From NCBI GenBank assembly GCA_013815775.1, contig JACDFN010000003.1, positions 14,354 through 78,353 of the forward strand: a stretch of 64,000 nucleotides of DNA, written 5' to 3'. The notes beneath the pieces were generated by a model. The model saw nothing but the letters and a program-made list of their open reading frames with translations. It was not told the DNA's origin and made no database searches. The DNA is from Candidatus Saccharimonadota bacterium (lineage in GTDB: Bacteria; Patescibacteriota; Saccharimonadia; Saccharimonadales; UBA10212). This document shows positions 1 through 64,000 of this stretch, in pieces; the first letter of the stretch is position 1, and every line of letters begins with the position of its first letter. The position numbers were made by a program, and so were the translations under genes.

Positions 1-1
1 T

Positions 2-244
2 AAACCTAGCCAGCAGCTTCTAGCCTTGCACACAAAGACCCTAGACTGGCTAGCTACACTTCAGGCGCATTGGGCCGTAAATAGGCCTCATGTTGCCGAA
101 GAGTATAAACCTCATATTCGTCGGCGGCCCGGGTACAACCTATCATATGGAGCTAAACTGCGCATAGATTCACTTAGTCTTGTTAAAGCCTACAGACGGG
201 GGGACGATTTTCGTATCGTGGCAAGCAAGGTTAGTTTTTCATGA
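2..244 (+). CDS. 3' end of an unidentified gene entering from the left edge
   Basis: The frame is open from nt 2 to TGA at 242-244. The stop overlaps the next ATG (ATGA), implying co-transcription. No motif recognised. Confidence 0.35.
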   Translation, partial: KPSQQLLALHTKTLDWLATLQAHWAVNRPHVAEEYKPHIRRRPGYNLSYGAKLRIDSLSLVKAYRRGDDFRIVASKVSFS

Positions 245-966
245 AAAAGACTAGACTTGACATGGCTATGGTAACAAGAGGGATTGTAAAAACCCGAAGT
301 CAAGCGGAGAGCTACGTAAAGCTTGGAAAGGTAAAAATAGACGGTCAAATAGTCACTAAACCTGGTTATTTTGTGGGGTCTAACAGCGAGATATCGTTAA
401 GCCAGGAGGAGCTGTATGTATCCCGAGCGGCTTTGAAGCTGGCCAGTGTAGCACGACAACTGAATCTAAATTTTCAAGATAAAATAGTTCTGGATGTTGG
501 CAGTAGTACAGGGGGGTTTACCGATTATGCAATTAAGCACGGAGCGGCTAAAGTTATTGCCGTTGACGTTGGAACCGAGCAGATGCACCCTAACTTACGG
601 AATAATTCGAAGGTTGAGCTTCATGAAAAAACGGATATCCGAAATCTGTCAAAACCAACACAGGGGGTTGATATCGTTCTTATAGATGTAAGCTTTATTT
701 CACTGAAAGAAGTGCTACCAGCAGTTGCCGGGTTGGTAGGCAAAAATACTCAAATAGTTGCTATGTGTAAGCCACAGTTTGAAGCTGGAATGGCAGACAT
801 TAATAAAGGCATCATAAAAAATGATACTATTCGCAGAAAAATTTTAAGTGGTTTTGAAGATTGGGTTAAAAAATTGTTCATTATTGCGGACAAAGCCGAA
901 AGTAAAGTTAGCGGCGCCAAGGGAAATTTGGAAAAATTTTATCTATTAAAAAAGCGGCTAAAGTAG
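241..966 (+). CDS. tlyA: TlyA-family rRNA 2'-O-methyltransferase (S4 domain + FtsJ-like MTase)
   Basis: N-terminal S4-like segment RLDMAMVTRGIVKTRSQAESYVKLGKVKIDG. SAM-binding motif LDVGSSTGGFTDY. Length 241 aa. Confidence 0.8.
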   Translation: MKKTRLDMAMVTRGIVKTRSQAESYVKLGKVKIDGQIVTKPGYFVGSNSEISLSQEELYVSRAALKLASVARQLNLNFQDKIVLDVGSSTGGFTDYAIKHGAAKVIAVDVGTEQMHPNLRNNSKVELHEKTDIRNLSKPTQGVDIVLIDVSFISLKEVLPAVAGLVGKNTQIVAMCKPQFEAGMADINKGIIKNDTIRRKILSGFEDWVKKLFIIADKAESKVSGAKGNLEKFYLLKKRLK

Positions 967-969
967 TTT

Positions 970-1207
970 TAAGGGGTTGACTTTAAGCACTAGGGGTTGA
1001 TAAGGTAGTTCGTACGGCAACCGCCAGACCGATCCATGTTTCTAACAAAGGGGTAACTACCCCACCCAACGTAGGAAACGCGGACCTCGAGCCTAGTCGC
1101 TAAGGATTATTCTTGGCAGCAAGGATGGCTCGCAAACTGGCAAGTCGGGAAACAAGGCAACTAAGAAGTTAAAGTTGTAGTACCTACTCAAGGACGGTGA
1201 CTCTACG
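970..1207 (+). promoter_or_regulatory. Long GC-rich 5' leader of the Rpf-like gene; possible riboswitch, class unverified
   Basis: About 240 nt without an ORF lie ahead of 1208. The leader contains GGGGUUGAUAAGG, ACGGCAACC and GGGGUAACUACCCCACCCAACG blocks that loosely recall ydaO-type elements. Confidence 0.25.
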
Positions 1208-1870
1208 ATGCAAGGCACACGGTGCTTTTTCGTGACGAGTATTCTGGCCATTTCGAGCGTTTTAGCTGTCTTGGGGCTTGCACCCACGGCACAGGCCAAG
1301 AGCTCGGTTACTACTCGAATCGCAAAGGTCGAGAAACAAATCGAGAAACTCGAGAAACAACAGCACAAGCACCAAAGCGTGGTTAGGTTTTTCAGCAACA
1401 AAGAACGTCGCTGGATGCTTTACCCGAATCAACAGGCAAAACCTTGTTGGAAGGTGAACCCCCGCGGACCGCTCAAGTTATGCACGGTTGCCCGCGGAGC
1501 TGTACGTGCACACGTAAGGCAGTTAGCTTCGGTTCAGGCAAAAATCGAGCATCTCAAGTCGCTACTGCTGGATACCGGCAACGAGGCAAACTGGAGTTGT
1601 ATTCACCGCTACGAGAGGCATCCGAGACAAGGCTGGGCAACGCGCACTGGCAACGGGTACTACGGTGGCTTGCAGATGGATATCTCATTCCAGAGCACCT
1701 ATGGCCCGCATGTGCTCGGCTATCCCGATTCGGAAACGATGTTCCGGAAAAAGGGAACAGCTAACAAGTGGAGTAGTCGTGAGCAGATGGCGGTGGCGGA
1801 ATACGCCCGCCAATCCGGTCGCGGGTACTATCCTTGGCCGAATTCAGCCCGGACTTGCGGACTTATTTAG
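1208..1870 (+). CDS. Secreted Rpf-like (transglycosylase-like) muralytic protein
   Basis: Signal peptide ending AQA/KSS. C-terminal NWSCIHRYE...TGNGYYGGLQMD...WPNSARTCGL resembles the Rpf pattern W..CES..W..NTGNGYYGGLQF...WP.C..GL. G+C is about 60 % or more. Confidence 0.6.
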   Translation: MQGTRCFFVTSILAISSVLAVLGLAPTAQAKSSVTTRIAKVEKQIEKLEKQQHKHQSVVRFFSNKERRWMLYPNQQAKPCWKVNPRGPLKLCTVARGAVRAHVRQLASVQAKIEHLKSLLLDTGNEANWSCIHRYERHPRQGWATRTGNGYYGGLQMDISFQSTYGPHVLGYPDSETMFRKKGTANKWSSREQMAVAEYARQSGRGYYPWPNSARTCGLI

Positions 1871-1888
1871 CCACTTATTCCCGAAAAG

Positions 1889-1915
1889 GTAGGGAGCCCC
1901 ATGGGGCTCCCTACC
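1889..1915. terminator. Perfect GC-rich palindrome between convergent genes (bidirectional terminator candidate)
   Basis: ggtagggagcccc/atg/gggctccctacc forms 13-bp arms. It sits between the stop at 1870 (+) and the stop at 1952 (-). Confidence 0.7.
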
Positions 1916-1951
1916 AACCGTCAATTTAATATGGCGGTTGCCGAGACAAAT

Positions 1952-2599
1952 CTATAAATAAGACTTAAGGCCTTCAAGGTCTTTTAGGACAATAGTTGCT
2001 CGCTGATTACTTATTAAGCCTTTTCTTTCTAAAACTCCTAGCTCGCGGCTAGCAGTTTCCCGGCTGGCATTAATAGAGCTAGCAATGTCTTGATGCCTTA
2101 GGGGCACGTCGATACTGAGCCCCTCCTCTGTTTCATTACCGAAACGCTCAGACATGGTGAGTAAGAATGATATTAATCGCTCTCGCACTGTTCGGTACTC
2201 AAGGTTTAAGATTCTCTGGGAGTGGATTCTATACATTTCAGTGACCATATCAAGAAGAGGAGGTAGGGCAGTGGTATGACTGCGCAGATAGTCTAAATAC
2301 TTCTGCTGGTCTACCCTCCAAAGGCTTGTTGGTACAAGAGCTTGGTAAATAATATCTTTCTCTTCTCCAGTCAGAGTCAGTATAAGCGGGAATATTTCGT
2401 GGCTTTTACGAATAATAAGCAGATTTTCTTCGCCATATTTGCTGATATTGAAGGCTTTGACCAGTCCTTCCTCTATATAATAAACGTGGCTGGGGGTCTC
2501 GCCAGGACGAATTATGAACTCACCCTTTTTATAGGTTAGCTTCGAGCCTTCTTTAAAAAGCCCAACTAGTGCCGCAACCTGCCTCTCGTTCGCTAGCAT
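1952..2599 (-). CDS. Crp/Fnr-family transcriptional regulator (cNMP-binding + HTH)
   Basis: The beta-roll segment FIIRPGETPSHVYYIEEGLVKAF is present. The C-terminal HTH reads HQDIASSINASRETASRELGVLERKGLI. Confidence 0.8.
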   Translation of the reverse strand: MLANERQVAALVGLFKEGSKLTYKKGEFIIRPGETPSHVYYIEEGLVKAFNISKYGEENLLIIRKSHEIFPLILTLTGEEKDIIYQALVPTSLWRVDQQKYLDYLRSHTTALPPLLDMVTEMYRIHSQRILNLEYRTVRERLISFLLTMSERFGNETEEGLSIDVPLRHQDIASSINASRETASRELGVLERKGLISNQRATIVLKDLEGLKSYL

Positions 2600-2608
2600 A
2601 CCTATATC

Positions 2609-2640
2609 TTGTCACATTTTTCCTAAACGTAAAATGTGAT
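2609..2640. promoter_or_regulatory. Inverted repeat in the divergent promoter region (candidate operator)
   Basis: TGTCACATTTT-N10-AAAATGTGATA, with 10 of 11 arm positions complementary and TGTGA/TCACA-like half-sites. It lies 10 nt upstream of the Crp-like gene. Confidence 0.4.
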
Positions 2641-2729
2641 AAAAGTCTTGTCAAATAAGTGCTGAAAATTACTGACTTTTCAGAGGGGTAAGTTCATGAT
2701 GGGAGTATGAGGTAGGGAGAAAATCGCGC

Positions 2730-3341
2730 ATGGTACACCTAAGTATTATCGAGGCAAGGTTATCACATCTAGGCGTAAATATTAGCAGATGGTTTAGGGC
2801 CGAGATAAGGGAATTGCAGCATATACTTATGGATCATGAGCGAATTGTAGCCGTCGTTTGCGGTCGCTACTTTGGCGGCTACGCAATATTAGTAGCTACT
2901 GATCAGAGATTACTGCTCATAGATAAGAAAACCCTTTTTATGACGGTTGAAGACATTCGTTACGATATGATTTCTGAAATAGACTATAGTTCGCGCTTAT
3001 TTGATTCGACGCTAACCATTTTTACGATCAATAAACAGCACCGCTTTACCAGTATGAAATACAGGCAACAGCTTCGTACTCTTACTAATTATGTTCAGCA
3101 AAGGGTTATGGAACTTAGGCACTACGGTCAAGCACCAGAATTTCAGCAATCCAACCAGAACCCTAGGCTCGAGCCATCTACGTATCGCCCCCAAATCACT
3201 CAGGCTCCCTCCGCCCAACGCTCCGCTGACATCCATCAAATAATGGGGGCAGCTGCTCTGCACGATTCGCCGCGAACCAGCCTAAACCCTTATGGCAGAG
3301 TATCTCTTATGACACGAAGACAAATATCCCGAACGCCCTGA
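2730..3341 (+). CDS. Bacterial PH-domain (YokE/bPH-like) protein with a Pro/Gln-rich tail
   Basis: The core ERIVAVVCGRYFGGYAILVATDQRLLLIDKK...STLTIFT is typical of bPH domains. Confidence 0.5.
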   Translation: MVHLSIIEARLSHLGVNISRWFRAEIRELQHILMDHERIVAVVCGRYFGGYAILVATDQRLLLIDKKTLFMTVEDIRYDMISEIDYSSRLFDSTLTIFTINKQHRFTSMKYRQQLRTLTNYVQQRVMELRHYGQAPEFQQSNQNPRLEPSTYRPQITQAPSAQRSADIHQIMGAAALHDSPRTSLNPYGRVSLMTRRQISRTP

Positions 3342-3429
3342 TTACGAAATAAGACGCGCTTTTTGTAACTTTTCACTAAAAGAGGGAAAAGGTGTAATTA
3401 ATTTGCAGGCTGAATTTGGGCAGGGGAGG

Positions 3430-4503
3430 CTATACGTTGAAACGAAATTCAACCACATCGTTCGGCTTCATAATATAAGTTTTACCCTCGGTCCTAACTT
3501 TACCAGCTGCTCGGGCGGCAGCTTCTGAGCCAGCAGATAGTAGGTCATTATAGTCAATTACTTGGGCTGCAATAAAACCCCGTTGAAAATCGGTGTGAAT
3601 TACCCCCGCCGCCTCCGGAGCAGTAGCTCCTTCCCGCACAGTCCACGCTCTAACCTCTTGCTCACCAGCAGTTAAAAAGCTTTGTAATCCCAGTTGCTCA
3701 TAAGCAGCGTGTATCAGCTGTATGAGTCCGCTTTCATCCTGCCCGTAACTGGCTAAAAGTTCTTTTCGGTCACCTTCATCTAAACCGCGGAGTTCACTCT
3801 CTAGCTTCGCACAAACAAAAATAGCTTTGCTGGGCTCTACTAACTGCTGGAGCTGTTTTTTATAAGCCCCGTCACTCATATTTTTCTCATCTAGATTAAA
3901 CACGTAAAGGGTAGGTTTTGCGCTTAGTAGTTGAAGGTCCTCGATATGAGTAAGGTCTATATCATTGCCTCTGGAAAGGGGTAACCCTGCTTTAAGGTTG
4001 CTCTGTACATTAATTAATGTCTCTAACTGGGGTTTGAGTTTTGGATCGGCACGGACTTCTTTTTCCAAACGTGGCAGGCGCTTTTCTATCGTTTGTAAAT
4101 CTGCCAGCGCCAACTCGGTATTTATAATTTCAATGTCAGCTTTTGGTTCGGTAGATCCGGCCCGGGTAACATCCCCATCCTGAAACGCCCTTACTAAATG
4201 GCAAATAGCAATAGTGCTACGAATATGAGCTAAAAATTGATTGCCTAGTCCCTCGCCCTTCGATGCACCTTCAACAAGCCCGGCAATATCAACAAAAGTT
4301 ACGGTTGCTGGAACTATTTTTTTAGTGCCGTAAATATCTGCAAGCTTTTGAAGCCGCGGATCAGGTATAGGTACAATGCCGGTGTTTGGTTCAATGGTGG
4401 CAAAAGGGTAGTTGGCCGACAATGCTCTAGCGTCTGTAAGAGCGTTAAATAAAGTCGACTTACCGACATTGGGCAAGCCAACGATGCCTATAGATAAACT
4501 CAC
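3430..4503 (-). CDS. ychF: Ribosome-binding ATPase YchF (Obg-like GTPase family)
   Basis: G1 motif GIVGLPNVGKSTLFNALT. The C-terminal TGS-like end reads MKPNDVVEFRFNV. Length 357 aa. Confidence 0.9.
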   Translation of the reverse strand: MSLSIGIVGLPNVGKSTLFNALTDARALSANYPFATIEPNTGIVPIPDPRLQKLADIYGTKKIVPATVTFVDIAGLVEGASKGEGLGNQFLAHIRSTIAICHLVRAFQDGDVTRAGSTEPKADIEIINTELALADLQTIEKRLPRLEKEVRADPKLKPQLETLINVQSNLKAGLPLSRGNDIDLTHIEDLQLLSAKPTLYVFNLDEKNMSDGAYKKQLQQLVEPSKAIFVCAKLESELRGLDEGDRKELLASYGQDESGLIQLIHAAYEQLGLQSFLTAGEQEVRAWTVREGATAPEAAGVIHTDFQRGFIAAQVIDYNDLLSAGSEAAARAAGKVRTEGKTYIMKPNDVVEFRFNV

Positions 4504-4537
4504 TACATTAGTCTAACAGAGGTGCTACAATCGTCAT

Positions 4538-5071
4538 ATGACTAGTTACGTGGCTCTTTTGAGAGGTGTTAACGTTGGCGGCAGAATTATTAAGATGGAA
4601 GAGATAAAGAACTGCTTTGAAGACATGGGATATACCAACGTTTCAACAGTGCTGCAAACTGGTAACGTCTTATTTGACGCAAACCCCACTAGCTCAGAGG
4701 ATATGAGAAATGAGATTGAAATGATTGTTGGCAGCACCTTTAACTACCCAGCCAAAGTTCAGATATATAATCTGGATGAGGTCATTAGAATAACTAAAGC
4801 ATATCCATTTAATCGCTCTAAAAAAACCTTTCAGCACTACGTTGTCTTTTTGGACAATAGCAAAGCACGTCAGCTGGCCCGCGAACCGATGAGTCTTGAT
4901 GACAAGGTTGAAAAAATTCAAAAGGGAGACAAAGTTATTTATTGGATGGTTAAAAAAGGTATGACTACCAAAAGTCTTTTTTCAAAATTTCTACTTAAGC
5001 CGCAGTACAAGCAGAGCAATACGGTTCGAAACATTAACACACTCCAAAAGCTAGAAAATAAACATAAATAA
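4538..5071 (+). CDS. DUF1697-family protein
   Basis: The N-terminal signature YVALLRGVNVGGRIIKMEEIK is present. Length 177 aa. Confidence 0.65.
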   Translation: MTSYVALLRGVNVGGRIIKMEEIKNCFEDMGYTNVSTVLQTGNVLFDANPTSSEDMRNEIEMIVGSTFNYPAKVQIYNLDEVIRITKAYPFNRSKKTFQHYVVFLDNSKARQLAREPMSLDDKVEKIQKGDKVIYWMVKKGMTTKSLFSKFLLKPQYKQSNTVRNINTLQKLENKHK

Positions 5072-5131
5072 TAACTAAAGCATAAGCAATTGCTTTTTCA
5101 CCTCTGTTAGTGTATTACTAAGTTAGCTCTC

Positions 5132-5155
5132 AGGGCGCCCAGTCCTGGGTGCCCT
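5132..5155 (+). terminator. GC-rich hairpin after the DUF1697 gene; left border of GC islet 2
   Basis: AGGGCGCCCA-gtcc-TGGGTGCCCT forms a 10-bp stem with one G.U pair, followed by tttaactcttt. Confidence 0.5.
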
Positions 5156-5197
5156 TTAACTCTTTGACGTCTAGCCACTCATACAAGGGGAGGCAAC

Positions 5198-5689
5198 ATG
5201 CTCGCGAAGCAAAGGCTTTTGTGGGCAGGCCTTACGGCTTGCTTGCTGGCCCTCATTCCGGTCGGTTTTGGGTCTGCCCAGGTCCAGGCAGAGTACCCGG
5301 CCATTCCTCTGACAGGCTGGGCCGGCCCGGGCTCTGATGCCAGAATTGGCATGACCGTCCCGGTGCAATACCAGGTAAGACCAGAACCAAAAGTCACTGA
5401 CTTGATCATTAGTCTCAAGCTGCCTTCGCAGCTGCGACTGATGAAGGTGACCATCAACGGCAAGCCTGTCTCGTTCATCGCTGAAGCAGACCTGTTCACG
5501 TGGAGGCTCGTCGGCCCCAAGACCAAGAGGCCGCTCATCCGAAACGTTGTGATCATGAGCTTGCAGCTCAAGCGCAAGTGCCCCAACGGTGGGGCGTGTG
5601 TTACAAACATGGTGAACAGGTTCAAGACACGCGGCTCAAACATCTGGCAGGAACAGATGTCACCGTACCAGTTCATAGTTCGCAAGTAA
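5198..5689 (+). CDS. Secreted protein of unknown function (GC islet 2)
   Basis: Strong SD AAGGGGAGG lies 6 nt before the ATG. Signal peptide ...GFGSAQVQA/EYP. G+C is about 60-70 % against about 25-40 % in the flanks. Confidence 0.55.
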   Translation: MLAKQRLLWAGLTACLLALIPVGFGSAQVQAEYPAIPLTGWAGPGSDARIGMTVPVQYQVRPEPKVTDLIISLKLPSQLRLMKVTINGKPVSFIAEADLFTWRLVGPKTKRPLIRNVVIMSLQLKRKCPNGGACVTNMVNRFKTRGSNIWQEQMSPYQFIVRK

Positions 5690-5810
5690 CCATCCTCAAG
5701 ACGTCATCTCCGAGGCGCCCCGGCTGAAATTTCAGGCCGGGGCACCTCGAAAAAACTTATTAAATTAGAACCGTCTCCGTGATTCAATGATTTTTGGCAC
5801 ATTCAAACTG

Positions 5811-5839
5811 TTGCGATAAACTTCTAATGTACCTATAAT
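5811..5839 (+). promoter_or_regulatory. Sigma70-like promoter of the pilus locus
   Basis: TTGCGA (5811-5816), a 17-nt spacer, then TATAAT (5834-5839). The ATG at 5848 is only 8 nt after the -10 box. Confidence 0.5.
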
Positions 5840-5847
5840 GCTTACGT

Positions 5848-6456
5848 ATGAGGCTATCAAAGCCACAGTGGAATAATTATCTCTTTAGATTAAGAGAATT
5901 CTATAATCGTGGGACCACCAAAAGAAGATACCTGTTAAAAGTGCTTACCGCCCTTATTGTAATTTTATTAGTCTTTGGAGTTTGGGTGGTCTTTTTTAAA
6001 GATAAAAAAATACCTGTATATGTACAGCCCGACCAGGCGTCTGACTCTGCCATTGAATCGTACAAGAACTCTAACGATACCGAAGATTTACGTAGCCTTT
6101 CAAGTGTATACGTCGGGGCCAATAAATACCCCGAAGCTGTTGAAGTTGCCCGCAAAGTAGCTCTAAAAACAGGAGAAGTCATGGACTATATGACCCTGTT
6201 GAACATTTGCGCAATTTATAACGTTCCTACTAAGCAAGCTTGTCTGGAGGAGGTTGCCGCCAAACTAAAACCACAGCTCGGTAAATTATCTTTTTATAAC
6301 GCCTACACTGCCGGGAGGCTTTATGACAAATCCGGGGATACAAAAAATGCCGTAATATTCTATCAGCGGGCTTACGACGTTTATGATGTTAACCGGGCTG
6401 ACGAATACATTAAAACTAAAGAAGAACTAAAGAAGCGCATAGATGAGTTATCGTAG
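5848..6456 (+). CDS. Membrane-anchored TPR-like protein, first gene of the pilus locus
   Basis: One N-terminal TM helix (LLKVLTALIVILLVFGVWVVFF). TPR-like helices follow (AYTAGRLYDKSGDTKNAVIFYQRAYDVYD). The gene overlaps the next by 14 nt. Confidence 0.45.
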   Translation: MRLSKPQWNNYLFRLREFYNRGTTKRRYLLKVLTALIVILLVFGVWVVFFKDKKIPVYVQPDQASDSAIESYKNSNDTEDLRSLSSVYVGANKYPEAVEVARKVALKTGEVMDYMTLLNICAIYNVPTKQACLEEVAAKLKPQLGKLSFYNAYTAGRLYDKSGDTKNAVIFYQRAYDVYDVNRADEYIKTKEELKKRIDELS

Positions 6457-9400
6457 AAAGACTTTAACTGGTTGGGGGATAAAAGGGTTCGGAGCCACAG
6501 TTCTGGGGTTGTTATTATTTGTTTTACTACACAATCCTGCTAGCGCCCAGCAAACAACAGGTGTCCCCATACCTAATAACTTTCTACCTAGGTCACAAGA
6601 TTTTTCCCAAGGAAACGGTGTTTATTTAATAACGGCCATTTACGGTACTGATTATGTTCTGCGTGCCCCTACGTCTACGGTTCGCTTTTATTCTCCAAAT
6701 TCGAGCAACACTATAAATATTGTGGACGGCGGCCATTGCATAGGTTCCGGGCCAGACAGGGGGCCAAACAACGCCGAAGCAGAAACTATCTATAGAGTTT
6801 GGCCACTGTCGCCCGATAATACACCAGCCAATTATAATAACACCCCATTCAATCCCAGAACGGGTCCTGCGCCTTTTGAGGTTTCCAGCAAAACCATCGG
6901 CTGTCAGGCTAGTTATCAATTTAACTTTAATAGTGGTGGTTTTAGTGAGGTAAATCTTGGTCCAGCCGAGGGAAAGTACGCCTTTGAGATAGAAGCCACT
7001 ATGACCGGACCTCAGGGCTGGAACATGTTCAAATACAACGTTGTGTCGGGCGGCGGAAGGTTTAGTTATTACGCCGGGTCGGGGGACAAGTTTGGCCTAA
7101 AAGATGATAGTCCCGGGCTACCGCCAAGCGGTGAACGTGGGAATTTTGCGCTGGGTTTTGCGCCTGGCTGCGCAGTAGCTAATAACGACGCCAGAAGTAT
7201 AACTCTAAAGTGGTTTGATGCTGATGCCGGAGAACCTAACCAAAGAGTTAATGCGTCTGATAATAAGGTAAGGACTCGGCTTGTTGAATACGATACTGCC
7301 GGCAATCCAACCGGCAGGAATATTCCTATTTCTGTAGCTCCATCAGTGGGTGATGCTCCAGGAGGCGGAATTTTAGACATTAAGACGGGCGATGACGTAT
7401 CGGGTCAAGCTCAGATTTCAATACTAGGATACCGCAAGTATAAGTGGGTTTGGGAAAATGTCCACAGCACAAACGGAGTTCAGTTCCAGCTGCCATACGA
7501 CAGTTACAATACTCTTATAGATTTTACAAAGGATTGTGCTACAGAAACTACAAACGCTTCATGTAAAGGCATTCCAACCAACTCAAAACAGGTTGCTATA
7601 GGAGGTGGTACAACCATAAAGATTAGGGCCACCAACACAGGCACCACTAACTGGAATACCCAATTTGCTCTTAGACAGGTTGATCCCGGTGGAGCTAATC
7701 TATTTATGCCCAACGTGGTGGCACCTGGGCAATTTAGAGAGTTTACCTTTAATATAAACGCCAGAACTACAGCCCAAACCGTTGTATTTAAATATAGTAT
7801 GTTTAATGCCAGCGGCATCAGGTTCCCGAGTCAGCCTGACCCGCTGTGTACCGTTACCGTTCAATGGACCAACAGCCCCAACAGCCGGTGGGGAATAATT
7901 GAAGCTAATTGTTCAACCCTGACCTATACCGGCAACCACTTCACTAAAGATGCCAGCGGCAATGTAGCAAATGGTCCGCCACGCAGCTTCACTACTTTTG
8001 CAGGCAGCGATAACGCCACCGAGTTTGGACCCGGCGAATACGTGAAGGTTGCAGTTACCCGCGCCGTTAATACTTCTGGAATGAGTGCCGGTGATGCCAA
8101 TGCCGCCCAACTTACAACCAATGACCCCGGCTATGTCCTATGGGTTAAAGTGCAAAATTCTGGTGATACAGTCAGCTTAATACCACTCGCAGCGGACGGT
8201 TCTTTACCAGATTTGTTTGGCCCGACGCCCGAAGGCTTACGCCCCCAGTATGGTTATACGTTTATCTTAAGTCTTTATAACACTAACGACCCCGGCGAGA
8301 ACAACAGCTCTGAAATTGCCACTACCACCCTGGAGCCCTGTTGGCGGCCGATTGAATGCAGCAGCTTGTCGTATACCGACTATGAACCGGGGCAGACATT
8401 GAATTCTACCTATTCATTCCTGTTTGGTTTAGCAGACAACGGTGATCCGGTAAAGACCAGCCAGTCAGTTGAACGGGACTTAATAAATGTAAGCGGTGAC
8501 CCCAGAGGCAATACCAAAGGCAATTACGCTATAGAAACCATTTTCCAGCCGGGAATCTCCGGAACCTTTATTAGCCCTAACCCAGTCGACTCTATAAGCG
8601 GTAACGGTGATTCTACGGTACAGGTGAAGATGAGCTTGACTGTAGAGTATACCGGCAAAGTTATAGTGCGCTTTAAGTACGGTAATAACCAAACGAATGC
8701 TACTTTGAAACAATGTGAGCAAGAAGTAACCCCACGTACGCGGCCTTACTTAAGAGTCAACCAAGGTGATGTACACACCGGTGGGGCATTTAGAAAACCA
8801 GACGGTAACTGCCCGACTGTAACCGAAGCAGGTTTTGTATCTCCGGCAACCGGTAATAAAAATTCCGGCGGGATTCGAACATTTGGTAACCCGGCCAGCA
8901 GGTTGGGCTCAAGAGTCGATTTTGCGGCCCTGGCATTGGGCTTAATTGACGGATCTTCAGGAGGACCGCCCCTTGGCTTTAGCAGCGCAGTACTTAATCC
9001 GTCTGTTAACTATGAGTATCTTGATTTTGCCAACACCACCTCAGATGAGCTGGGCGGACTACTAGGGGGAGATAATGGCTCAACAACCTTTAATATTGCT
9101 CACTGCATACCCAACTACTTTTACTCAACCCCAAAAATATTAGAGGCCAATAGAGTTTATGAGCCGGAAGATAAATTAATTCTGAACCCTGGCAAAAACG
9201 GCCAATATTATTACCAAACTGCTCCAGGCGTTCCGTACTTAAATCTGGGATCCAATGGTCCCAATTTGGTGGGCAATGGTGACCGGGTTACCTTTTACGT
9301 TAAAGGTGACGTCTATATAACAAAAAATATTGACTACCAAAATAACTGGACTATAACCACTACCTCAAACACCATTCCTTATTTTGCGCTGATAGTTGAG

Positions 9401-9805
9401 GGCAATATTCACGTAGCACCAAATGTTACCAAGATAGAGGGCCTGTATGTAGCCCAGCCTACACCTGCAAACCCCAACGAGAATGGAATTTTCTCTACCT
9501 GTTCACCAGGGGGTTCCGTAGCCACCTCCGATAACATTAGACTGGGTCCACCAGCAGGCTGTTTTAGCCAGTTCACAGTTAACGGCGCTGTGGTAGCTCG
9601 CCATGTAATACCAGTACGAAGCAACGGTACTTTATGGAGGGACAACGGCGGTAATCCACCACCGCAGCTAGGCTTGCCAGCAGACATTTTTAACTATACC
9701 CCATCTGTCGCAATAGGGGATCCTGACTTTAGTCCAATAAACGGTGGCGGTGCAGCGATATTTAGTTCCTTAGAAGGCTTGTTTAGTTTACCGCCTATAT
9801 TTTAA
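6443..9805 (+). CDS. 1120-aa secreted/surface protein of unknown function, pilus-locus associated
   Basis: Uninterrupted 3.36-kb ORF with an N-terminal signal/anchor (GATVLGLLLFVLLHNPASAQQ). It is Gly/Asn/Thr/Pro-rich with no LPXTG motif. Its start overlaps the TPR gene, and pilM follows 60 nt downstream. Confidence 0.7.
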   Translation: MSYRRKTLTGWGIKGFGATVLGLLLFVLLHNPASAQQTTGVPIPNNFLPRSQDFSQGNGVYLITAIYGTDYVLRAPTSTVRFYSPNSSNTINIVDGGHCIGSGPDRGPNNAEAETIYRVWPLSPDNTPANYNNTPFNPRTGPAPFEVSSKTIGCQASYQFNFNSGGFSEVNLGPAEGKYAFEIEATMTGPQGWNMFKYNVVSGGGRFSYYAGSGDKFGLKDDSPGLPPSGERGNFALGFAPGCAVANNDARSITLKWFDADAGEPNQRVNASDNKVRTRLVEYDTAGNPTGRNIPISVAPSVGDAPGGGILDIKTGDDVSGQAQISILGYRKYKWVWENVHSTNGVQFQLPYDSYNTLIDFTKDCATETTNASCKGIPTNSKQVAIGGGTTIKIRATNTGTTNWNTQFALRQVDPGGANLFMPNVVAPGQFREFTFNINARTTAQTVVFKYSMFNASGIRFPSQPDPLCTVTVQWTNSPNSRWGIIEANCSTLTYTGNHFTKDASGNVANGPPRSFTTFAGSDNATEFGPGEYVKVAVTRAVNTSGMSAGDANAAQLTTNDPGYVLWVKVQNSGDTVSLIPLAADGSLPDLFGPTPEGLRPQYGYTFILSLYNTNDPGENNSSEIATTTLEPCWRPIECSSLSYTDYEPGQTLNSTYSFLFGLADNGDPVKTSQSVERDLINVSGDPRGNTKGNYAIETIFQPGISGTFISPNPVDSISGNGDSTVQVKMSLTVEYTGKVIVRFKYGNNQTNATLKQCEQEVTPRTRPYLRVNQGDVHTGGAFRKPDGNCPTVTEAGFVSPATGNKNSGGIRTFGNPASRLGSRVDFAALALGLIDGSSGGPPLGFSSAVLNPSVNYEYLDFANTTSDELGGLLGGDNGSTTFNIAHCIPNYFYSTPKILEANRVYEPEDKLILNPGKNGQYYYQTAPGVPYLNLGSNGPNLVGNGDRVTFYVKGDVYITKNIDYQNNWTITTTSNTIPYFALIVEGNIHVAPNVTKIEGLYVAQPTPANPNENGIFSTCSPGGSVATSDNIRLGPPAGCFSQFTVNGAVVARHVIPVRSNGTLWRDNGGNPPPQLGLPADIFNYTPSVAIGDPDFSPINGGGAAIFSSLEGLFSLPPIF

Positions 9806-9837
9806 GTAAAAAAGACCAGAAAAATTAAAAAGGCTTA

Positions 9838-9846
9838 TGCTATAAT
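9838..9846 (+). promoter_or_regulatory. Extended -10 box (TGcTATAAT) upstream of pilM
   Basis: gcttaTGcTATAAT lies 19 nt before the ATG at 9866. The same gcttatgctata word recurs at 18320-18331. Confidence 0.35.
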
Positions 9847-9865
9847 CTGAAATAATGGAATAAAC

Positions 9866-10906
9866 ATGAATATACTGAGTGGGGTATCAGACTTTTTTGG
9901 ACTTGACATCGGTAGCACTGCGCTGCGAGCCGTGTTACTGCGTGGCACAGGGCCTATAAAAGCACTGGAGCGGTATTACCAAATGCCTATCGACAGCACA
10001 ATTACGCTTAGTGATTCCAACATGGATCAGCAAAAGCTGGCCGGAGTTATCAAAGATTTTATACACAAGTCAGGTATTTCAAGTAAGAACGTGGCCGTTA
10101 ACCTACCTTCACACAGGGTCTTTACAACTGTAGTTGATATGGACAAAATGCCCATGGACGAGCTAGCTAAAGCAATTCATTATCAAGCCGAGTCGTTTAT
10201 CCCAACCAACCCAGACCAGTCAAAAGTAGATTGGGCGGTAATAGGTGACTCTCCGAAAGATCCTAAGAAATTAGAAATTCTTTTAACCAGTGTGCCAAAC
10301 GAATTCGTAGAGAGACGGCTAGATTTAATCGAGGCCATAGGCTTGAACGTTATTGCTTTTGAACCCGACAGTATTGCACTGGCCAGAGCTGTTGTCCCTG
10401 TAGACCTAGCTACCCCGCAGCTAATACTTGACGTGGGAAGTAAAGCTACTGATTTGGTCATAGCTATGAACGGGGCTCCTCATTTATCTAGGGCAATCCC
10501 TGTAGGATCAGAAGCTATTATTAGAACCGCCATGCAAAACCTGAGCATCGATCAAGCTCAGGCCGAGCAATTCATATTTAAGTTTGGACTCGGCAAAGAC
10601 AAAGTTGAGGGTCAAATCTACAGTGCCATCATCGGTACAATCGACAATCTTATGTCCGAAATTGAAAAATCAATAAAATTTTTCCAAAGCAGGTATCCGA
10701 ACACTAAATTAGAAAGAATTATAGTTACTGGTGGGGCATCTTCAATGCCGGAGTTACCGCTACATATCGCAAACCGCTTTGGAATCAGCGTAGAGATAGG
10801 CAATGCTTGGCGAAATGTTTCTTTTCCTTCCAGTAAACAAAACGAACTGCTAGCTGTTTCTAACCATTTTGCAGTTGCGGTAGGACTGGCGGAGAGGGCG
10901 GCATGA
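9866..10906 (+). CDS. pilM: Type IV pilus assembly protein PilM (actin-like ATPase fold)
   Basis: N-terminal FFGLDIGSTALRAV. Length 346 aa. ATGA overlap with the next gene. Position at the head of the pilMNO block. Confidence 0.75.
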   Translation: MNILSGVSDFFGLDIGSTALRAVLLRGTGPIKALERYYQMPIDSTITLSDSNMDQQKLAGVIKDFIHKSGISSKNVAVNLPSHRVFTTVVDMDKMPMDELAKAIHYQAESFIPTNPDQSKVDWAVIGDSPKDPKKLEILLTSVPNEFVERRLDLIEAIGLNVIAFEPDSIALARAVVPVDLATPQLILDVGSKATDLVIAMNGAPHLSRAIPVGSEAIIRTAMQNLSIDQAQAEQFIFKFGLGKDKVEGQIYSAIIGTIDNLMSEIEKSIKFFQSRYPNTKLERIIVTGGASSMPELPLHIANRFGISVEIGNAWRNVSFPSSKQNELLAVSNHFAVAVGLAERAA

Positions 10907-11604
10907 AGATTCAATTCAACCTGCTTCCCGACGTAAAGCAGCAGTATCTAAAGACTCAGCGTACTAAACGGAACGTAATGCTTATTGCAACATTAGTAAG
11001 CGGGATAGCAGTCTTTCTTTTGCTTATAATGCTCAGCACCGTCTACATAATTAATAAAAAACAAATTAGTGACGCCGAAAAGGATATAACAAAGTACACA
11101 AACGAAGTTAAAGCCATTCCGGATATCAATAAGATTTTAACTGTTCAGTCCCAACTGGAGTCTTTAATAGAGTTGCATAAGAATAAAAAAGCGGTATCGC
11201 GTCTATTCCAATATTTACCACAGCTTACCCCCAACAATATTTTCCTGGGCTCTTTGTCTATGGATTTTTCTACAAATACTATGGAAATTGACGGTACTAC
11301 AGACACCCAGAAAACTATCAATACTTTTATTGATACTCTAAAATTCACTACCTATAAACTGGATGGCAAGGACACCAAGACAAGGGCGTTTCCGTCGGTC
11401 CTTGAAAGCAGCTTTGGTATCACCGAGAAAGGTGCCACCTACACTCTCACGATCCAATTTGACCCTACCTTATTTATTAATTCTCAAAAAGTAGAATTAA
11501 TTGTACCGGCCGGGCTGTCGACTACACGCTCTATTTTGAAAGATCCTACAAGCCTTCTATTTAACGGAGTTGTAGCTGAAGAACCCAAGGAAGGGGTACA
11601 GTAA
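10903..11604 (+). CDS. pilN: PilN-like pilus assembly protein
   Basis: FNLLPD start (INLLP-like), a single TM helix, then a coiled coil. Translationally coupled to pilM. Confidence 0.6.
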   Translation: MKIQFNLLPDVKQQYLKTQRTKRNVMLIATLVSGIAVFLLLIMLSTVYIINKKQISDAEKDITKYTNEVKAIPDINKILTVQSQLESLIELHKNKKAVSRLFQYLPQLTPNNIFLGSLSMDFSTNTMEIDGTTDTQKTINTFIDTLKFTTYKLDGKDTKTRAFPSVLESSFGITEKGATYTLTIQFDPTLFINSQKVELIVPAGLSTTRSILKDPTSLLFNGVVAEEPKEGVQ

Positions 11605-12288
11605 ATGAAACTAGCTGTTTCTACTAAACATTTCCAGATCAACAAAGCCAATAACATGATCCTAGTCGTTATGGCGGTCTCGGCTATTATTACGGTTTTT
11701 TGCTTAGTTAGCGCCAAAGCACTTCTTAGCCAGGCCTCATACCAAAGAAAGGTAATTAGCGAAAAGGATAAAGCAGTTGACCAGCTGAAAGAAAACGTTA
11801 AAGCGGGCAAAGAGCTGGCCGCTCAGTACAACGTCTTTGAGAAAGCCGACCCCAACATAATTGGTGGTAAGGGAGGAGATTTACCCGGTGAAGGCCCGCT
11901 TGACGGAGATAATCCCAGAATAGTATTAGACGCGCTTCCTAGCCAATACGATTTTCCAGCTCTGGCTTCTAGCGTTGAGAAAATAGTCACCAGTGCCGCC
12001 CTTATACCATCAGAACTGGGAGGGACCGATGAAGGCCAAGATAGTTTGGCGGCTCCGGAACCAACTGCTAACCCAACCCCGTCCGAGATGGGCTTCACCC
12101 TAGAGGTTAGTAATACTTATTTAACCCTTCAGACATTAATTAAAGATCTAGAGCGTTCCATAAGGCCTATCGATGTTCAAACTGTAGAGTTTGCCGGTAA
12201 AGAAGATGCCATGACCTTAACTATAAAAGCCAGAACATACTTTCAGCTGGGCTCGGGATTTGTTGTTGGGCAGAAGGAGGTTAAGTAG
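11605..12288 (+). CDS. pilO: PilO-like pilus assembly protein
   Basis: Single TM helix (MILVVMAVSAIITVFCLV) plus a coiled coil. The gene abuts pilN (TAAATG). Confidence 0.5.
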   Translation: MKLAVSTKHFQINKANNMILVVMAVSAIITVFCLVSAKALLSQASYQRKVISEKDKAVDQLKENVKAGKELAAQYNVFEKADPNIIGGKGGDLPGEGPLDGDNPRIVLDALPSQYDFPALASSVEKIVTSAALIPSELGGTDEGQDSLAAPEPTANPTPSEMGFTLEVSNTYLTLQTLIKDLERSIRPIDVQTVEFAGKEDAMTLTIKARTYFQLGSGFVVGQKEVK

Positions 12289-12552
12289 ATGAAGCAAAAA
12301 GAATTTTTACTAATTGCTGTGATAGTTATCGTTTCGGCGGTTATATCAAGTATAGCCGCAAATGCTATATTCAACTCTTCTGACCAGCGTAAAGAGAAAG
12401 TGGCTGTCGTAGAGCCAATTAGCAGTAAGTTCCCACCTGTGCAAAATGATAGCGACTATCAAGCATTTTTCAATCCAAACGCAATTAACCCAACACAACT
12501 AATTAAGATTGGTACTAGCCAAAACACCACACCATTTAATGAAAAACCGTAG
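12289..12552 (+). CDS. Small single-pass membrane protein in the PilP position
   Basis: 87 aa with one TM helix (FLLIAVIVIVSAVISSIAA). The start abuts the pilO stop (TAGATG). Confidence 0.4.
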   Translation: MKQKEFLLIAVIVIVSAVISSIAANAIFNSSDQRKEKVAVVEPISSKFPPVQNDSDYQAFFNPNAINPTQLIKIGTSQNTTPFNEKP

Positions 12553-12567
12553 GGACGGGACCTACGA

Positions 12568-14361
12568 ATGAACGTCTTATCGCCTACCGTCCAGCAGCAC
12601 GTAGAAGAGATGCTGGTAAAAGACGGTGCAATAGACGATAGCAAGTTGGCCCAAATCAAAGAAAAGGCTAAGGCAAACAACGAGCCTTTCTTCAGTCTTC
12701 TTTTAAGCGAAGGTCATATAAATGATGAACAGCTTACCAAGACTTTGGCGGCTGTTTCCAAGGTTCCTTACGTAAACCTCAGCAAGGCCAGGATTGAACC
12801 AAAAATACTGGATTTACTCCCGCAAGATACAGCCGAACAGTTCATGGCAGTACCTCTTGGTAAAATGCAAAACCGGCTTGTGGTAGCAATGTTAGATGCC
12901 GATAATGTTCAAGCGGTTGATTTTTTGAGTAATAAAATAGGCAAAACCCTAAAAGTTTATGCGGCGAGCGAATCAGGCATTCGGCATATTCTAGAGCAAT
13001 ATCAACACTCAATCGAGCGCGGTGTTACATCCATGCTATCAAAGGTTCCTGAGGATCTAGGAGTTGAGGAGGGCGTGGTTGAATCTCTTCAGCCAAATTT
13101 AAGTAAGGTTAAAACCATAGTTCAGGACTCTCCTATCGCAAAAGCCTTGGCTGCAATTATGGATTACGCTGGCAAAAATCGGGCTAGTGATATTCATATA
13201 GAACCCCTTGAGAAAGAACTAAAGATACGTTGCCGTATTGACGGAGTATTACAGGAAGTCATGAAACTGCCCAAAAGCGCCGAAGCAGCTATGGTCAGCC
13301 GCATAAAGATTTTAAGCAATCTAAAAATTGATGAACACCGCATACCTCAGGATGGTAATTTTTCTATTACCGTTGATGGCCGGCCTGTAGACCTTAGGAT
13401 TGCAATCAGCCCAGTGGTATGGGGGGAGCAGGTAGTTATGAGGCTACTAGACAAAACTGGAACCAGTCTAAAGCTTGAAGATATGGGTTACCGCGGCAGG
13501 GCACTAAGGGCACTTAGAAGCGGGCTAAAACAGCCTTACGGAATGATTTTGACCTCCGGTCCTACTGGTTCGGGTAAATCAACCTCTATGTACGCTATGA
13601 TTCAAGAAATAAAAAATGATTCCATTAATATAGTTACCCTTGAAGATCCAGTAGAATATAAAATTGAGGGCGTAAACCAGATTCAGGTAAACCCAGATGT
13701 TGGTTTAACCTTTGCTACCGGGCTACGCTCAATTCTACGTCAAGACCCTGATGTCGTTATGGTAGGAGAGATTCGAGACAAGGAAACAGCCAGCTTGGCC
13801 GTACAAGCAGCACTTACGGGTCACTTAGTGTTTTCTACACTCCATACCAACAGTGCCGCGGGAATTTTACCACGCTTGCTCGATATGGGGGTGGAACCTT
13901 TTTTAATTGCCAGCACAGTCCACACTGTTATAGGCCAGCGTCTGGTTCGAAAAGTAGTACCAGGCGGTGAAAAATATCAGTCTACTAAAGCCGAAACCGC
14001 AGAAATTCATGAAACCTTAAAAGACTTATTACCAAAAACCAAAGATGAGATCACCAAGAAAGCGGATGACTTGGGCTTTGACGACTTGCCACTAGACGAC
14101 CAAAATGCTTATACTTTAGTCAAAGGTAAACCAACCCCTGAGAACCAAACAGGGTACCAGGGTCGGATGGGCCTTTACGAAGTGTTTGAGGTTACAGAGA
14201 AAATTCAGGACTTAATAATTAAACATTCCACAAGTTCTGAAATTCAAAGAATGGCTCAATCTCAAGGCATGGTAACCATGCGCCAAGACGGTTACTTAAA
14301 AGCACTAGCAGGGAAAACAACACTTCTAGAAGTTAATAGAGTAGCGTCAACCGAAGCATAA
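12568..14361 (+). CDS. pilB: Type IV pilus assembly (extension) ATPase PilB/GspE family
   Basis: Walker A SGPTGSGKSTS, Walker B/Asp box DPDVVMVGEIRD, His box TGHLVFSTLHTN, and an N-terminal GspE-N-like domain. Confidence 0.9.
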   Translation: MNVLSPTVQQHVEEMLVKDGAIDDSKLAQIKEKAKANNEPFFSLLLSEGHINDEQLTKTLAAVSKVPYVNLSKARIEPKILDLLPQDTAEQFMAVPLGKMQNRLVVAMLDADNVQAVDFLSNKIGKTLKVYAASESGIRHILEQYQHSIERGVTSMLSKVPEDLGVEEGVVESLQPNLSKVKTIVQDSPIAKALAAIMDYAGKNRASDIHIEPLEKELKIRCRIDGVLQEVMKLPKSAEAAMVSRIKILSNLKIDEHRIPQDGNFSITVDGRPVDLRIAISPVVWGEQVVMRLLDKTGTSLKLEDMGYRGRALRALRSGLKQPYGMILTSGPTGSGKSTSMYAMIQEIKNDSINIVTLEDPVEYKIEGVNQIQVNPDVGLTFATGLRSILRQDPDVVMVGEIRDKETASLAVQAALTGHLVFSTLHTNSAAGILPRLLDMGVEPFLIASTVHTVIGQRLVRKVVPGGEKYQSTKAETAEIHETLKDLLPKTKDEITKKADDLGFDDLPLDDQNAYTLVKGKPTPENQTGYQGRMGLYEVFEVTEKIQDLIIKHSTSSEIQRMAQSQGMVTMRQDGYLKALAGKTTLLEVNRVASTEA

Positions 14362-14399
14362 AACGAAGTTATTATGAAAAAAGAAAGGGTGGCAAAGAC

Positions 14400-15467
14400 A
14401 TGCAACAACAACCAAAAATAGAACTGCTGCTCGACGAAATCGTAAAACGTAAAGCATCTGACCTTCACTTACAGGTAGGTTTACCTCCCATGATGCGCGT
14501 AGATGGTGCTTTGTTGGCTATCCACGGATCAGCCCCGCTAAACGAAGAAGCAGTCGAGATCCTTATTTTTAGCTTGCTCGACGAAGATCAAAAACAAATT
14601 CTGCTTAGAGATAAGGAGTTCGATTTCAGCTTTGCCTTCGGTGATCTGGGCCGCTTTCGAGTAAATGCTTTTCATGAACGGGGTAACTTGGCTGCTGCCA
14701 TGCGGCTGATTCCTCACGAAATTCCAACTATCGAACAGTTGGGGCTACCTACTATTATTAACAAATTTACCGAATACCCCCGCGGTTTAGTCCTAGTGAC
14801 TGGCCCTACGGGATCTGGTAAGTCTACTACCTTAGCCGCCTTGGTTAACAGAATTAATAGCGAACGCGCAGTACACATTATTACTGTAGAGGATCCTATT
14901 GAATATACTCATGTGTCGAAAAGAGCAGTAATTGTCCAGCGCGAAGTACACTATGATACTTTTAGCTTTTCTACAGCTCTCCGCTCAGCACTACGTGAAG
15001 ATCCAGACGTAGTTCTTATAGGTGAAATGCGCGATTTAGAAACAATTGCAGCGGCAATTACAATCGCAGAAACCGGCCACTTAGTTTTTGCTACGCTACA
15101 TACCAACAGTGCTGCCCAAAGTATCGATCGTATGGTAGACGTTTTTCCACCCCACCAGCAACCGCAGATTAGAGCCCAGCTTAGCAATATTCTTATGGCA
15201 ATTTGCTCTCAGCGTCTGATACCAGCTATCGGAAGCGGACGAATTGCGGCGGCTGAGATACTAATAGCCACCCCAGCAGCCCGGAACATCATTCGCGAGG
15301 GTAAATCATACCAACTTGAGGCAGTTATTCAAACAGGAGCGGAGTTTGGTATGCAGAGCATGGACAAAACACTAGTGGGTCTTATCCATGGGGGCATCAT
15401 AAGTTATGATGAAGCTAGAAATTATGCGGTTGATCTTCAAGAACTTGATAGGTTTATGAGAGGCTAG
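14400..15467 (+). CDS. pilT: Twitching-motility retraction ATPase PilT
   Basis: 355 aa. Walker A GPTGSGKSTT, His box TGHLVFATLHTN, and the PilT-type ARNIIREGK motif. Confidence 0.9.
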   Translation: MQQQPKIELLLDEIVKRKASDLHLQVGLPPMMRVDGALLAIHGSAPLNEEAVEILIFSLLDEDQKQILLRDKEFDFSFAFGDLGRFRVNAFHERGNLAAAMRLIPHEIPTIEQLGLPTIINKFTEYPRGLVLVTGPTGSGKSTTLAALVNRINSERAVHIITVEDPIEYTHVSKRAVIVQREVHYDTFSFSTALRSALREDPDVVLIGEMRDLETIAAAITIAETGHLVFATLHTNSAAQSIDRMVDVFPPHQQPQIRAQLSNILMAICSQRLIPAIGSGRIAAAEILIATPAARNIIREGKSYQLEAVIQTGAEFGMQSMDKTLVGLIHGGIISYDEARNYAVDLQELDRFMRG

Positions 15468-15474
15468 TTGAGAC

Positions 15475-16704
15475 ATGCTAACTTATACTTATACGGCCAG
15501 GGAAAGCTCCACCGGGAAGAAAATAAAAGCTGAGCTTCAAGCCGAATCTGAAAAAGCAGCAGCAAAGTTGCTCAAGGAACGCGGCCTACAAGCCCTTGAA
15601 ATAACCCAAGAGGGAGGTAAGAAGAGTCCCTTAGACAAGATTTTAAAGCGAATCCCTACTAAAGAAAAAGTTATATTCTCGCGCCAGCTCTCAACCCTTA
15701 TAAACGCCGGTCTACCCATAGTTCAGAGCCTTCAAAACGTTAGCGAACAGACTAGCAATAAGACTTTCAGTTCAATTATAAATAGCATTATTCAAGATGT
15801 TGAAGCGGGCTCATCTTTTTCAGTAGCGCTCTCAAAATATCCAAAGGTTTTCAACAATGTATATATTAGCCTTGTAGCCGCCGGAGAAACTTCTGGTACT
15901 TTGGACGTGTCACTTGAGCGATTAGCGAATCAGCAGGAAAAAGATGCTGACATCATCTCAAAAGTCCGAGGGGCCATGATTTATCCAATCATAGTTATGG
16001 TTGTAATGATGGCTGTGGTAATTTTCATGTTGACGACAGTTTTGCCTCAGGTGCAAGTTCTCTACGATGGCTTGCCTGGGGCAGAGTTACCGCTACTTAC
16101 TAAAGTTTTGCTTTCCATGTCTAACGCATTAATCAACTACTGGTGGATTTTTATAGTCATCTTGGTTTTCTTTGCCTTCATGTTCAGCAGGTGGGCACGT
16201 ACCGGACCAGGGAAGCAAGTGATAGACCAGTTAAAGATGACAATGTGGCCGGTAGGACCGTTGTTTGTCAAACTTTACATGGCTCGTTTTTCTAGGACAG
16301 GAGCCACCTTAGTGGGTAGCGGGGTTCCCCTGCTTCAAATGCTAGGTATTACTGCCGAGGCCGTTAACAACGTTCATATAGCTTCTTCCATAAATAAGGC
16401 TGCTGAGAAAGTTAAAGGCGGTAAATCTTTATCGGAAGGTCTTATGGGCGAGCCGCACTTTCCCGATCTAGTGCCTAATATGATTCGGATAGGCGAGCAA
16501 TCGGGCGCGATGGAAGCTATGATGGGCAAAAGCGCCGACTATTACGAGAAAGAAGTAGATAACCAAATTAAAGCAATATCGACACTCGTAGAGCCGGTAT
16601 TGATGATCATAATGGGCATAGTTGCCTTTCTGATAGTAGCTGCTGTTCTACTGCCTATATACGGCCTTGTAGGACATGTGGGTGTCAGCGGAGTAGGGAG
16701 GTAA
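15475..16704 (+). CDS. pilC: Type IV pilus platform protein PilC (GspF family)
   Basis: 409 aa with two GspF-type repeats (FSRQLSTLINAGLPI and FSRTGATLVGSGVPL) and three TM segments. Confidence 0.9.
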   Translation: MLTYTYTARESSTGKKIKAELQAESEKAAAKLLKERGLQALEITQEGGKKSPLDKILKRIPTKEKVIFSRQLSTLINAGLPIVQSLQNVSEQTSNKTFSSIINSIIQDVEAGSSFSVALSKYPKVFNNVYISLVAAGETSGTLDVSLERLANQQEKDADIISKVRGAMIYPIIVMVVMMAVVIFMLTTVLPQVQVLYDGLPGAELPLLTKVLLSMSNALINYWWIFIVILVFFAFMFSRWARTGPGKQVIDQLKMTMWPVGPLFVKLYMARFSRTGATLVGSGVPLLQMLGITAEAVNNVHIASSINKAAEKVKGGKSLSEGLMGEPHFPDLVPNMIRIGEQSGAMEAMMGKSADYYEKEVDNQIKAISTLVEPVLMIIMGIVAFLIVAAVLLPIYGLVGHVGVSGVGR

Positions 16705-16791
16705 AAAGCCTATTGCTTTTTATGAAAACACCGCCTAATATTAAACTAGTTTAAACATAAGCGCTAAGACGCAAAGGGGGCATTTGCCGTA

Positions 16792-17319
16792 ATGAAAAAT
16801 CTACTAAGAAAAGAAAGAAGCTCAGGGTTCACCATCATCGAAGTGATGATAGTACTGGCCATAGCCGGGCTTATCATGGTTATTGTGTTTATTGCTGTGC
16901 CTCAGCTTCAGCGAAACCAGCGGGACAACGCTCGCCAGAACATAGCAAACCGTATTAAAGCTGAAATTGAGACATACGCGGGTAATAATCAAGGCCAGTA
17001 TCCCTTCCAAACCGGAACAGGCACTGGAACGTGGAACGATTTTTATACTCGTTACGTAGCCAGCGGTAAAGTTAAGGTAACAGATCCATCTACAGGCAAT
17101 GATGTTATATCTGCCTCGCTTGGACAGCCTGTAGGCTATTCGAGTCCTACCAACCCAGCGCCACCAGACAGTAAAGGGGAGTTTGTAATTGCTTACGGCG
17201 CCAAGTGTGACGGAGAGTTATGGGCCGCTTCAGGTCTTGCCAATCCAACTACAAGGACCTATGCTCTCATGATAGGACTTGACCGTGATGAGACTCGTTA
17301 CTGCGTAGACAACGGCTAA
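16792..17319 (+). CDS. pilA: Major type IV pilin
   Basis: Class III signal MKNLLRKERSSG/FTIIEVMIVLAIAGLI with Glu at +5. SD AAAGGGGG. A dedicated terminator follows directly. Confidence 0.85.
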   Translation: MKNLLRKERSSGFTIIEVMIVLAIAGLIMVIVFIAVPQLQRNQRDNARQNIANRIKAEIETYAGNNQGQYPFQTGTGTGTWNDFYTRYVASGKVKVTDPSTGNDVISASLGQPVGYSSPTNPAPPDSKGEFVIAYGAKCDGELWAASGLANPTTRTYALMIGLDRDETRYCVDNG

Positions 17320-17341
17320 ACAAAAACGCTAAAAAATAAAA

Positions 17342-17378
17342 AAACGAGCGGAGTTTCACACCCGCTCGTTTTTATTTG
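17342..17378 (+). terminator. Intrinsic terminator after the major pilin gene
   Basis: AAACGAGCGG-agtttcaca-CCCGCTCGTTT followed by TTTTATTTGTT. Confidence 0.7.
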
Positions 17379-17478
17379 TTATTAAACCTTAACTTATTAA
17401 CGACTCTACCAGGGAATATTGTAGCAACGCATAACTAGTTTGGGCTCTGATAGCGGAGTTATGTTAGCATAAGGGGTA

Positions 17479-18309
17479 ATGACTGTTACTGTTATCTTCT
17501 TGATTTGGCTGGGGTTGGCTTTCGGTAGTTTCGTGTCGGCACTGACCTGGCGGGTACACGAACAATCAAAAACTAAGAATAATAAGAGGAACCTATCAAT
17601 CGTAACTGGACGAAGCCAGTGCACCCGCTGCGGCAAAACTTTAACTCCTAAGGACTTGATACCGGTGGTCAGTTGGCTTATTAACCGGGGTAAGTGTCGT
17701 TTTTGCGGTAAAAAAGTATCATGGCAGTACCCGGCAACAGAATTAGGCTTGATGACGGTGTTCGTTACATCCTATCTGTTTTGGCCCGGAGGCTTAGAAA
17801 GTGCGGGGGACTGGTTGCTATTTATAACCTGGCTGCTGAGCTCTGTGGGGCTCACGGCGCTACTTGTATACGACGCCCGCTGGATGATATTGCCCAACCG
17901 AATAATTTATCCTACGGCTCTGGTTGCTACCAGTGGCAGACTGGCATACATCATCGGCTTCGAAGAAAATAAAATTAGAGCGGCAGTGCTGTTAATTCTC
18001 AGCATAACGGTAGCCAGCGGTATATTTTGGTTGCTTTTTATGGTTTCGAATGGGCGATGGATAGGATTCGGTGACGTACGACTTGGTCTTATAACAGGAG
18101 CCATTCTAGCTTCACCGTCTAAAAGCTTCTTAATGATACTGCTGGCATCAGTACTGGGTACTCTTTTTGCTTTACCTGGTCTCTTAACGGGGGCCAAGAC
18201 GGCTGCCAGTAAGCTTCCATACGGTCCCTTTCTTATTGTGGCGACTTTTTTAGTACTCCTGTTTGGTGGCCCAATCCTGGACTGGTACAACAACATTTTT
18301 ATACCTTAA
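17479..18309 (+). CDS. pilD: Prepilin peptidase PilD (A24 family)
   Basis: Cys pairs CTRCG...CRFCG. Polytopic membrane protein with the GFGDVRLG Asp motif. Confidence 0.85.
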   Translation: MTVTVIFLIWLGLAFGSFVSALTWRVHEQSKTKNNKRNLSIVTGRSQCTRCGKTLTPKDLIPVVSWLINRGKCRFCGKKVSWQYPATELGLMTVFVTSYLFWPGGLESAGDWLLFITWLLSSVGLTALLVYDARWMILPNRIIYPTALVATSGRLAYIIGFEENKIRAAVLLILSITVASGIFWLLFMVSNGRWIGFGDVRLGLITGAILASPSKSFLMILLASVLGTLFALPGLLTGAKTAASKLPYGPFLIVATFLVLLFGGPILDWYNNIFIP

Positions 18310-18333
18310 GATAGATGATGCTTATGCTATACT

Positions 18334-19176
18334 ATGACTATGCGAAATACCTTTGGTGGGTATACCCTTATAGAGGTAATGATTTTTTTAGGCGTCAGCG
18401 TGGTAATGCTATTTGCTGCTTATGTAGCAGTAGGGGGCCAGCAAGCCCATACAGAATTTACTACCAGTATGAACGATGTGAATACTAAACTACAGAAGTG
18501 GGCGGACGATGTTGCTAATGGATTTACCAGTGGTGGTGGCCAATATAGCTGCAACGTAGATCCCTTAAGTGATTATCCAGTACTGAGTGCCTCGTCCCCA
18601 GTTGAAAGGGGTGCTAACCCCAAGTGTATATTTTTGGGTAAAGCTATTCAATTTAATACTCAGACAGATTATAGTAACCAAATTTTTGCGTATCCTATGC
18701 TTGGAAAGCGGACATATACGCCTACTACAGGTGCACTGGTTAACGAGGAGACAGTTGTAGATAGCTTAGAGAATGCTAAGCCGATACCGGCTATTTTTGG
18801 CTCAATTGACCTTACAGAGGCTTATAAAATTCCTAGCGGTACCAGGATAATATCTGTTCAAAACAATACTGCCCCCACCAACAGTGCCGTAGCGGGCTTC
18901 TTCAGCAGTTTTAATACAGAAGACAGCTCTAGAACCAACGGCGCGACAACCTTACAGGCAGTTCAATTCCAGATAGACGCCACCGTTGCACCTAAATCAC
19001 CGGCGCTGATAGATTGCCTAAAACTAATAAGCCCTTGCACTACCACACCAGCAGCTATGTCAGAGTGGAAGGTTTGTTTTGGCAGCACTCGAAATGGCGA
19101 TACAGCAATAGTAAGAATAACTAGCACTGAGGGTAGGGGAGTTGCTACTCGCCTAACTTTTGAGCCCTGTGTCTAG
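18334..19176 (+). CDS. Minor (pseudo)pilin
   Basis: Prepilin motif FGG/YTLIEVMIFLGVSVVML with Glu at +5. Confidence 0.7.
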   Translation: MTMRNTFGGYTLIEVMIFLGVSVVMLFAAYVAVGGQQAHTEFTTSMNDVNTKLQKWADDVANGFTSGGGQYSCNVDPLSDYPVLSASSPVERGANPKCIFLGKAIQFNTQTDYSNQIFAYPMLGKRTYTPTTGALVNEETVVDSLENAKPIPAIFGSIDLTEAYKIPSGTRIISVQNNTAPTNSAVAGFFSSFNTEDSSRTNGATTLQAVQFQIDATVAPKSPALIDCLKLISPCTTTPAAMSEWKVCFGSTRNGDTAIVRITSTEGRGVATRLTFEPCV

Positions 19177-19723
19177 TAGGGTAAATATGAGAATGCGAAG
19201 AATAAAGACATCAAACCGGAACCGAAACAGAGGTGACACACTCGTAGAAGTCTTGCTTTCCATAGCTATCGTTGGACTGGCTATTGCCAGTAGCTACGCA
19301 CTTGCCACCAGAGCACTGCGTCAAGCAATTACAGCCAGCGAGCGAACAGAAGCTCTTAAAATCGCCGAAGGACAGGTAGAATCTCTGAAATTTAGGCAAT
19401 TGAATTCATCGCCCACTAACTGGGCTGCTAATTTTGTTGAAGCTACAAACTTCTGCTTAGACACCTCGGCTATAACTCAGAACCAGTCAACTTGGGCGCC
19501 TGTCCAGAATCCTGGCTCCGACCCAACAACTTTAACGGCCGCCAACTACGACCTCGATACGTGTGCTATCAACCGAACAGGCTATGAGAAGTATTTTATT
19601 AATATCAGTATTGCCCCTGGCCTGAATGCTCAGGCGAAGAAATATCCAACATACCTAGTTAAAGTAACTTGGGACGGTATCAACGGTTCACAGAATCAAT
19701 CACAACTTTACTTTAGGTTTTAA
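19160..19723 (+). CDS. Minor (pseudo)pilin; the real start is probably the ATG at 19187
   Basis: Prepilin motif NRG/DTLVEVLLSIAIVGLAI with Glu at +5. Confidence 0.7.
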   Translation: MSPVSSRVNMRMRRIKTSNRNRNRGDTLVEVLLSIAIVGLAIASSYALATRALRQAITASERTEALKIAEGQVESLKFRQLNSSPTNWAANFVEATNFCLDTSAITQNQSTWAPVQNPGSDPTTLTAANYDLDTCAINRTGYEKYFINISIAPGLNAQAKKYPTYLVKVTWDGINGSQNQSQLYFRF

Positions 19724-19726
19724 GCT

Positions 19727-20422
19727 ATGAAGACACTAGACAAACAATCGGGTGGTGTAAACTTGAATAACTCTGAAAAGTCAGCTGGATTTACCATAAT
19801 CGAACTGCTTCTAGCCACGATTATTTTTTCTGTCGTACTGGTAGTAATTTTGGCTGCTTTTCTACAAATTGGCCGGCTTTTATACAAGGGTATTAGTTAT
19901 GCCAGCACCAGCCAAGCAGCCCGCTCAATAACAGAAAATATTGCCGACGACATACGCTTCGCTCAGCAGGTTTCTTGTATAGATCAAAATGGAGTACTGC
20001 CAGCCTGTCAAGTCAGTAGCAATACTTATTATTTCTGCATTGGACTGCACCGTTACAGCTTTACTCTAAGGGAAAAAGTTACCGATTTTGGTAACCCAAG
20101 CTCCTTAAAGGGAGTGAAAAGGACTACTATTATCGGCGGCTGTCCTTCACCAGCCGTAGCGGCTGGCAGTGACCCACAGCAACTTTTGGGGCCGGATATG
20201 CAACTGAACAAATTCGATATAGAATGTGCTTACGAGCGCTGTAACATAGAGCTACACATTATTTATTACGGTTTTGATACGGAAGTATTTGCCTCAACCG
20301 CAAACCCCGATAACCCAGCGGCGGCCATAAATGACCCCGAACCTTACTGTACAGGCGGGTTAATAAGTTCTCAGTTCTGTGCCACAGCTACCATAAAGAC
20401 AACCGTAAACTTTAGGGAATAG
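19727..20422 (+). CDS. Minor (pseudo)pilin
   Basis: Prepilin motif KSAG/FTIIELLLATIIFSVVL with Glu at +5. Confidence 0.7.
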   Translation: MKTLDKQSGGVNLNNSEKSAGFTIIELLLATIIFSVVLVVILAAFLQIGRLLYKGISYASTSQAARSITENIADDIRFAQQVSCIDQNGVLPACQVSSNTYYFCIGLHRYSFTLREKVTDFGNPSSLKGVKRTTIIGGCPSPAVAAGSDPQQLLGPDMQLNKFDIECAYERCNIELHIIYYGFDTEVFASTANPDNPAAAINDPEPYCTGGLISSQFCATATIKTTVNFRE

Positions 20423-20431
20423 GTAAAGCAT

Positions 20432-21631
20432 ATGAACATAAGACTAACAAATCGGGGAGAAGACGGATTGGCTTCCATAATTATCGTTATGACGATAATT
20501 ATCGTACTTGCCCTTATGACTTTGGGTTTCACTAAGTTGACAGACCGAGAGCTTAGGCAAGCCTTGGACAGAGAACTAGCTTCCCAGGCCTATTATGCAG
20601 CTGAATCTGGCTTAAATGACGCAAGGCTGTTCATTGATGACGCAGTAAAGAACGGGAGTCCTATTCCTTCGAGTTCTGACTGTATAGATACTTCAATATC
20701 GCCGTTCTTCGTACCGAGTATATCGGGTAGTTATAACCAGCCAAATGACCCCAATCCTAGTGACAACACGGTCAAGTACACTTGTATAATTTTGAAGACT
20801 AACCCCTACGATCTTATCTATGACTTAAAAGCAGGTGAGTCTAAAGTGTTTAAGATGTATGTAAACCCCGATGAATCGATGAATCGTATTCACTTTAGTT
20901 GGGAAAATAAGAACTATCCCGCTGATGCTTCTGGGAATATAAATCCTGGACCTTTGGTAGTGGGCAATCCACCGGTTGGCCCATTACCTCAGGAAGGTGT
21001 AGCGGGTCAAATGGACGAAAACTCAACCGGGGTTCTCCGTGCCACAATCTACCCTATACCTGAACCTTTTCCTAGCGGTCCCAACACGAATTCCACACTG
21101 GCCAATCTTTCTCGTACGTTCTTTATGTATCCTAAGTTCGAGAATACTCAAGATCAAATTGGGTCGGCTTTATATAGCACTAACGGCCAGTTGGTTGACG
21201 GACGCTGTAATATTAATAGCCGAGTAGGCACACTGCCTTTTACTCAGGGTATTGGAAGATACTGCAATAGTATGATAGATAACGTAGCCGGAAACTCAGC
21301 AGCGGCTACCAAGCTTTATTATATTCGCTTGACGGCACTCTATAAAGACTTGGGCGTAACTATACAAGCCAAGCATGGAACCATTCCTGTGCAACTTCAA
21401 GGCGCTGAAGCCGTCGTTGATGTAACCGGTGAGGGTAACGATGTTTTAAAGCGTATTCACTCCAGGGTTCCACTGCAACCCTACTATAACTTGACAAACG
21501 AAGGTCTACGATCACTGGAGACACTATGTAAGCGCTTCCGTTTACCTAAAATTGGTCCGGGAACTTTCGATTACGGGCCTGCAGAACGTGATGAAAGTGT
21601 TCTATCGGACCCTGCTTGCTTACCTAACTAG
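20432..21631 (+). CDS. PilX-like large minor pilin / pilus tip component
   Basis: Hydrophobic N-terminal helix EDG/LASIIIVMTIIIVLALMTLGF without Glu5. Last gene of the pilin block. Length 399 aa. Confidence 0.55.
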   Translation: MNIRLTNRGEDGLASIIIVMTIIIVLALMTLGFTKLTDRELRQALDRELASQAYYAAESGLNDARLFIDDAVKNGSPIPSSSDCIDTSISPFFVPSISGSYNQPNDPNPSDNTVKYTCIILKTNPYDLIYDLKAGESKVFKMYVNPDESMNRIHFSWENKNYPADASGNINPGPLVVGNPPVGPLPQEGVAGQMDENSTGVLRATIYPIPEPFPSGPNTNSTLANLSRTFFMYPKFENTQDQIGSALYSTNGQLVDGRCNINSRVGTLPFTQGIGRYCNSMIDNVAGNSAAATKLYYIRLTALYKDLGVTIQAKHGTIPVQLQGAEAVVDVTGEGNDVLKRIHSRVPLQPYYNLTNEGLRSLETLCKRFRLPKIGPGTFDYGPAERDESVLSDPACLPN

Positions 21632-21663
21632 ACGCGCTTAACCTAAAAAACAACTTGGGTTTA

Positions 21664-22587
21664 TTAATTTTTTGACTCTTTAGATCTGTGAAATTTCTCA
21701 TGCACCGCTTTAAGATGAGGGTCGGTGACGTGAGTGTAAATCTGGGTAGTTGCGATGTTGCTGTGCCCTAACATAGCCTGAACGCTACGAAGGTCTGCCC
21801 CGTTCATAAGAAGGTCGGTCGCAAAAGAGTGCCTAAGGGTATGGGGGCTAACGTGTTTGGTTATACCCGCAAGATTTGCATACCTTGCTACCATTCGTTG
21901 AACACTCCGAGCAGTAAGTCGGCTATAATTGCCAGATAAGTCTACTTTTTTACTTCCGCTGTACCTGATAAACAGTGGTTTGGAATTATCCTGCCTTTTG
22001 TCTAAATATTGTTTAATCCAGTCGGCAGCTTCTGGGCTAATAAAAATGGGGCGATCTTTTTGGCCTTTACCTCTTACCATGAACTCTCGTCTTGATAGAT
22101 TTATGTGCTCACGGTCTAAGCCTACTAATTCACTGACCCTAAGACCGCTCGAAAACAACAGTTCCACTATAGCTCGGTCACGTGCTCCTACCATGCTTGA
22201 GAGGTTTGGTTGAGCTGCTAGCCTAGCAAGCTCTTCTGGGTTTAAAAAAGTTACTTGTGGGCGTGAAGTTCGAGCCAACTCTATTTTATCTGCCGAAAGG
22301 GCAGGCAATCCTCTCTTGGCACAAAATCTCAAAAAACTACGCAAGGCTATTAAATGGTAGTTCTGGGTCATTTTGGAAAGTTCATCACTGGTATTTGTCC
22401 CCAGACGATTCAACCACAGTCTCCATTTTCGAATCATTTCAACGTCAATATCGGCTAATTTAATTTCCCCAGCAAAGTCACTTAGCCGCGTCAGGTAGTG
22501 CTTATAATTTTGGATAGTTTTAAGTGATCTGTTCTGTTCTAATTCTAGGTACTCCAAGAAATTTCCTATGGCTTGCTCGTAAGTCAT
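21664..22587 (-). CDS. XerC/XerD-type tyrosine recombinase
   Basis: N-terminal SAM-like domain. Catalytic region ARDRAIVELLFSSGLRVSEL...HTLRHSFATDLL...LGHSNIATTQIYTHV. Confidence 0.85.
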   Translation of the reverse strand: MTYEQAIGNFLEYLELEQNRSLKTIQNYKHYLTRLSDFAGEIKLADIDVEMIRKWRLWLNRLGTNTSDELSKMTQNYHLIALRSFLRFCAKRGLPALSADKIELARTSRPQVTFLNPEELARLAAQPNLSSMVGARDRAIVELLFSSGLRVSELVGLDREHINLSRREFMVRGKGQKDRPIFISPEAADWIKQYLDKRQDNSKPLFIRYSGSKKVDLSGNYSRLTARSVQRMVARYANLAGITKHVSPHTLRHSFATDLLMNGADLRSVQAMLGHSNIATTQIYTHVTDPHLKAVHEKFHRSKESKN

Positions 22588-22749
22588 AAGCCCATTCTAA
22601 CAGGGTAGTAGCCGTAGTGTACAGGTTGGTGCTTGACTACATTAATTCTTTATCCCTCCTAGTGTAATTTCAATCACCGGGTTCTGTTTGAGTAAAAAAG
22701 ATGTTCAGTTTGTTTTGGGGCTCTTATCTGTTACAATATTTATTAACTG

Positions 22750-23256
22750 ATGGAACGAACTCTAGTTTTAGTAAAACCTGATGCTATAAAAAGAGGCATT
22801 ATTGGAGAGGTTATAACTCGATTTGAAAGAGCAGGGCTTAAAATCATAAGCGCTAAAATGCTTATGCCAGACGAAGACCACTACCATCATCACTATGAAA
22901 CAATTGGGAAGGTAGCCACGCGGCGCGGTGACGAAGTTTATCGTAAAAATACCGAATTTATGATGAGTGGACCTGTTTTGGCTTTAGTCCTTGAAGGGAT
23001 AGAGGCAGTTAGTCTAGTCAGAAAAATGGTAGGTTCTACCGAACCTAAAGCCGCCCTACCGGGTACTATAAGAGGTGACTTTGCGCATATGACTATTGCG
23101 CACGCGAATTCAACCGGTAAAGGTTTGCCTAATATTGTCCACGCCTCTGCCGATGAAAAGGAAGCAAAATTAGAAATTAAACATTGGTTTAAGCCTGAAG
23201 AGCTTTACGGATATAAAAGCGCCCACGAGCATTTGACTATTGCTACTGATAAATAG
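22750..23256 (+). CDS. ndk: Nucleoside diphosphate kinase
   Basis: ERTLVLVKPDAIKRGIIGEVITRFERAGLKI, TIRGDF, and NIVHASAD (active-site His). Confidence 0.85.
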   Translation: MERTLVLVKPDAIKRGIIGEVITRFERAGLKIISAKMLMPDEDHYHHHYETIGKVATRRGDEVYRKNTEFMMSGPVLALVLEGIEAVSLVRKMVGSTEPKAALPGTIRGDFAHMTIAHANSTGKGLPNIVHASADEKEAKLEIKHWFKPEELYGYKSAHEHLTIATDK

Positions 23257-23320
23257 TTGTCTAAAACTCTTATTTCTTACCGAGCTGTTAATTAGAGTTC
23301 AATACTTTAGCATAGCTGGC

Positions 23321-23396
23321 TGGTGACCCGGGCAGGATTCGAACCTGCGACGCCCGCCTTAGGACGGCGGCGCTCTATCCACTGAGCTACCGGGCC
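23321..23396 (-). tRNA. tRNA-Arg (anticodon CCT)
   Basis: The reverse complement GGCCCGGTAGCTCAGTGGATAGAGCGCCGCCGTCCTAAGGCGGGCGTCGCAGGTTCGAATCCTGCCCGGGTCACCA folds as a cloverleaf. CCA is encoded. Confidence 0.9.
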
Positions 23397-23533
23397 AATG
23401 CTGAGCAAGCCAATAGCTTGCGTATTCAGATTGTAGTAGTTCCAATCTGAATACTCCAGCTTTCATCAGGTTTTTTTCTAAAAGCAGGTAGTAGTAAGCT
23501 TGGTTTGATGATTTTTTCAGATAAAATAAAGCC

Positions 23534-24145
23534 ATGAGCAAAAAACAGCGGGACGACAGAGCAGATGAAAATAAAACCGCAGGACCCCGCAATCCTAAAT
23601 ATTTTAAAGAACAATTCGACGACGAGGAGGTGCTACTTGTTTTCAGGAAGCATCCTGTTGTTATGAGAAAAGGCTTAATCATATCTATGATTGCCTGGCT
23701 GATTGGCCCAGTTTACACTCTTATTCTTACCTACGTGAACCCCAATAATCCCCCTACCATTGCTTTCTTTTTTTGGAGCTTTTTAGTTAGTATTGCGATT
23801 GGAATAGTCCTGTTGTTTCCGTCCTGGGTTAGGTGGTATTTCAGTACTTACGTTATGACTGATAAGCGTTTTATCCAGCAAACTCGCAGTCTTATGCAGG
23901 TAAATGTAGTAGATATTGGTCTTGAACAAATTCAGATGATTAACTATCAGATTACAGGTATCCAGGAAACCCTACTTAACTTTGGTACAATAGTTGTACA
24001 GACCTATGTAGGAGATTTAATTATTCGTGATGTGCACCACCCAGCAAGAGTGCAGAAAAAGATGGTGCATATTTTGCGAGATTTAGGGATTCATCCAACG
24101 GTCCGGCCACTTGGAGGAGACGACCAAAGAGTTATTGAGGCATGA
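23534..24145 (+). CDS. Membrane bPH-domain protein (YdbS/YdbT-like)
   Basis: EEVLLVFRKHPVVMRKG, two TM helices, then YVMTDKRFIQQ...FGTIVVQT. Confidence 0.5.
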   Translation: MSKKQRDDRADENKTAGPRNPKYFKEQFDDEEVLLVFRKHPVVMRKGLIISMIAWLIGPVYTLILTYVNPNNPPTIAFFFWSFLVSIAIGIVLLFPSWVRWYFSTYVMTDKRFIQQTRSLMQVNVVDIGLEQIQMINYQITGIQETLLNFGTIVVQTYVGDLIIRDVHHPARVQKKMVHILRDLGIHPTVRPLGGDDQRVIEA

Positions 24146-25260
24146 TAAGAAAATTACCAAAAAAACTACGGAAAAGAAAAAAAGTTCGGGATCTTGTGCC
24201 CCAGGCAACCGCTGTTGCCCAACGGGCCGCTAATATGAATCCGCTCTCCGATAGGAACGACGATTCTCCAATTGTCGAGGATGTGCCTCGGATAACTAAC
24301 GAAACTATCTCAATACATCGCGAAGAGGTTTTAAAGGGTGCTCGGAAGTATATATACCCCCTTCAACACTCCAAGCATCGTATAGTCCTTATAACGAGCG
24401 TTATTGCAGTAACTGCAGTAGTTGCCTTCATGGTTTATTGTAGCGTCGCACTCTACAGACTTTATCAGCACAATACCTTCCTTTACCGAGTTACCCAAGT
24501 GGTGCCATTTCCTATAGCAAGGGTAGGGGACAGTTTTATTGAGTACGAAAATTATTTATTCGAGCTGCGTCGAAACATCCACTACTATCAGAATCAGCAG
24601 CCCAATAACTCCGAGGACGAGGACATGCAGCGGCTTGACCAATCTAGGAAACAAGCCCTGCAGGATGTTATAAACCAAGCCTATATCAAGAAGCTGGCAA
24701 AAGAAAACAAAATAGGTGTAGGTAATAAGGAGGTTGAGGCCCGGATTAGTGTTGTACGGGACCAAAATCGCTTGGGGAATAACAACAAAGTCTTATCAGA
24801 TGTACTTCGCAATTACTGGGGCTGGTCAATATCGGATTTTAAGCGTAGCCTTAAGACTCAGATTCTGGCTGAAAAAGTTGTAGCTAAACTAGATACCGCT
24901 ACTAAACTAAGAGCTGATGCCATACTCGCTCAAGCCAAAAGTGGGGCTGATTTTTCAACTTTAGCTAGGCAGTTTTCGGATGATGAGGCTGCTAAGGCTA
25001 GTGGCGGTGATTTTGGCGCACCTATTACTAGATCTAATCCAAACATTCCTCCACAAGTAACCGAGGCTCTCTTTAAACTTAAACCTGGTGAGGTGTCGGG
25101 TATTATCAGTACCGGCCGTACTTTAGAAGTCCTCAAGGTACAACAAAACGATGGAGCTAGTGTTACCGCCCAGCATATCTCCATCAACTTAAAGGACATA
25201 TCGGAATTTATAGACCCCTTGAAGAAAAAGCAACAACCTAAAAACTATGTAAAATTTTAA
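24142..25260 (+). CDS. Membrane-anchored parvulin-type peptidyl-prolyl isomerase (PrsA/SurA-like)
   Basis: One TM helix. C-terminal PpiC motif FSTLARQFSDDEAAKASGGDFG...GEVSGII. Confidence 0.65.
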   Translation: MIRKLPKKLRKRKKVRDLVPQATAVAQRAANMNPLSDRNDDSPIVEDVPRITNETISIHREEVLKGARKYIYPLQHSKHRIVLITSVIAVTAVVAFMVYCSVALYRLYQHNTFLYRVTQVVPFPIARVGDSFIEYENYLFELRRNIHYYQNQQPNNSEDEDMQRLDQSRKQALQDVINQAYIKKLAKENKIGVGNKEVEARISVVRDQNRLGNNNKVLSDVLRNYWGWSISDFKRSLKTQILAEKVVAKLDTATKLRADAILAQAKSGADFSTLARQFSDDEAAKASGGDFGAPITRSNPNIPPQVTEALFKLKPGEVSGIISTGRTLEVLKVQQNDGASVTAQHISINLKDISEFIDPLKKKQQPKNYVKF

Positions 25261-25271
25261 GCACCTTTACG

Positions 25272-25313
25272 TTGCCTTTTAGGTGTTAAATTGCTAAAAT
25301 AACCTCTGTTCTT
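25272..25313 (+). promoter_or_regulatory. Promoter for tRNA-Asp with a conserved downstream 12-mer
   Basis: TTGCCT, a 17-nt spacer, then TGcTAAAAT, followed by ACCTCTGTTCTT. The same 12-mer follows the tRNA-Ile promoter at 56148-56159. Confidence 0.4.
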
Positions 25314-25398
25314 ATGGTCTTTTCCAAAAACGTGAGACAAGTAATTATCTTGCTTGCGTTCTTGAGAGGAGTAGCAAGCATGCAGCTTGCACCGACGA

Positions 25399-25474
25399 GG
25401 GCTCGTAGTGTAGCGGTTAACACGCCTCCCTGTCACGGAGGAGATCGCCGGTTCAAATCCGGTCGGGCCCGCCA
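25399..25474 (+). tRNA. tRNA-Asp (anticodon GTC)
   Basis: GGGCTCGTAGTGTAGCGGTTAACACGCCTCCCTGTCACGGAGGAGATCGCCGGTTCAAATCCGGTCGGGCCCGCCA. Confidence 0.9.
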
Positions 25475-25554
25475 GAACTAGTATTTCTGAAGTTTTTTTA
25501 CTTAAGTTCTTTATCTTAATCTGTAAGATAAGCCGCAGACCTATAGATGCTGAG

Positions 25555-25959
25555 GTGCTAGTGTTTTATTTAATGAATATGCCAATCGAGGAGCGCCGTC
25601 AGATAGAAAACGAAATGATATTTAGGCGTGCAAACGAAAAGGTAGGCGACGACCTTGGCGCAATAGACGCGATGCACGTTGAGGATAACAACCTTCACCT
25701 GATTAGAGATGATGATTTGGTGTTACATTTTAAATGTGAGTGTTCTGACGAAAACTGTAGCTCTAGAATCCCCATCAAACTAAGTGAATATCAAACGATA
25801 CACAGCAATAGAGACACTTTTATTGTCTTGCCGAATCACCAATTTGACTCGATCGAGAAAGTTTTACAAACAAAACGCGAGTTTAGCGTAGTCAAAAAGA
25901 ACAAAAGTACATCCGAGCCAGGGAATAAATTAAATACTACCACCGTTACTAATATTTAG
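25555..25959 (+). CDS. Hypothetical protein
   Basis: ORF only. It contains a Cys cluster CECSDENCS. No family recognised. Confidence 0.35.
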   Translation: MLVFYLMNMPIEERRQIENEMIFRRANEKVGDDLGAIDAMHVEDNNLHLIRDDDLVLHFKCECSDENCSSRIPIKLSEYQTIHSNRDTFIVLPNHQFDSIEKVLQTKREFSVVKKNKSTSEPGNKLNTTTVTNI

Positions 25960-26118
25960 TTTTGCCCATTGGGCTTACAATTCGGAAATGTATCTAGCAA
26001 ACTCTTGAGATTAATTTGAACTGCTATAAAGCTACCTTGGTTGGGGTTGGCTAAAGCATGGCGCCAAATTACGTAAAATCTGGATGATTCTACGATGACC
26101 CCGTAATATAAAAGGATT

Positions 26119-26195
26119 GCCGATATAGCTCAGTTGGCTAGAGCAGCACTTTCGTAAAGTGAAGGTCGGCGGTTCGAATCCGCCTATCGGCTCCA
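26119..26195 (+). tRNA. tRNA-Thr (anticodon CGT)
   Basis: GCCGATATAGCTCAGTTGGCTAGAGCAGCACTTTCGTAAAGTGAAGGTCGGCGGTTCGAATCCGCCTATCGGCTCCA. Confidence 0.9.
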
Positions 26196-26349
26196 CGTCG
26201 GAGCAAGCTGTTAGCTGCTCCTTCTCTCAATTTTGTAAGCATATTCATTGGCTCACAAAATTGTACGAAGGGAAAGAGTAGTAATTTTGCTCGTTTGGTT
26301 CAGCGTTGCCAAGGAGTGATGAGGAAACCCGATAGGTTTGTCTCATTCT

Positions 26350-26423
26350 GCGAGATTAGTATAATGATAGTACGCTTGCTTCCCAAGCAAGAGGCACGAG
26401 TTTGATTCTCGTATCTCGCACCA
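26350..26423 (+). tRNA. tRNA-Gly (anticodon CCC)
   Basis: GCGAGATTAGTATAATGATAGTACGCTTGCTTCCCAAGCAAGAGGCACGAGTTTGATTCTCGTATCTCGCACCA. Confidence 0.9.
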
Positions 26424-26429
26424 ATAAAT

Positions 26430-26786
26430 ATGGAATTTCCAAAAAAATTTTTACACGACCGCGTAGTACTGGTACTAATCACCCTAGTATCGGCATTAGT
26501 TGTTGTGGGGGTGAGTTTAGTATTACTGACCTTCGATGTCTCTAAAAACCCGACAACTATTGTTGCCTATCGACAAAATGTAACCGGATCTAGCTACCAG
26601 AGCGGTAAGCCGATAGATATTTATAGCATGGCCGTTTTTATGCTCCTAACAGCTGCGGGGACGTTACTTTTAAGCGCTCGTTTGTATGTAGTGCGTCGCT
26701 CTACAGCGGTGTTTATTTTAGGCGCGGGGGTATTCCTGTTGGCGCTTTCTATCATTGTGGCCCGAGCCTTAATCTCACTGCAGTAG
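26430..26786 (+). CDS. Small polytopic membrane protein
   Basis: 118 aa with three predicted TM helices. It sits immediately upstream of the GT2 gene with an 8-nt gap. Confidence 0.45.
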   Translation: MEFPKKFLHDRVVLVLITLVSALVVVGVSLVLLTFDVSKNPTTIVAYRQNVTGSSYQSGKPIDIYSMAVFMLLTAAGTLLLSARLYVVRRSTAVFILGAGVFLLALSIIVARALISLQ

Positions 26787-26793
26787 ATTTTAT

Positions 26794-28482
26794 ATGCGCT
26801 CGATAGAAATTCCGCAACCTTCAGATAGAGACTGGCGATACAGAGCTTTCGAGGTATTACCTGGCGCCTTAACTTGGCTAATACTGACCTTACCGGCAAT
26901 TCTTGGCTATCTAAGCCCTAGGGTTGCTGCTTTCTTTATTATCGCCTATCTACTCCTCTGGTTTACCAGAGCCATCGCCTTAAATATACGATCTTTGCAG
27001 GGCTGGCGAGTCATGCGACAGCACAAGAATACAGAGTGGGGAAAACTGAACAAAGATTTGGAGATTCTGTGGCCTAAGACACCAGACGCTCCCAAATGGC
27101 ATGCCATCAACTTGGAAAGAGTTAAACGTAACATGCTCCATAGCCGGATAAAGCCCAGTGAAGTGATCCATGTGGTGATAGTAGCCGCTTATAACGAGTC
27201 ACGAGATGTCATTGAGCCTACCCTAAAGGCTATAGGGGCTAGCAATTACGACTTTAAAAAACTCATACTACTTCTGGCTTACGAGCAGCGGGGTGGCCCG
27301 GAAGTAGAGCAAACCGCCCAGGCCCTAGTAGCCCAGTACGGACCAAAGTTTTTTTACGCTGAAGCAGTTATGCACCCAGACAACCTGCCCGGAGAAGTAA
27401 GAGGTAAGGGGGGTAATATCACCTACGCAGCCCGAGGTGCCCAAAAATTCTTGGAAGACAAGGCAATAGATCCGTTAAAGGTGTTGGTAACAACCTTAGA
27501 TGCGGATAACCGTCCCGATAAGCAATATTTCGCAGCTTTGACCTACACTTACTGTTCTACGGAAGAGCCTAGGTATGCTTCATACCAACCGATACCGATG
27601 TTTTTAAACAATATTTGGGATGCTCCGGCACCAATGCGAGTTATAGCGACAGGTAACTCCTTCTGGATGCTGGTTCAAAGCATGCGGCCACATAGCCTCC
27701 GAAATTTTTCAGCCCACGCCCAACCAATGGCCGCCCTTATAGATACTGATTTCTGGAGCGTCAGAACAATAGTGGAAGACGGTCACCAATACTGGCGGAC
27801 GTACTTTCGATACGATGGTCGCCATGAGGTATACCCAATTTTTGTACCTGTCTATCAAGACGCGGTATTGGCCAGTAGTTATCGCAAAACTCTAAAGGCT
27901 CAATTTATCCAATTACGTCGTTGGGCTTGGGGGGCATCTGATATTTCATATGTAGCCTATATGGGATTTATGAGAAAGAATAATATACCCAGACATAAGT
28001 TAATGGCCAAATTTTTAAGGTTGCTAGAAGGACATGTCAGCTGGTCTACAGCTCCGCTTATATTGGCTCTAGCGGCTTTAGTACCTTTTTTTCTAAACCC
28101 AGAGAGTTATCTGGCTAACCAACTACCGCAGGTAGCTAGCCGTTTACAGACGGTGGCTATGGCTGGAATCTTGGTGACTTTATACCTGAGCATGCGCAAT
28201 CTACCACCTAAACCGGAGCGGTACAGAAAACATCGAACGGTTTGGATGATGCTGCAGTGGATTTATTTACCAGTTACTTCAATTGTATTTAGCGCTTCGG
28301 CGGCAATATATTCTCAAACAAGATTAATGCTGGGCCTTTACCTCGGTACTTTTGATGTAACGGAGAAGGCTGTTAAGAAAGATAAAGTGATTCTTAGAGA
28401 TGCAGTGAAGGGTGCTCCGCCACATAGCGTAACCAGGCTCGCTGGTCTAGCCGCTTTAGTACGCCGCCGGCGACGAAACTGA
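26794..28482 (+). CDS. Processive family-2 glycosyltransferase (cellulose/chitin-synthase-like membrane GT2)
   Basis: VVIVAAYNES, TLDADN and the QLRRWAWG (QxxRW) motif, with N- and C-terminal TM bundles. Confidence 0.75.
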   Translation: MRSIEIPQPSDRDWRYRAFEVLPGALTWLILTLPAILGYLSPRVAAFFIIAYLLLWFTRAIALNIRSLQGWRVMRQHKNTEWGKLNKDLEILWPKTPDAPKWHAINLERVKRNMLHSRIKPSEVIHVVIVAAYNESRDVIEPTLKAIGASNYDFKKLILLLAYEQRGGPEVEQTAQALVAQYGPKFFYAEAVMHPDNLPGEVRGKGGNITYAARGAQKFLEDKAIDPLKVLVTTLDADNRPDKQYFAALTYTYCSTEEPRYASYQPIPMFLNNIWDAPAPMRVIATGNSFWMLVQSMRPHSLRNFSAHAQPMAALIDTDFWSVRTIVEDGHQYWRTYFRYDGRHEVYPIFVPVYQDAVLASSYRKTLKAQFIQLRRWAWGASDISYVAYMGFMRKNNIPRHKLMAKFLRLLEGHVSWSTAPLILALAALVPFFLNPESYLANQLPQVASRLQTVAMAGILVTLYLSMRNLPPKPERYRKHRTVWMMLQWIYLPVTSIVFSASAAIYSQTRLMLGLYLGTFDVTEKAVKKDKVILRDAVKGAPPHSVTRLAGLAALVRRRRRN

Positions 28483-28804
28483 CTTTGCTGGGTGTAAAGA
28501 CAGGACTTTCCGGTAATTTTAAAAGCTGTTTAACAATGGTAGCTGTGAGCTCTCTTGCGGCGCTGTAACTGTCTTTACGGTCTGCAAGGGCAAGTAGGAG
28601 CTCGGTAAACAATATATCTTCTGAAAAGGGCTCAGAAGAGCTTGCTCTTGATATTACTAATAATCCGCTCAAATCTGCAATCTCATGGGTAGTGAATACA
28701 GAATTGCATTTTGTGCACATTCTGCGGCGCCACACATGGTTATTACGCTTTTGAAGTCGGCTATTAACTACTTGGGTATCTGACTTACAATATACACAAA
28801 CCAT
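28394..28804 (-). CDS. nrdR: Transcriptional repressor NrdR (zinc ribbon + ATP-cone)
   Basis: MVCVYCKSDTQVVNSR...CTKCNSVFTTHE zinc ribbon. The ATP-cone ends in AWLRYVAEH. Confidence 0.85.
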   Translation of the reverse strand: MVCVYCKSDTQVVNSRLQKRNNHVWRRRMCTKCNSVFTTHEIADLSGLLVISRASSSEPFSEDILFTELLLALADRKDSYSAARELTATIVKQLLKLPESPVFTPSKVSFVAGGVLKRLDQRAWLRYVAEHPSLHL

Positions 28805-29114
28805 GTCAATATATTGACATTACCCTAATGAAAAGTCCAGTGGAAAAGCCCGTAATAATGGTGGATAGATAGTTAAAAGGCATACAAAAACCGGCTACTT
28901 TTCGCAGCCGGTTAAGATTAAGTCTTGGGTATTTGCCCCTTATCGTCCTCTTCGTAGCCTTACTACAGGTCTCATGTTGGCTATTTCTTCGTAAAAAAGC
29001 CTGAAATTATCAAGCGGTTTTTCGCTGTTTTTGGTACTCACATACACCTCAAAATTAACTTGCTTACGGTATCACGAGACCTTGATTGTGTCAATAACTG
29101 CTACAATAGCCAAG

Positions 29115-30197
29115 ATGCTAGAAAAGCACTACCAACAGGTTAGACACATTAACAAATTTGCACGCAGTGGTTTTCTCAACACCCGCCGCGGCGCGGTAAA
29201 AACCCCATTCTTTATGCCGGTGGCTACTAGAGGCGCCGTTAAAGGAGTTACACCAACCGAAGTTTTGGCTACCGGTGCTCAAGTACTTCTCTCTAACACC
29301 TATCATCTGCATATACAACCGGGTGAAGAAATAGTCAAAAAACTAGGTGGTTTGCATGAATTTAACAGGTGGGAGGGTCCTATTCTGACCGATTCGGGCG
29401 GGTTCCAAGTCTATTCGTTGGCTAACGTACGTAAAATTACAGAGGGTGGGGTTGAATTTATAGATCCAAATTCTGGTAAGAAAGTACTAATTTCTCCTGA
29501 AAGCTCGATGAAAATCCAGATAGAGTTAGGGTCAGACATAATCATGGCCTTTGACGATGTACCGGGGTTATCCCGTAATGATAAAAAACGAACAAGTGAG
29601 GCGGTTGAAAGAACCCATAGGTGGCTAGAGCGCTGCGTTATTGAATTTAAAAAATTAACTAAAAATCTTAAAGAGGATGAACGACCCCTGTTGTTCGGTA
29701 TTGTCCAGGGGGGGCTTGATGAGAAACTTCGTAAAAAAAGTCTTGAATTTGTACAATCTCAATCCATAGACGGGGTAGCCATAGGCGGCTTGTCGGTGGG
29801 GGAATCACGAGAGAAAATGTATTTAATGCTCAATTTTCTCTCAACATTGTACGACCCAACTAAAGTTCACTACTTAATGGGCGTAGGAGAACCAAAAGAC
29901 ATAAGATATGCGATTGAAAAAGGCATAGATATGTTCGACTGCGTTCTTCCTACTCGAAATGGTAGGCACGGCTCAGTTTGGATAGATAAAGATCAGCGTC
30001 TCAATCTGAAAAACTCAAGATTTAAGGGGGATAAAGGTGTAATAGACGGTGGTTGTGATTGTTATAGCTGTCAGTCGAATTTTAGCCGAGCATTTTTAAA
30101 TCACTTATTTAAGGCAAAAGACCCCTTAGCTGGAAGATTGACCTCCATTCATAACCTACGGTATTTACAAAAAATCTGCGAAGAGTATAGAGAATAA
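29115..30197 (+). CDS. tgt: Queuine tRNA-ribosyltransferase (tRNA-guanine transglycosylase)
   Basis: ARSGFLNTRRGAVKTPFFMPVAT, LTDSGGFQV, AFDD, GIVQGG, GLSVGE, and the zinc site CDCYSC...H. The track ORF begins at 29031 (TTG); the ATG at 29115 fits the family N-terminus. Confidence 0.9.
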   Translation: MLEKHYQQVRHINKFARSGFLNTRRGAVKTPFFMPVATRGAVKGVTPTEVLATGAQVLLSNTYHLHIQPGEEIVKKLGGLHEFNRWEGPILTDSGGFQVYSLANVRKITEGGVEFIDPNSGKKVLISPESSMKIQIELGSDIIMAFDDVPGLSRNDKKRTSEAVERTHRWLERCVIEFKKLTKNLKEDERPLLFGIVQGGLDEKLRKKSLEFVQSQSIDGVAIGGLSVGESREKMYLMLNFLSTLYDPTKVHYLMGVGEPKDIRYAIEKGIDMFDCVLPTRNGRHGSVWIDKDQRLNLKNSRFKGDKGVIDGGCDCYSCQSNFSRAFLNHLFKAKDPLAGRLTSIHNLRYLQKICEEYRE

Positions 30198-30214
30198 AAT
30201 AATCACCGCTAATC

Positions 30215-30291
30215 TGGTGGGCACGGAGGGATTCGAACCCCCGACTTCCACAACGTCAATGTGGCGCTCTAGCCAACTGAGCTACGTGCCC
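30215..30291 (-). tRNA. tRNA-Val (anticodon GAC)
   Basis: Reverse complement GGGCACGTAGCTCAGTTGGCTAGAGCGCCACATTGACGTTGTGGAAGTCGGGGGTTCGAATCCCTCCGTGCCCACCA. Confidence 0.9.
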
Positions 30292-30568
30292 AATAACATG
30301 CTCATACTAACTCATATAAAGTAAAATATAAATAACCATATATGGTATAAAAATCTGTGAATAAGCTTTGTTAAAAAAACAATAAAAAAGTACTAGCATT
30401 TTAAGGCTAGCTTATATATACTCGTATGTAGGTTGAGTTTTGCGATGTGTTAAGCACACGTTTCACAGTCTTCAGAGCAATTGCGAGAGCCCTGAAGGCT
30501 GTTTTTCATTTTGCGACCCCCTTTAACCTAAAAAGGGTCAATAAAACGATCTTTGTGCAATGATTTCG

Positions 30569-30608
30569 CGGTACTAGAGGCGAAAACCTAGGTTTTGTTC
30601 TGGTACCG
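30569..30608 (+). promoter_or_regulatory. Long hairpin in the thrS leader, 22 nt before the start codon
   Basis: CGGTACTAG...CTGGTACCG forms a 9-bp outer stem with one G.U pair. It encloses the palindrome AAAACCTAGGTTTT. Confidence 0.4.
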
Positions 30609-30629
30609 ATGTTATGATGTAAAGCAACG

Positions 30630-31874
30630 ATGGATGCTGAGAATGGTTCAGAACTAAAGAATAAACCCGACCACCGTAGGTTAGGCCAGGAACTTGATTT
30701 ATTTGTCTTTTCAGACCTTGTTGGTTCCGGTTTGCCGCTTTTTACCCCTAGGGGAACGGTTTTACGAGATCAACTTCTGGGCTTCTCGGAGGAGTTACAG
30801 AAAAAAAACGGCTACCAGAAAGTTTTTATTCCCCACATAACTAAAGAAGATTTGTATAAAACATCGGGACACTGGGATAAATTTGGCGAAGAGCTCTTTT
30901 TAGTAAAAAGCCAAGAAACTAAGGACCAGATGGTCTTAAAACCGATGAATTGCCCTCATCATATTCAGATTTATGCTTCGCGCCCCAGGAGTTATAGAGA
31001 ACTCCCTATCCGTTATATGGAGTCCACCGTACAATACAGAGACGAAAAAAAGGGCGAGCTGAACGGGCTTTCGAGGGTGAGAGCTATTTCTATTGATGAT
31101 GCCCACGTTTTTTGCACTTTGGACCAGATAGAAGAGGAATTTACTAAAATCATGAGGATGATCGAGGAAATGTACTCGGTGTTCGATATGAAGTTCAAAG
31201 CCCGCCTGTCTTTCCGGGATGACTCCGAGGGTTATCTGGGAGATCAAAAAAATTGGGATCTTGCTCAGAGGACAATTGAGGATGTAGCTAAGAAGTTGGG
31301 GCTAGAATACGAGATCGCCAAGGGTGACGCCGCCTTTTATGGCCCTAAAATAGACATTCTGTTAAAAGATTCGATGGGCAGGGAGCACCAGTGTGCTACC
31401 GAGCAGCTAGATTTTGTGATGCCCGAACGTTTTGGCTTAACTTATATTGATAAAGACAATACCCAAAAGCCAGTGGTAATGATTCACAAGGCTTTACTGG
31501 GGTCATTTGAACGGTTCATATCTGTCTATCTAGAGCACACCAACGGTCATTTTCCATTATGGCTGGCACCAGAACAGTTACGAATAGCAACCCTAAATGA
31601 CGATGAACCAATAGTTGAATTGGCCAAGGAGATTGTATCCAAAGCCGCCGAGCAGGGACTGCGTGCAAGCTATGATGATTCTAACGAATCTGTCGGCAAA
31701 AAAATTCGCGACTCCGAGGTTATGAAGGTGCCCTATACTTTAGTAGTCGGTGGAAAAGAAGTCGAATCCGGCCGAATGAGTCCACGTAGCCGTAAAGACT
31801 TGCCGGAACTGCCCGAATCGTCTCTAGACGAGCTGCTTGCAAAGCTTGCCCAAGATACCAAAACCCGTAAATAG
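30630..31874 (+). CDS. thrS: Threonyl-tRNA synthetase, short form (catalytic + anticodon-binding domains only)
   Basis: Starts at the ...DHRRLGQELDLF motif, which lies about 240 aa into E. coli ThrS. Class II motifs and a C-terminal anticodon-binding domain are present. Length 414 aa. Confidence 0.85.
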   Translation: MDAENGSELKNKPDHRRLGQELDLFVFSDLVGSGLPLFTPRGTVLRDQLLGFSEELQKKNGYQKVFIPHITKEDLYKTSGHWDKFGEELFLVKSQETKDQMVLKPMNCPHHIQIYASRPRSYRELPIRYMESTVQYRDEKKGELNGLSRVRAISIDDAHVFCTLDQIEEEFTKIMRMIEEMYSVFDMKFKARLSFRDDSEGYLGDQKNWDLAQRTIEDVAKKLGLEYEIAKGDAAFYGPKIDILLKDSMGREHQCATEQLDFVMPERFGLTYIDKDNTQKPVVMIHKALLGSFERFISVYLEHTNGHFPLWLAPEQLRIATLNDDEPIVELAKEIVSKAAEQGLRASYDDSNESVGKKIRDSEVMKVPYTLVVGGKEVESGRMSPRSRKDLPELPESSLDELLAKLAQDTKTRK

Positions 31875-31878
31875 TTAG

Positions 31879-32220
31879 ATGAGCAGGGTAGATAGCGAAT
31901 TCAAAAACCGGGTTTATGACTATGTGGCTCAGATTCCACAGGGGAGAGTGATGACCTACGGGCAGTTAGCGGCATTATCTGGGGCGGCATGGGCTGCGTG
32001 GGAGGTGGGCCAGATTGCTCACACTGGACCGGCCGACCTACCTTGGCAGAGAGTGGTCAATAAGTCCGGAGGCCTTGCCAGAGGATATCCTGGTGGGTTT
32101 GAGGGCCACAAGAAGGCTCTACTAGTCGAAGGAGTGGAAGTGGACACAGAATATAAAGTACAAGTAGGTGATCTTCTATGGTGGCCGATAGACAAAGACC
32201 AGAACTCCTTGCCATTGTAG
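31879..32220 (+). CDS. Alkyltransferase-like (ATL) protein / MGMT-family DNA-binding domain lacking the Cys acceptor
   Basis: RVMTYGQLAALSG...LPWQRVVNKSG. The canonical PCHRV motif is replaced by PWQRV. Confidence 0.65.
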   Translation: MSRVDSEFKNRVYDYVAQIPQGRVMTYGQLAALSGAAWAAWEVGQIAHTGPADLPWQRVVNKSGGLARGYPGGFEGHKKALLVEGVEVDTEYKVQVGDLLWWPIDKDQNSLPL

Positions 32221-33059
32221 GCCCTACAGCCAGCGGTAAGTCAGACTTAGCGCTTAAGCTTGCCAAAGAGTTTACCGGAGAGGTTATTACGGCGGATTCT
32301 AGGACTATCTATAAAGGTATGAACATAGGGACGGCCAAGCCCTCCGCCAGTGACCAAGGCGCAATAAAGCATTGGGGGTTGGATTTGGTTGAGCCCGGAG
32401 AGAGGTTCAGTGCCTACCAGTTTCAAAAATATGCTCGGGAAGCCATTGCTGACATCCAAAAACGAGGTAAGTTGCCCATCTTAGTCGGTGGTACAGGGCT
32501 ATATGTAGACTCTACTCTTTATAGATATAAATTCGGACCTGACGTTGACTCCGAAGAGCGCAAAAAACTGGAAAACCTAGAAGTACACGAGCTACAAGAC
32601 ATTATTAGTGAATATGGCTATAAAATGCCCACTAACCTCAGGAACCGCCGGCATCTTATAAGAACAATTGAAACTAGGGGGCACAACGAAAATACGAAAA
32701 AAATAAAACACCTTGCCAACACTCTAATAGTGGGTTTGCTTCCTCCTGACGAGGTGATGATAAAGAATATTAGCGGTCGAGTTGAGAAAATGTTTCAAGA
32801 TGGGTTGGTTGAGGAAACCAAGCAGTTAATTATAAAGTACGGACAGCACATCCTTCCTTCAGCAGGGATAGGGTATGTTGCAGTTAGCGATTACATAAAC
32901 GGTCTAGCCCCTCTAGAAATAACAAAAAATAATCTAATACATGACAACTGGCAATATGCAAGGCGCCAGAGGACTTGGTTTCGACGTAATAAATTTATTC
33001 AATGGTTTCCAGATGGTAAGCAAGCGTATGAATACATTAAAACTATTTTGAACAAATGA
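32178..33059 (+). CDS. miaA: tRNA dimethylallyltransferase
   Basis: P-loop IVGPTASGKSDLALKLA, then ITADSRTIYKGMNIGTAKP. It overlaps the previous gene by 43 nt. Confidence 0.85.
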   Translation: MVADRQRPELLAIVGPTASGKSDLALKLAKEFTGEVITADSRTIYKGMNIGTAKPSASDQGAIKHWGLDLVEPGERFSAYQFQKYAREAIADIQKRGKLPILVGGTGLYVDSTLYRYKFGPDVDSEERKKLENLEVHELQDIISEYGYKMPTNLRNRRHLIRTIETRGHNENTKKIKHLANTLIVGLLPPDEVMIKNISGRVEKMFQDGLVEETKQLIIKYGQHILPSAGIGYVAVSDYINGLAPLEITKNNLIHDNWQYARRQRTWFRRNKFIQWFPDGKQAYEYIKTILNK

Positions 33060-33109
33060 ATTGCGTCTTCTAGCTTAGGGTTTGGTACAATACCAGCAGA
33101 GGAGAGGCA

Positions 33110-33736
33110 ATGATCGAGCAACTTTTTGGGTCTAAAACTCGGGTTAAGCTACTACAGCTTTTTTATAGCAACCCGAACCGTTCATTTTATGTACGCGAAA
33201 TTACTCGCAAAATAGATGAACAGATAAATTCCGTCCGCCGGGAACTGGCAAACCTTTTAAGCATAGGAATCATTACTTCTGACGCCAACAATAATCGCCT
33301 CTATTACGAGATAAATCAGACTTATGAGCACTATCCAGCACTTTCGCAGATATTTGGCAGCGTAGCCTCGTCCGAACCGTCTAAGAAGGCAACTAAAAGT
33401 ACTGGAAAGAGCCCTAAGGTAGACGTAGAGAGAGAACATCCCCTCGCCAAGGCCGTAAGAGCCACAGGAAGGGTAGACCTAGCTATTTTAACCGGCCAAT
33501 TCACAAGAGATGAACAGAGCGGTGTAGACGTATTGATAGTTGGCGATATAAATCAAACAAAGCTAGGTCGTTTTATAGCTGAACTTGAGAAGTCAGAGAA
33601 TAAGGAAGTCAGATATACCTCCATGCCACTATCTACTTACCAGTATCGAATACAGATTAACGACCGCTTTATCAATAATGTTATAAGCGCCAAGAAACAG
33701 GTTATAATTAGTAATCAAGAAGTGTTATCAGTTTAA
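33110..33736 (+). CDS. Winged-helix (ArsR-like) transcriptional regulator-like protein
   Basis: N-terminal LFGSKTRVKLLQLFYSNPNRSFYVREITRKIDEQINSVRRELANL. Confidence 0.45.
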   Translation: MIEQLFGSKTRVKLLQLFYSNPNRSFYVREITRKIDEQINSVRRELANLLSIGIITSDANNNRLYYEINQTYEHYPALSQIFGSVASSEPSKKATKSTGKSPKVDVEREHPLAKAVRATGRVDLAILTGQFTRDEQSGVDVLIVGDINQTKLGRFIAELEKSENKEVRYTSMPLSTYQYRIQINDRFINNVISAKKQVIISNQEVLSV

Positions 33737-33754
33737 GTAAAAGGGAGTGTTAGC

Positions 33755-34378
33755 GTGGAGCTTCAATTTTTTGGTGCTAATTGCATTCGGTTGTCTACTA
33801 AAAAGGCGCGTATTGTTATTGACGATAATCTAGGAGAATTAGGTCTAAAATCAATCACTAAGCCAGATGATATTGTATTAAAAACTAATAAGCGCTTACC
33901 AAGCCATCCATCAAGATTTGATGCTGATATGCCAGGAGAATACGAGATAGCTGGAGCGATAATTAAAGGGGTTGGGGCACGGGCGCATATGGACGGCGAA
34001 AAAGAGACAACGTCAGTCATTTATACGGTTGCTGCCGATGATATTAAAGTTGCTATTGTAGGACATATTTATCCTGAGTTAACGGAGGAACAACTAGAGC
34101 AGATTGGGCTGGTAGACGTAGCTATTGTTCCGGTTGGCGGAAACGGCTACACTTTGGACGCCGTAGGCGCCTTGAAAATTATAAAGCAGATTGAGCCTAA
34201 AATAATAATCCCCACTCACTACGCTGATAAAGAGGTTAATTATCAGGTTCCTCAGCAGGAATTGTCTGAGGCTCTAAAAATTCTTGGGATGGAGCCTGCG
34301 GAAACGGTGGCAAAATACAAGCCAAATCCTGGTGCATTGACAGACGCTACCCATCTAGTTGTTCTAGAACGCCAATAA
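33755..34378 (+). CDS. MBL-fold metallo-hydrolase (UlaG/UPF0173-like)
   Basis: Family-like start ELQFFGANCIRLSTKKARIVIDD, later VPVGGNGYTLD...IIPTHY. GTG start. Confidence 0.5.
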   Translation: MELQFFGANCIRLSTKKARIVIDDNLGELGLKSITKPDDIVLKTNKRLPSHPSRFDADMPGEYEIAGAIIKGVGARAHMDGEKETTSVIYTVAADDIKVAIVGHIYPELTEEQLEQIGLVDVAIVPVGGNGYTLDAVGALKIIKQIEPKIIIPTHYADKEVNYQVPQQELSEALKILGMEPAETVAKYKPNPGALTDATHLVVLERQ

Positions 34379-34456
34379 AACCTTCCATTGCTTTGACGAT
34401 CTAAAGCGGCAACTTGGCAACCGAAGGTTGCAAGATGTCTAAATTCTAGGGAATAA

Positions 34457-34684
34457 CTATTTAGTTTCGGTGGGTTGTTCTAGGTTGAGCAAGCCCTTTT
34501 TTTTGAGAGTTCGGATGGCGGATGTGCTAATTTTCATTTTGACTTTTCTACCATCTACCACAAGTGTTTTGGTCTGCAAATTAGGCTTCCACACCTTTTT
34601 AGTGTGTCGCTGAGAGAAGCTGACGTTGTGTCCGTACTGCTTGCCTTTACCGGTAATCTCACATTTTTGCATATCAAATGGCAA
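34457..34684 (-). CDS. rpmB: Ribosomal protein L28
   Basis: KCEITGKGKQYGHNVSFSQRHTKKVWKPNLQ. The true start is probably the internal Met at 34672. Confidence 0.85.
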   Translation of the reverse strand: MPFDMQKCEITGKGKQYGHNVSFSQRHTKKVWKPNLQTKTLVVDGRKVKMKISTSAIRTLKKKGLLNLEQPTETK

Positions 34685-34736
34685 TTGTAAGGAGTAAAAC
34701 GGATAAAGTCAAGCTATTGAATGGGTTATACTTGTA

Positions 34737-35360
34737 TTGATGGATGTCAACGCTACCACCTTAATTATTGTTATATTAATACTTTTGGTATCCATGGCCG
34801 TTCACGAAGTGATGCATGCCGTAGCCAGTTTGAAACTAGGGGACGATACTGCCCATTCACAAGGCCGAATTTCCTTTAACCCCTTTGTTCATATTGACCC
34901 GGTATTTACTCTAGCTCTACCTGTACTATTATTTATAGCTGGTGCTCCGATATTTGCTGCCGCTAAACCAGTTGAAGTTAATTTTAGCCGGTTAAAATGG
35001 GGAGAATTCGGTGGGGCGATTGTGGGGGCAGTGGGTCCCCTCTCCAATCTCGTACTAGCCCTTCTGGCCGCGGGGCTCTTGCAAGTCCTAGGGCCGGGGG
35101 TATCTGGACTAACAGGGGATATTTTCATACAGTTCATAGCTATTAATATTGGCTTAGCAGTCTTTAACAGTATTCCTTGGCCACCCTTGGATGGCTCTAG
35201 GGTTTTATATGCTTTTGCGCCGCGCCCACTTCAGGAGTTCATGGAATCTATTGAAAGATTTGGCTTGATGGGGTTAGTACTATTCATCTTTCTTTTCTAT
35301 CAGTTTCTTGCACCGTACGTTGGTAACATTATAGTTACACTTACCAACGGGCTACTTTAG
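34737..35360 (+). CDS. Site-2 protease-family (M50) membrane metalloprotease
   Basis: HEVMHAVA zinc motif in the first TM helix, with a later PLDGSRV motif. Confidence 0.75.
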   Translation: MMDVNATTLIIVILILLVSMAVHEVMHAVASLKLGDDTAHSQGRISFNPFVHIDPVFTLALPVLLFIAGAPIFAAAKPVEVNFSRLKWGEFGGAIVGAVGPLSNLVLALLAAGLLQVLGPGVSGLTGDIFIQFIAINIGLAVFNSIPWPPLDGSRVLYAFAPRPLQEFMESIERFGLMGLVLFIFLFYQFLAPYVGNIIVTLTNGLL

Positions 35361-35388
35361 CTAAAATAGGCGGGTGTATAATAATAGG

Positions 35389-35530
35389 TGGTCGGTTCCC
35401 GGCATAAAATTTTCTGAACAATTTCAATTTAGAAGGGAGTCCTATATGCGTCGCTGTCCGTGGATGGCACGTGCGGACACCCACTTTGCAAACGCAGAGT
35501 AAATTGAGTGCCGAACCGACCCCTTTGTTT
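35389..35530 (+). ncRNA. Candidate structured small RNA of unknown class with an embedded 18-codon mini-ORF
   Basis: A perfect TATAAT (35377-35382, preceded by TG) lies 7 nt upstream. A 13-bp closing stem pairs GGTCGGTT(CC)CGGCA with TGCCGAACCGACC and is followed by CCTTTGTTT. Inner helices pair TCAATTTA/TAAATTGA, TGCGT/ACGCA and GTCCG/CGGAC. The mini-ORF is at 35446-35502 with SD AAGGGAG. Confidence 0.35.
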
Positions 35531-35548
35531 GGCTAATAATCTAAAAAA

Positions 35549-35624
35549 TGGTCGGGGTGACAGGACTTGAACCTGCGACCTCACGGCCCCCAGCCGTACG
35601 CGCTACCAGCTGCGCTACACCCCG
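35549..35624 (-). tRNA. tRNA-Pro (anticodon GGG)
   Basis: Reverse complement CGGGGTGTAGCGCAGCTGGTAGCGCGTACGGCTGGGGGCCGTGAGGTCGCAGGTTCAAGTCCTGTCACCCCGACCA. Confidence 0.9.
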
Positions 35625-35873
35625 TCGTCGCAGTTCGACGACGGCTTACGCTATAACAAAAATAACTAACGTTACTTTAGTTATAGCTTCAGCCTTGGTC
35701 GACTACTCCTCTCAGTTTTCCAGACAAGTGTATGCTTGATTTGGAAAACTGGTTTAGAGCTACGACAAAAACGATGGTTTTTCTTCGCCAGAGGCAAGCA
35801 CGGCAGTAAATTCTGACGCTCAGGCTGCTCTTTTTTAAAAGGTCGAACAATAAGTATTATAAGATAGTAGAGA

Positions 35874-36668
35874 ATGAAAACACTAAAATTCGATCACAAC
35901 TTAGCTCAACTAATACTGGCCGGCAAGAAGAATTCAACTTGGCGTCTATTTGATGATAAAGATTTATCAGTTAATGATGACATTAAAATTATTGATAAAT
36001 TTGATCCGAAGTCACCAAAGACATGGACGGTTGTAGGCCAGGGAAAAGTAAACGAAATTAGAGAAAAGAAACTAGGATTAGTAACTGCCCAGGACATGCA
36101 AGGTCACGAATCCTTCAATTCAATGGATAGTATGCTAAAAACCTATCAACAATATTATGGAGAACGAGTTACCTTTGAAACACCGGTCAAAATAATTTTC
36201 TTCGACTTTAAACCTCTATCTGGGGATGTTCCTAGTCCCGCAATGCTTCTGGAAGAGGCTAAGCTGTATACCGACGGTGGTTCTAGAGGAAACCCAGGCC
36301 AGTCAGCATGTGCTTACGTAATTTGCGATACACACGATGCCGTGGTTGAAAAAGGTGGCTTTTACCTTGGAATAGCAACCAATAACCAGGCCGAATACTA
36401 TGGTCTTCAGAAGGGTTTAGAGCGCGCCCGAGAACTTGGAATTAATAAAATTACACTACTTTCCGATAGCCAACTAGTCGTCAATCAGATGAATGGCTTT
36501 TATAAAGTTAAGAATCAAGAGCTGGCTCCTATTAACCAAGAAGTTACGGCTTTAGCTGGCTCGTTCGAGAAAGTCAGCTTTGTGCACGTGCCAAGAGAAC
36601 TCAACAAGGAAGCCGATCGCGAGGTTAACCGGATCTTAGACCATCAGCAGAAGCGTGCAAAACGATAG
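35874..36668 (+). CDS. rnhA: ASCH-domain / RNase HI fusion protein
   Basis: The N-terminal ~110 aa are ASCH-like (LILAGKKNSTWRLFD). The C-terminal RNase H reads LYTDGGSRGNPG...NNQAEYYGL...LLSDSQLVVNQM...NKEADREVN (DEDD residues). Confidence 0.7.
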   Translation: MKTLKFDHNLAQLILAGKKNSTWRLFDDKDLSVNDDIKIIDKFDPKSPKTWTVVGQGKVNEIREKKLGLVTAQDMQGHESFNSMDSMLKTYQQYYGERVTFETPVKIIFFDFKPLSGDVPSPAMLLEEAKLYTDGGSRGNPGQSACAYVICDTHDAVVEKGGFYLGIATNNQAEYYGLQKGLERARELGINKITLLSDSQLVVNQMNGFYKVKNQELAPINQEVTALAGSFEKVSFVHVPRELNKEADREVNRILDHQQKRAKR

Positions 36669-36690
36669 TACTTAAGGTATAATATACTTC

Positions 36691-37094
36691 GGGTTGGACT
36701 AACGATTGGTCGCCTGTAGTTTTTACTATAGGAGGAAAGTCCGGGCAGCACAGAGCATAGCAGTTGCTAACGGCAACCGGGAGAAATCCTAGGGAAAGTG
36801 CCACAGAAACGACACAACCAGCTCCCTTACAGGGAACTGGAACTGGTGAAACGAGTGGGCCCAGCTTGTCTGGGATAACGAGTTCTAGCGCCTAAATGGC
36901 GCGTTTACTCAAAGGTAAAAGCCCACAGTCCGCCGTGGTGACACGGCGGAGAGGTAAACCCTGCTTGCTGCAAGGAAACAGTCTACAAGAGCTGCTCGCT
37001 ACGACTGTTGTTTAACCGCTCGATCCGTAGGGCAACTTGCGGGCTAGATAGATGGCCAAATAAAACAGAACCCGGCTTACGGTTAGTCCACTCA
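36691..37094 (+). ncRNA. rnpB: RNase P RNA (bacterial type A)
   Basis: Conserved GGAGGAAAGTCCGGGC and ACAGAACCCGGCTTA. P1 pairs TGGACTAAC (36695-36703) with GTTAGTCCA (37082-37090). Confidence 0.95.
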
Positions 37095-37096
37095 TT

Positions 37097-37126
37097 AAAA
37101 AACTGCTCACTTTCGAGCAGTTTTTT
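37097..37126. terminator. Bidirectional intrinsic terminator (rnpB on + / rplT operon on -)
   Basis: AAAAAA-CTGCTC-actttc-GAGCAG-TTTTTT. Confidence 0.8.
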
Positions 37127-37198
37127 AGTATCTTAAGTGCAAGCTGCAGTTGATAAACGTTACGTTTTTGTATTACTTTGGCCACCCAAAGTAATGAA

Positions 37199-37543
37199 CT
37201 ATTTGGCAGAAGCTTTTATGATAGCCTCAAAGGTTTTTGGCTCGCTAATAGCCAGTTCACTTAAAATTTTACGATCCAATGTTATTTGATTCTTCTTAAG
37301 CCCTGCAATTAATTTACTGTATGTTGTTCCGTGGTTTCTAGCGGCCGCGTTAATGCGGGCGTTCCACAGCGCCCTAAATGTTCGTTTACGGTTTCGGCGA
37401 TCACGGTAGGAAAATTGCAGTGACCGGGTGACAGCTTGTTTGCCTCGTCGAACACTGGACCGGTGGGCGAGAGTCATGCCTTTAGTGGCTTGTCGAATTT
37501 TCTTGTGTCGCTTGTGGGCGGTAACGCCTCGCTTAACTCTCAT
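37199..37543 (-). CDS. rplT: Ribosomal protein L20
   Basis: MRVKRGVTAHKRHKKI...SYRDRRNRKR... Confidence 0.95.
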   Translation of the reverse strand: MRVKRGVTAHKRHKKIRQATKGMTLAHRSSVRRGKQAVTRSLQFSYRDRRNRKRTFRALWNARINAAARNHGTTYSKLIAGLKKNQITLDRKILSELAISEPKTFEAIIKASAK

Positions 37544-37549
37544 ATCTGT

Positions 37550-37744
37550 TTAGGCTCCTAGATTCCTACGAATACTCTTAGCCTGTTTACCGGTGATTGT
37601 CTCCATACCGGCAAATCTTCGCTTCCTGGAGCCACTCTTTTTTTCTAAAAAATGGTTACCAGTAGCATGACGGCGCGTTATTTTACCCGTTTTGGTGATA
37701 GTAACTCGTTTTTTAGTACCGCTATGGGTTTTTAACTTTGGCAT
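37550..37744 (-). CDS. rpmI: Ribosomal protein L35
   Basis: MPKLKTHSGTKKRV...; 64 aa. Confidence 0.95.
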   Translation of the reverse strand: MPKLKTHSGTKKRVTITKTGKITRRHATGNHFLEKKSGSRKRRFAGMETITGKQAKSIRRNLGA

Positions 37745-38249
37745 TCGTACTCCTTATAACAAAAGTTAGCTGTCGGCCAGCGAATTGTGGTGGTTGATCC
37801 ACAGCAATTGCTTCTCCAAGATCATCTTGGATCCTGTCTGCCAACTTATAGCCTAACTCTTTATGGGCTAACTCACGTCCCCGATAGACTACAGCAATTT
37901 TAACTTTGTGTCCAGCCTCTAAGAAGCCCGTAACCTTACGTAGTTTTACCTCTAAGTCGTGGGCGCCAATCTTAAGTCCAACACGCATTTGCTTCATTTC
38001 CAAGGGCTTGGAATGTTTTCGGGTTTTCTGAAGTTGCTTAGTGCGTTGGTAATTGTATTTCCCCCAGTCTACTATCTTAGCCACAGGAGGGTTAGCGTCA
38101 GGTGAAACCTCGACTAGGTCCATTTCGGCTAACGCAGCTGCTTCTAGGGCCTCAGCACGGCTTAAGATACCCATTTGTCGACCGTCATCACCAACTACAC
38201 GCAGCTGCGGCGCCCTAATTGCGTTGTTGATACGGGGGATCTTACTGAT
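37722..38249 (-). CDS. infC: Translation initiation factor IF-3, with a probable non-canonical ATC (AUC) start
   Basis: The track ORF starts at an internal Met (38174). The frame stays open upstream to TGA at 38265-38267 and encodes ISKIPRINNAIRAPQLRVVGDDGRQ, a typical IF-3 N-terminus. AGGAG lies 8 nt before the ATC at 38249. Confidence 0.8.
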   Translation of the reverse strand: MSKIPRINNAIRAPQLRVVGDDGRQMGILSRAEALEAAALAEMDLVEVSPDANPPVAKIVDWGKYNYQRTKQLQKTRKHSKPLEMKQMRVGLKIGAHDLEVKLRKVTGFLEAGHKVKIAVVYRGRELAHKELGYKLADRIQDDLGEAIAVDQPPQFAGRQLTFVIRSTNAKVKNP

Positions 38250-38318
38250 CGTTGCTTCTCCTAGTCATCTGTACTTAAGTTGATAATAACAGAGGGGCCT
38301 CTTAGCTTCAAGGTGTTT

Positions 38319-39788
38319 TTAGGTTGTTGATTTATGTCTATACTGCAATGCTTCACCTATGTGCTCTGGTTTTATATTTAACTCGGAACCCAAGTCGGCT
38401 ATTGTTCTTGCTACTTTTACAGTCCTTACATAGGCTCGTGCAGAGATAGCCAATTTCATCGAGGCATTATCTAAAAATTCCTTTGCAGAGGGGGATAGGT
38501 TAGCATAAGTGCGTATTTCTTTATTACTCATCGAACCGTTATACCTTGCTGGGCCAAGCCTCTGATACTGCAACTTATAAGCTGTTTCGACGCGGTGCTT
38601 CACTAACTCTGACTCCGCTTTGACGACGGAGTGCTTTAGTAAATTTCTGTGGTCTATATTATGCACCGGAAGATGGAGATCTATACGGTCTAAGATCGGA
38701 CCAGAAACCCTCTTTTGGTATTTGTATATTGCCGCCGCAGAGCAAATGCATGTCTTCAATGTTCCATAGAAGCCGCATGGGCAGGGGTTTTTAGTTGCCA
38801 CTAGTATAAAATCAGCTGGATAAGAAGCAGAATCTTTGACTCGGACAATATTCACCCTACCATCTTCGAGGGGTTGTCTAAGGGCTTCTAAGCAGGCCTG
38901 ATTAAACTCCGGAAGCTCATCTAAAAACAGAACGCCTCTATGAGCTAAGCTTGCTTCTCCTGGTTTTGGCGTAGATCCACCGCCAATGAGGGCAATAGCA
39001 CTGGCGCTATGATGAGGCGACCTAAACGGTCTAATGCTAACAATCTTACCGAAATTACCACTTCCCAAACTGTGGAGGTGTGTCACCTCCAATAGTTCAC
39101 TGGGCGACAGGTCTGGTAAAATCCCGCACATGGCTTTTGCGAGCATAGTTTTTCCGGTTCCTGGAGGGCCATCCAGTAAGATGTTGTGGTGGCCGGCAGC
39201 AGCAATCTCTAAAGCACGCTTAGCTATAGGCTGCCCGATTATTTCAGAGAAGTCGATAAAATCAGATTTTGAAGATTGAACTATCGATCGTCCTTTGCCC
39301 GTAGATATAGACCTTAATGGCAATGTACCGGTAAGATCGAGGTAAGCGTCCCTTAGGCTTGCCGCCGCTTTGATCTCAATATCAGGAATGATTAATGCCT
39401 GCTCAAGGTTGGACAGGGGAATATAGAACTTATTAAAGTTCATTTTTTTGGCCGAAAGAATCTTTCCCACCAAACCTCGAACAGGGTTTAGTAAACCCTC
39501 CAGACTAAGTTCGCCTAAGAAAATGTAGTCTTTAGAAGCTTGGTAATTAATTTGATTTGATCTAGATAAAACAGCAACGGCCATGGGCAAATCTAGGCTA
39601 GTGGACCCTTTTGGCACATCGGCAGGTGAGAGGTTAATAGTTACTCTCTTGCGCGGAAATTCAATAGTTGAATTAGCAAACCCGGCACGCAGGCGTTCTC
39701 TGGCTTCCTCAACCGCCTTAGATGCATCACCAATGATAACTATTGACGGTAGACCATTGCTAATGTGGCATTCTACGTCTACTAGCAT
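38319..39788 (-). CDS. comM: ComM/YifB-family Mg-chelatase-like AAA+ protein
   Basis: Walker A LDGPPGTGKTM, VLFLDELPEF and a C-terminal ChlI-like domain. The frame stays open 17 codons upstream (to the TAG stop at 39840-39842; ..ILSIKSIIDYSGFQS), so a non-ATG start near 39833 is possible. Confidence 0.85.
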   Translation of the reverse strand: MLVDVECHISNGLPSIVIIGDASKAVEEARERLRAGFANSTIEFPRKRVTINLSPADVPKGSTSLDLPMAVAVLSRSNQINYQASKDYIFLGELSLEGLLNPVRGLVGKILSAKKMNFNKFYIPLSNLEQALIIPDIEIKAAASLRDAYLDLTGTLPLRSISTGKGRSIVQSSKSDFIDFSEIIGQPIAKRALEIAAAGHHNILLDGPPGTGKTMLAKAMCGILPDLSPSELLEVTHLHSLGSGNFGKIVSIRPFRSPHHSASAIALIGGGSTPKPGEASLAHRGVLFLDELPEFNQACLEALRQPLEDGRVNIVRVKDSASYPADFILVATKNPCPCGFYGTLKTCICSAAAIYKYQKRVSGPILDRIDLHLPVHNIDHRNLLKHSVVKAESELVKHRVETAYKLQYQRLGPARYNGSMSNKEIRTYANLSPSAKEFLDNASMKLAISARAYVRTVKVARTIADLGSELNIKPEHIGEALQYRHKSTT

Positions 39789-39963
39789 TGACTGAAAACC
39801 TGAATAATCTATGATACTTTTTATGCTTAAAATGCATTTTTTCTAGTCCCCCCGTCTTACTTAATAGAAGAAAAAAGTAGTAACCGAGACCCTTTCATAA
39901 AAGGCTATCGGTCTTATTTCTAGAGCGGTAATAAAGTAAGTTCGTAGATGGTGCTCCAATATT

Positions 39964-39998
39964 TAAAAACACCCGGCTGTTTTTGCCGGGTGTTTTTA
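39964..39998. terminator. Bidirectional intrinsic-terminator-like hairpin at the left end of the AT-rich tract
   Basis: AAAAA-ACACCCGGC-tgttttt-GCCGGGTGT-TTTTT. Confidence 0.6.
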
Positions 39999-41150
39999 TA
40001 AGTTTTGCTATTGGTTTGGGGGTTTGGAGTTTTTTATGTTTGGAAGGTTTTGGATGGAACAACGGCTTGCGAGAAGCCGTTGTTACAGATCAGTTTTTGT
40101 TTTGAGCACTTTTTTTATTCAAGCGCCACCCTCATCTTATAAAGTACCAATTAGGGTGTCAATACGATTATGAAAAAAAGCTGTGTATAACTCAAACATG
40201 AGTTGAGCAGCTTAGTCTATAAGCCAAGCTTAAATGCTCATATAACGTCATATAAACTGACCTTTATTGTTGTATTCAAGAACAAACAACTTTAATTTCG
40301 CAACTCAACTAGCATTTTTTATACCAACCTATGTTTGGATTTAAAATAAAATTCGAGCGAGCAGAATAAAGGCTTAATAGATTATTTAAGTTACTTGGTC
40401 TAACATTAACTAAAATGGCACTCAGAACTTAGCTAGCGTCATTTTTTAATGCCTCCATTGCTATTAAGATGATGTCTTGTCCGGTCTACAGGGCGTATGG
40501 ATTTTCATAATAACATCAGACTAGGCCTTATAAGGAGTTAAAGGTCTTAATAGATTTCAAATTAACTTCTTAATATAGGTGTTCAACAAAACTTAAAACA
40601 CCGAACAGGTACATTAACTTAGTCCTAATGGAAATTACGGCTTCGCTTATTAATTCATAAGCTCTAACCATCCTGGTAATTCGCGCATGCGGTTCTAGAC
40701 AGTAAATCCAAAAACATGTTATTTACTATTTTGAATAAAATTTTGTGCTTCATGTAAAGAAGGCGATATTAACTTAATATTTTTTTTGGTTTAACAAAAA
40801 TTTATTAATAACACGATCGCTATTGGCAACTAAGCCTAATGGTTTCTCAGTATCCTGTGTGGCTAAATAATGTGAAAGTTAGTTCGAAATTTAGAACTAA
40901 CGCAAACAATACATAGCGCATTATTTTTACTTTTAAAATGAAATTAAGACCTATTAAACTTTCCATAAAGCTGCAGCAGTAAGCTTCGAGCCGACCGAAA
41001 AAACACGGGTATTCCATAGAATAAAAGCGATCAAATAACGAACATAATATTTACAACTATGTGATATTTACTATGTTTTCAAAACAACATAAAATTTACA
41101 TTTGAGCTTTATTAAAACTGTAATGATGTAAAAATACTATCAATATATAC
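39999..41150. other. AT-rich tract (about 25-35 % G+C) with no ORFs
   Basis: No ORF of 60 aa or more in any frame between 39796 and 41345. Stops are dense in the one plus-strand frame I read through (40381-40620). Contains isolated hairpins at 40058-40084 and 40879-40902. Confidence 0.6.
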
Positions 41151-41179
41151 TTGACCTTTTAGCTATTGTTTGCTAGGAT
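41151..41179 (+). promoter_or_regulatory. Sigma70-like promoter for the 41.3-45.0 kb operon
   Basis: TTGACC (41151-41156), a 17-nt spacer, then TGcTAGGAT (-10 box at 41174-41179). Confidence 0.5.
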
Positions 41180-41185
41180 AATTTC

Positions 41186-41345
41186 AGTAAGTTAAAAAAT
41201 AAAAAGTTACTTACTAATAAGCGACCGGGAGGCGCTAGAATATCACTCTTCGGAAGAAGAGTGGTCAGTCAAGCCGTGGGACGGTAAGCGCTAAATAGTA
41301 ATATACAAAGGGCGCATTTACCGTCCAGGCTCCAAGCTCTACAAT
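41186..41345 (+). promoter_or_regulatory. Structured 5' leader (unknown cis-regulatory RNA candidate)
   Basis: Hairpin CACTCTTC-GGAA-GAAGAGTG (41244-41263; 8 bp with a GNRA loop). Hairpin GGACGGTAAGCGC...GCGCatTTACCGTCC (41279-41326; 13 bp). TGTGTG/CACACA arms bracket the ATG at 41352. Confidence 0.4.
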
Positions 41346-41696
41346 GTGTGCATGGACACACAAAGTAAAAACATTAAATTACCAATCGCTTCAGCAGTTG
41401 GTAGTTTTTTTTGTATGTTACTTTTGGCATTGTTTACAAATCCTTTACATAACATAATTTATGCATTGCTATTTTTTGCCGCTTTAACCATAACTCTTGT
41501 ATCGGTAGGTTATTTATCAGTTCTAACCTACCGGAACAGTTTAAGTGCAAAGAGTAGGTCGGTAGTTTTCATTATTAGTATTTCTATAACTCTACTACTA
41601 ATGCTCCGGAGTGCTGGTGCTCTAGGTTTGTTGGATACAGTAGCCTTATGTCTTTTAACGGTAGGTATGCTTTTCTATGTTACGAAAAGGACTTAA
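41346..41696 (+). CDS. Small polytopic membrane protein (probable start at ATG 41352)
   Basis: Three predicted TM helices. G+C is about 35 %. First gene after the structured leader. Confidence 0.5.
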   Translation: MCMDTQSKNIKLPIASAVGSFFCMLLLALFTNPLHNIIYALLFFAALTITLVSVGYLSVLTYRNSLSAKSRSVVFIISISITLLLMLRSAGALGLLDTVALCLLTVGMLFYVTKRT

Positions 41697-41735
41697 ATTT
41701 AATGAGCGATTCAGCGTAATCCATGAAGTATAATA

Positions 41736-42164
41736 ATGGATATGAATAAAAAGAGCGGAGAGATTCAGCCTCAATTCGAGCTACCTCAAGATCCCCAAGG
41801 TAGCGAGACTCTTAAAGAGCGAGCAATGGAGGCACCCCGAGATGGAGAGGGTGTTAGTGGTAAGCAGCAGGGGGGCACATCAAATCCATATGCCGTAGCA
41901 CCAGCAGTACCGCCAGCTATTTCTATTCCTGTTAAATTGGGCGGTAAAGATAGCAGCACTACAGCTGGAATAGCTACTAGTGATTTATCAGCTCAAGATA
42001 CAGACCTAATAGAAAAACAGTGGGTAGAGAGGGCCAAAGCTATAGTGGCTAGAACGCAGAATGATCCTTTCATTCAAAAGAATGAAATTAATAAGGCGGG
42101 GGCCGATTATATAAAGAAGCGATTTAATAAGACTATTCCGACGGATGATACGGTAAGAAAATGA
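41736..42164 (+). CDS. Hypothetical soluble protein with a disordered N-terminal half
   Basis: 142 aa. The stop overlaps the next start (ATGA). No family recognised. Confidence 0.45.
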   Translation: MDMNKKSGEIQPQFELPQDPQGSETLKERAMEAPRDGEGVSGKQQGGTSNPYAVAPAVPPAISIPVKLGGKDSSTTAGIATSDLSAQDTDLIEKQWVERAKAIVARTQNDPFIQKNEINKAGADYIKKRFNKTIPTDDTVRK

Positions 42165-45043
42165 ACGTCCTATTAGTACTGGGCGGTTTTTTAGTTTTGG
42201 CGCTGGCCGGATGCTCCTTTGGTTACTTCTATGTGCGTCAGCTGTATCGACAGCAGAAAAACTATGAGCGGGGTTTAAAAATGGTTCCACTGCTCATTCA
42301 CTTGCCACCGCCAAGCGATGATACGGACGGGGGTGGTAGAGACGCTAGGGACGTCACCGACGAGAATATTTCCAGAGCGCAGACTCTCTACAGCATACTA
42401 TCTAGTACTTTTCAGAAAGGATTTAAGTCTAAGTTTTACGGCCAGAGACATATTGGGCTTGAAATTATAGCCGCCCACGGCTCGGTGCACTTTTATGCTG
42501 CCGTACCCGTACCATTGGTAAGTGTAGTAGAGCAAGCGATTGTTAGCGCCTACCCATCAGCCCGGCTAGAGGAAGTAGCCGATCACAATATTTTTAGCCC
42601 GGTGGGCCGTATAACAGGTACTCTAGGAGGCGAACTAGTGTTAAAGGAGCACTTCGCTTACCCGATTGCTACATATCTTGACCTGAAGAGAGACACTATG
42701 CAGTCGCTTTTAAACTCTCTATCTACACTTACTAAGGAAGATGGGGCAGGGGTGCAGATACTACTACGGCCAGCAGACGGTTCATGGCGCCGAGCAGCTA
42801 CATCCGAAGCAGATAAAAAACGAGGAGGAAAATCAAAGCCCAAAGGCCTTGACAGTATTTTTTGGACAGTCGGCCAAATTTTTACAGCTTTAACCAAGCC
42901 GCCTGACAGTAAAGACGGAGATAAAGGGCACGAGCCCAATAAAGAGATATCAAGTCTTGACCAATCTGTTATTCAAGCCATAGAGGAAAAAACAAAGCAG
43001 CCTGGCTATGAAGTGCTCGTCAGGCTGGTTGCCTCTTCTAATATTTCTCATAGAGCTCAGTCTGTTTTGAATAACATTATTGCTACGTTTTCGCTATACG
43101 ATGCTCCTGGAAAAAATGGTTTTAAGTTTGTACCCGCAAAAGACATTGATAGTTTTATAACTGCTTATATACTTCGTTTTTTCCCTCAGCAAAACACTAG
43201 GAACATCCTAAATGCAACTGAAATCGCCACTCTGTTCCACTTCCCAGACCAGAAGAACATCCCTACTTCACAACTTGAGCGTCAATCTTCTAAGCAAGTT
43301 GATGGCCCCAGAAACGTACCGGAAAAGGGTACTCTGCTTGGATACAATATGTTCAGAGGTGCCAAGAAGGCAATAAAGCTAGCCGAGGCGGATCGGGCAC
43401 GACACATGTACGTTGTCGGACAAACTGGTACGGGCAAATCAACATTCTTAGAAAATTTGGCCCTCCAGGACATGCTAGAAGGCCGGGGATTCGCATTTGT
43501 GGATCCACATGGTGATACCGCCGAAAAATTGCTCTCAATGGTTCCTAAAGAGCGTACAGAGGATGTTATATACTTCTGTCCCGCCGATATGGACTATCCT
43601 TTGGGGCTCAACATGTTTGAGTACCACTCGCCTGACCAAAAAGACTTCTTAATTCAAGAAGCTATAAATATGCTCTATAAACTATATGACCCCGGTAGGA
43701 CGGGCATTATAGGTCCCCGCTATGAACATCTTTTCCGTAACGCAGCCCTAACGGTTATGGCTGACCCGGCAGGGGGTAGTTTTGTTGATATACCCAAGCT
43801 CTTCCGGGATCCGAGGTTTGTAGAGCAAAAACTAAAACACGTAACGGATCAGAATGTATTAGAGTTTTGGCGCAAAGAAATGCCACAGTCACAGAGGTCA
43901 AATGATTTTGGAGAAGTGGTAAGTTGGTTCGTGAGTAAGTTTGGTGCGTTTCTTTCTAACGAGATGATGAGAAACATAATCGGCCAAGCAAAAAGCTCAT
44001 TTAATTTACGGGAGGTAATGGACAGCGGTAAAATTCTACTGGTAAACCTAAGCCGCGGTCGTACCGGGGATCTTAATTCAAAACTGCTTGGTATGATTTT
44101 TATCATGAAGTTCGAGGCGGCAGCAATGTCTAGGGCGGATATACCTGAAGAATATAGACGAGATTTTTGTCTCTATGTAGATGAGTTCCAGAATTTTGCT
44201 ACCGATTCATTCGCTGACATATTAAGCCAAGCTCGGAAATATCACCTTAATTTAATAGTTGCGAACCAATTCACTACTCAACTCAAGGAAGAAGTTCGAG
44301 ATGCCGTGTTCGGTAATGTAGGCTCGGTTGTTTGCTTTAGGGTAGGTACAAACGACGCTGAATTCTTAGCTAAACAGTATGCCCCCATATTCGACATAGA
44401 TGATTTACAGTTCTTACCCAATGCCAATACAGCCGTACGGATGATGATTGGCGGGGTTCCGGTGCAACCGTTTAGTATGGCAACCTTACCACCCTTAGGC
44501 CAGCCAAATAAGCAGTTGGGTGAAGCCTTGAAACAGCTTTCTGCGGCTAAGTACGGAAGGCCTAAAGCCATAGTTGAGTCGGAAATATTCAAGCGAATGG
44601 CAACTACGCAACCAGAGCGACCGCAACTTCTAGGCAGGGATGCATTCACTGAAGGCTCTGGGTATTCTTTGGCGAGTCCCTCAACAGTGACCAATAGATC
44701 AATAGGGCCACCGACTGTACAATCCTCTACCGCTAAACCGTCTTTCCTTGACGAATGGCTGAGCAAGCGTAAAAAAATGGAAGCCAGCGGTGTAATCAAT
44801 AAAATAAATACTCACTCACTAAAACCAGGAACTACTTGGGATGCACGGGGTAAATCTGGACAAAACCCTTTAGCCCCAAGCCTATCTACACTCCATGAGG
44901 CAACATCAGCACCCCATAAGAAGAAAGAATCCGACACGGGGGAGCTGAAAATCCAAAGAGACAATCAAGAAAGCGTTCCGGCTGACCAAGTTAAAAGCGT
45001 TCGCATAGATAGAGAAGGAAACATAAGCTATGACAGGTCGTAG
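42161..45043 (+). CDS. Membrane-anchored VirD4/TraD/HerA-superfamily P-loop ATPase (type IV coupling-protein-like), 960 aa
   Basis: One N-terminal TM helix and a domain of about 370 aa of unknown function. Walker A VVGQTGTGKST, FAFVDPHGD, Walker B CLYVDEFQNF, and IVANQFTTQL. The C-terminal ~200 aa are low-complexity. Confidence 0.65.
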   Translation: MNVLLVLGGFLVLALAGCSFGYFYVRQLYRQQKNYERGLKMVPLLIHLPPPSDDTDGGGRDARDVTDENISRAQTLYSILSSTFQKGFKSKFYGQRHIGLEIIAAHGSVHFYAAVPVPLVSVVEQAIVSAYPSARLEEVADHNIFSPVGRITGTLGGELVLKEHFAYPIATYLDLKRDTMQSLLNSLSTLTKEDGAGVQILLRPADGSWRRAATSEADKKRGGKSKPKGLDSIFWTVGQIFTALTKPPDSKDGDKGHEPNKEISSLDQSVIQAIEEKTKQPGYEVLVRLVASSNISHRAQSVLNNIIATFSLYDAPGKNGFKFVPAKDIDSFITAYILRFFPQQNTRNILNATEIATLFHFPDQKNIPTSQLERQSSKQVDGPRNVPEKGTLLGYNMFRGAKKAIKLAEADRARHMYVVGQTGTGKSTFLENLALQDMLEGRGFAFVDPHGDTAEKLLSMVPKERTEDVIYFCPADMDYPLGLNMFEYHSPDQKDFLIQEAINMLYKLYDPGRTGIIGPRYEHLFRNAALTVMADPAGGSFVDIPKLFRDPRFVEQKLKHVTDQNVLEFWRKEMPQSQRSNDFGEVVSWFVSKFGAFLSNEMMRNIIGQAKSSFNLREVMDSGKILLVNLSRGRTGDLNSKLLGMIFIMKFEAAAMSRADIPEEYRRDFCLYVDEFQNFATDSFADILSQARKYHLNLIVANQFTTQLKEEVRDAVFGNVGSVVCFRVGTNDAEFLAKQYAPIFDIDDLQFLPNANTAVRMMIGGVPVQPFSMATLPPLGQPNKQLGEALKQLSAAKYGRPKAIVESEIFKRMATTQPERPQLLGRDAFTEGSGYSLASPSTVTNRSIGPPTVQSSTAKPSFLDEWLSKRKKMEASGVINKINTHSLKPGTTWDARGKSGQNPLAPSLSTLHEATSAPHKKKESDTGELKIQRDNQESVPADQVKSVRIDREGNISYDRS

Positions 45044-45053
45044 GACCTAGACT

Positions 45054-45614
45054 TTATTTCTTATGTAGTCTTTTTAACAATAGCTCTATAATCCATCCCG
45101 TACCGAATCCCGCTGCAAGCAAGAGGATAAACACACTGAAATTGTAATTATAACCATAGTGCTTAGTCAGATAGTAGTAGACTGTGCTACCTACTAACGC
45201 CATGATGCCACCGCCCAAAATACCAGATGGTCTTCCTATAGTTGTGGCAGTTATTTCGCTGGCTTTTTCTACTACTGGCTGATGCATAAACTTGCTTATG
45301 GGTTTCTGAAACGGGTTCAGATTTTTCTGCGCTCTGCCTAAAAGGCGATTATAGGCCATGGTTTTTAGTTCCTTGCTCACATAAGCCTGATCTGATAGCT
45401 GGGGTTGCTTTTCATCATCATCGATTATTATGTGTTCACTTTTCTCGGCTTCTTTATTGGCGGCCTCTCTTATAGATTCAATCTTGTGCTTATTTTCATG
45501 CACAGTACCTTGAATCTCGGGGGAGGTGTCTATTTTCTCCGAGCTATGATCGGGACCATGTTCTTCCGGGTGATAAATCTCTGCATTGCCAGGTAAGTTT
45601 AATTTTTCACTCAT
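45054..45614 (-). CDS. Membrane protein with an acidic N-terminal half and two C-terminal TM helices
   Basis: 186 aa. The start lies 1 nt after the stop of the upstream LPXTG gene, and a G6 tract serves as the SD. Confidence 0.5.
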   Translation of the reverse strand: MSEKLNLPGNAEIYHPEEHGPDHSSEKIDTSPEIQGTVHENKHKIESIREAANKEAEKSEHIIIDDDEKQPQLSDQAYVSKELKTMAYNRLLGRAQKNLNPFQKPISKFMHQPVVEKASEITATTIGRPSGILGGGIMALVGSTVYYYLTKHYGYNYNFSVFILLLAAGFGTGWIIELLLKRLHKK

Positions 45615-45615
45615 C

Positions 45616-47592
45616 CTACATCCCCCCGCCTAAAGTGTATTCGGCTTTTATAACTTCCAATTCACGGATCATGATTCTACTCCGAGCGAATAAATAGCCT
45701 GCAACTACTGCTACGGATCCTGCGATCGCTAAAGTGGTGCCGGGTCCAGTGTTGGGTAGGCTAGTAGAGGCGCTCTGCGCTACAGTCTTAACAATTGGAC
45801 AATCAACGCTCATTGTCACTTCGTTACCATAGTCATTAGATATGGCGCAGTTATAGTCAGGAGAAAGACTTGAGGGACTGTTGGTGGATGGAATTATCTC
45901 CTTAATCTTAACCCGAATGGTCTTTACTTCTGAACTGTTAGCTTTCAAATTCAGGGTAGTCCACTTGAGATGGTTCTGAGAATCAAGCACTAAGCCTTGA
46001 TTAGACAACTCTGAATGATCTATTAGCTCGGCATATTGCAAGACATCACCAAAGTAATCATCACCTTGGTAGTTTCGATAGTCACTGGATGTGACATTCT
46101 TTGTAGTTAATTTAAATTCTATAATGTCGCCGCTTTTCACTGAAGTCCCATCGGCATTACTAACCTTTTGTGTGACGTTTGTAACTGCTTTAGATAAATT
46201 TACTCTGGGTTCTTCAGCTATGATGACTTGAGTAGGGCAAGGACCAGTTTGTTGTGTTGGTCCTCCGTCGCTAGTAATTTCAGCGTATACCAATATTTTG
46301 TGGTTGCCAGCAGTTAGGTTGCTAATTTGTTTGTCGTAAGGAGTGGCAGAAGTATTATCGCGGTAGTCAAAGGTCCCGTTGCCATCAATATCGTAGAGAT
46401 AGCCAACGACCCTAGCTCCATTTTGGACGTATGCTTCAGTTCGAATAATTACTTCTCTGTTTGAACCGCTAGCCAAGGAGGTAGAAGCTACACAATACCC
46501 GCTTGGAGTAGCAGTTGTGGGGGGTGGCGGGTTTGGTGCAACAGTGGGGTTAGGGCTGGGTGTTGGGGTAGGTACCGGTGCAGGTGCAGGCGTGGGTTTA
46601 GGGGAGGTTTTGGGTAATGGCTCTCTTATAACAGTAATACAAGGAGCAGCCGATGATTTATTACCAGTTTGGGTTGAGCTAATGACAGCACTATTGCAAA
46701 TAATAGTATTATTGCGCGTATTTGCCCGAACCTTTACAGAAAGGTTACTTACGTACGGAGATGATCTATAGCCTAGCTCTCCGCTCCGCTTTATAGTCAA
46801 GGTATTTCCACTACGGCTCGATAAATCGTCTAAAGATACGAATTCAAAGTTAGGGTTTAGGTTATCAGTCAGCTTAAACCCGGTAGCCAGTGAATCCTCT
46901 CTCTCATTTTGGTACTCAATTCGGAATCTAACAACCTCACCAGGCTTAACTCTGGAAGCTGTTAGAAGCGTTTTATTAACAGTTAGTTTTGGCTTAGGAG
47001 GGGTGGGCAAATAAGGGCGATCAAATGTAGGATTACCGCAAGTCTGCAGTATCCAAAAACTTACTCCAAACTGGTTCTTACCTTGAAAGGCCGCATAACT
47101 ACTAGAGGGCCCAGTATCCCATGCCCTAAGTGGCCGCTGATAAACAATGTTGCCACTAGCGTTTACGGTTCGTTCTCCCCATTTTGTACTGCTGATTCCG
47201 AAAGATGTTAGCGGTAATCTACCGGTGCTCCACCAATTGCGGCTAGTCGATTTGATAGTAGCGTTAGGTTTCTCGCCGGGAATAGCCGCAATGTTAGCTC
47301 TCTTAATACCGAATTTTTCATAGATAGCTCGAATATTACCGGTGTTATTGTCCCAAGCTTGCAGCAAGCTAGATTTAGTAGTTATCCCGTTTATGATGTC
47401 ATTTGGGGAGGCAGCTAACGAATTCTGAGCAGGGTATTGTGCAGCAACAATCTGGACTAACAGGGATAGTATAACCATTATAAAGCCCAATCTTCGAAGT
47501 GCAGCTTCGCCTCGTAAACGATGCGAATAGAAGTTTATCTGTTCAACTAAACTGGGGTTAAATGGTAAATTTGCGAGTATTTTTTTGAACAT
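45616..47592 (-). CDS. LPXTG-anchored surface protein with DUF11-like repeat domains and a Pro/Thr-rich stalk
   Basis: N-terminal signal/anchor. VKPGEVVRFRIEYQN-type DUF11 motif. Linker PKPTPAPAPVPTPTPSPNPTVAPNPPPP. C-terminal LPNTG plus a hydrophobic stretch plus ARSR. Confidence 0.75.
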   Translation of the reverse strand: MFKKILANLPFNPSLVEQINFYSHRLRGEAALRRLGFIMVILSLLVQIVAAQYPAQNSLAASPNDIINGITTKSSLLQAWDNNTGNIRAIYEKFGIKRANIAAIPGEKPNATIKSTSRNWWSTGRLPLTSFGISSTKWGERTVNASGNIVYQRPLRAWDTGPSSSYAAFQGKNQFGVSFWILQTCGNPTFDRPYLPTPPKPKLTVNKTLLTASRVKPGEVVRFRIEYQNEREDSLATGFKLTDNLNPNFEFVSLDDLSSRSGNTLTIKRSGELGYRSSPYVSNLSVKVRANTRNNTIICNSAVISSTQTGNKSSAAPCITVIREPLPKTSPKPTPAPAPVPTPTPSPNPTVAPNPPPPTTATPSGYCVASTSLASGSNREVIIRTEAYVQNGARVVGYLYDIDGNGTFDYRDNTSATPYDKQISNLTAGNHKILVYAEITSDGGPTQQTGPCPTQVIIAEEPRVNLSKAVTNVTQKVSNADGTSVKSGDIIEFKLTTKNVTSSDYRNYQGDDYFGDVLQYAELIDHSELSNQGLVLDSQNHLKWTTLNLKANSSEVKTIRVKIKEIIPSTNSPSSLSPDYNCAISNDYGNEVTMSVDCPIVKTVAQSASTSLPNTGPGTTLAIAGSVAVVAGYLFARSRIMIRELEVIKAEYTLGGGM

Positions 47593-47744
47593 TAAGATAT
47601 GCTCGACTTTATTAATGGTTTGTAGGCTTATTTAAACATGAATACATGTGTTCAGACAAGGTCTAAACAGGTTGTTATTTGAAGTGTAACCTTCTATAAT
47701 AAGAGGTGATAGAGAACAAATTATAAAAGTGAGGGACAGCCGCG

Positions 47745-49706
47745 GTGAGCAAAACAAAACCACAGGCCTATGATGCCAGTCAAATTCAAGTCTTAGAGGG
47801 TTTAGAGCCAGTCCGTAAACGACCGGGCATGTATATCGGCAGTACTGGTATTGAAGGCCTGCATCACATGATAAAAGAGCTGGCTGATAATGGTATTGAC
47901 GAGGTTATTGCCGGTGAAGCTACTTTGCTTGAAGTTATTCTACATGCCGACGGTGGAGCTACTGTTATCGACAACGGTCGAGGTATCCCAGTTGAAACCC
48001 ACCCTAAAACTGGAAAAAGCACCCTTGAAACAGTTTTAACTGTTCTTCATGCCGGTGGTAAGTTCGGCTCTGGTGGCTACAAGGTCTCTAGTGGCCTACA
48101 CGGCGTAGGTTCAAGCGTAGTCAATGCTCTCTCAACTAAGCTGGTAGCTACTGTTGCTCGGGATGGATATTATTGGACTCAAGAATATGAGCGCGGTGCA
48201 CCAAAAAGCGATATACAAAGGGGCGAGAAAGCCAATGGAACGGGTACTACAATTAAGTTTTACCCCGATGATACTATTTTTGAGACGGTTGTTTTTAATT
48301 ATGATTGGGTAATAAATTACCTTAGGCATCAGGCTTACTTGACAAAGGGGGTAAAGGCTACAGTATTTGATGAGCGGACTAGTGCCGGTTATGCCTTTTA
48401 TTTCGAGGGTGGGATTGAATCATACGTTCGGCATTTAAATAGCGGCAAAGAAGCCATAGATGATGAAATATTCTACGTCGATAAAGAGATAGGGGATGGT
48501 GTTGTTGAGATTGCAATGCAATATAGCGATGCTTATTCCGAAACCGTAATGCCGTTTGCGAACAACGTCCACAACCCAGACGGGGGCTCCCATCTTACGG
48601 GCTTCAGGACCGCTCTCACCAGAGTCGTGAACGACTATGCTAGAAAAAACGGGTTAATAAAAGAGAAAGAAGAAAATCTAACTGGCGAAGATTGCAGAGA
48701 AGGCCTTACAGCGGTAATCCTGGTTAAAATTCCTGATCCTCAATTTGAAGGTCAAACCAAAAACAAGCTCGGTAACCCCGAAGTTAGAGGTTACGTAGAG
48801 CAGGTAATGAACGAGTGGTTCAACTATTACCTAGAGGAACATCCCGCTGTAGCTCGTAGGATAGTTAACAAGGCTCTGCTTGCCGCTCGCGCTCGCAAAG
48901 CTGCAAGGGCAGCGCGTGATAATATAATCCGAAAGGGTGCCCTTGAGGGTTCGACATTGCCGGGTAAGCTGTCTGACTGCGCTACTAAAGATCGTAGCGA
49001 AGCAGAATTATTTATAGTTGAGGGAAAAAGTGCCGGTGGATCGGCCAAAGATGGCCGTAACAGCCATTTTCAGGCCATTCTGCCGCTTAGGGGAAAGGTA
49101 CTTAATGTTGAACGCGCTCGGCTGGATAAAATGCTAGGGAACGAGGAAATCGTCAACCTTATCAAGGCAATGGGAGTGGGTATTGATGAGCAGTTCAACA
49201 TAGAGGGTCTTCGTTACGATAAAGTTGTTATCATGACGGATGCTGATGTTGACGGAGCACACATTAGTACTCTCTTACTTACTTTATTCTTCCGACACAT
49301 GGTATCGGTTATAGAGGGAGGACACTTATACATCGCACAACCACCCCTATATGCAATCGGCTCCGGTAAAAAGAAGGACTACGCTTACTCGGATTTAGAG
49401 CGCGACGGAATGATAGATAAGTTGATTGCGGACCGTCGAGAAAAAGGCCACAAAATAAACTCCGATGACGACCGTATTAAACAAGCAGGAGTATCCATGC
49501 AACGCTATAAAGGTTTAGGAGAGATGGACGCCGACCAACTATGGGAGACTACAATGGATCCTGATAAAAGGGTTCTTCTTCAGATCAAGGTAGAGGATGC
49601 CGAAAAGGCCGATACTATATTTAGTAAGCTAATGGGAACAGAGGTAGAGCTGCGTAAAAACTTTATTCAGACCCACGCAAAATTCGTAAAGGACTTGGAT
49701 ATTTAA
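47745..49706 (+). CDS. gyrB: DNA gyrase subunit B
   Basis: [29 protein letters not shown], the Toprim EGKSAGGSA motif and [13 protein letters not shown] start. Confidence 0.97.
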
Positions 49707-49710
49707 TCCC

Positions 49711-52260
49711 ATGAACGACGAGCCAAAAATCCAACCAGGTGAGCTAGAACAGCCAAATAACCCTCCCACTACTAATAACTTCGTCCGTAGTGTAGAAAGT
49801 GAGATGGAGCAACGCTATCTACAATACTCCATGAGCGTCATTGTAGCCCGCGCTCTTCCAGATGTAAGGGACGGTTTAAAGCCAGTTCATCGCCGGATCT
49901 TATTCGTTATGGATAAGAATAACCTCCGCTCCACTAGCAAGCACATCAAGAGCGCCCAGATAGTAGGTGAAGTGATGGGTAAATACCACCCTCACGGTGA
50001 CACTGCAATCTATGATGCCATGGTGAGGCTAGCCCAACCTTTCTCAACACGCTATCAACTAGTGGATGGCCAGGGTAACTTTGGCTCTATGGACGGAGAC
50101 CCGGCAGCAGCATACCGATACACAGAGGCTCGTATGACTAAAGCTAGTGAAGCGCTTCTCGAAGATCTTGATAAAGAAACTGTTCCATTCCGCGATAACT
50201 TCGATGGATCTTATCAAGAACCAGAAGTCCTCCCTGCAAAGCTTCCCAACCTGCTATTAAACGGTCAAATGGGCATCGCTGTTGGAATGGCTACCAATAT
50301 TCCGCCCCATAATCTAAATGAGATTATCGACGCTACAGTTCACCTGATTGATAATCCCACAGCAACGGTGGAAGACCTACTGGAGTTCGTAAAAGGACCA
50401 GACTTTCCAACTGGTGGAATAGTTTATGGGCGTGAATCAATCCGATCGGCATTTACAACAGGCAGAGGGGGAGTAGTAGTCAGAGGAGTGGCCAATATTG
50501 AAGAGGGCGCCAAGGGTAGACAGCGGATTGTAGTGACCGAAATTCCTTACGCTGTTAATAAAGCTTCTCTCGTTGAGCGAATTGCAGATTTGTATAGGGA
50601 TAAAAAAATAACCGGTCTCTCTGATCTTCGAGATGAAAGCTCTAAGGGGCTGGTTCGTATAGTTATTGAGCTCAAAAAAGACGCATACCCCAAGAAATTA
50701 CTGAACCAGCTATATAAAATGACTCCTCTACAGACGAGCTTCCACTACAACATGTTGGCATTAGTTGACGGTATTCAACCCCGGGTACTTGGCCTGGCAG
50801 ATATTCTTACCGAATACATAAAACATCGACAGTCGGTGGTGCGTCGGCGCACCGAGTTTGAGCTAAGAAAAGCCAAGGAGAGAGCTCATATCTTAGAAGG
50901 CCTTAAAATTGCTCTAGATAATATAGATGAAGTTATTAAGACTATTCGGGCCAGTCAAACTAGCGAGGAAGCTCAGAATAATCTTATAAAGACGTTCAAG
51001 CTAACTCCTATTCAAGCACAAGCCATACTTTCCATGCAGCTCCGCAAGCTTACCGGTCTAGAGCGCAAAGAGATTGAGACTGAACTCCAAAACTTACTAG
51101 TACTTATTTCAAAGTTAGAGGATATATTGGCTAGTGAGCAAAAGATTTTGAAGATAATTAAGGCCGAATTACTGGCTATGAAAGAGCAATTCGGCGATGA
51201 GCGTAGGACCAAAGTGGTACCGCACGAGCTAGGTAAAATGAGTGACGAGGACCTTGTTCCTGACGAGCAGGTTGTTGTTACGCTTACATCGGCAAACTAT
51301 ATAAAGCGTACTTCAATCGCTGACTACAAGAGACAAGGGCGGGGCGGTAAAGGACGAAGGGGAATGGTCACACGCGAAGAAGACGTGATTGAACATGTTG
51401 TAAATGCCTCTACGCATGATTTTCTATTATTCTTCACGAACAAAGGAAGAGTGTTCAGAATGAAAACATATGAAGTTCCAGCTGTTGGTCTTAGCGCCAA
51501 AGGTATTGCCATTGTTAATTTACTTCAACTTCAGCCTGAGGAAAATGTTAGTTCGGTGATTAATGTCAGTAAAAAAGGCTCGGAAAGCGGGAACCTTTTG
51601 ATGTGTACCGTTCGCGGCGTGGTCAAGAAAACCCCCTTTGAGCAGTATCAGAATGTACGGGCTACCGGACTGATTGCCATCAAGTTGGACGAAGGCGATG
51701 AGTTAAAGTGGATACGCATGACTACCGGCCAGGACGAGGTTATTATTTCAACCTCACACGGCCAAGCTATTCGTTTTCATGAGAAAGATGCCAGGCCTAT
51801 GGGCCGAGCATCCAGAGGTGTTAGGGGCATAAGACTACGAGCAGGAGATAGTGTGATAGGGATGGATATAGTCGAAAAAGACTCGTCACTATTCGTTATT
51901 AGTGAGTTTGGTTACGGTAAGCGTACTAAAGTTAGTCAGTTCACGGCTCACGCGAGAGGGGGAGTTGGCATACGCTCCGCGGTAGTTAATAAGAAGACCG
52001 GCCCACTGATTGGAGTTAAAACTCTAGCTGGCCTTGACCAAGAAGTTATTATTATTTCGGCTCAAGGTCAGACAATTCGACTAGGCCTTAAAAACATTCC
52101 AAGTCTAGGGAGGGCTACCCAGGGGGTACGTATAATGCGCTTAAATGATAAAGACAGGGTAGTATCCCTAGCTCTAGTTGAAAAAATTATTGAAGTCGAA
52201 GAAGAAACCGAGACGGGTGAACCGGCCGTAGAAACTAAAGGCAAAAAAGCCACCAAATAA
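49711..52260 (+). CDS. gyrA: DNA gyrase subunit A
   Basis: [26 protein letters not shown], the QRDR segment [17 protein letters not shown], and the active-site [11 protein letters not shown]. Confidence 0.97.
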
Positions 52261-52281
52261 ATCAATAGTTTGTTGCTTATG

Positions 52282-52327
52282 CTACATCAATATTGAGTTG
52301 ACTACCCCTGAATTTATGCGCTATACT
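52282..52327 (+). promoter_or_regulatory. 16S rRNA promoter
   Basis: CTACATCA-N8-TTGACTACCCCTG with the -35 box at 52298-52303, an 18-nt spacer, then TATACT (52322-52327). The 29-nt upstream/-35 block is repeated at 57866-57894. Confidence 0.6.
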
Positions 52328-52503
52328 TGGTCTAGCTTTAAGGGTGCCTGTTTTTGAGTGTTATAAAACTACTTAAAAAGACACAAAGAAAGAGAACAGG
52401 GCCAGTTCGCTAAAAACGTAGCGAGCCTATCCCTTTAAGCGTTCATTGAAAATTAAGTAGTGCAAATCAACGTCAGTTCAAATCTGAAGTTAAAATCAGA
52501 TTC

Positions 52504-53974
<1,471 letters not shown>

Positions 53975-54134
53975 TAGGGAGAACACTAGCATCAATCGTG
54001 GCAACACATTGAGAGCTAGGTCGATATCGATAAACTTTTACCAGTACTGAAGAGTTTATTCTCCACTTCGGTGGACGATACACAGTACTAAAATATGACT
54101 GACGTTGAGATGCACTACTCAGAGTTTAATACTC

Positions 54135-54162
54135 AAAACCGCCTGTAAGGGCGGTTTTGTAG
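54135..54162 (+). terminator. Intrinsic terminator closing the 16S transcription unit
   Basis: AAAACCGCC-tgtaag-GGCGGTTTT followed by GT. Confidence 0.65.
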
Positions 54163-54227
54163 TTAACGACGCATCGTTTATAGATATAGCTATTGTCTTT
54201 TATCTCTACTTATGTCATAGTCTATAA

Positions 54228-55544
54228 ATGGAAAAAAGACAAAAAAATGAACAATCACTGCTAACGGGCAATCGGCGCGTTGGTTTTACTGATCTAGCTG
54301 AAGCTTTCCAACAATATCCTGAAAAAATCCGGGAAATACTTCAGCTTAGCCACACTCTGGACTTCTACCCCTATCGCAGTGGACTTTTCCCGGCTTCAGC
54401 TTTGCCTGGTGAACTGGGTGAAATAACCAGCATGGGTATGGCCTGGCTGCGCGATAGTGCTCATATAGCTGACGGTTTATGGCAAAGTGGCGATACAGAA
54501 AGTGCTACGGCTGCCGGCCGCGCTATTCTGGATATATTCAAAGACCAAAACACCATACACAAGATGGAAGGCATTATCAATGGTAGTCTCGACCCGAAAG
54601 ACCCGAATTCTCGCCCTCCAGTACGGGTTGACGGCGATACGCTTATTTATACTGGCTATAATGATGCTAATATTCAAAATGACTCGGTTGGATATTCGAT
54701 TTGGCTAGCTAGCCGATTAATTAAGAACGGGGAAATAAATACATCTGCCGATGATATCAATACACTAGCTTTGATAACTCGTTACCTAGGAGCAATCCGC
54801 TACTGGGAAGATGCCGATAGCGGCCATTGGGAGGAAACCCGTAAAGTTAACGCTTCCAGTATAGGCGTGGTTGTAGCCGGCCTTAAATCGACGAAAGAAT
54901 TGTTTGTTAGCCTGGGCTATAACCATAATTCTTTGGAGCTAACAGACCTTATTAATAAGGGAGCAGAGACTTTAAATCAGATCCTACCTTATGAATCGCC
55001 TGGACCGGGAGAACTTGAGCGTCGTTATGATTCAGCCTTACTGTTTTTGGTTGAGCCAATGAATGTTGTTAGTCCCGAACAGGCAAGAATGATCGTTGAC
55101 GACATAACGCGGCATATGGTGAGAGACATCGGTATTGCCCGTTATCCCAAAGATTCTTATTGGCACCCCGACTTTCGAGATGAAGTAAAGCTTGGTGAAC
55201 GAGCGACTTTCATCCCAGGTGCATTTGAAAAACGGGAAACCTTAGCTCAGGAAAACAATGAAGCCCAGTGGACTCTTTTCGACCCGCTACTTTCTGTCTA
55301 TTGGGGAAAGCAGTTTAAAGAGACAGGCAATACGAGTGCTCGGGAAAGGCAAATGTGGCACCTTAATCGCTCATTAGGTCAGTTAGTCTGCGGCGGTCCG
55401 GACGGACAATCGTTGCTATTGCCAGAAGCATACTTTTTGGAGAGAGGCCAATGGGTAGCTAATGACCACGTGCCATTGCTGTGGAGTCAGGCTAATTTGA
55501 TGCTAGCGCTTGATATGTTTGAGAAGACCTCGAGACAAGCCTAG
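54228..55544 (+). CDS. Glycoside hydrolase family 15-like (glucoamylase-type alpha/alpha-barrel) protein
   Basis: AWLRDSAHIA, GHWEETRKVNASSIG, YDSALLFL, and LPEAYF...HVPLLWSQANLMLAL. Confidence 0.55.
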   Translation: MEKRQKNEQSLLTGNRRVGFTDLAEAFQQYPEKIREILQLSHTLDFYPYRSGLFPASALPGELGEITSMGMAWLRDSAHIADGLWQSGDTESATAAGRAILDIFKDQNTIHKMEGIINGSLDPKDPNSRPPVRVDGDTLIYTGYNDANIQNDSVGYSIWLASRLIKNGEINTSADDINTLALITRYLGAIRYWEDADSGHWEETRKVNASSIGVVVAGLKSTKELFVSLGYNHNSLELTDLINKGAETLNQILPYESPGPGELERRYDSALLFLVEPMNVVSPEQARMIVDDITRHMVRDIGIARYPKDSYWHPDFRDEVKLGERATFIPGAFEKRETLAQENNEAQWTLFDPLLSVYWGKQFKETGNTSARERQMWHLNRSLGQLVCGGPDGQSLLLPEAYFLERGQWVANDHVPLLWSQANLMLALDMFEKTSRQA

Positions 55545-55592
55545 CGGTTATTGCTGTTGCTTTTTTAAACCTTTTATGCTAATATAGATACA

Positions 55593-55886
55593 ATGACAAA
55601 AATAAAAAAAACACCAGAAGAAGCAGAAGAAAAGTTAGCAATGCAACCCCCTGAAACGGAGTATGTTTCAGAGAGCTACGTAATTAACTTGCCTGCTACC
55701 AACGAGCATCTAGGAGACCCTTGGAGCCTGCGTAAATATGCATCTGAGGTGATGAACAGGGAAATTGGCGACGAGGTACAGCTAACATCTCTTAGAATTA
55801 AAAGACCTGGTTTAACCTCTCGTGGCACCGCTAAGCTTTTTAGTCGAACACCTAGGGTTAGGCTTTATGTTACGACAAAGTTCTAA
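55593..55886 (+). CDS. Hypothetical protein
   Basis: 97-aa ORF. No family recognised. Confidence 0.35.
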   Translation: MTKIKKTPEEAEEKLAMQPPETEYVSESYVINLPATNEHLGDPWSLRKYASEVMNREIGDEVQLTSLRIKRPGLTSRGTAKLFSRTPRVRLYVTTKF

Positions 55887-56086
55887 AACATAGGCACCAA
55901 AAGAAACGCCATATTGGCCGCTATGACTACGAACCCGACAATCTTAATTACATAGGGGTTGTCTAGATCTCTGATAATGCCGGTGCCTGCGTATTGTCCC
56001 AGCCAGCGGACGACTTCATGACTCCACTTAATCAGGGCAAACCCAACCGCGATACCTAGTAATGATTCCATTAATGACATAACCAT
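55883..56086 (-). CDS. Small two-TM membrane protein
   Basis: 67-aa ORF with two hydrophobic helices. Its 3' end overlaps the convergent 55593 ORF by 4 nt. Confidence 0.35.
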   Translation of the reverse strand: MVMSLMESLLGIAVGFALIKWSHEVVRWLGQYAGTGIIRDLDNPYVIKIVGFVVIAANMAFLLVPMF

Positions 56087-56118
56087 TTATTCTCACTGGT
56101 AGTATAAACCATCAAAGC

Positions 56119-56159
56119 TTGAGTTTTAAGGAGTTTTTACGTACAATACCTCTGTTCTT
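56119..56159 (+). promoter_or_regulatory. Promoter for the tRNA-Ile/tRNA-Ala unit
   Basis: TTGAGT (56119-56124), a 17-nt spacer, then TACAAT (56142-56147), followed by ACCTCTGTTCTT. Confidence 0.5.
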
Positions 56160-56196
56160 TTACCCAATAATAAATTAAAAATATAGGTTGTTTTGA

Positions 56197-56273
56197 GGGC
56201 TTGTAGCTCAGTTGGTTAGAGCGCGTCACTGATAATGACGAGGTCCCAGGTTCAAGTCCTGGCAAGCCCACCA
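56197..56273 (+). tRNA. tRNA-Ile (anticodon GAT)
   Basis: GGGCTTGTAGCTCAGTTGGTTAGAGCGCGTCACTGATAATGACGAGGTCCCAGGTTCAAGTCCTGGCAAGCCCACCA. Confidence 0.92.
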
Positions 56274-56279
56274 ATCACA

Positions 56280-56474
56280 ATGACAGATTACGGGAAGGAT
56301 AAGACGCTAAAATTAGCCGCAGCGACTGTTACGGCAATCTTTGCAGTTGGTCTAGGCGGAGCCCTGATAGTGGAGTCAGCTCTGGGTCTTATTATCCTAG
56401 TCAGTCTAGAAGCCGTGCTCTTAATAGGAGCCGGAATAGTACTGAACCGTATGTCAAAAGATAAGGGGCATTAG
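56280..56474 (+). CDS. Possible 64-aa two-TM peptide encoded in the tRNA-Ile/tRNA-Ala spacer
   Basis: The ATG lies 7 nt after tRNA-Ile. Strongly hydrophobic sequence (AAATVTAIFAVGLGGALIVESALGLIILVSLEAVLLIGAGIVL). The stop falls inside the first 10 nt of tRNA-Ala. No SD is visible. Confidence 0.25.
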   Translation: MTDYGKDKTLKLAAATVTAIFAVGLGGALIVESALGLIILVSLEAVLLIGAGIVLNRMSKDKGH

Positions 56475-56541
56475 CTCAGTTGGCTAGAGCACCACATTTG
56501 CAATGTGGGGGTCATCGGTTCGAGTCCGATATGCTCCACCA
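56465..56541 (+). tRNA. tRNA-Ala (anticodon TGC)
   Basis: GGGGCATTAGCTCAGTTGGCTAGAGCACCACATTTGCAATGTGGGGGTCATCGGTTCGAGTCCGATATGCTCCACCA. The G3:U70 pair is present. Confidence 0.92.
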
Positions 56542-56569
56542 AGATACCTTATCGATCTGATATTAAATT

Positions 56570-56610
56570 CCCCCGGGTCGCTCGCTTGCGAGCAACCCGG
56601 GGGTTTTGTT
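56570..56610. terminator. GC-rich terminator hairpin after tRNA-Ala, overlapping the stop of the antisense hydrolase gene
   Basis: CCCCCGGGT-cgctcgcttgcgagca-ACCCGGGGG-TTTTGTT. Confidence 0.7.
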
Positions 56611-57727
56611 ATCCGCAGTTTGCAATGGCGCCCGATTGGGCATCCACTACTGCCTGGCGGAAGGCGGGCAGTGACGACTTCGGAGTGGCGTCAGCATAGA
56701 AGGATCCGGACTGCCAAGCGGACAAGTCGCTCTCGTCACTGGTGTGAAAGAACGAGGTACCGATGACAGTCGGCTGGCAGGCGGCCAGCTCCAGAGCCTG
56801 GCGGTAGAACAACGCCTGAGTAGCTTCGCTAACCGCTTTAGTCGAGGGAGGCTCTGCGGAGTGGTACAAAGACCGCTTGTGAGGCGGAATAATGCTGTCC
56901 ACTCCGTATTCCATGTAGGCGATGGGTAACCTCGAGCCGGCTTGGGCTGTGCGGTTGAAAGCCTCCTCGAGAGCCGCTACCAGCTTCTTGTAGTCGGCGA
57001 AGCCGACATAGGCGCCCTCATGCAAAGCTTCCGGTGACTCGCTGGAGTTTACCCCGTAAGGATGGTACGAAAGAACGTCCATGAGGGGCTTTGTGCGTCC
57101 ACTTTCACGGAAGGCTTTGCCCATTTCCTTGATGTACTCAACCGAGCCACGTGAGGCAAGCCCGCCCCCGTAGACCCGGATGTCGGCCGAAATAGCCTTT
57201 AGCTCGTCATAAGCTTGGGCTAGCACCGTCACGTAGTTCTTGGCGGCGTCTTTTTGGGGCCGCCAGAACGACGGGGAATTGACTTCGTTTCCGATGACGA
57301 AGTCCTTAACTCCGTGAACTAACGTGAGTCCTGTTTTGTCTGTAGTACCTCCTTGCAGAGAGTGGGCCAGGGTGGACAGGAATGTCCGGTACTGGCGCCG
57401 CTGACCGGGTCCGATAGGCGCGCGACCGTACGGTGATACCGACAGAATCATGCGGATGCCGGATAGTTCTGCGGCTGCTACTGAGTTTCTGATGCTTTGA
57501 ACGTCCTGAGGGGACGGCCAAGGCTGGCCTGGTGACCAGGGAATGATCTGCCTGACGACTGTAAAGCCGGCCAGGGAAGTGAGCCTCATCTTCGCGTAAG
57601 CAACTTGAAGATCAGGTTGGAACGCTGAATTCGAAGCCACACCCACCCACTTGGGCGGTGCTGCCTCCGATGACTTTGTTCCCCCCGCTAGCAGCATAAG
57701 GAACGCTACGAGCAGGAATTTCGTCAT
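56609..57727 (-). CDS. Secreted TIM-barrel glycoside-hydrolase-like protein (clan GH-A-type motifs)
   Basis: Signal peptide MTKFLLVAFLMLLAGGTKSSEA/AP. GNEVN (acid/base NE) and AYMEYG (nucleophile Glu) motifs. SD GGAGAGAGG. G+C is about 60 %. Confidence 0.45.
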   Translation of the reverse strand: MTKFLLVAFLMLLAGGTKSSEAAPPKWVGVASNSAFQPDLQVAYAKMRLTSLAGFTVVRQIIPWSPGQPWPSPQDVQSIRNSVAAAELSGIRMILSVSPYGRAPIGPGQRRQYRTFLSTLAHSLQGGTTDKTGLTLVHGVKDFVIGNEVNSPSFWRPQKDAAKNYVTVLAQAYDELKAISADIRVYGGGLASRGSVEYIKEMGKAFRESGRTKPLMDVLSYHPYGVNSSESPEALHEGAYVGFADYKKLVAALEEAFNRTAQAGSRLPIAYMEYGVDSIIPPHKRSLYHSAEPPSTKAVSEATQALFYRQALELAACQPTVIGTSFFHTSDESDLSAWQSGSFYADATPKSSLPAFRQAVVDAQSGAIANCG

Positions 57728-57865
57728 TATCTACACCTCTCTCCGTAGGCAGGAATATCTACGCTACTGCAACTGTGTGTGAAGCAGTTAGGCTAGAGTA
57801 TACATGCAAAAGCTTTAAAAGTTAGAGATTTAACACAAAAAACAGGTGCCAAAGCGTATACTTTT

Positions 57866-57910
57866 CTACATCAGTTTACGATTGACTACCCCTGTTATAA
57901 TTGTTAAGAT
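57866..57910 (+). promoter_or_regulatory. 23S-5S rRNA promoter
   Basis: CTACATCA-N8-TTGACTACCCCTG with the -35 box at 57882-57887, a 17-nt spacer, then TAAGAT (57905-57910). Confidence 0.55.
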
Positions 57911-58430
57911 ATTAAGGTTGTTTGAGTACGGCCAGTCGATGAACGCCGACATAGCGCGCGTTTTCTGGGCTTACTCAAACTCTTTAAGTACAATCTGTCG
58001 CGTTTAGTGGTGGATAAAGTAGGCCTGTATCTTAAAAACTAGGGTAGACGTGCATTAGTGAAGTGCACGTTTTAATTTAGCAAATGACAAACGGCAATTG
58101 GTGATTAACCAATAGCTAGTCAATTGCACTTGACACACCCTTCATCTTCGGATGAAAGGTGTAATCGTAAAAAGTTACTCAAGCGCGCATAAAGGATGCC
58201 TTGACGTAAGACACCGAGGAAGGACGTAGTCGGCTGCGATAAGCCGCGGGGAGCTGCCAAACAAGCTTTGAACCGTGGATGTCCGAATGGGGAAACCTCA
58301 CTAGAGTCATATCTAGTGGCTACCGTCTGAATATATAGGACGGATAAGCGGTAAGCTGGGGAACTGAAACATCTTAGTACCCAGAGGAAAGGAAAGTAAA
58401 CAACGAATCCCGTAGTAGTGGCGAGCGAAC

Positions 58431-58625
58431 CGGGACTAGCTCAAACCTTAACCATTTCCATCTATTTATTTAGGTGGATAAGTTGGTAGACGAAAATGTT
58501 TAAGGGGTTGTGACAAGTAATTAACCAGTACGGAGCCCTGAGAATTTCTCAGATTTCCGTACTGATAGCAGGCTCTACCAATGGTCTGCATAAGGTAAAA
58601 AATTTGCGATGCGAGCAGAAGCTTC
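58431..58625 (+). other. 23S domain I expansion segment (about 145 nt extra)
   Basis: About 194 nt lie between the conserved GCGAGCGAAC and CTGGAAAGG, against about 47 nt in E. coli as I recall it. Contains helix CAGTACGGA...TCCGTACTG enclosing CTGAGA/TCTCAG. Confidence 0.7.
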
Positions 58626-58792
58626 TGGAAAGGGGCGCCATAGACCGTGAAAGCCGGGTATGCCAAGTGTTGCAAACCTTATTATTATTAGGCTATAAGA
58701 CTTGTCTTATAGTGTGTCGAGTAGGACGGGGCACGTGAAATCCTGTCTGAAACTGGGGGGTCCACCCTCCAAAGCTAAATATGTCTTACGAT

Positions 58793-58823
<31 letters not shown>

Positions 58824-60036
58824 TAAAAGAACCCCGGATAGGGGAGTGAAATAGAGCCTGAAATTATGCGCGTACAAGGAGTCGGAGCTAGATTTAGTCT
58901 AGTGACGGCGTGCTTTTTGTAGAACGATCCAGCGAGTTATTTTGCAGCGCAAGCTTAAGCCATTTGGCGGAGGCGTAGTGAAAGCGAGCCTTAATAGGGC
59001 GACAAGTGTTGCAAAGTAGACCCGAAACCAGGTGACCTAACCATGGGCAGGCTGAAGCGTGGGTAAAACTACGTGGAGGGCCGAACCGTAGCGAGTTGCA
59101 AAACGCCCGGATGACTTGTGGTTAGAGGTGAAATGCCAATCGAACCTGGAGATAGCTGGTTCTCCTCGAAATAGCTTTAGGGCTAGCGTCGTGTGGTAGC
59201 TGTGTGGGGTAGAGCTCTGTTTTGGAATGGGGCCCGTAAGGGTATCCACCCTTGACAAACTACGAATACGCACAGTGGTATCACGGCAGTTAGAACGTGG
59301 GGGCTAAGCTCCACGCTCGAAAGGGAAACAGCCCAGATCGCCAGCTAAGGTCCCTAAATATACACTCAGTGGAAAACGAAGTGGGATTTCTTCGACAATG
59401 AGGATGTTGGCTTAGAAGCAGCCATTCATTTAAAGAGTGCGTAACAGCTCACTCATCAAGAGATCCTGCGCGGAAAATGTAACGGGGCTAAAGTGTATTA
59501 CCGAAGCTGCGAATGCTGCTATAAATTTATTTGTAGCAGCGTGGTAGAGGAGCGTTGATATTGCATTGAAGTCAGACCGGGAGGTCTGGTGGAGCGTTAT
59601 CAAGTGAGAATGCTGGAATGAGTAACCACAAGAAGGGTGAGAATCCCTTCCACCGAAAGAGCAAGGTTTCCTGGGCCATGATAATCATCCCAGGGTTAGT
59701 CGGTCCTAAGCCGAGGCGAGTAGCGTAGGCGATGGACAACGGGTTAATAATCCCGTACCGGTAATATATTGTTTCAAGATGCGCGGCATGGTAGCAGAAG
59801 CGGATTCATGGTTATATCCGTCTAACTGGTCTAACGGGCCAGGAATGAGACACCTGAATAAGGTGAATTTCTGTGAGAGTACTGACTAGAAAAGTCTTGA
59901 TACTTATGTATGTTGCCGACCGTACCGCAAACCGACACAGGTGCTCAGGTCGAGAAGACCAAGGTGTACGAGTGAATCTTCGTTAAGGAACTCGGCAATA
60001 CAGCGACCGTAACTTAGGGATAAGGTCTGCCTGGGT

Positions 60037-60174
60037 ATGCCACAATGTTCCAAAAACATGAGAAAAACCTAGGTTTTTCTCATCGCGCCGGCAAAATGGA
60101 ATACATTTTGTCGGGTTGCTCTCTTTCTGAGAAGAAGAGGAGCAAAAACCCAATTTTTGGGATGTTGTGGCATA
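60037..60174 (+). other. 23S expansion segment at the helix-63-equivalent position (about 100 nt extra)
   Basis: Closed by ATGCCACAA/TTGTGGCAT. Contains a perfect 26-nt palindrome at 60058-60083 and at least two more hairpins. No ORF. Confidence 0.7.
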
Positions 60175-60468
60175 TCTAGGCCGCAGCTAAAGAACCCATG
60201 CAACTGTTTACCAAAAACACAGGTCTCTGCTAACACGAAAGTGGATGTATAGGGGCTGACTCCTGCCCGGTGCTGGAAGGTTAAGGGGAAGGCTTTACGG
60301 CTTGAACTTAAGCCCCAGTGAACGGCGGCGGTAACTATAACCGTCCTAAGGTAGCGAAATTCCTTGTCAGGTAAGTTCTGACCCGCACGAATGGAGTAAT
60401 GATATGGGTACTGTCTCAACGAAGAGCTCGGTGAAAGTGCATTGACGGTAAAGATGCCGTCTGTCCGC

Positions 60469-60500
<32 letters not shown>

Positions 60501-60861
60501 ACAGTTTGGCATTGAATCGGGTTGTAACATGTGTAGGATAGGTGGGAGGCTTTGAAGCCAGAGCGCTAGCTCTGGTGGAGCCAACGGTGAAATACCACCC
60601 TTGTTACAATCTTATTCTTACATTAACCGTTATCCGGTTAGTGGACAGTGTCTGATGGGTAGTTTAACTGGGGCGGTTGCCTCCTAAAGAGTAGCGGAGG
60701 CGTTCAAAGGTTGGCTAGATACGGATGGAAATCGTATCGGTAGTGTATACGCATAAGCCAGCTTGACTGTGAGGCCTACAAGCCAAGCAGGCACGAAAGT
60801 GGGAGTAAGTGATCCGCTGTCCAAACCATTTTTGGTTTACGAATGTGGTATCGGCAGCGCA

Positions 60862-60894
<33 letters not shown>

Positions 60895-60926
60895 TATAGC
60901 GCCCAATAGTTCACATAGACGGCGCT

Positions 60927-60961
<35 letters not shown>

Positions 60962-60975
60962 AGGAGGAGCATCTT

Positions 60976-61046
<71 letters not shown>

Positions 61047-61622
61047 TTATATCCGCTGTGGACGTCAGGAAATTTGAGAGGATTTGTCGCTAGTACGAGA
61101 GGACCGCGATGAACGCACCGCTGGTGTACCGGTTGTTCTACCAAGAGCATCGCCGGGTAGCTATAGTGCGGACCAGATAAGCGCTGAAAGCATATTAAGC
61201 GCGAAACTGACCTCAAGATTAGATTTCCCCAGAGACCCCTGAAAGACTATCAGGTTGATAGGCGCAAGGTGTAAGTGCGGTAACGCATTCAGCCGAAGCG
61301 TACTAATAGGTCCATTGACTTTTTACGAGTCCTCACAGACGAGCCATGAGGCTTTACTTGCGAGAGTCTGTGAGGGCTGGTGCATTGACTAGCTATTGGT
61401 AGTCAGCAAATAGCTGATTACCGGTCATTTGTTAAATATCTAACTGTTATTTGGCATCAAAGGATGTTACATTTACATCGTACTCGTGCATTAATAATTC
61501 ATTGGCGTCGACTTCCGCTACTTTTCTTAACAAGGGAAAGGTAGTAGCCGCAGTCTGCTTTAGCAAATTCGGATTTATTCCGAAAGCGGCGTTGAAGGAA
61601 AACCGTAGGTTGTCCTTCAAGG

Positions 61623-61740
61623 TAGTCGGTGCCCATGGCGCTAGGGAAACACCTGTTCCCATCCCGAACACAGCAGTTAAGCCTAGCAGCGGTTACAATA
61701 CTTGGGTTTAACCCTGGGAAAATAGCACGGTGCCGAACTA
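61623..61740 (+). rRNA. rrf: 5S ribosomal RNA
   Basis: GTCGGTGCCCATGGCGCTAGGGAAACACCTGTTCCCATCCCGAACACAGCAGTTAAGC...GGTGCCGAACTA. Confidence 0.93.
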
Positions 61741-61747
61741 TAAGAGA

Positions 61748-61776
61748 GCCCCCGGAAACGGGGGTTTTCTTCTTTT
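61748..61776 (+). terminator. Intrinsic terminator of the 23S-5S unit
   Basis: GCCCCCG-gaaa-CGGGGG-TTTTCTTCTTTT. Confidence 0.8.
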
Positions 61777-61797
61777 CAAGAAGCAATACTAGCTATC

Positions 61798-61920
61798 CTG
61801 GGCGGCAGGGTAGCGCCCAGCGCCGGGCTGCGTTCAAACGGTATAGTCTTCGCTTGCCGGAAAGTTGGCCAAACCGAACTCCCTTCGGTCAAACATGCGT
61901 TTGGCCTTCATCTTTCCGGC
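61798..61920. other. GC-rich nested-hairpin element of unknown nature
   Basis: CTGGGCG/CGCCCAG (61798-61820). Nested pairs GCCGGAAAG/CTTTCCGGC, GGCCAAAC/GTTTGGCC and CCGAA/TTCGG (61856-61920). Confidence 0.3.
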
Positions 61921-61977
61921 CATGCTCATCCTTCTGTTTAAGCCGATCCCCGAAACCATAAACGGAATAATCTGACA

Positions 61978-62006
61978 TTGACGTAAGAGAATTAGTGTAG
62001 TATAAT
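61978..62006 (+). promoter_or_regulatory. Near-consensus sigma70 promoter of the acidic mini-gene array
   Basis: TTGACG, a 17-nt spacer, then TATAAT. SD AAGGA lies 6 nt before the ATG at 62038. Confidence 0.6.
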
Positions 62007-62037
62007 ATTAAATAATTAGGTTTATTAAGGAATTAAT

Positions 62038-62457
62038 ATGAGCGACAGATATCCAAATTTTGAGTCCCATCATTTGTCTGATCTGTATTTGGAAACTCAA
62101 ACCGATCGAGTTAAAAATCTGGTCAGCAATGCTGATACTATTATAATTCACACAACGCATGAAGCATACATAAAGGAGTTGGCACAGTCGTTCAACCTTC
62201 CTGAGGATGCAGCCGAGAGCTTGCGCAACGATTTCTTTAGACAGCGCGCCGAAATATTACGTAGATTAGATGCATCTGAAGAGCGTGTTGATTTTAGCGA
62301 ACCTTTACCTGTTGATCAACTTTCTGCCTTTAGCACTATGCTTCCAGAATATACTATCTCTGATGTAGCATTCCTGTCTGATGCTGATGCGGTTGCAGAG
62401 GTAAGGGAATGGATGGCGGCTGAACAGAGTGATATAGAAGGCGAGCAGGGAGTTTAA
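62038..62457 (+). CDS. Acidic hypothetical protein (139 aa), array gene 1
   Basis: ORF with SD. Net charge is strongly negative. Ends in ...EGEQGV. Confidence 0.5.
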   Translation: MSDRYPNFESHHLSDLYLETQTDRVKNLVSNADTIIIHTTHEAYIKELAQSFNLPEDAAESLRNDFFRQRAEILRRLDASEERVDFSEPLPVDQLSAFSTMLPEYTISDVAFLSDADAVAEVREWMAAEQSDIEGEQGV

Positions 62458-62460
62458 ATT

Positions 62461-62619
62461 ATGAGCGAGCATTTAGTAAATCCGCCTGCCGAAGGCACTA
62501 CAGATGAGGATTGGGGTTTTGAGCCAGCGGGTTGGGAAGACAGATTCATAGTCCGCTCAATGGAGAAGCTGCTAGACTTGCTAGGTAGATTAAAAGGCGA
62601 AGAAGCCGAAGGAGTTTAA
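62461..62619 (+). CDS. Acidic mini-protein (52 aa), array gene 2; below the track cutoff
   Basis: Hand translation gives MSEHLVNPPAEGTTDEDWGFEPAGWEDRFIVRSMEKLLDLLGRLKGEEAEGV. The SD GGAG is supplied by the GV codons of gene 1. Confidence 0.4.
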   Translation: MSEHLVNPPAEGTTDEDWGFEPAGWEDRFIVRSMEKLLDLLGRLKGEEAEGV

Positions 62620-62620
62620 T

Positions 62621-62926
62621 ATGAGCGAATTTTTTCCATCAGAGCCCGGTTCTGGTCTTATGCCGGAAAAGGATCAATTACCTAACGATTTAGTCACTGG
62701 TGTTCACAGTGAACATGATATAGCGGTGGAGCAAGCATTAAAGACTTCTTTTGAACGCATTACTACAGCCTATGAATCACCTCCCCCACATCTGCAGATA
62801 GGTATAAGGGATTTAGAGATGGAAGAAATCGAAAGATTTATACATGATCCACTCTATGAACTAATTCGCGAACGTATGCGTCAACAAGACACAGATTCAA
62901 AAGAAGTAGAAGACCAAGGAGTTTAA
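62621..62926 (+). CDS. Acidic hypothetical protein (101 aa), array gene 3
   Basis: Starts 1 nt after the gene 2 stop. Ends in ...VEDQGV. Confidence 0.5.
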   Translation: MSEFFPSEPGSGLMPEKDQLPNDLVTGVHSEHDIAVEQALKTSFERITTAYESPPPHLQIGIRDLEMEEIERFIHDPLYELIRERMRQQDTDSKEVEDQGV

Positions 62927-62927
62927 T

Positions 62928-63041
62928 ATGGCTGAACGTGAATACGCACACGAAAACCTCGTTGATTCAGCGATGATTGTAGTTAGCAGACGGTCAGCTT
63001 CAGCTGACACTTTCAATGAAGTACCACTTCGAGCTTCTTAA
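62928..63041 (+). CDS. Mini-ORF (37 aa), array gene 4
   Basis: MAEREYAHENLVDSAMIVVSRRSASADTFNEVPLRAS. It has the same GGAGTTTAATATG junction. Confidence 0.3.
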   Translation: MAEREYAHENLVDSAMIVVSRRSASADTFNEVPLRAS

Positions 63042-63048
63042 CCCTAGC

Positions 63049-63103
63049 TTCTGTTTTTCCGATGCCCGGGCCCATTTAAATCTGCTTCCTCGAGCCCGAG
63101 AAG
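63049..63103. repeat. Repeat copy R1 (paralogue of 63507-63561)
   Basis: ttctgtttttccgatgcccgggcccatttaaatctgcttcctcgagcccgagaag is about 80 % identical by eye to R2. Confidence 0.6.
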
Positions 63104-63145
63104 ATAGTTCCTGGCTTATAGCCTGAAGGATGTTCTTGATTCTGA

Positions 63146-63535
63146 CTAAGACGGTATTTGCATATCCGCATCAAGCGCTGATCTAAAAGCGTAAAACTGC
63201 TCTAGGAGAGGGTCCGCGCCCGTCTCACCAAAAAAGGCTTCTCGACGGTCTTGTAATTCCGCAAACAGCGCCACTCGGCGTTCGGACAACAGCATCCCCC
63301 TATCTATTTTTACTAGGAATTTAGCATTGCCAAGCTCTAGCTCTAAAGGGTCGGCTAATTTTTCTAGCTCAGATTTGACATCGTTTAACCACTGGTCAGC
63401 TTTTTCTTTCATGCCCGCTTCACGGGAAGGATCCATTTCAAACATCGCCAAATAATACAATAAATCTAGCAAAAATGCCAACGTTGTTTGTTCTAGGAGC
63501 CCGAATTTCTGTTTTTCAGATGCTCCCGGACCCAC
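63146..63535 (-). CDS. Hypothetical protein (129 aa), GTG start inside repeat R2
   Basis: ORF only. The N-terminus MGPGASEKQ is mirrored by a truncated MGPGIGKTE ORF in R1. Confidence 0.4.
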   Translation of the reverse strand: MGPGASEKQKFGLLEQTTLAFLLDLLYYLAMFEMDPSREAGMKEKADQWLNDVKSELEKLADPLELELGNAKFLVKIDRGMLLSERRVALFAELQDRREAFFGETGADPLLEQFYAFRSALDADMQIPS

Positions 63536-63561
63536 TTAAACCTGCTTTCTAGAGTTAGAAG
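63507..63561. repeat. Repeat copy R2
   Basis: ttctgtttttcagatgctcccggacccacttaaacctgctttctagagttagaag. Confidence 0.6.
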
Positions 63562-63618
63562 GGCCCTTTTATCTTTTTGAGCCGGAAGAGTATAATTTGC
63601 CAAAGAAGTAAACAACGT

Positions 63619-63816
63619 ATGTCAGAAATTATAAATCAGCCACCACAAGAAGTCTTAAGCGACTACAGTATGCCCTCTGCCGAGGAAATAACAGCGGTTG
63701 AGGCAATGTTGGAAGCCACTGAGTCAATAATTGTGAGCCCGGAACAACGTGCCAAAATGTGGAACGTAGTTATAGACCAAATTAGGGCTGAAAGAGCGAA
63801 GGGGGAAAGGGGATAG
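63619..63816 (+). CDS. Acidic hypothetical protein (65 aa from ATG 63619)
   Basis: The track ORF starts at TTG 63577, but a TATAAT at 63591-63596 lies inside that extension. The ATG at 63619 gives MSEIINQ..., the same MSE start as the array genes. Confidence 0.4.
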   Translation: MSEIINQPPQEVLSDYSMPSAEEITAVEAMLEATESIIVSPEQRAKMWNVVIDQIRAERAKGERG

Positions 63817-63841
63817 AGCCGACAGTTTGCTATAGTTTAGG

Positions 63842-64000
63842 CATGGACGAAGGATGGAAAGTTGAGCATATAGATAACGTCCCACCAATGAAAGACACCT
63901 TTCAAAAGGGCTGGAAATCTGTCCGTTGGCATATGGGCATTGAAGCTTTTGGTGTCAATGCTGCTACGAAAGACAAAGGCGAATGGTTAACTCCGGTTCA
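63842..64000 (+). CDS. 5' part of a cupin-like protein gene running off the right edge
   Basis: MDEGWKVEHIDNVPP...WKSVRWHMGIEAFGVNAATKDKGEWLTP resembles small cupin N-termini. Open to the window end. Confidence 0.35.

Follow-up and report, generated by a model that had tools for sequence, protein, structure and literature searches.

A conserved structured leader RNA precedes genes for putative exported cell-wall hydrolases at a core Saccharibacteria locus

Cultivated Saccharibacteria are epibionts that live on Actinobacteria, and the control of wall-remodelling or wall-breaching enzymes in these and other ultrasmall epibionts has so far been essentially a blank. Rpf domains are typical of Actinobacteria, and the family is regarded as confined to them (PMC1084345). 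Leader RNAs have been described on rpf genes, including the ydaO-yuaA riboswitch, which controls rpfA and other cell-wall hydrolase genes in Actinobacteria (PMC6009663, PMC9960051), and a switch on rpfB (PMC6009663). Weinberg et al. 2017 (PMC5737381) add lysM-TM7, lysM-Actino, lysM-Prevotella and M23, orphan "c-di-AMP-related" leader motifs of which lysM-TM7 is specific to Saccharibacteria. Displacement of one muralytic domain by another has its precedent between the Rpf proteins of Actinobacteria and the Sps proteins of firmicutes (Ravagnani et al. 2005, PMC1084345). Searching the literature, we found no native riboswitch or RNA regulator for Saccharibacteria or ultrasmall epibionts beyond one orphan motif, and nothing relevant on an Rpf protein in Saccharibacteria. 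Here we describe a locus that joins a structured leader RNA to a gene for a secreted Rpf-type protein.

The locus is a G+C-rich islet at positions 990–1915 of a 64-kb stretch of DNA (the window), with 53.3% G+C against 44.7% for the whole window, a value at the 98.7th percentile of all 926-nt windows of the stretch. We consider it probable that positions 977–1915 make up a single conserved transcription unit in the genome of a soil or groundwater-type member of the Saccharibacteria, comprising a riboswitch-like leader followed by a gene for a secreted Rpf-type hydrolase. The predicted order is promoter, leader of about 195 nt, gene and 3′ hairpin, with the following features:

977–982, + strand: putative −35 box TTGACT, read from the sequence
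1001–1006, + strand: putative −10 box TAAGGT
1015–1147, + strand: three-way-junction leader RNA of 133 nt, a candidate riboswitch-like aptamer (covariance model and covariation)
1158–1187, + strand: possible expression platform, hairpin P6 and conserved block UAGUACCUAC (comparison of leaders)
1190–1194, + strand: Shine-Dalgarno sequence AAGGA, 13 nt 5′ of the ATG (sequence)
1208–1297, + strand: signal peptide, residues 1–30, predicted cleavage after AQA (translation)
1298–1567, + strand: type A N-terminal module (AlphaFold2 model and module alignment)
1568–1870, + strand: Rpf-type transglycosylase-like domain, residues 121–220, and stop codon (profiles and model)
1888–1901 and 1902–1915, no strand assigned: perfect G+C-rich palindrome of 14+14 nt (sequence)

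A first-pass annotation of this DNA had described the islet as a single gene of high G+C closed by a perfect palindrome with 13-bp arms. The gene is indeed the only one present (1208–1870, + strand, 220 amino acids), and the G+C of a spot at 1441–1500 recounts to 63.3%, as had been estimated; what the annotation overlooked is a structured leader RNA, neither coding sequence nor junk, that takes up the first ~200 nt of the islet. The coding sequence has 53.8% G+C and a third-position G+C content (GC3) of 0.606, against a median of 0.417 (s.d. 0.074) for 53 open reading frames of the window, and the genes adjoining the islet have 38–45% G+C. Only three GC3 outliers occur in the 64 kb, the rpf-like coding sequence and those at 5198–5689 (+ strand) and 56609–57727 (− strand). 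Flanking the islet are tlyA-like and crp-like genes, and we found no mobility domain, integrase or tRNA beside it. The palindrome is perfect as claimed, with measured arms of 14 nt rather than 13 and no spacer. Read on the minus strand, it has TTTTC directly after it and so resembles a normal terminator for the crp-like gene (1952–2599, − strand); the plus strand carries no U-tract. A G+C-rich hairpin without a U-tract lies 3′ of the gene at all orthologous loci. The palindrome is probably a 3′-end or terminator hairpin common to the convergent rpf-like and crp-like genes.

At the other end of the unit, the putative promoter would place the transcription start at about 1012–1014, immediately at the 5′ boundary of the motif. 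A scan for consensus promoters did not report the 977–1006 pair because the −10 box of the window copy is weak; another leader (L001) shares the TTGACT-17-TAAGGT arrangement, and most others have a predicted −10 box, often extended (TGnTATAAT or TGTTATCAT), 14–20 nt 5′ of helix P1.

The leader folds into a three-way junction with two long arms, and in both arms conserved bases form an asymmetric internal loop. Its helices, all on the + strand, are the following:

1021–1027 with 1137–1143: P1
1031–1037 with 1080–1086: P2
about 1038–1047 with 1070–1079: P2a
1050–1054 with 1059–1063: P3 hairpin
1088–1093 with 1127–1132: P4
1096–1103 with 1113–1120: P5 hairpin

Covariation argues strongly for this architecture. 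In a model-based alignment of 19 distinct homologues, compensatory changes affect 30 of the 42 base pairs, with 92.8% of cells paired, a level of compensation reached by none of 500 shuffles and compared with 9–13 pairs in slid controls. A MAFFT alignment that was not fitted to the structure gave a similar result (27 of 42 pairs, 91.3% of cells paired, slid controls 8–12). Minimum-free-energy folds of 15 leaders, each folded independently, agree on the architecture, and the window core folded alone adopts it as well (z = −2.37); folding of the whole 249-nt intergenic region was uninformative (z = +0.33). G-U pairs are abundant in the leader, which indicates that the plus strand is the functional one. 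The DNA-pattern scans that supplied 12 of the 19 leaders kept part of P4 and its loops fixed, so this sample is biased towards the consensus; as a held-out test, four leaders found through protein homologues scored 100–113 bits on the covariance model (R1). The window leader itself scores 90.7 bits (E = 1e-19), with no second copy in the 64-kb window. It is among the two most diverged copies, with a P2a/P3 loop that departs from the consensus. Across the family, unpaired bases are conserved in the blocks ACC, GAG/CGCCAA, UAG/AAGGAU and ACAAA, of which the window copy reads AAAG/ACCCAA in place of GAG/CGCCAA. Pattern matches in Streptococcus contigs and one other contig had no covariance-model match and were dropped as chance.

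The genomic setting of the leader is equally constant. At least 19 lineages of Saccharibacteria keep it at one and the same position in the chromosome, behind a tlyA-like methyltransferase gene, with exactly one copy per Saccharibacteria locus. In every case it lies 60–95 nt 5′ of the start codon of a gene for a small, exported lysozyme-like enzyme on the same strand. No Rfam family matches the leader, either at the gathering threshold (window and 15–17 loci) or at E values up to 10 (five leaders). These data identify a previously undescribed and strongly conserved leader RNA.

Comparison with described leader RNAs reveals both shared and distinct features. Like the ydaO-yuaA c-di-AMP riboswitch, the RNA is a predicted cis-acting 5′ leader of a wall-hydrolase gene with a multi-helix size of about 130 nt and a loosely two-part look, and a structured leader 5′ of the gene is a trait that the locus shares with rpfA and rpfB (PMC6009663). 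The conserved sequence blocks differ from those of ydaO-yuaA, and RF00379 gave no match at the gathering threshold or at E values up to 10, so we rejected membership of that class. With the orphan motifs of Weinberg et al. 2017 the leader shares a structured, phylum-restricted nature and a predicted location in the 5′ UTR of genes for wall-degrading enzymes; the genes behind those motifs encode LysM or M23 proteins, whereas those here encode Rpf-, Apf-C- or SLT-like glycosidases. What sets the present leader apart from these motifs is the negative Rfam covariance scans, provided that Rfam 15 includes them.

We propose a cis-acting role for the leader, that of a riboswitch-like sensor that would set the output of a potentially self-lytic enzyme, with control possibly exerted through the stability of P1 and a downstream hairpin beside the Shine-Dalgarno sequence. 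Nearly all leaders have a hairpin at the position of P6 (1158–1162 with 1173–1177); (U)CGUACCU comes after it and precedes the Shine-Dalgarno sequence, which reads AAGGAGG or AAGGA at the matching position in all leaders. The hairpin is weak in the window copy and has 7–13 bp in others, with no U-tract after it. By analogy with leaders on comparable genes, candidate ligands would be c-di-AMP or another nucleotide second messenger, or else a precursor or turnover product of the cell wall. A crude regular-expression search for a diadenylate-cyclase motif gave no match in the 64 kb, which out of a genome of roughly 1 Mb is uninformative for the genome as a whole. A tentative alternative is that the leader is structured and yet serves as a protein-binding site, a target of RNase or small RNA, a thermosensor or an mRNA-stabilising 5′ structure. 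In line with this alternative, comparison of the leaders by eye showed no conserved alternative pairing of the P1 3′ strand, P4 or P3 with the downstream hairpin or Shine-Dalgarno sequence, such that no classical terminator/antiterminator or Shine-Dalgarno-sequestering switch could be derived from them. A further point in its favour is that the orphan lysM-TM7, lysM-Actino and M23 leaders are reported to have failed to bind c-di-AMP in vitro (PMC5737381). The form of the RNA argues instead for a small-molecule sensor, as it combines a multi-helix junction and freely varying stems with more than 25 near-invariant unpaired nucleotides that cluster in the junctions and internal loops. Invariant loops with variable stems are, in general experience, typical of metabolite aptamers and less so of simple protein operators or thermometers. 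Because the leader is short, well defined, rich in covariation and located on a putatively muralytic gene at a core locus, binding screens and reporter assays are directly feasible. If it does bind a ligand, it would provide a native inducible switch for Saccharibacteria, a genetic tool explicitly wanted by the field (PMC11665869).

The protein encoded behind the leader is predicted to be exported. Its signal peptide, proposed earlier as a Sec signal, is visible in the translation (predicted cleavage between MQGTRCFFVTSILAISSVLAVLGLAPTAQA and K) and modelled by AlphaFold as a helix at residues 5–22, and all orthologues begin with a hydrophobic stretch that runs up to a site of the A-x-A kind. 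In the full-length AlphaFold2 model (mean pLDDT 81.8) the type A module that follows consists of long helices at residues 29–63 and 88–119, with the invariant Cys80 and Cys92 borne on the linking loop; F61, W69 and R96 are the further invariant residues of the module alignment. A profile search with the module recovered 7 proteins only, all of them already in this group, and so offered no broader picture of how modules are shuffled. The helical hairpin may serve as a stalk or as a partner-binding module. Foldseek comparison of the full-length model was dominated by coiled-coil look-alikes with no significant match, and a domain-only model was used in its place.

For the C-terminal domain, profile, PDB and model comparisons converge on the Rpf-type fold that the first-pass annotation had recognised, in a diverged form: the Pfam match (PF06737, 23.0 bits, E = 1.3e-4) falls under the gathering score of 27, and the NCBIfam RpfC model gives 25 bits. 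Precomputed PF06737 matches are present in many orthologues and in Gaiellaceae relatives. A family profile of 32 members matched in the PDB only the catalytic domains of M. tuberculosis RpfB, RpfE and RpfC (E = 7.2e-9 to 1.3e-4), in each case over the whole domain. The domain-only AlphaFold2 model (pLDDT 85.9) has RpfB structures as its top four Foldseek matches in the PDB (probability 0.75–0.99, TM-score 0.50–0.60, 31–33% identity, E = 0.03–0.35). Glu136 is invariant in the 32 sequences and aligns to the glutamate of the RpfB C-E-A-G-G motif; the other invariant positions are W129, C131, TGNG, GGLQM and C217. Cys131 and Cys217 bracket the domain, and in Rpf proteins of known structure (RpfB) this cysteine pair forms a disulfide. 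Judged by sequence and model, the domain is a genuine Rpf-type domain with a lysozyme-like fold and putative muralytic activity, and the enzyme would be exported through Sec and then cleave the glycan strands of peptidoglycan. With Rpf it shares the core TGNGYYGG(L/V)Q, the aligned catalytic glutamate, the cysteine pair and secretion. It differs in an active-site motif of W-x-C-I-H-R-Y-E-R-H-P-x-Q-G-W in place of C-E-S/A-G-G-N-W, in a 9-residue insertion (VLGYPDSETMF) present in this subgroup, in a two-Cys helical hairpin as partner where Rpf proteins have DUF348, G5 or LysM, and in its origin from Saccharibacteria and not Actinobacteria. The Rpf family thereby extends to a second phylum, one living on Actinobacteria.

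All genes 3′ of the leader start with a predicted signal peptide, but the catalytic domain differs between genomes. In place of the Rpf-type domain, some loci encode a domain resembling the C-terminal part of aggregation-promoting factor (Apf; NF052397, 69–90 bits), and a third type is weakly similar to the phiKZ gp144 lytic transglycosylase (E about 0.01). Pfam gave no match for these alternative C-terminal domains, which were assigned through NCBIfam and the PDB. The types are interspersed in a tree of the neighbouring TlyA proteins, where the Apf-type locus L010 is nearest to the Rpf-type locus L031 (TlyA 71% identical). As in the Rpf/Sps case, accessory architecture and genomic role are kept while one muralytic domain gives way to another. 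Behind a common leader and common N-terminal modules, the Saccharibacteria loci alternate between Rpf-like, Apf-C-like and gp144-like domains. Unlike Rpf and Sps, they do so inside a single phylum, at a fixed and putatively RNA-controlled position, and between relatives that are fairly close (L010/L031).

Outside Saccharibacteria, the closest family is a Gaiellaceae/Thermoleophilia "transglycosylase family protein" of about 186 amino acids (for example MEO5575504.1, our P0057), the catalytic domain of which is 68–75% identical. The CIHRYERHP motif is common to both, as are a signal peptide and, after it, a helical N-terminal part, and its gene is likewise single-copy in a conserved core neighbourhood. 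It differs in its N-terminal module (type B, YRxETWRWQ...) and in having a gene G+C content native to its genome, unlike the Saccharibacteria copies. Two Saccharibacteria loci (L021 and L022) encode this type B architecture behind the same leader RNA. Over its full length the L021 protein shares 58–61% identity with Gaiellaceae proteins, more than with the window type (41%) or with its close relative L022 (47%). The leader motif is absent 5′ of the actinobacterial relatives at 3 loci, where no Rfam element was found either; a single 11-bit match to the leader model elsewhere in L009 is noise. From these comparisons we infer that the coding part of the unit is a replaceable cassette, of which at least some versions appear to have been exchanged with Gaiellales-like Actinomycetota. 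The locus thus displays domain displacement together with likely exchange between two phyla.

The first-pass annotation had ascribed to the gene an actinobacterial flavour and an origin in the host lineage. The flavour is real, with high-GC Actinomycetota, about 70% identical in the catalytic domain, as the nearest relatives outside Saccharibacteria, one of them named Gaiellaceae. The three actinobacterial contigs that we fetched have 70–71% G+C, and GatB on one of them is 82–89% identical to Gaiellaceae, Thermoleophilia or Actinobacteria proteins. Acquisition by this genome found no such support. The 16 best matches are 42–59% identical over their full length, and in 12 of 12 fetched contig sets of close homologues the gene occupies the same Saccharibacteria neighbourhood of S6-SSB-S18-EFP-TlyA ... 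YchF. Identity ranges of 47–59% for Rpf, 55–63% for TlyA and 70–73% for YchF indicate that the gene diverges in step with its neighbours, and the closest TlyA (L032, 71%) pairs with the closest Rpf protein (P0005, 64%). By these comparisons the gene is old and conserved, with a divergence that parallels that of housekeeping neighbours; it predates the split of these lineages and is not a recent import. The closest homologues are, in essence, all Patescibacteria with the same raised G+C, an outcome that the first-pass annotation had itself named as refuting its reading.

That the islet is recently acquired actinobacterial host DNA retaining the G+C of its donor is consequently very improbable, although several observations point that way. 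The gene is a compositional outlier, its nearest outside relatives are Gaiellaceae-like proteins with about 70% identity in the domain, and the Actinomycetota copies have a native composition (GC3 0.90–0.95 in contigs of 70–71% G+C); moreover, Rpf domains are typical of the Actinobacteria on which cultivated Saccharibacteria live. Against a recent import stand the syntenic orthologues in all 12 contig sets, the divergence matched to housekeeping neighbours and the absence of mobility genes, tRNA or integrase at the flanks. GC3 is equally raised in all orthologues; it is raised as well in versions without an Rpf domain and in the N-terminal module, which has no counterpart in Gaiellaceae. By an amelioration argument, the synonymous composition of a donor could not persist through divergence to 47–59% identity. 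A neighbour-joining domain tree, built on about 100 columns from the 120 matches nearest the query with distant actinobacterial members unsampled and midpoint or arbitrary rooting, places the window type as a deep clade that is sister to, and not nested in, a shallow Gaiellaceae-type clade. Synteny and shared composition largely refute a recent import, and an ancient exchange between the two phyla, in either direction, is plausible from the sequences. It seems unlikely, if less so than recent import, that the CIHRYE-type domain is ancestral in Saccharibacteria and passed from epibionts to Gaiellales, or that both drew on a third-party source. Under midpoint rooting, Saccharibacteria members are far more diverse and paraphyletic around the shallow Gaiellaceae-type clade, which speaks for such a transfer, but this pattern comes from a neighbour-joining tree of a ~100-residue domain, 120 nearest matches and arbitrary rooting. 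The composition, native in Gaiellaceae and anomalous in Saccharibacteria, and the wide occurrence of canonical Rpf domains in Actinobacteria (PMC1084345) argue against transfer in that direction.

We tentatively suggest, as a possibility short of a probable one, that the leader represents a new riboswitch class restricted to Saccharibacteria and perhaps other Patescibacteria. Its ligand would be a small molecule that signals contact with the host or the state of the envelope, and could be a cyclic dinucleotide, a precursor of peptidoglycan or a host-derived muropeptide. By sensing it, the leader would gate secretion of an interchangeable wall-cutting enzyme that is used at the epibiont-host interface or at the epibiont's own septum. 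The cassette slot would have been filled repeatedly from actinobacterial hosts, and its raised G+C actively maintained.

The G+C anomaly itself persists across the family. GC3 is raised in all orthologues (0.61–0.81), evenly over signal peptide, Saccharibacteria-specific N-terminal module and Rpf domain, and remains raised where an unrelated lysozyme-like domain replaces the Rpf domain. Because all close homologues are equally GC-rich and deviate in the same way, the anomaly is a lasting property of the locus and does not date any event; a compositional islet is by itself no evidence of recent transfer. There is a near-even chance, falling just short of the balance, that the anomaly is unrelated to any foreign origin and is maintained in genes for exported proteins or at a cassette locus prone to recombination. 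It could be caused by selection at synonymous sites (rare-codon throttling or mRNA stability) or by GC-biased gene conversion. Such maintenance would fit the elevation of GC3 in every orthologue and domain type and along the whole coding sequence, as well as the replacement of modules at the locus. Weighing against it, the coding sequence folds only weakly better than its shuffles (z = −1.71, 20 shuffles), and the type B genes could have been re-acquired repeatedly from high-GC donors. In a small sample in which signal peptides were judged crudely, all three GC3 outliers of the window encode proteins with an N-terminal signal peptide, as do the genes of highest GC3 in L006 and L010.

The islet (990–1915) has a G+C content of 53.3%, compared to 44.7% for the whole window, placing it at the 98.7th percentile among windows of the same size, and a count over 1441–1500 gives 63.3%. 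It begins ~220 nt upstream of its sole gene, adjoins genes of 38–45% G+C, and is closed by a perfect palindrome. This bears out what the first-pass annotation read from the sequence, including its palindrome, except that the arms given there as 13 bp measure 14 nt. The coding sequence has 53.8% G+C and a GC3 of 0.606 (median 0.417 over 53 ORFs), with just two further ORFs across the 64 kb as comparable outliers. The window belongs to a metagenome-assembled genome of Candidatus Saccharibacteria, and NCBI holds an identical product as 'hypothetical protein' MBA3757861.1 (locus tag H0X09_03280).

Features of the islet and its upstream edge:
977–982 and 1001–1006, TTGACT and TAAGGT, weak putative promoter
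1015–1147, predicted leader RNA (match to covariance model R1, 90.7 bits)
1208–1870 (+), rpf-like gene, 220 aa
1888–1915, closing palindrome

Long, G+C-rich and near-perfect hairpins stand 3′ of the rpf-like genes in the window (1888–1915) and in the related loci L001, L004–L006 and L008, in every case without a U-tract on the gene strand. U-less 3′-end hairpins have been reported in many Actinobacteria, and these Saccharibacteria may use them as well.

The encoded protein opens with a signal peptide of typical Sec form whose last residues are AQA, and an AlphaFold2 model (pLDDT 81.8) predicts two long helices at residues 29–63 and 88–119 followed by a compact C-terminal domain. The Pfam transglycosylase-like profile PF06737, proposed earlier as a check, does match this protein, but at 23 bits and thus under its cut-off of 27. 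When a profile of 32 family members was compared with all PDB sequences, its matches (E 7e-9 to 1e-4) were confined to the catalytic domains of RpfB, RpfE and RpfC from M. tuberculosis, and Glu136 aligned with the catalytic Glu. Residues W129, C131, E136, a TGNG-YYGGLQM core and C217 are invariant in the family, and the best four Foldseek matches of a domain-only model (pLDDT 85.9) are RpfB structures. Together, these profile matches, invariant residues and structural matches identify the C-terminal domain as a predicted Rpf-type domain, genuine though diverged. The signal peptide, the RpfB/E/C matches and the relatives in Gaiellaceae described below likewise support the original proposal of an Rpf-like secreted hydrolase with actinobacterial affinities.

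The best 16 database matches of the 220-aa protein align over the full length with 42–59% identity. We compared 12 contigs, ten from these matches and two from DNA-pattern scans, and all 12 share the Saccharibacteria neighbourhood rpsF-ssb-rpsR-efp-tlyA-like ... ychF, with the rpf-like gene positioned directly 3′ of the tlyA-like gene or one to two genes beyond. Identity to the window is 47–59% for the Rpf-like protein, 55–63% for TlyA and 70–73% for YchF, and the closest TlyA (71%) and closest Rpf-like protein (64%) occur in the same genome, represented by locus L032. Divergence of the Rpf-like protein keeps step with that of TlyA and YchF, so the gene has been inherited vertically since the common ancestor of a group that has diverged deeply. 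The proposal that this genome acquired it from its host lineage, for which G+C had been offered as the sign, is unsupported as stated, with syntenic orthologues in 12 of 12 contigs that are equally G+C-rich and have diverged like their neighbours. Ancient or repeated exchange with Actinobacteria is possible.

The genes for a crp-like regulator and a bacterial PH domain (window 1952–3341) stay together while their position around the rpf-like gene shifts: they lie downstream of it in the window, L001 and L032 and upstream in L004, L005 and L028, and L006, L008, L026 and L031 lack them. In other genomes (L005, L006, L026 and L028), the rpf-like gene often has a class-A beta-lactamase-like gene (Beta-lactamase2) as its neighbour.

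Raised GC3 persists across the orthologues, at 0.61–0.81 versus neighbour medians of 0.41–0.55, and the excess is even across the signal peptide, N-terminal module and catalytic domain. Since synonymous sites cannot hold a donor composition through such divergence, this composition is not the mark of a recent event; high G+C is a maintained property of the locus. Folding of the coding sequence exceeds that of shuffled versions by only a small margin (z = −1.71). Exported proteins with N-terminal signal peptides are encoded by each of the three GC3 outliers of the window and by the top-GC3 genes of L006 and L010, hinting at a secretome-wide effect in preference to a mark of foreign origin.

Most of the highest-GC3 genes of the window and several related contigs (L006 1168–2339; L010 6181–6927) encode small proteins that start with a signal or anchor sequence, a sortase in L006 being one of them, and high synonymous G+C may be a general mark of exported-protein genes in these genomes. 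The window contains two further islets, listed here with their ORFs:
5198–5689 (+), second G+C-rich islet, ~57% G+C, likely gene a 163-aa ORF with a clear signal peptide, MLAKQRLLWAGLTACLLALIPVGFGSAQVQA...
5179–5685 (−), longer ORF, GC3 0.71, probably spurious
56609–57727 (−), third G+C-rich islet, GC3 0.65, product of 372 aa with a signal peptide and a GNEVN motif
The 163-aa ORF has no Pfam match and no R1 leader copy upstream. The 372-aa protein has only faint glycosidase-like Pfam matches (Apiosidase-like, E 0.02), and its gene lies antisense within the rRNA operon, after the spacer tRNAs and ahead of the 23S gene.

A gap equal in length to that in the window precedes every orthologue of the rpf-like gene, and alignment of these gaps reveals conserved blocks split by stems with compensatory variation. 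Two DNA-pattern scans added four named Saccharibacteria/Saccharimonadales MAGs from GTDB species representatives and eight contigs from public metagenomes; a few chance pattern matches were dropped because the covariance model rejected them. Independent minimum-free-energy folds of 15 leaders give one common architecture:
P1, helix closing a three-way junction
P2-P2a-P3, arm with internal loop GAG/CGCCAA
P4-P5, arm with internal loop UAG/AAGGAU
junction strands ACC, UU(U) and ACAAA

Pairing and covariation in the leader alignments
Alignment; leaders; cells paired; compensatory pairs; slid controls
MAFFT, not fitted to structure; 15; 91.3%; 27/42; 8–12
Fitted to covariance model R1; 19; 92.8%; 30/42; 9–13

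For both alignments, 0 of 500 shuffles reached the observed pairing or covariation. R1 detects exactly one copy per Saccharibacteria locus (89–143 bits), a high-scoring one being L006 5811–5952, and four leaders reached through protein homologues alone, outside R1 training, score 100–113 bits. No further copies occur in the rest of the 64-kb window, the three actinobacterial loci or the chance pattern matches. Frequent G-U pairs establish that the functional strand of the RNA is the gene strand. These comparative data argue for a new, well-supported family of structured leader RNAs in Saccharibacteria, which, with the cassette-like behaviour of the gene it would control, is the main addition made by this analysis.

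Most leaders have a −10 box, often extended, 14–20 nt 5′ of P1, so that the RNA would start at the motif itself. On the 3′ side of P1, a variable hairpin is followed by a conserved (U)CGUACCU block and a Shine-Dalgarno sequence, and a search for a switching mechanism yielded none that was convincing. Rfam 15 returned no match at the gathering threshold in the window or 17 other loci, and none in five leaders scanned with E values up to 10. The leader is therefore no recognisable ydaO (c-di-AMP) riboswitch, a class that in Actinobacteria governs rpfA along with further wall hydrolases (PMC6009663, PMC9960051), and neither is it the rpfB switch, which is narrowly confined to pathogenic mycobacteria (PMC6009663). 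The closest known kind are lysM-TM7, lysM-Actino, lysM-Prevotella and M23, orphan 'c-di-AMP-related' leaders upstream of cell-wall-degrading genes that did not bind c-di-AMP (PMC5737381), from which the present leader is set apart by negative covariance-model scans only. Neither an Rpf protein nor a natural riboswitch in Saccharibacteria turned up in literature searches.

All genes behind the leader encode small proteins with signal peptides, and the catalytic domain varies. The modules are:
Rpf-like domain, window and most loci
aggregation-promoting-factor (Apf) C-terminal-like domain, L010 and L017 (NF052397, 69–90 bits)
CxIDxESR...SGAYQF domain, L016, L018 and L020 (weakly similar to phiKZ gp144 lytic transglycosylase, E 0.009)
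N-terminal module type A, Cys-loop hairpin, as in the window
N-terminal module type B, YRxxTWRWQ, as in Gaiellaceae
Both N-terminal module types are found combined with these catalytic domains. Domain types are interspersed on the TlyA tree, where Apf-type L010 is nearest to Rpf-type L031 (71% TlyA identity), which suggests that the coding part was replaced several times as leader and chromosomal position were kept. Between Actinobacteria and Firmicutes, a similar displacement of Rpf and Sps domains has been described (PMC1084345). The unit is best read as a 'muralytic cassette', conserved and single-copy, that a riboswitch-like leader would govern. The leader would keep tight control over a wall-cutting enzyme, which is plausible because such an enzyme can lyse its producer, an argument also made for mycobacterial Rpfs (PMC6009663).

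Outside the Saccharibacteria group, proteins of ~186 aa make up a family that is large but shallow, one member of which is named Gaiellaceae; their shared CIHRYERHP...TGNGYYGGLQMD domain is 68–75% identical to that of the window. In three fetched contigs of this family (70–71% G+C) the gene is native in composition (GC3 0.90–0.95), and GatB on one of them shares 82–89% identity with proteins that carry the name Gaiellaceae, Thermoleophilia or Actinobacteria. A neighbour-joining domain tree places the window type as a deep, diverse clade sister to the shallow ~186-aa clade, with Saccharibacteria loci L021 and L022 outside both. The actinobacterial connection of the domain is real, whichever the direction and number of transfers. 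The L021 protein is 58–61% identical to Gaiellaceae proteins over its full length, including the N-terminal module, compared to 41% with the window type and 47% with its own close relative L022, and this greater proximity to Gaiellaceae points to at least one separate whole-gene exchange between the phyla.

Three contigs with Gaiellaceae-type rpf-like genes have a stretch in common 5′ of the gene, TTACCTTTTGCAAACAG...TTGCTAGCCT... (L009 5879–6000, L033 7878–8000, L034 7620–8000). This conserved stretch matched neither Rfam nor R1 and could be a promoter or a separate leader.

Elsewhere in the window, the rRNA operon (52504–61738) is stretched, with 16S (52504–53973) and 23S (58168–61327) ~4.2 kb apart. 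Between them lie a gene for a GH15-family glycoside hydrolase (54228–55544, +), the antisense secreted-protein gene and two tRNAs (56197–56270 and 56465–56538). The 23S gene exceeds the Rfam model length by ~235 nt, and several insertions are located close to its 5′ end (among them ~58455–58495 and 58523–58600). In the RNase P RNA (36694–37095, +; class A, 225.7 bits), an insertion of ~62 nt around 36860–36920 takes the place of 7 nt in the model.

Follow-up and report, generated by a model that had tools for sequence, protein, structure and literature searches.

The DNA analyzed here, a stretch of 64,000 nt (the window), harbors a complete type IV pilus locus downstream of an ORF of 1120 aa (Table 1), which agrees with the setting recognized in the initial annotation. 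The ORF is the largest of the window, as had been noted (the second largest encodes 964 aa), and its product is identical to the NCBI protein H0X09_03315 from a Candidatus Saccharibacteria MAG. The reported overlap of 14 nt with the upstream gene and the distance of 60 nt to pilM are also correct. The proposed translational coupling into the pilus locus applies to the upstream gene but not to the pilM side, where the gap contains an extended -10-like element (TGcTATAAT, 9838-9846) and the triplet GGA (9857-9859). The element suggests that pilM may have its own promoter in addition to transcription from upstream; it is only a lead, because a scan for the sigma-70 consensus did not report the site and the number of sites in that scan was that expected by chance.

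Table 1. Genes and protein features of the pilus locus (positions in the window).
Feature	Position	Strand	Basis or remark
Partner gene, 202 aa	5848..6456	+	ORF call; stop overlaps start of 1120-aa ORF by 14 nt
1120-aa ORF	6443..9805 (including stop codon)	+	ATG start
Sec-type signal peptide, residues 1-35	6443..6547	+	Sequence; invariant A35; only hydrophobic window of the protein
Conserved N-domain, residues ~36-365	6548..7537	+	Homolog alignment; AF2 model, pLDDT mostly 60-88
NBR1 FW-type Ig-like domain, residues ~372-480	7556..7882	+	AF2 pLDDT >90; Foldseek; Pfam; hhalign
Variable middle, residues ~481-739	7883..8659	+	Homolog alignment, columns ~500-1100; no confident model
Conserved C-domain, residues ~740-1120	8660..9802	+	Alignments; conservation table of 158 sequences
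C-terminal tail SLPPIF-COOH, residues 1115-1120	9785..9802	+	Ending of nearly all family members; attached via a length-variable linker
Intergenic gap, 60 nt, 1120-aa ORF to pilM	9806..9865	+	Sequence
pilM	9866-10906	+	Pfam PilM_2, 1.3e-39; TIGR01175 above cut-off
pilN	10903-11604	+	
pilO-like gene	11605-12288	+	PilO Pfam hints in the orthologs of loci L013 and L014
s87, small bitopic protein, 87 aa	12289-12552	+	
pilB	12568-14361	+	
pilT	14400-15467	+	
pilC	15475-16704	+	
Major pilin	16792-17319	+	
pilD	17479-18309	+	
Four minor pilins	18334-19176, 19160-19723, 19727-20422, 20432-21631	+	Last: weak PilX_N match

The 1120-aa protein consists of a signal peptide, a beta-sandwich N-domain, an NBR1 FW-type Ig domain, a variable middle, and a conserved C-domain, in this order. 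Secretion via an N-terminal signal or anchor, as claimed in the initial annotation, is borne out by the signal peptide (n-region RRK, h-region GATVLGLLLFVLL, c-region PASA↓Q), whose hydrophobic stretch (residues ~10-31) is followed by an AxA site for signal peptidase I (A33-S34-A35↓Q36) with an A35 that is invariant among homologs. The described richness in Gly, Asn, Thr, and Pro is real (36.8% of all residues vs ~20% in PilB and PilM), and a scan for an LPXTG-plus-TM sorting signal, a prepilin G↓FTLIE motif, and a C-terminal TM segment found none of them, in line with the earlier view that the protein is not a pilin. The all-beta N-domain, which comprises two to three beta-sandwich subdomains in the AF2 model, carries the invariant motifs AGSGD (211-215) and FDxDAGxxNQ (258-267) and four conserved cysteines (Cys99/154/243/365); a structure search yielded only generic beta-sandwich folds, and ~48 of 155 family representatives carry this domain at their N-terminus. 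The following domain matches NBR1 (4OLE; E 4.9e-6, TM-target 0.71) and the FW domain of ILRUN (6VHI; TM-target 0.77) in Foldseek and profile P0011 in hhalign (probability 90%); Pfam family N_BRCA1_IG (PF16158) matches 3 of 10 homologs (best E 4.4e-7), with the window protein itself below threshold. The variable middle shows little conservation and many indels and contains Cys490/633/639. The protein has 14 cysteines in total, and the four near-invariant ones (Cys790/888/1020/1040) are all located in the C-domain.

The description as an orphan does not stand. There are 10 full-length homologs (33-48% identity), and an exhaustive profile search retrieved 5,266 cluster representatives at E<=0.001 (1,391 at E<=1e-30). 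The family has no match among Pfam, NCBIfam, and PDB families, profile searches of PDB sequences found nothing, and a literature search gave no paper on the family. The suggestion of a family not yet described therefore holds for the searchable libraries and papers (Pfam, NCBIfam, PDB, literature). By sequence comparison, the 1120-aa protein belongs, as an enlarged version, to a large family that is unnamed and previously undescribed and that is defined by a beta-rich C-terminal module of ~350-380 aa with a near-invariant LPP[V/I]F-COOH tail and by the location of the gene directly 5' of pilM.

The C-domain is a separable module (hhalign against profile P0012, probability 99.5%) that often stands alone in proteins of ~330-435 aa. 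These minimal forms belong to the "C only" architecture found in 99 of the 155 representatives; across the family, the N-terminal part is either non-homologous or missing. The module is marked by the motifs RPYxxVxxGDxxxGGxF, FAN, HCxxxYF, xVTFYVxGDVxIxxNIxY, PYFALIVxGNI, xGLYVAQP, TC...C, VNGAVxA...R..GT, and A[D/E]IFNYxPS, and nearly all family members end with [S/N]LPP[V/I][F/L/Y]. Conserved columns in a table of 158 sequences (window numbering = table numbers +19) are mostly Gly, Pro, Cys, and Ile rather than catalytic residues; the near-invariant polar residues are D776, N864, D891, Q1005, T1019, R1059, and E/D1081.

The AF2 model of the C-domain is poor (pLDDT 44), and its fold matches, although all of them beta-solenoids and including ice-binding proteins, are non-significant. 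The only recurring Pfam match is DUF7305, which we take to accompany PilX_N; it was found, below threshold, in 6 of 25 C-domains (best E 0.0087). Self-similarity of the C-domain profile peaks at shifts of 14, 28, and 42 columns, a weak signal of periodicity. The C-domain is thus probably a beta-solenoid. Such folds are usually hydrolytic enzymes (PMC6561018), and the near-invariant polar residues could form an Asp/Glu/Arg active site of a beta-helix polysaccharide lyase or hydrolase comparable to pectate lyases and phage tailspikes, which would breach the wall of its own cell to let the pilus through or degrade polysaccharides of the host surface at the contact site. A glycan-cleaving enzyme of this kind is nevertheless unlikely: no lyase or hydrolase family of Pfam, NCBIfam, PHROGs, or PDB sequences was matched, homology to an unrelated enzyme family, which the initial annotation had named as counterevidence to its proposal, was not found, and the prevalence of Gly, Pro, Cys, and Ile among the conserved columns argues against it.

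The family gene is located directly 5' of pilM-N-O-s87-B-T-C, and on the same strand, in all 13 loci that were looked up (the window and L001, L002, L004, L006, L007, L008, L009, L011, L012, L013, L014, and L015). Synteny with pilus genes in relatives, which the initial annotation had proposed as a check, is therefore strongly supported. The gene also directly precedes pilM in 45 of 45 scorable metagenome loci (at least 700 nt downstream; some are near-duplicates), which were found by peptide patterns of the C-domain only, so that the sampling was blind to pilM. Although the upstream neighbors vary (YchF, a GDSL lipase, a pilin, GMP synthase, GH43, and toxin-antitoxin genes), the adjacency to pilM is constant, with gaps of mostly ~20-200 nt, and in none of the 63 scorable contexts does a family member lie outside a pilus locus (L010 was not scored because its contig ends). 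All loci in this sample stem from one phylum, in which gene order is generally conserved. Family members appear to be Sec-secreted, disulfide-bonded non-pilins that are confined to the pilus operon of the T4P-1 type in environmental Saccharibacteria. The presence of the module directly before pilM in every scorable environmental locus suggests that it is probably an unrecognized pilus accessory or adhesin, and for the 1120-aa protein a function as a pilus accessory of some kind is likely.

In Southlakia epibionticum, YchF directly abuts pilM, with no family gene in between (PMC10633639). Its T4P-1 locus is essential, yet lacks the family gene at the pilM-adjacent position, which indicates that the protein is dispensable to the core of the machine and that not every lineage needs it to assemble pili. 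The same dispensability would suit a general adhesin or outer-layer protein that resides next to pilM by conserved gene order of Saccharibacteria rather than shared function, with the C-domain anchoring variable N-terminal passengers to the cell surface. Anchored surface proteins typically combine a variable N-terminus with a conserved C-terminus that ends in a conserved motif, a separate promoter may drive pilM, and YchF, a gene with no relation to pili, is often found near the family gene as well. However, the constancy of the pilM adjacency amid changing upstream genes, the shared strand and short gaps, and the lack of members in other scorable contexts render such an unrelated surface protein unlikely.

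The partner protein encoded upstream has a basic N-terminus, a single TM helix (residues ~31-50), and a helical, TPR-like ectodomain of ~150 aa, with a predicted N-in/C-out topology. Its earlier designation as a TPR gene was right about position and overlap, but TPR models match only below the Pfam cut-offs (E ~3e-4). Homologous partners are located 5' of the large gene in L001, L002, L004, L006, L007, and L008, and partners of the same design in L013, L014, and L015; the stop and start codons overlap by 1-17 nt in all 12 cassettes with gene calls. Tandem duplications of the cassette are present in L001, L008, L014, and L015. While a small, overlapping, membrane-anchored TPR-like partner accompanies the larger versions of the family, the minimal forms keep the LPPVF tail with no such partner nearby, which implies that the tail is not simply the ligand of the partner.

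The fixed place beside pilMNO keeps alive the reading of the protein as an accessory of the machine. In this unlikely case, the C-domain would join the PilM-N-O(-s87) alignment complex on the external membrane surface, and the protein would form or line the channel by which the pilus crosses the wall or outer layer, as a monoderm counterpart of PilP/PilQ, with a pilotin-like TM-TPR partner (PilF/PilW/Tgl). The commonest form of the family is the minimal one, which lacks an adhesin-like extension, the invariant tail could bind a conserved machine component, and the coupled partner recalls the pilotin-secretin pairs established for PilF and Tgl. However, domains of the secretin, N0, or PilP type were not detected by profile searches, the partner is no lipoprotein and does not occur beside minimal forms, and the gene is missing from the essential Southlakia locus. 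Moreover, the C-domain diverges as fast as minor pilins: its median identity to the window is 31%, compared to 34-36% for minor pilins, 42-46% for PilN/PilO, and 63-83% for PilM/B/T of the same loci. Ig/FW expansions and tandem cassettes also resemble the diversification of adhesins rather than a conduit of fixed stoichiometry.

The modular N-terminal expansions and the minor-pilin-like evolutionary rate make us lean toward an exposed adhesin or plug. A non-pilin at the pilus tip that acts like PilY1 or ComZ is the preferred reading, with slightly less than even confidence. Once exported by Sec and freed of its signal peptide, the protein would attach through the C-module and its tail to a conserved component of the pilus. 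The most likely such component is the priming complex of minor pilins at the tip, where the protein would serve as plug or adhesin in the manner of PilY1 or the ComZ/PilX beta-solenoid elsewhere. The lineage-variable N-terminal additions (beta-sandwich, NBR1 FW-type Ig, variable region) would offer surfaces for binding to host cells, and the coupled TPR-like partner may assist the large versions outside the cytoplasm as a chaperone or as a dock that holds them. The combination of a Sec signal, no prepilin motif, and a conserved C-module with a variable or absent N-terminus would follow the logic of PilY1; the 14 cysteines, the FW/Ig-like and beta-sandwich domains, and the conserved Gly, Pro, Cys, and Ile columns are extracellular features of a binding type. 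Further support comes from the operon context (pilM adjacency and overlap with the partner in every cassette with gene calls) and the beta-solenoid leads. Against a tip plug or adhesin stand the absence of the gene from the Southlakia locus, the single-phylum origin of the synteny, and searches that revealed no relationship in sequence or structure with PilY1, ComZ, or other pilus proteins, albeit with the poor C-domain model. Also, the gene adjoins pilMNO at a distance of ~8.5 kb from the minor pilins, whereas the pilY1 and comZ genes known so far are part of minor-pilin operons.

PilY1/PilC proteins are non-pilin tip adhesins and priming factors of the type IVa pili of Proteobacteria and Myxococcus. 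Like the 1120-aa protein, they are Sec-exported non-pilins of ~1000-1200 aa with a conserved C-terminal module and a variable N-terminus, are encoded in pilus clusters, and are duplicated in some systems. However, the initial comparison with PilY1 or a secretin fails if taken as homology, since no domain of either was detected: the protein lacks the beta-propeller of PilY1/PilC (no Pfam match), its gene precedes pilM in a monoderm, and the LPPVF tail and TM-TPR partner are features of the saccharibacterial family rather than of PilY1. PilQ with its pilotin PilF/PilW/Tgl likewise pairs a large, secreted, beta-rich protein encoded beside pilMNO with a small TPR-type protein, but the family protein has no secretin or N0 domains and is encoded before pilM, not after pilP, its partner is TM-anchored instead of a lipoprotein, the organism has no outer membrane, and the functional T4P-1 locus of Southlakia does without the gene. 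The FW ("four-tryptophan") Ig-like domain of NBR1/ILRUN (PF16158) shares its fold with only one accessory domain of the 1120-aa protein, which most family members lack. ComZ of Thermus thermophilus and cyanobacterial PilX are tip pilins with a triangular, ice-binding-protein-like beta-solenoid of ~380 residues, which has been proposed to replace PilY1 as tip plug or adhesin in organisms that lack it (PMC6561018; bioRxiv 10.64898/2026.02.12.705559). The family module resembles this solenoid in size, probable fold, and location in a type IV pilus locus; indications of homology are limited to sub-threshold DUF7305 matches, non-significant ice-binding-protein folds, and weak periodicity. Whereas the solenoid of ComZ/PilX is placed in a pilin fold and encoded with the minor pilins, the family module is free, Sec-secreted, and devoid of a pilin helix. 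The modular minor pilins PilB/PilC of Streptococcus sanguinis and PilX1/PilX2 of TM7x (PMC8179133, PMC11623550) differ in the same respect, because their modules are fused to a pilin, whereas the 1120-aa protein has an ordinary signal peptide and no pilin moiety; in equipping a type IV pilus with additional binding modules, however, they follow the same strategy, in monoderms and in Saccharibacteria.

The 1120-aa product of the longest ORF in the window belongs to a large, unannotated protein family with a clean genomic-context definition, which makes the finding more general than the initial annotation had suggested. That annotation described the existence, length and rank of the ORF accurately; the exceptions are its coupling to pilM and the designation "orphan". 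A word-indexed search retrieved 10 full-length homologues (1071-1158 aa, 33-48% identity), and when 1.84 billion cluster representatives were searched exhaustively with a HMMER profile, 5,266 proteins were recovered at E<=0.001, of which 3,717 reached E<=1e-10 and 1,391 reached E<=1e-30, with some of the weaker matches confined to a repeated Ig-like domain. A Sec signal, a C-terminal domain (C-domain) with four cysteines, the terminal motif [S/N]LPP[V/I][F/L/Y]-COOH, and a gene position directly upstream of pilM recur throughout the family, and the window protein shares all four. Neither the single sequence nor a profile gave a match above threshold in Pfam, NCBIfam, PHROGs, or PDB sequences, and the protein falls within no curated family; a description of the family was not found in the literature on DUF7305, LPPVF, Saccharibacteria adhesins or beta-helices, and tip proteins among CPR minor pilins. 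An identical protein from a Candidatus Saccharibacteria MAG has been deposited as hypothetical, and there is no paralogue of any of its domains within the window. At the least, about 1,400 to 5,000 unannotated sequence clusters could gain a family and a genomic-context definition.

The claim that the protein is a secreted non-pilin is borne out by a Sec signal peptide of the AxA type and the absence of a prepilin motif. The only hydrophobic segment is N-terminal and is followed by a standard signal-peptidase-I site (A33-S34-A35, with cleavage before Q36), whose A35 is invariant in the alignment of homologues. The body consists to 36.8% of Gly, Asn, Thr, and Pro (about 20% in PilB and PilM), and the protein contains 14 cysteines. 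An LPXTG-plus-TM signal and a C-terminal TM helix are likewise absent. A sortase-anchored surface protein is ruled out because the C-terminus lacks a hydrophobic segment and reads ...SLPPIF; a pilin or pseudopilin is ruled out by the cleavable Sec signal, the missing prepilin motif, and the lack of matches to N_methyl or PilX_N. Lipoprotein and C-terminal TM anchor identities were also rejected, as was a C-terminal Phe signal of the autotransporter/OMP type, since the tail is rich in proline and an outer membrane is lacking in this organism. The family thus comprises secreted, modular, disulfide-rich non-pilin proteins.

Features of the window and of related loci L001-L015 (nucleotide positions refer to the window unless a locus is named; residues refer to the window protein)
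Feature	Position	Strand	Remarks
Partner gene (TM-anchored, TPR-like)	5848..6456		202 aa
Family gene	6443..9805	+	1120-aa ORF, ATG start; longest in window, next 964 aa
Signal peptide	residues 1-35		close-homologue alignment
N-terminal motif	6548-6620 (residues ~36-60)		window protein reads PIPNNFLPRSQDF
N-domain	residues ~36-365		strongly conserved; invariant AGSGD and FDxDAGxxNQ, four conserved Cys; close-homologue alignment
Ig-like domain	residues ~372-480		close-homologue alignment
Variable middle	residues ~481-739		indel-rich; close-homologue alignment
C-domain	residues ~740-1120		conserved; close-homologue alignment
Extended -10-like site	9838-9846		TGcTATAAT, 19 nt before pilM ATG
pilM	ATG at 9866		PilM_2 1.3e-39; TIGR01175 147 bits vs 133-bit cut-off
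s87	12289-12552		87-aa bitopic protein; N-terminal TM helix, ~55-aa ectodomain
Minor pilin genes	begin at 18334		four genes
Doubled cassette (partner and family gene), L001	10001-17005		upstream of pilM
Doubled cassette, L008	10001-16797		upstream of pilM
Doubled cassette, L014	9454-14884		upstream of pilM
Doubled cassette, L015	9457-16187		upstream of pilM; MazE/PIN toxin-antitoxin pair between cassettes
pilB, seemingly split, L009	13799-16321	opposite (pilT/pilB segment)	segment right after pilM-N-O-s87
Two Beta_helix_4 (Pfam) proteins, L013	19534-21667		141 and 487 aa; after pilin gene, where pilD lies elsewhere
Three tandem T4SS_pilin/TrbC-like genes, L004	1657-3049	opposite	few kb upstream of cassette
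Stretch of ~1.5 kb	~39800-41340		no ORF >=60 aa
GC minimum of window	40001-42000		GC 0.355
rRNA operon	52504-61738		unusually long spacers
16S end to tRNA-Ile start	53973 to 56197		2.2 kb spacer
tRNA-Ala end to 23S start	56541 to 58168		1.6 kb spacer

In the N-terminal half, the AlphaFold2 model of residues 31-480, one of two domain fragments each built from a 10-row alignment, is usable (mean pLDDT 74) and exceeds 90 in the Ig-like part. The latter is predicted to adopt the FW fold of NBR1/ILRUN (Foldseek matches to 4OLE, E 4.9e-6, TM-target 0.71, and to 6VHI, TM-target 0.77), in agreement with Pfam N_BRCA1_IG (PF16158) matches in 3 of the 10 homologues. This FW domain was the sole identification in Foldseek searches against the PDB and BFVD; the N-domain proper is modelled as a set of beta-sandwiches with generic matches that amount to noise. 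Directly after the signal-peptide cleavage site, the N-domain proteins carry a conserved short motif, [L/M/F]P[N/D][P/Q]x[D/N]F, which is found also in the homologues P0048, P0092, P0101, P0106, P0132, and others, so that together with the C-terminal tail both ends of the mature protein are conserved short motifs.

The C-domain is a separable module (hhalign to the family homologue P0012, probability 99.5%). Among the best 155 representatives, 99 combine it with other N-terminal regions or with none, 38 have both N- and C-domains, and about 25 are minimal forms of ~350-400 aa that consist of a Sec signal peptide and the C-domain alone; nearly every member ends in the [S/N]LPP[V/I][F/L/Y]-COOH motif, which follows a linker of variable length. 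Over 158 C-domains, 37 columns are at least 85% identical, mostly Gly (9), Pro (6), Cys (4), and Ile (4), and conserved polar positions are few (D776, N864, D891, Q1005, T1019, R1059, and E/D1081 in window numbering). This conservation pattern looks more like that of a disulfide-stabilised scaffold or binding module than that of an enzyme; a small active site is nevertheless possible. A beta-helix enzyme that cleaves glycans is a very unlikely identity.

What bears on the fold of the C-domain amounts to leads and not to proof. Its AlphaFold2 model is poor (pLDDT 44, 10-row alignment), with short predicted strands that appear solenoid-like rather than propeller-like, and all Foldseek matches to this model are beta-solenoids, none of them significant: MinC, hexapeptide-repeat transferases, and the ice-binding proteins 5UYT and 6EIO (E 0.9-5). 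In profile comparisons with itself, the conserved core of the C-domain (xVTxYVxGDVxIxGNIxY / PYFALIVxGNIxI / LDGLYVAQP / LxVNGAVIAQ) gives peaks of similarity when shifted by 14, 28, and 42 columns. The only recurring Pfam match is DUF7305 (PF23981), which is always sub-threshold (best E 0.0087); it occurs in 6 of 25 C-domains and in one of the 10 full-length homologues at E 0.009-10 and attains ~14 bits in the homologue P0129. The gathering threshold of 27 bits is reached by none, and the window protein has no DUF7305 match.

The association with pilus genes, which the initial annotation had proposed for the window, extends to its relatives. Both in the window and in 12 further loci that were looked up (L001, L002, L004, L006-L009, and L011-L015), 13 in all, the family gene immediately precedes pilM and shares its strand; these loci span forms of 1000-1150 aa, a 775-aa protein with N- and C-domains, forms of 650-760 aa, and two minimal forms of ~370 aa; L010 is unscorable because the contig stops inside a second family gene. 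A locus search with the full-length alignment gave 3 genome loci, and a blind scan of metagenomes, for which peptide patterns of the C-domain served as the only seeds, gave 55. In all 45 metagenome loci with at least 700 nt of downstream sequence, which are partly near-duplicates and thus not all independent, a PilM ORF starts within 400 nt, and pilN-O-s87-B-T-C follow as far as the contigs extend; pilM is present also in five further loci with shorter flanks. The order in the window is the same, with pilN, a pilO-like gene, s87, pilB, pilT, pilC, pilin, pilD, and four minor pilin genes after pilM. The gene upstream of the family gene changes (YchF, GDSL lipase, pilin, GMP synthase, GH43, toxin-antitoxin); the adjacency to pilM is constant. 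In environmental Saccharibacteria, the T4P-1-type pilus operon invariably has the family gene as its first cistron. The protein is probably a functional pilus accessory of some kind; a surface protein that is merely a bystander at this locus is very unlikely.

Four loci (L001, L008, L014, and L015) contain two tandem copies of the family gene, in each case as a doubled cassette. The s87 gene, located between the pilO-like gene and pilB, lacks a family annotation, is kept in 38 of 51 related loci, and could encode a PilP-like or other unrecognised part of the machine. The arrangement in L009 reflects a rearrangement or else a mis-assembly of that MAG. Elsewhere in the window, the stretch without ORFs of 60 aa or more contains no Rfam family at the gathering threshold and no tandem repeats. 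The long rRNA spacers and the oversized 23S rRNA gene (3160 nt vs a model of 2925 positions) suggest inserted elements, which are often reported in the rRNA genes of CPR bacteria.

Translational coupling of the family gene is confirmed on its upstream side, where it overlaps the partner gene by 14 nt, but not toward pilM, from which it is separated by 60 nt. The partner stop overlaps the start of the large family gene by 1-17 nt in all 12 cassettes with gene calls, so the conserved coupling is that of the partner with the large protein. Eleven of the 12 partners are proteins of ~180-250 aa with a basic N-terminus, a single TM helix, and a helical ectodomain whose TPR signatures are weak; by the positive-inside rule, their topology is probably N-in/C-out. 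TPR models match the window partner below cut-offs (E ~3e-4) and that of L014 faintly. The partner does not fit a pilotin of the PilF/PilW/Tgl type: it has no lipobox Cys and a predicted N-in TM anchor, in addition to its sub-threshold TPR matches. In L011 and L012, the minimal forms keep the tail and lack a partner-like neighbour, which rules out the partner as a universal receptor of the LPPVF motif. Judging from the extended -10-like site in the 60-nt gap, pilM may have its own promoter besides read-through from the cassette; site counts in a scan for sigma-70 and terminator consensus equalled chance and were uninformative for this candidate.

The family gene is not present in every T4P-1 locus. 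In Southlakia epibionticum ML1, the only cultured model strain for which a gene table was consulted, no gene lies between the end of YchF (SEML1_0103) at 103880 and the start of pilM (SEML1_0104) at 103892; the order YchF (opposite strand), family gene, pilM occurs in many environmental loci, and loss of the gene from this position in the host-associated lineage is the simplest explanation. Since the T4P1 genes of this strain are class I essential (PMC10633639), the protein is not an indispensable core component of every T4P-1 machine. The T4P-1 locus of TM7x as published lists only machinery genes and pilins (PMC11623550). Median identities to the window proteins across 51 loci decrease from PilT (83%), PilB (71%), PilM (63%), and PilC (62%) to PilN (46%), s87 (45%), PilO (42%), the major pilin (41%), the minor pilins (34-36%), and finally the C-domain (31%), whose rate of evolution resembles that of the exposed fibre components and not that of the membrane machine. 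A part of the machine base or of a conduit, as the neighbourhood of pilMNO and the TPR partner might indicate, is unlikely, given that the gene is lost at this position in Southlakia, evolves fast, and has adhesin-like expansions. More specifically, the C-domain protein, in its large forms with the TPR-like partner, might be the missing envelope-crossing component of the monoderm pilus, a collar or conduit that would sit on PilN/PilO/s87 via the LPPVF tail and guide the fibre through wall and outer layer; this would make it a functional counterpart of secretins whose fold is unrelated to theirs and is given little credence.

The adhesin or accessory idea of the initial annotation is plausible but unproven, and its secretin-like variant is the less likely branch. 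The best-supported mechanism, tentative as it is, is that of a pilus-associated plug or adhesin, in which the conserved C-module and tail would attach the protein to a conserved partner in the pilus, variable modules at the N-terminus would bind the host, and the TM-TPR partner would chaperone the large forms. To our knowledge, functional work so far has used only oral or insect strains and considered only pilins and the core machine. In environmental Saccharibacteria, one more fixed gene heads the T4P-1 operon; its product is secreted and fast-evolving, with an N-terminal part that has expanded, duplicated, and diversified from one lineage to another. For host attachment by Saccharibacteria, type IV pili are the device with the best support, and they are essential for the epibiotic life of these bacteria (PMC10633639, PMC9894109, PMC11623550). 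If the family protein is indeed a non-pilin adhesin or plug, it would be a prime candidate for a determinant of host range in a phylum whose host specificity is unexplained.

Among known systems, the family plausibly represents a non-pilin type IV pilus accessory of a known kind on an unclassified fold. Like PilY1/PilC, the window protein is a Sec-exported non-pilin; however, PilY1 is encoded with the minor pilins, whereas the family gene lies upstream of pilM, with the minor pilin genes ~8.5 kb downstream, and the PilY1/PilC beta-propeller gave no Pfam or NCBIfam match even at E<=10 with the window protein, 10 homologues, and 25 C-domains. The C-domain and N0/N1 domains of secretins (PilQ/GspD) have no match in Pfam, NCBIfam, or PDB sequences, and an indispensable conduit would be expected in every locus, whereas the family gene is missing from its T4P-1 position in Southlakia. 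Thermus ComZ and cyanobacterial PilX carry a triangular, ice-binding-like beta-solenoid of ~380 residues at the pilus tip, which has been proposed to substitute for the PilY1 "tip plug" where PilY1 is absent (PMC6561018; bioRxiv 10.64898/2026.02.12.705559). By contrast with these tip pilins, the window protein has a cleavable Sec signal and no pilin motif. Membership in the PilY1 or ComZ/PilX families is rejected, because tests for the propeller and pilin folds that define them were negative, and the tie to ComZ/PilX is a functional analogy and a lead. The plug or adhesin scheme would parallel PilY1 in design and the ComZ/PilX solenoid in its proposed role and, if the protein acts as a plug, would represent a second, independent way to cap a type IV pilus, after PilY1 and the ComZ/PilX solenoid.

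Follow-up and report, generated by a model that had tools for sequence, protein, structure and literature searches.

Two conserved RNA elements, a predicted small RNA gene and a structured leader, border a variable AT-rich gap between divergent transcription units of Saccharibacteria

The protein-sponge sRNAs CrcZ and CrcY of Pseudomonas carry repeated single-stranded A/C-rich motifs, and CsrB and RsmZ stand beside them by analogy. Other small RNAs are C-rich and pair with Shine-Dalgarno sequences, as do RsaE/RoxS and the csRNAs of streptococci. DnaA, in turn, is known to control promoters through a single DnaA box, with mioC and nrdAB of E. coli and sda of B. subtilis as examples. Saccharibacteria live as obligate epibionts; their genomes measure about 1 Mb and contain few recognizable regulators, and some of the cultivated members can now be manipulated genetically. 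According to a 2022 preprint on the TM7x transcriptome, no small RNAs had been validated in Saccharibacteria. Here we describe a locus of this group with two RNA elements that share some features with the systems named above and differ from them in others.

The window that was analyzed is a stretch of DNA of 64,000 nt. The genome from which it comes belongs to the Saccharimonadales (Saccharibacteria, CPR). Next to comM (38319-39788, minus strand) lies a tract that the original prediction described as a desert without open reading frames, with none of 60 aa or more up to position 41346. The desert is real: no ORF of at least 60 aa lies in 39789-41345, and the longest one is 55-56 aa. The tract also proved to be AT-rich, since the lowest-GC 1.36-kb stretch of the window is found here (32.4 % versus a mean of 44.7 %, sd 2.9), but the claimed G+C content of 23-28 % was too low. 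The value for 39790-41150 is 32.6 %, that for 40196-41150 is 31.0 %, and only single 200-nt windows reach 24-27.5 %. We read the tract, with a probability of roughly 0.7, as the common upstream region of two divergent transcription units of the chromosomal core, in which the edges are functional and deeply conserved and the middle is lineage-specific filler. This three-part build, consisting of an sRNA gene, a spacer and a leader, is seen across more than 120 syntenic Saccharibacteria loci. All of L001-L007 and more than 100 metagenome loci preserve the order rplT-rpmI-infC-(comM)-gap-small ORFs-ATPase-gyrB.

The region directly upstream of comM (39789-39963, minus strand) varies among relatives from about 20 to 190 nt. 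By alignment and sequence, positions 39795-39824 still code for a conserved N-terminal extension of ComM, IKSIIDYSG. A promoter-like site on the plus strand at 39788-39815 (score 10/12) overlaps the comM coding sequence and has an unconserved -35 hexamer, and it was therefore treated as a chance occurrence.

At the left edge, a conserved promoter and terminator, a stable fold and a large set of homologues point to a small RNA gene of about 166 nt on the minus strand (39960-40127). That it is transcribed, and where its transcript begins and ends, we infer from the conservation of the promoter and the terminator. A promoter scan found a near-consensus sigma-70 promoter on this strand, with a -35 hexamer TTGACA at 40162-40157, a 17-nt spacer and a -10 hexamer TAAGAT at 40139-40134. 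The pattern TTGAC(A/G/T), a spacer of 17-18 nt and TAnnnT recurs in 103 of 112 unique loci (TAAGAT itself in 78), and in this set the promoter ends 5-7 nt ahead of the first hairpin, P1 (40126-40106). P1 is followed by the single-stranded linker UCAAAACAAAAAC (40105-40093), whose general form is UCAAAA(A)CAAAAAC. An 11-bp hairpin had been noted at 40058-40084; it is present and forms the invariant core of the sRNA, P2, with the loop CUCGC. Downstream of P2 runs a G-poor, CA-rich tail (40057-39999). Across loci this A/C-rich, G-depleted tail measures 40-110 nt and consists of 51 % A, 26 % C, 7 % G and 16 % U. The RNA is predicted to end at 39964-39998, where a bidirectional terminator had been proposed. 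A perfect 14-bp hairpin with A/T runs does lie there, and it is read here as the intrinsic terminator of the sRNA. A strict rule recognizes the terminator in 87 of 109 loci; in most of the remaining ones, inspection by eye shows an imperfect stem. The terminator, the 11-bp hairpin and the first of two DnaA-like boxes in the tract are far above chance and hold fixed positions in more than 100 related loci.

The minimum free energy of the sRNA is -49.8 kcal/mol (z = -7.5 versus shuffles). Metagenomes and genomes together yielded 119 unique homologues, the conserved blocks are visible in a six-way alignment, and the covariance model R1 has a single match in the window, at 92 bits. The element has two of the marks expected of a stand-alone sRNA gene: its own promoter and Rho-independent terminator at conserved positions, and a conservation that exceeds that of the neighboring non-coding DNA and is independent of the downstream gene. 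Covariation is thin, with a nearly invariant 5' domain and 8 double-change cells. In P1, double changes from GC to AU and from CG to UA occur; in P2, which was ascertained through an exact-match search, the pair 58/72 is GC in 67 sequences and CG in 3. An outer helix with covarying flanks is real in about a quarter of the loci; it is not universal and is absent in the window.

The 27-bp palindrome at 40058-40084 could also be viewed as a DNA operator for a dimeric protein, in place of an RNA hairpin. It is perfectly palindromic and invariant, as an operator might be, and the symmetric G/C swap preserves the symmetry of the DNA just as it preserves the pairing of the RNA. However, the palindrome lies between a promoter and a terminator, inside the unit that they delimit, and its helix is lengthened by the covarying flanks in those loci that have them. 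In addition, the divergent sRNA homologue of locus L006 maintains the stem through G-U pairs, which break the symmetry of the DNA. An operator is quite improbable on this evidence, and we continue to regard the palindrome as a hairpin of the sRNA.

Another reading makes the left-hand RNA a cis-acting leader or attenuator of comM or of infC-rpmI-rplT, similar to the L20 leader of Firmicutes. The gene immediately downstream of it is always comM or infC, in the same orientation, and the RNA ends in a terminator. In some loci, L007 and L092 among them, only about 25 nt lie between this terminator and the comM start, so the RNA could double as a comM leader there. Against this reading, a conserved CTGTTATAAT promoter that belongs to infC itself lies beyond the sRNA terminator, in the window as well as in the loci without comM. 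The sRNA is unchanged in about 20 loci that lack comM, and its 5' domain stays nearly invariant while ComM drops to 31-70 % identity. Since the tail contains only 7 % G, it offers no antiterminator to pair with the 5' arm of the terminator. A search of 39600-41600 at E values up to 10 gave no match to the L20_leader or another ribosomal leader of Rfam, and a comparison of the sRNA with the 23S rRNA of the window, made for mimicry of the L20 site, gave no common 8-mer and only trivial local alignments. A cis-acting leader is therefore unlikely, and an independent sRNA gene accounts better for the left edge. Neither this RNA nor the one at the right edge matched Rfam 15 at gathering or relaxed thresholds in the window and nine other loci, and neither is described in the literature reached by keyword and exact-sequence searches. 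Both RNAs are thus previously undescribed with respect to Rfam 15 and the literature searched.

The sRNA promoter is accompanied by a DnaA-type box. Two one-mismatch DnaA-like 9-mers had been reported, at 40182-40190 and at 40858-40866, and both are present. The first, TTATACACA on the minus strand, lies 19 nt upstream of the -35 hexamer and belongs to the consensus TTATNCACA. In about 90 of 95 loci, a box of this kind lies -107 to -126 from the hairpin in the same orientation; it varies at position 5 only, where A or G stands and rarely C or T. There is one TTATNCACA box per locus, and L006 has none. The density of the box is 1.57 per kb between the two RNAs versus 0.015 per kb in the flanks. 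A 9-mer that fits the consensus thus stands at a conserved place by a promoter, as is expected of a promoter regulated by DnaA. DnaA may consequently influence transcription of the sRNA, a prediction drawn from the box consensus.

The same box is part of the case for a replication origin, either chromosomal or borne by an element, in which DnaA boxes, an AT-rich unwinding region and repeated words would make up an origin or iteron region. The original prediction had considered the origin of an integrated element. The tract is indeed AT-rich and free of ORFs, one perfect TTATNCACA box is conserved, and gyrB and gyrA are nearby. Nevertheless, the boxes do not cluster: the window holds 16 one-mismatch DnaA boxes versus 14.8 expected, 2 of them in the tract, and 3 exact ones in 64 kb versus 2.1 expected. 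The AT-rich part is unconserved and shrinks to about 100 nt in many relatives. The cumulative GC skew of the 64-kb window climbs steadily between 23 and 64 kb and has no minimum at 40 kb, and the ORFs on either side of the tract are mostly on the plus strand, with no switch of orientation. The gene dnaA is absent from the window ORFs tested and, by tblastn, from all syntenic Saccharibacteria loci. A dnaA match appeared only in an unrelated Magasanikbacteria locus. Thus the marks of an oriC, namely a cluster of boxes, a switch of skew or orientation, and a conserved AT-rich element by dnaA or dnaN, are all missing.

The iteron version of the proposal fares no better. Direct repeats of about 17-22 bp would be expected; the tract has only families of 2-3 copies, 11-34 nt long and 63-93 % identical, and TRF reported the terminator only, with no tandem or iteron array in the tract. 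The short repeated words named earlier do exist, ATTAACTT at 40561, 40613 and 40768 (3 of the 8 copies in the window) and CTTAATAGATT at 40373 and 40546, but they are weak and are not conserved in relatives. Nor is there a sign of an integrated element. In more than 100 loci, the ATPase operon to the right of the tract keeps its synteny with gyrB and comM/infC, which makes it part of the core; only the pair orf186 + DUF11 is variable. Neither RNA occurs in the 2.9 million viral contigs of IMG/VR. With one conserved box, no iterons, no skew switch and core synteny, an origin of either kind is extremely improbable, and the divergent upstream region remains our reading of the tract. The case also serves as a warning that AT-rich gaps with a DnaA box should not be annotated as origins.

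Between the two divergent transcription units lies a non-conserved AT-rich spacer of about 950 nt (40196-41100; about 31 % GC). Comparisons by blastn and tblastx with 200 loci, with the window itself and with phage and plasmid collections gave no match, and neither did Pfam on the stop-free segments of the spacer. The equivalent spacer elsewhere measures 0-1400 nt, with about 100 nt in many relatives, and it sometimes holds unrelated ORFs, among them SmpB and a methyltransferase-like protein. In a group of very compact genomes, many lineages keep 400-1000 nt of ORF-free DNA here, a fact that the word filler does not really explain. The middle of the tract, about 950 nt without detectable function, is best read as an indel-prone gap between promoters that gains AT-rich DNA and occasional genes.

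Decayed foreign DNA had been offered as one explanation of the tract. It is relevant to the central 950 nt only, which would then be the remnant of an inserted, foreign or accessory gene. The unrelated ORFs in the same gap of other lineages, the wide variation in gap length and a spacer GC content about 13 points under the genome average are in keeping with such a history. On the other hand, the check for gene remnants in the 200 loci, phages, plasmids and Pfam found none, the stop-free runs of the spacer are at chance length (P ~0.2), and many loci have ORF-free gaps of 400-1000 nt. Neither residual protein similarity to these collections nor an excess of open frames, which would mark a pseudogene, is thus seen in the spacer. 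The search for remnants gives decay of a former gene no support, and we hold it to be rather unlikely.

A long AT-rich non-coding RNA ending at the terminator at 39964 had also been suggested. An RNA is predicted to end there, on the minus strand, but it is the short one of about 166 nt, which would start from the promoter at 40162-40134 and does not cover the AT-rich kilobase. The case for one long non-coding RNA across that kilobase, on either strand, comes from folding: the 955-nt spacer folded whole on the plus strand gives z = -5.3, in 20 shuffles only. Local folding does not bear this out, with z-scores near zero (mostly +1 to -2.6 in sliding 120-nt windows) that are lowest near the hairpin at 40879, where the weaker inverted repeat noted around 40879-40902 is indeed present. 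Moreover, the spacer has no sequence conservation, it is missing in many relatives, and the conserved promoters at the edges point outward, away from it. A long transcript across the spacer is thus very improbable, which leaves the inter-promoter gap as the preferred reading of the middle.

The right edge holds a second conserved element, at 41151-41333, which the original prediction missed. Its promoter, found by the promoter scan on the plus strand, has a -35 hexamer TTGACC (41151-41156), a 17-nt spacer and a TG-extended -10 hexamer TAGGAT (41174-41179). TTGAC is invariant in the six-way alignment, and nearly all loci have it. Just upstream, at 41105-41150, is an element of the form CTGTA..TGT-N-ACA.. 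that is conserved within the clades with long spacers. By-eye inspection suggests it as a possible operator, a weak claim, with a loose TGT-N6-14-ACA in 28 of 77 sequences.

Downstream of this promoter, fold, covariation and the covariance model R2 indicate a structured 5' leader RNA (41186-41333, plus strand), about 150-250 nt long among the loci. It comprises a hairpin P1 (41186-41215), a variable hairpin (41220-41236), P2 (41242-41265), the junction GGUCAGUCAA (41263-41272), P3 (41273-41331) and a GGCUCC (41328-41333). Its minimum free energy is -54.2 kcal/mol (z = -5.2). RNAalifold found 9-10 pairs with compensatory changes, for example one that is GC in 33 sequences and AU in 28. Among the cells of the leader, 97.7 % can pair, versus 33-50 % when the partners are slid, and there are 98 double-change cells versus 29.7 +/- 6.2 in shuffles, a number reached by 0 of 500. 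R2 has exactly one match per locus, which in the window falls at 41241-41336 with 86.8 bits. A conserved, covarying domain in the 5' UTR, here in single copy and before the same operon, is one of the marks of a riboswitch or cis-regulatory leader.

The operon behind the leader encodes a small membrane protein, a small protein and a TrwB/VirD4-like coupling ATPase. By a strict rule, 39 of 76 loci have an intrinsic terminator between the leader and the ribosome-binding site, immediately ahead of the latter; the window and L001-L004 lack it. To judge by sequence, this arrangement, seen in about half of the relatives, corresponds to that of an attenuator or riboswitch. By binding a factor, the leader would then govern read-through into the ATPase operon or its translation. 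A TACAAT hexamer (41340-41345) precedes the probable ATG start, at 41352, of the 116-aa ORF for the membrane protein, these features together spanning 41340-41354 on the plus strand. In the window as in L001-L005, TAYAAT stands 7-9 nt ahead of the start codon, and the hexamer is a candidate -10 element of a leaderless mRNA.

The two RNAs have in common the 13-mer CAAAAACAAAAAC, which lies in a single-stranded context in both. Of its occurrences within 900 kb of loci, 103 fall in the sRNA linker, 64 in the P1 loop of the leader and 15 elsewhere. The copies in the window itself are degraded: that of the sRNA is one A short, and its counterpart in the A-rich P1 loop of the leader reads UUAAAAAAUAAAAAG. 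Because this near-unique word is shared and single-stranded in each RNA, the sRNA may bind the factor of the leader. It could then titrate the factor off the leader, in the manner of a protein-sponge sRNA. Taken to its full extent, this line of thought would make the element a phylum-wide sRNA of Saccharibacteria under DnaA control. Such an sRNA would act as a decoy for the leader's factor via CAAAAACAAAAAC, using its invariant 5' domain and G-depleted tail, and would couple replication or growth state to a VirD4/TrwB-like DNA-translocase operon. We offer this scheme as a speculation with the odds well against it. If it is true, epibiotic bacteria with reduced genomes would possess a compact switch for the uptake or transfer of DNA. 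The DNA-translocase operon adjoins the competence gene comM.

The two RNA elements of this locus are conserved about as tightly as housekeeping RNAs. They provide concrete handles on gene regulation in Saccharibacteria, one having a DnaA-type box and the other standing before a coupling-ATPase operon by comM.

The left-hand element can be compared with several known RNAs. Similar to CrcZ and CrcY, the predicted sRNA is encoded by a gene of its own, complete with promoter and intrinsic terminator; a long stretch of it is A/C-rich, poor in G and unstructured, and a short single-stranded motif is common to it and an mRNA leader. Unlike these RNAs and CsrB/RsmZ, the sRNA carries one copy of the 13-mer instead of an array and possesses a 5' domain, structured and invariant, for which they have no counterpart. 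No Rfam family resembles the sRNA in sequence or by model. With RsaE/RoxS and the csRNAs it shares a similar size, a terminator and C-rich motifs, CTCC in 27 of 87 tails and CCTCC in 18 of 87. In contrast to those RNAs, the motif is not universal (the window has CUCC and no CCUCC), and the conserved part of the sRNA is the 5' domain, not the C-rich part. Its position relative to the infC operon and its end at a terminator recall the L20 leader (RF00558, Firmicutes); however, comM usually intervenes, the infC promoter lies past the terminator, no antiterminator is possible, and Rfam gives no match.

The putative DnaA site resembles those of mioC, nrdAB and sda in being a single TTATNCACA-fitting 9-mer close upstream of a promoter. 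It differs from them in that the regulated product would be an sRNA and in that there is no link to an origin. The right-hand element matches no Rfam family, unlike the known riboswitch and ribosomal leaders, and the clade of the window departs from riboswitch-type leaders in having no terminator and a start region without a clear Shine-Dalgarno sequence. Like those leaders, it combines covarying helices with invariant junction nucleotides at one position before one operon, and in about half of the loci it is followed by a terminator directly before the ribosome-binding site.

The AT-rich gap beside comM is explained as two new conserved RNA elements and the filler between them. This anatomy is well supported, with a probability of about 0.8 or higher, and we infer functions for both RNAs. 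No ORF of 60 aa or more exists from comM (38319-39788, minus strand) to the start of the next gene (41346/41352), as the original prediction had noted, and the small features that it had described in the tract were all found at the coordinates given. The tract is AT-rich as described, but the G+C content had been put at 23-28 %, and 32.6 % was measured for 39790-41150 (31.0 % for 40196-41150). Values of 24-27.5 % are reached only in single 200-nt windows of the tract. At 32.4 % G+C, against a mean of 44.7 % (sd 2.9), it is the lowest-GC 1.36-kb stretch of the window. Overall, the observation of a desert is partly confirmed.

The source genome of the window belongs to the Saccharimonadales (Saccharibacteria, CPR), and its ComM has its nearest relatives (66-71 % identity) in MAGs that carry the label Saccharimonadales or Saccharibacteria. 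On its left, the gap is flanked by the minus-strand genes rplT, infC and comM, and the RNase P RNA lies further out. The right side encodes a membrane protein of 116 aa, a protein of 142 aa and an ATPase of 960 aa that is related to the coupling proteins TrwB/VirD4/TraD. A 186-aa ORF and a DUF11 surface protein follow the ATPase and precede gyrB, gyrA and the rRNA operon. Five related genome loci (L001-L005) have the arrangement comM, a gap without ORFs (0.9-1.4 kb), small ORFs, ATPase and gyrB. When the gaps of the window and its relatives are aligned, both edges form strongly conserved blocks and the middle is without conservation. In the compact related locus L007, the blocks are separated by only ~130 nt.

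On sequence grounds, the left block is well supported as a small RNA (sRNA) gene on the minus strand. Its promoter (TTGACA at 40162-40157, 17 nt, TAAGAT at 40139-40134) is found in 103 of the 112 unique loci among the matches listed and ends 5-7 nt ahead of the first hairpin. The predicted sRNA is ~166 nt long and folds with z = -7.5 relative to shuffles. It comprises a helix P1 (GCGCUU/AAGUGC, 40126-40106), a single-stranded linker (UCAAAACAAAAAC, 40105-40093), the invariant hairpin P2 (AACAACGGCUU-CUCGC-AAGCCGUUGUU, 40084-40058), already recognized as an 11-bp hairpin, a tail, and a strong intrinsic terminator (39998-39964), previously described as bidirectional. Sequence and length of the tail vary, but A and C always prevail and G is scarce (51 % A, 26 % C, 7 % G). 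In P1, compensatory changes turn GC into AU and CG into UA. Even L007, whose ComM is only 48 % identical, has the same 29-nt core of the 11-bp hairpin, and one P2 pair alone varies: among 70 aligned sequences it is GC in 67, CG in 3 and never a mismatch. An outer helix that lengthens P2 shows clear covariation in about one-quarter of the loci and is absent from the window. A covariance model of the sRNA found one copy in the window (92 bits), no match in other CPR classes, and a divergent homologue upstream of comM in the related locus L006, where the stem is kept through G-U pairs and the CUCGC loop is retained. The G-U-paired stem and its loop argue for an RNA hairpin over a DNA palindrome. 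A metagenome scan with the hairpin core matched at least 120 stretches and gave 119 unique instances among the matches listed; nearly all of these have comM or infC on the downstream side and, divergently oriented on the upstream side, the ATPase operon. In L006 (9480-9900), the stretch from the sRNA terminator to comM holds, on the opposite strand, a sequence similar to a tmRNA or tRNA 3' end (TGGTGGAGCTGCGGGGAATCGCACCCCGG).

An L20-type attenuator of infC-rpmI-rplT was considered, since the sRNA has a constant place upstream of comM or infC. For infC this is rejected on five grounds. First, infC is preceded by a conserved TG-extended promoter of its own (CTGTTATAAT), located past the sRNA terminator in comM-less loci and in the window (TTGAAG-17-TGTTATTAT, 38311-38283, minus strand) alike. 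The sRNA is also unchanged in ~20 loci without comM, its G-depleted tail cannot form an antiterminator, ribosomal-leader models do not match it, and it has no 8-mer in common with 23S rRNA. A secondary role as comM leader is conceivable in compact loci such as L007. Within 38175-38320 (minus strand), the apparent start codon of infC is not AUG but an ATC near 38237, with AGGAG as the Shine-Dalgarno sequence ahead of it. ComM of the relatives starts 17 codons further upstream (MTKG-IKSIIDYSGT...). In the window (39789-39845, minus strand), the IKSIIDYSG codons are still in frame, with no ATG/GTG/TTG ahead of the in-frame TAG at 39843-39845. A nearby ATG (39836-39838) is out of the comM frame by one, and at this place the window is longer than its relatives by 8 bases. 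Its comM 5' end would reflect either a frameshift/indel or a non-canonical start.

The right block is a structured leader on the plus strand. Its promoter (TTGACC-17-(TG)CTAGGAT, 41151-41179) is followed by P1 (41186-41215), with CAAAAACAAAAAC as its loop in most loci, a variable hairpin, P2 (CGCUC...GAGCG, compensated to CACUC...GAGUG in the window), an invariant junction (GGUCAGUCAA, 41263-41272) and a long helix P3 (41273-41331) that ends in GGCUCC. The fold has z = -5.2. Nine to ten pairs carry double changes (for example, GC in 33 and AU in 28 sequences), 97.7 % of the cells pair as opposed to 33-50 % with partners slid, and double-change cells number 98 versus 29.7 +/- 6.2 in shuffles. 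The leader covariance model found exactly one copy per locus, always ahead of the ATPase operon. A terminator hairpin lies within 120 nt past the leader in 39 of 76 loci, directly ahead of the ribosome-binding site in the examples read, and this predicted arrangement is a layout of an attenuator or riboswitch. The terminator is missing in the window's clade, which has a TAYAAT hexamer 7-9 nt ahead of the start codon. In long-spacer clades, a CTGTA..TTGT-N7-10-ACAA..TAG element is conserved ahead of the leader promoter (41105-41150) and may be an operator; in compact loci, GCTTATGGCTA takes its place.

The 13-mer CAAAAACAAAAAC is common to both RNAs. With at most one mismatch allowed across 900 kb of Saccharibacteria loci, the sRNA linker accounts for 103 copies, the leader P1 loop for 64 and all other places for 15. 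It is predicted to be single-stranded in both RNAs, and both copies in the window are degraded. We infer that the sRNA and the leader would bind one common factor, for which the sRNA possibly competes with the leader; this is the weakest step of the explanation.

Searches with blastn and tblastx matched the spacer between the promoter regions (40196 to ~41100) to none of 200 loci, and phages and plasmids hold nothing similar to it. Its stop-free segments have no Pfam match, and its stop-free runs are not longer than chance. Local folding z in 120-nt windows is mostly +1 to -2.6. Folding of 40196-41150 as a whole gave z = -5.3 on the plus strand and -2.2 on the minus strand, but the former, from 20 shuffles only and unmatched by local windows, may be an artefact of few shuffles. 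The length of its counterpart varies continuously from locus to locus, between ~0 and 1400 nt; this spacer is usually ~10 GC points under its flanks and usually ORF-free. Some loci carry unrelated genes there, such as SmpB (L153, with an SmpB-like protein encoded between the two RNAs) or a methyltransferase-like protein. In many compact genomes, hundreds of bases of non-coding DNA persist at this site. The behaviour of the spacer is that of a gap prone to indels, flanked by two promoters that fire outward.

A replication origin or iteron region had been among the explanations proposed for the tract, and two DnaA-like boxes had been described in it. The first box (40182-40190, minus strand, TTATACACA) is indeed conserved: in about 90 of 95 loci it sits at -107 to -126 relative to the hairpin, in constant orientation. 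Its variation is confined to position 5, the degenerate position of the classical TTATNCACA consensus, and the stretch between the two RNAs has 1.57 boxes per kb versus 0.015 per kb in the flanks. With one box only per locus, the layout matches a regulated promoter and not an origin. The second box (40858-40866) lacks conservation, and one-mismatch boxes in the window are at chance level (16 versus 14.8 expected). A repeat search found no tandem or iteron array in the tract. Cumulative GC skew of the window rises through the site, with genes on both sides mostly on the plus strand, and dnaA was found neither in the window ORFs tested nor in any syntenic Saccharibacteria locus. The origin is refuted. 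The related proposal of an integrated element, which drew on the adjoining ATPase, is rejected, as the ATPase operon belongs to the core synteny among the compared loci; viral contigs carry neither RNA.

Other features of the window were also noted. The 186-aa ORF and the 658-aa DUF11/isopeptide-domain surface protein (45054-47592, between the ATPase and gyrB) are missing from L001-L005 and present in the related loci L007, L081, L093, L104, L130, L139-L141, L158, L178 and L196; this pair is the truly variable module of the neighbourhood. The rRNA operon (52504-61738) has an unusual make-up, with a 438-aa ORF (54228-55544, weak Glyco_hydro_15 match) between 16S rRNA and tRNA-Ile, a 372-aa ORF (56609-57727, minus strand, no Pfam match) between tRNA-Ala and 23S rRNA, and a 3160-nt 23S rRNA with large insertions in domain I. 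The RNase P RNA (36694-37095, class A, 225.7 bits) has a 62-nt insertion versus 7 nt in the model consensus. A type IV pilus/T2SS-like cluster occupies 12568-16704 (T2SSE ATPase, 12568-14361; T2SSF, 15475-16704).

Neither the sRNA nor the leader matches Rfam 15, and their sequences were not found in the papers searched. According to a TM7x transcriptome preprint, small RNAs had not been validated in TM7x. The two RNAs represent new families, each of a kind already familiar: one is an sRNA that ends in a terminator, the other a structured leader at the 5' end.
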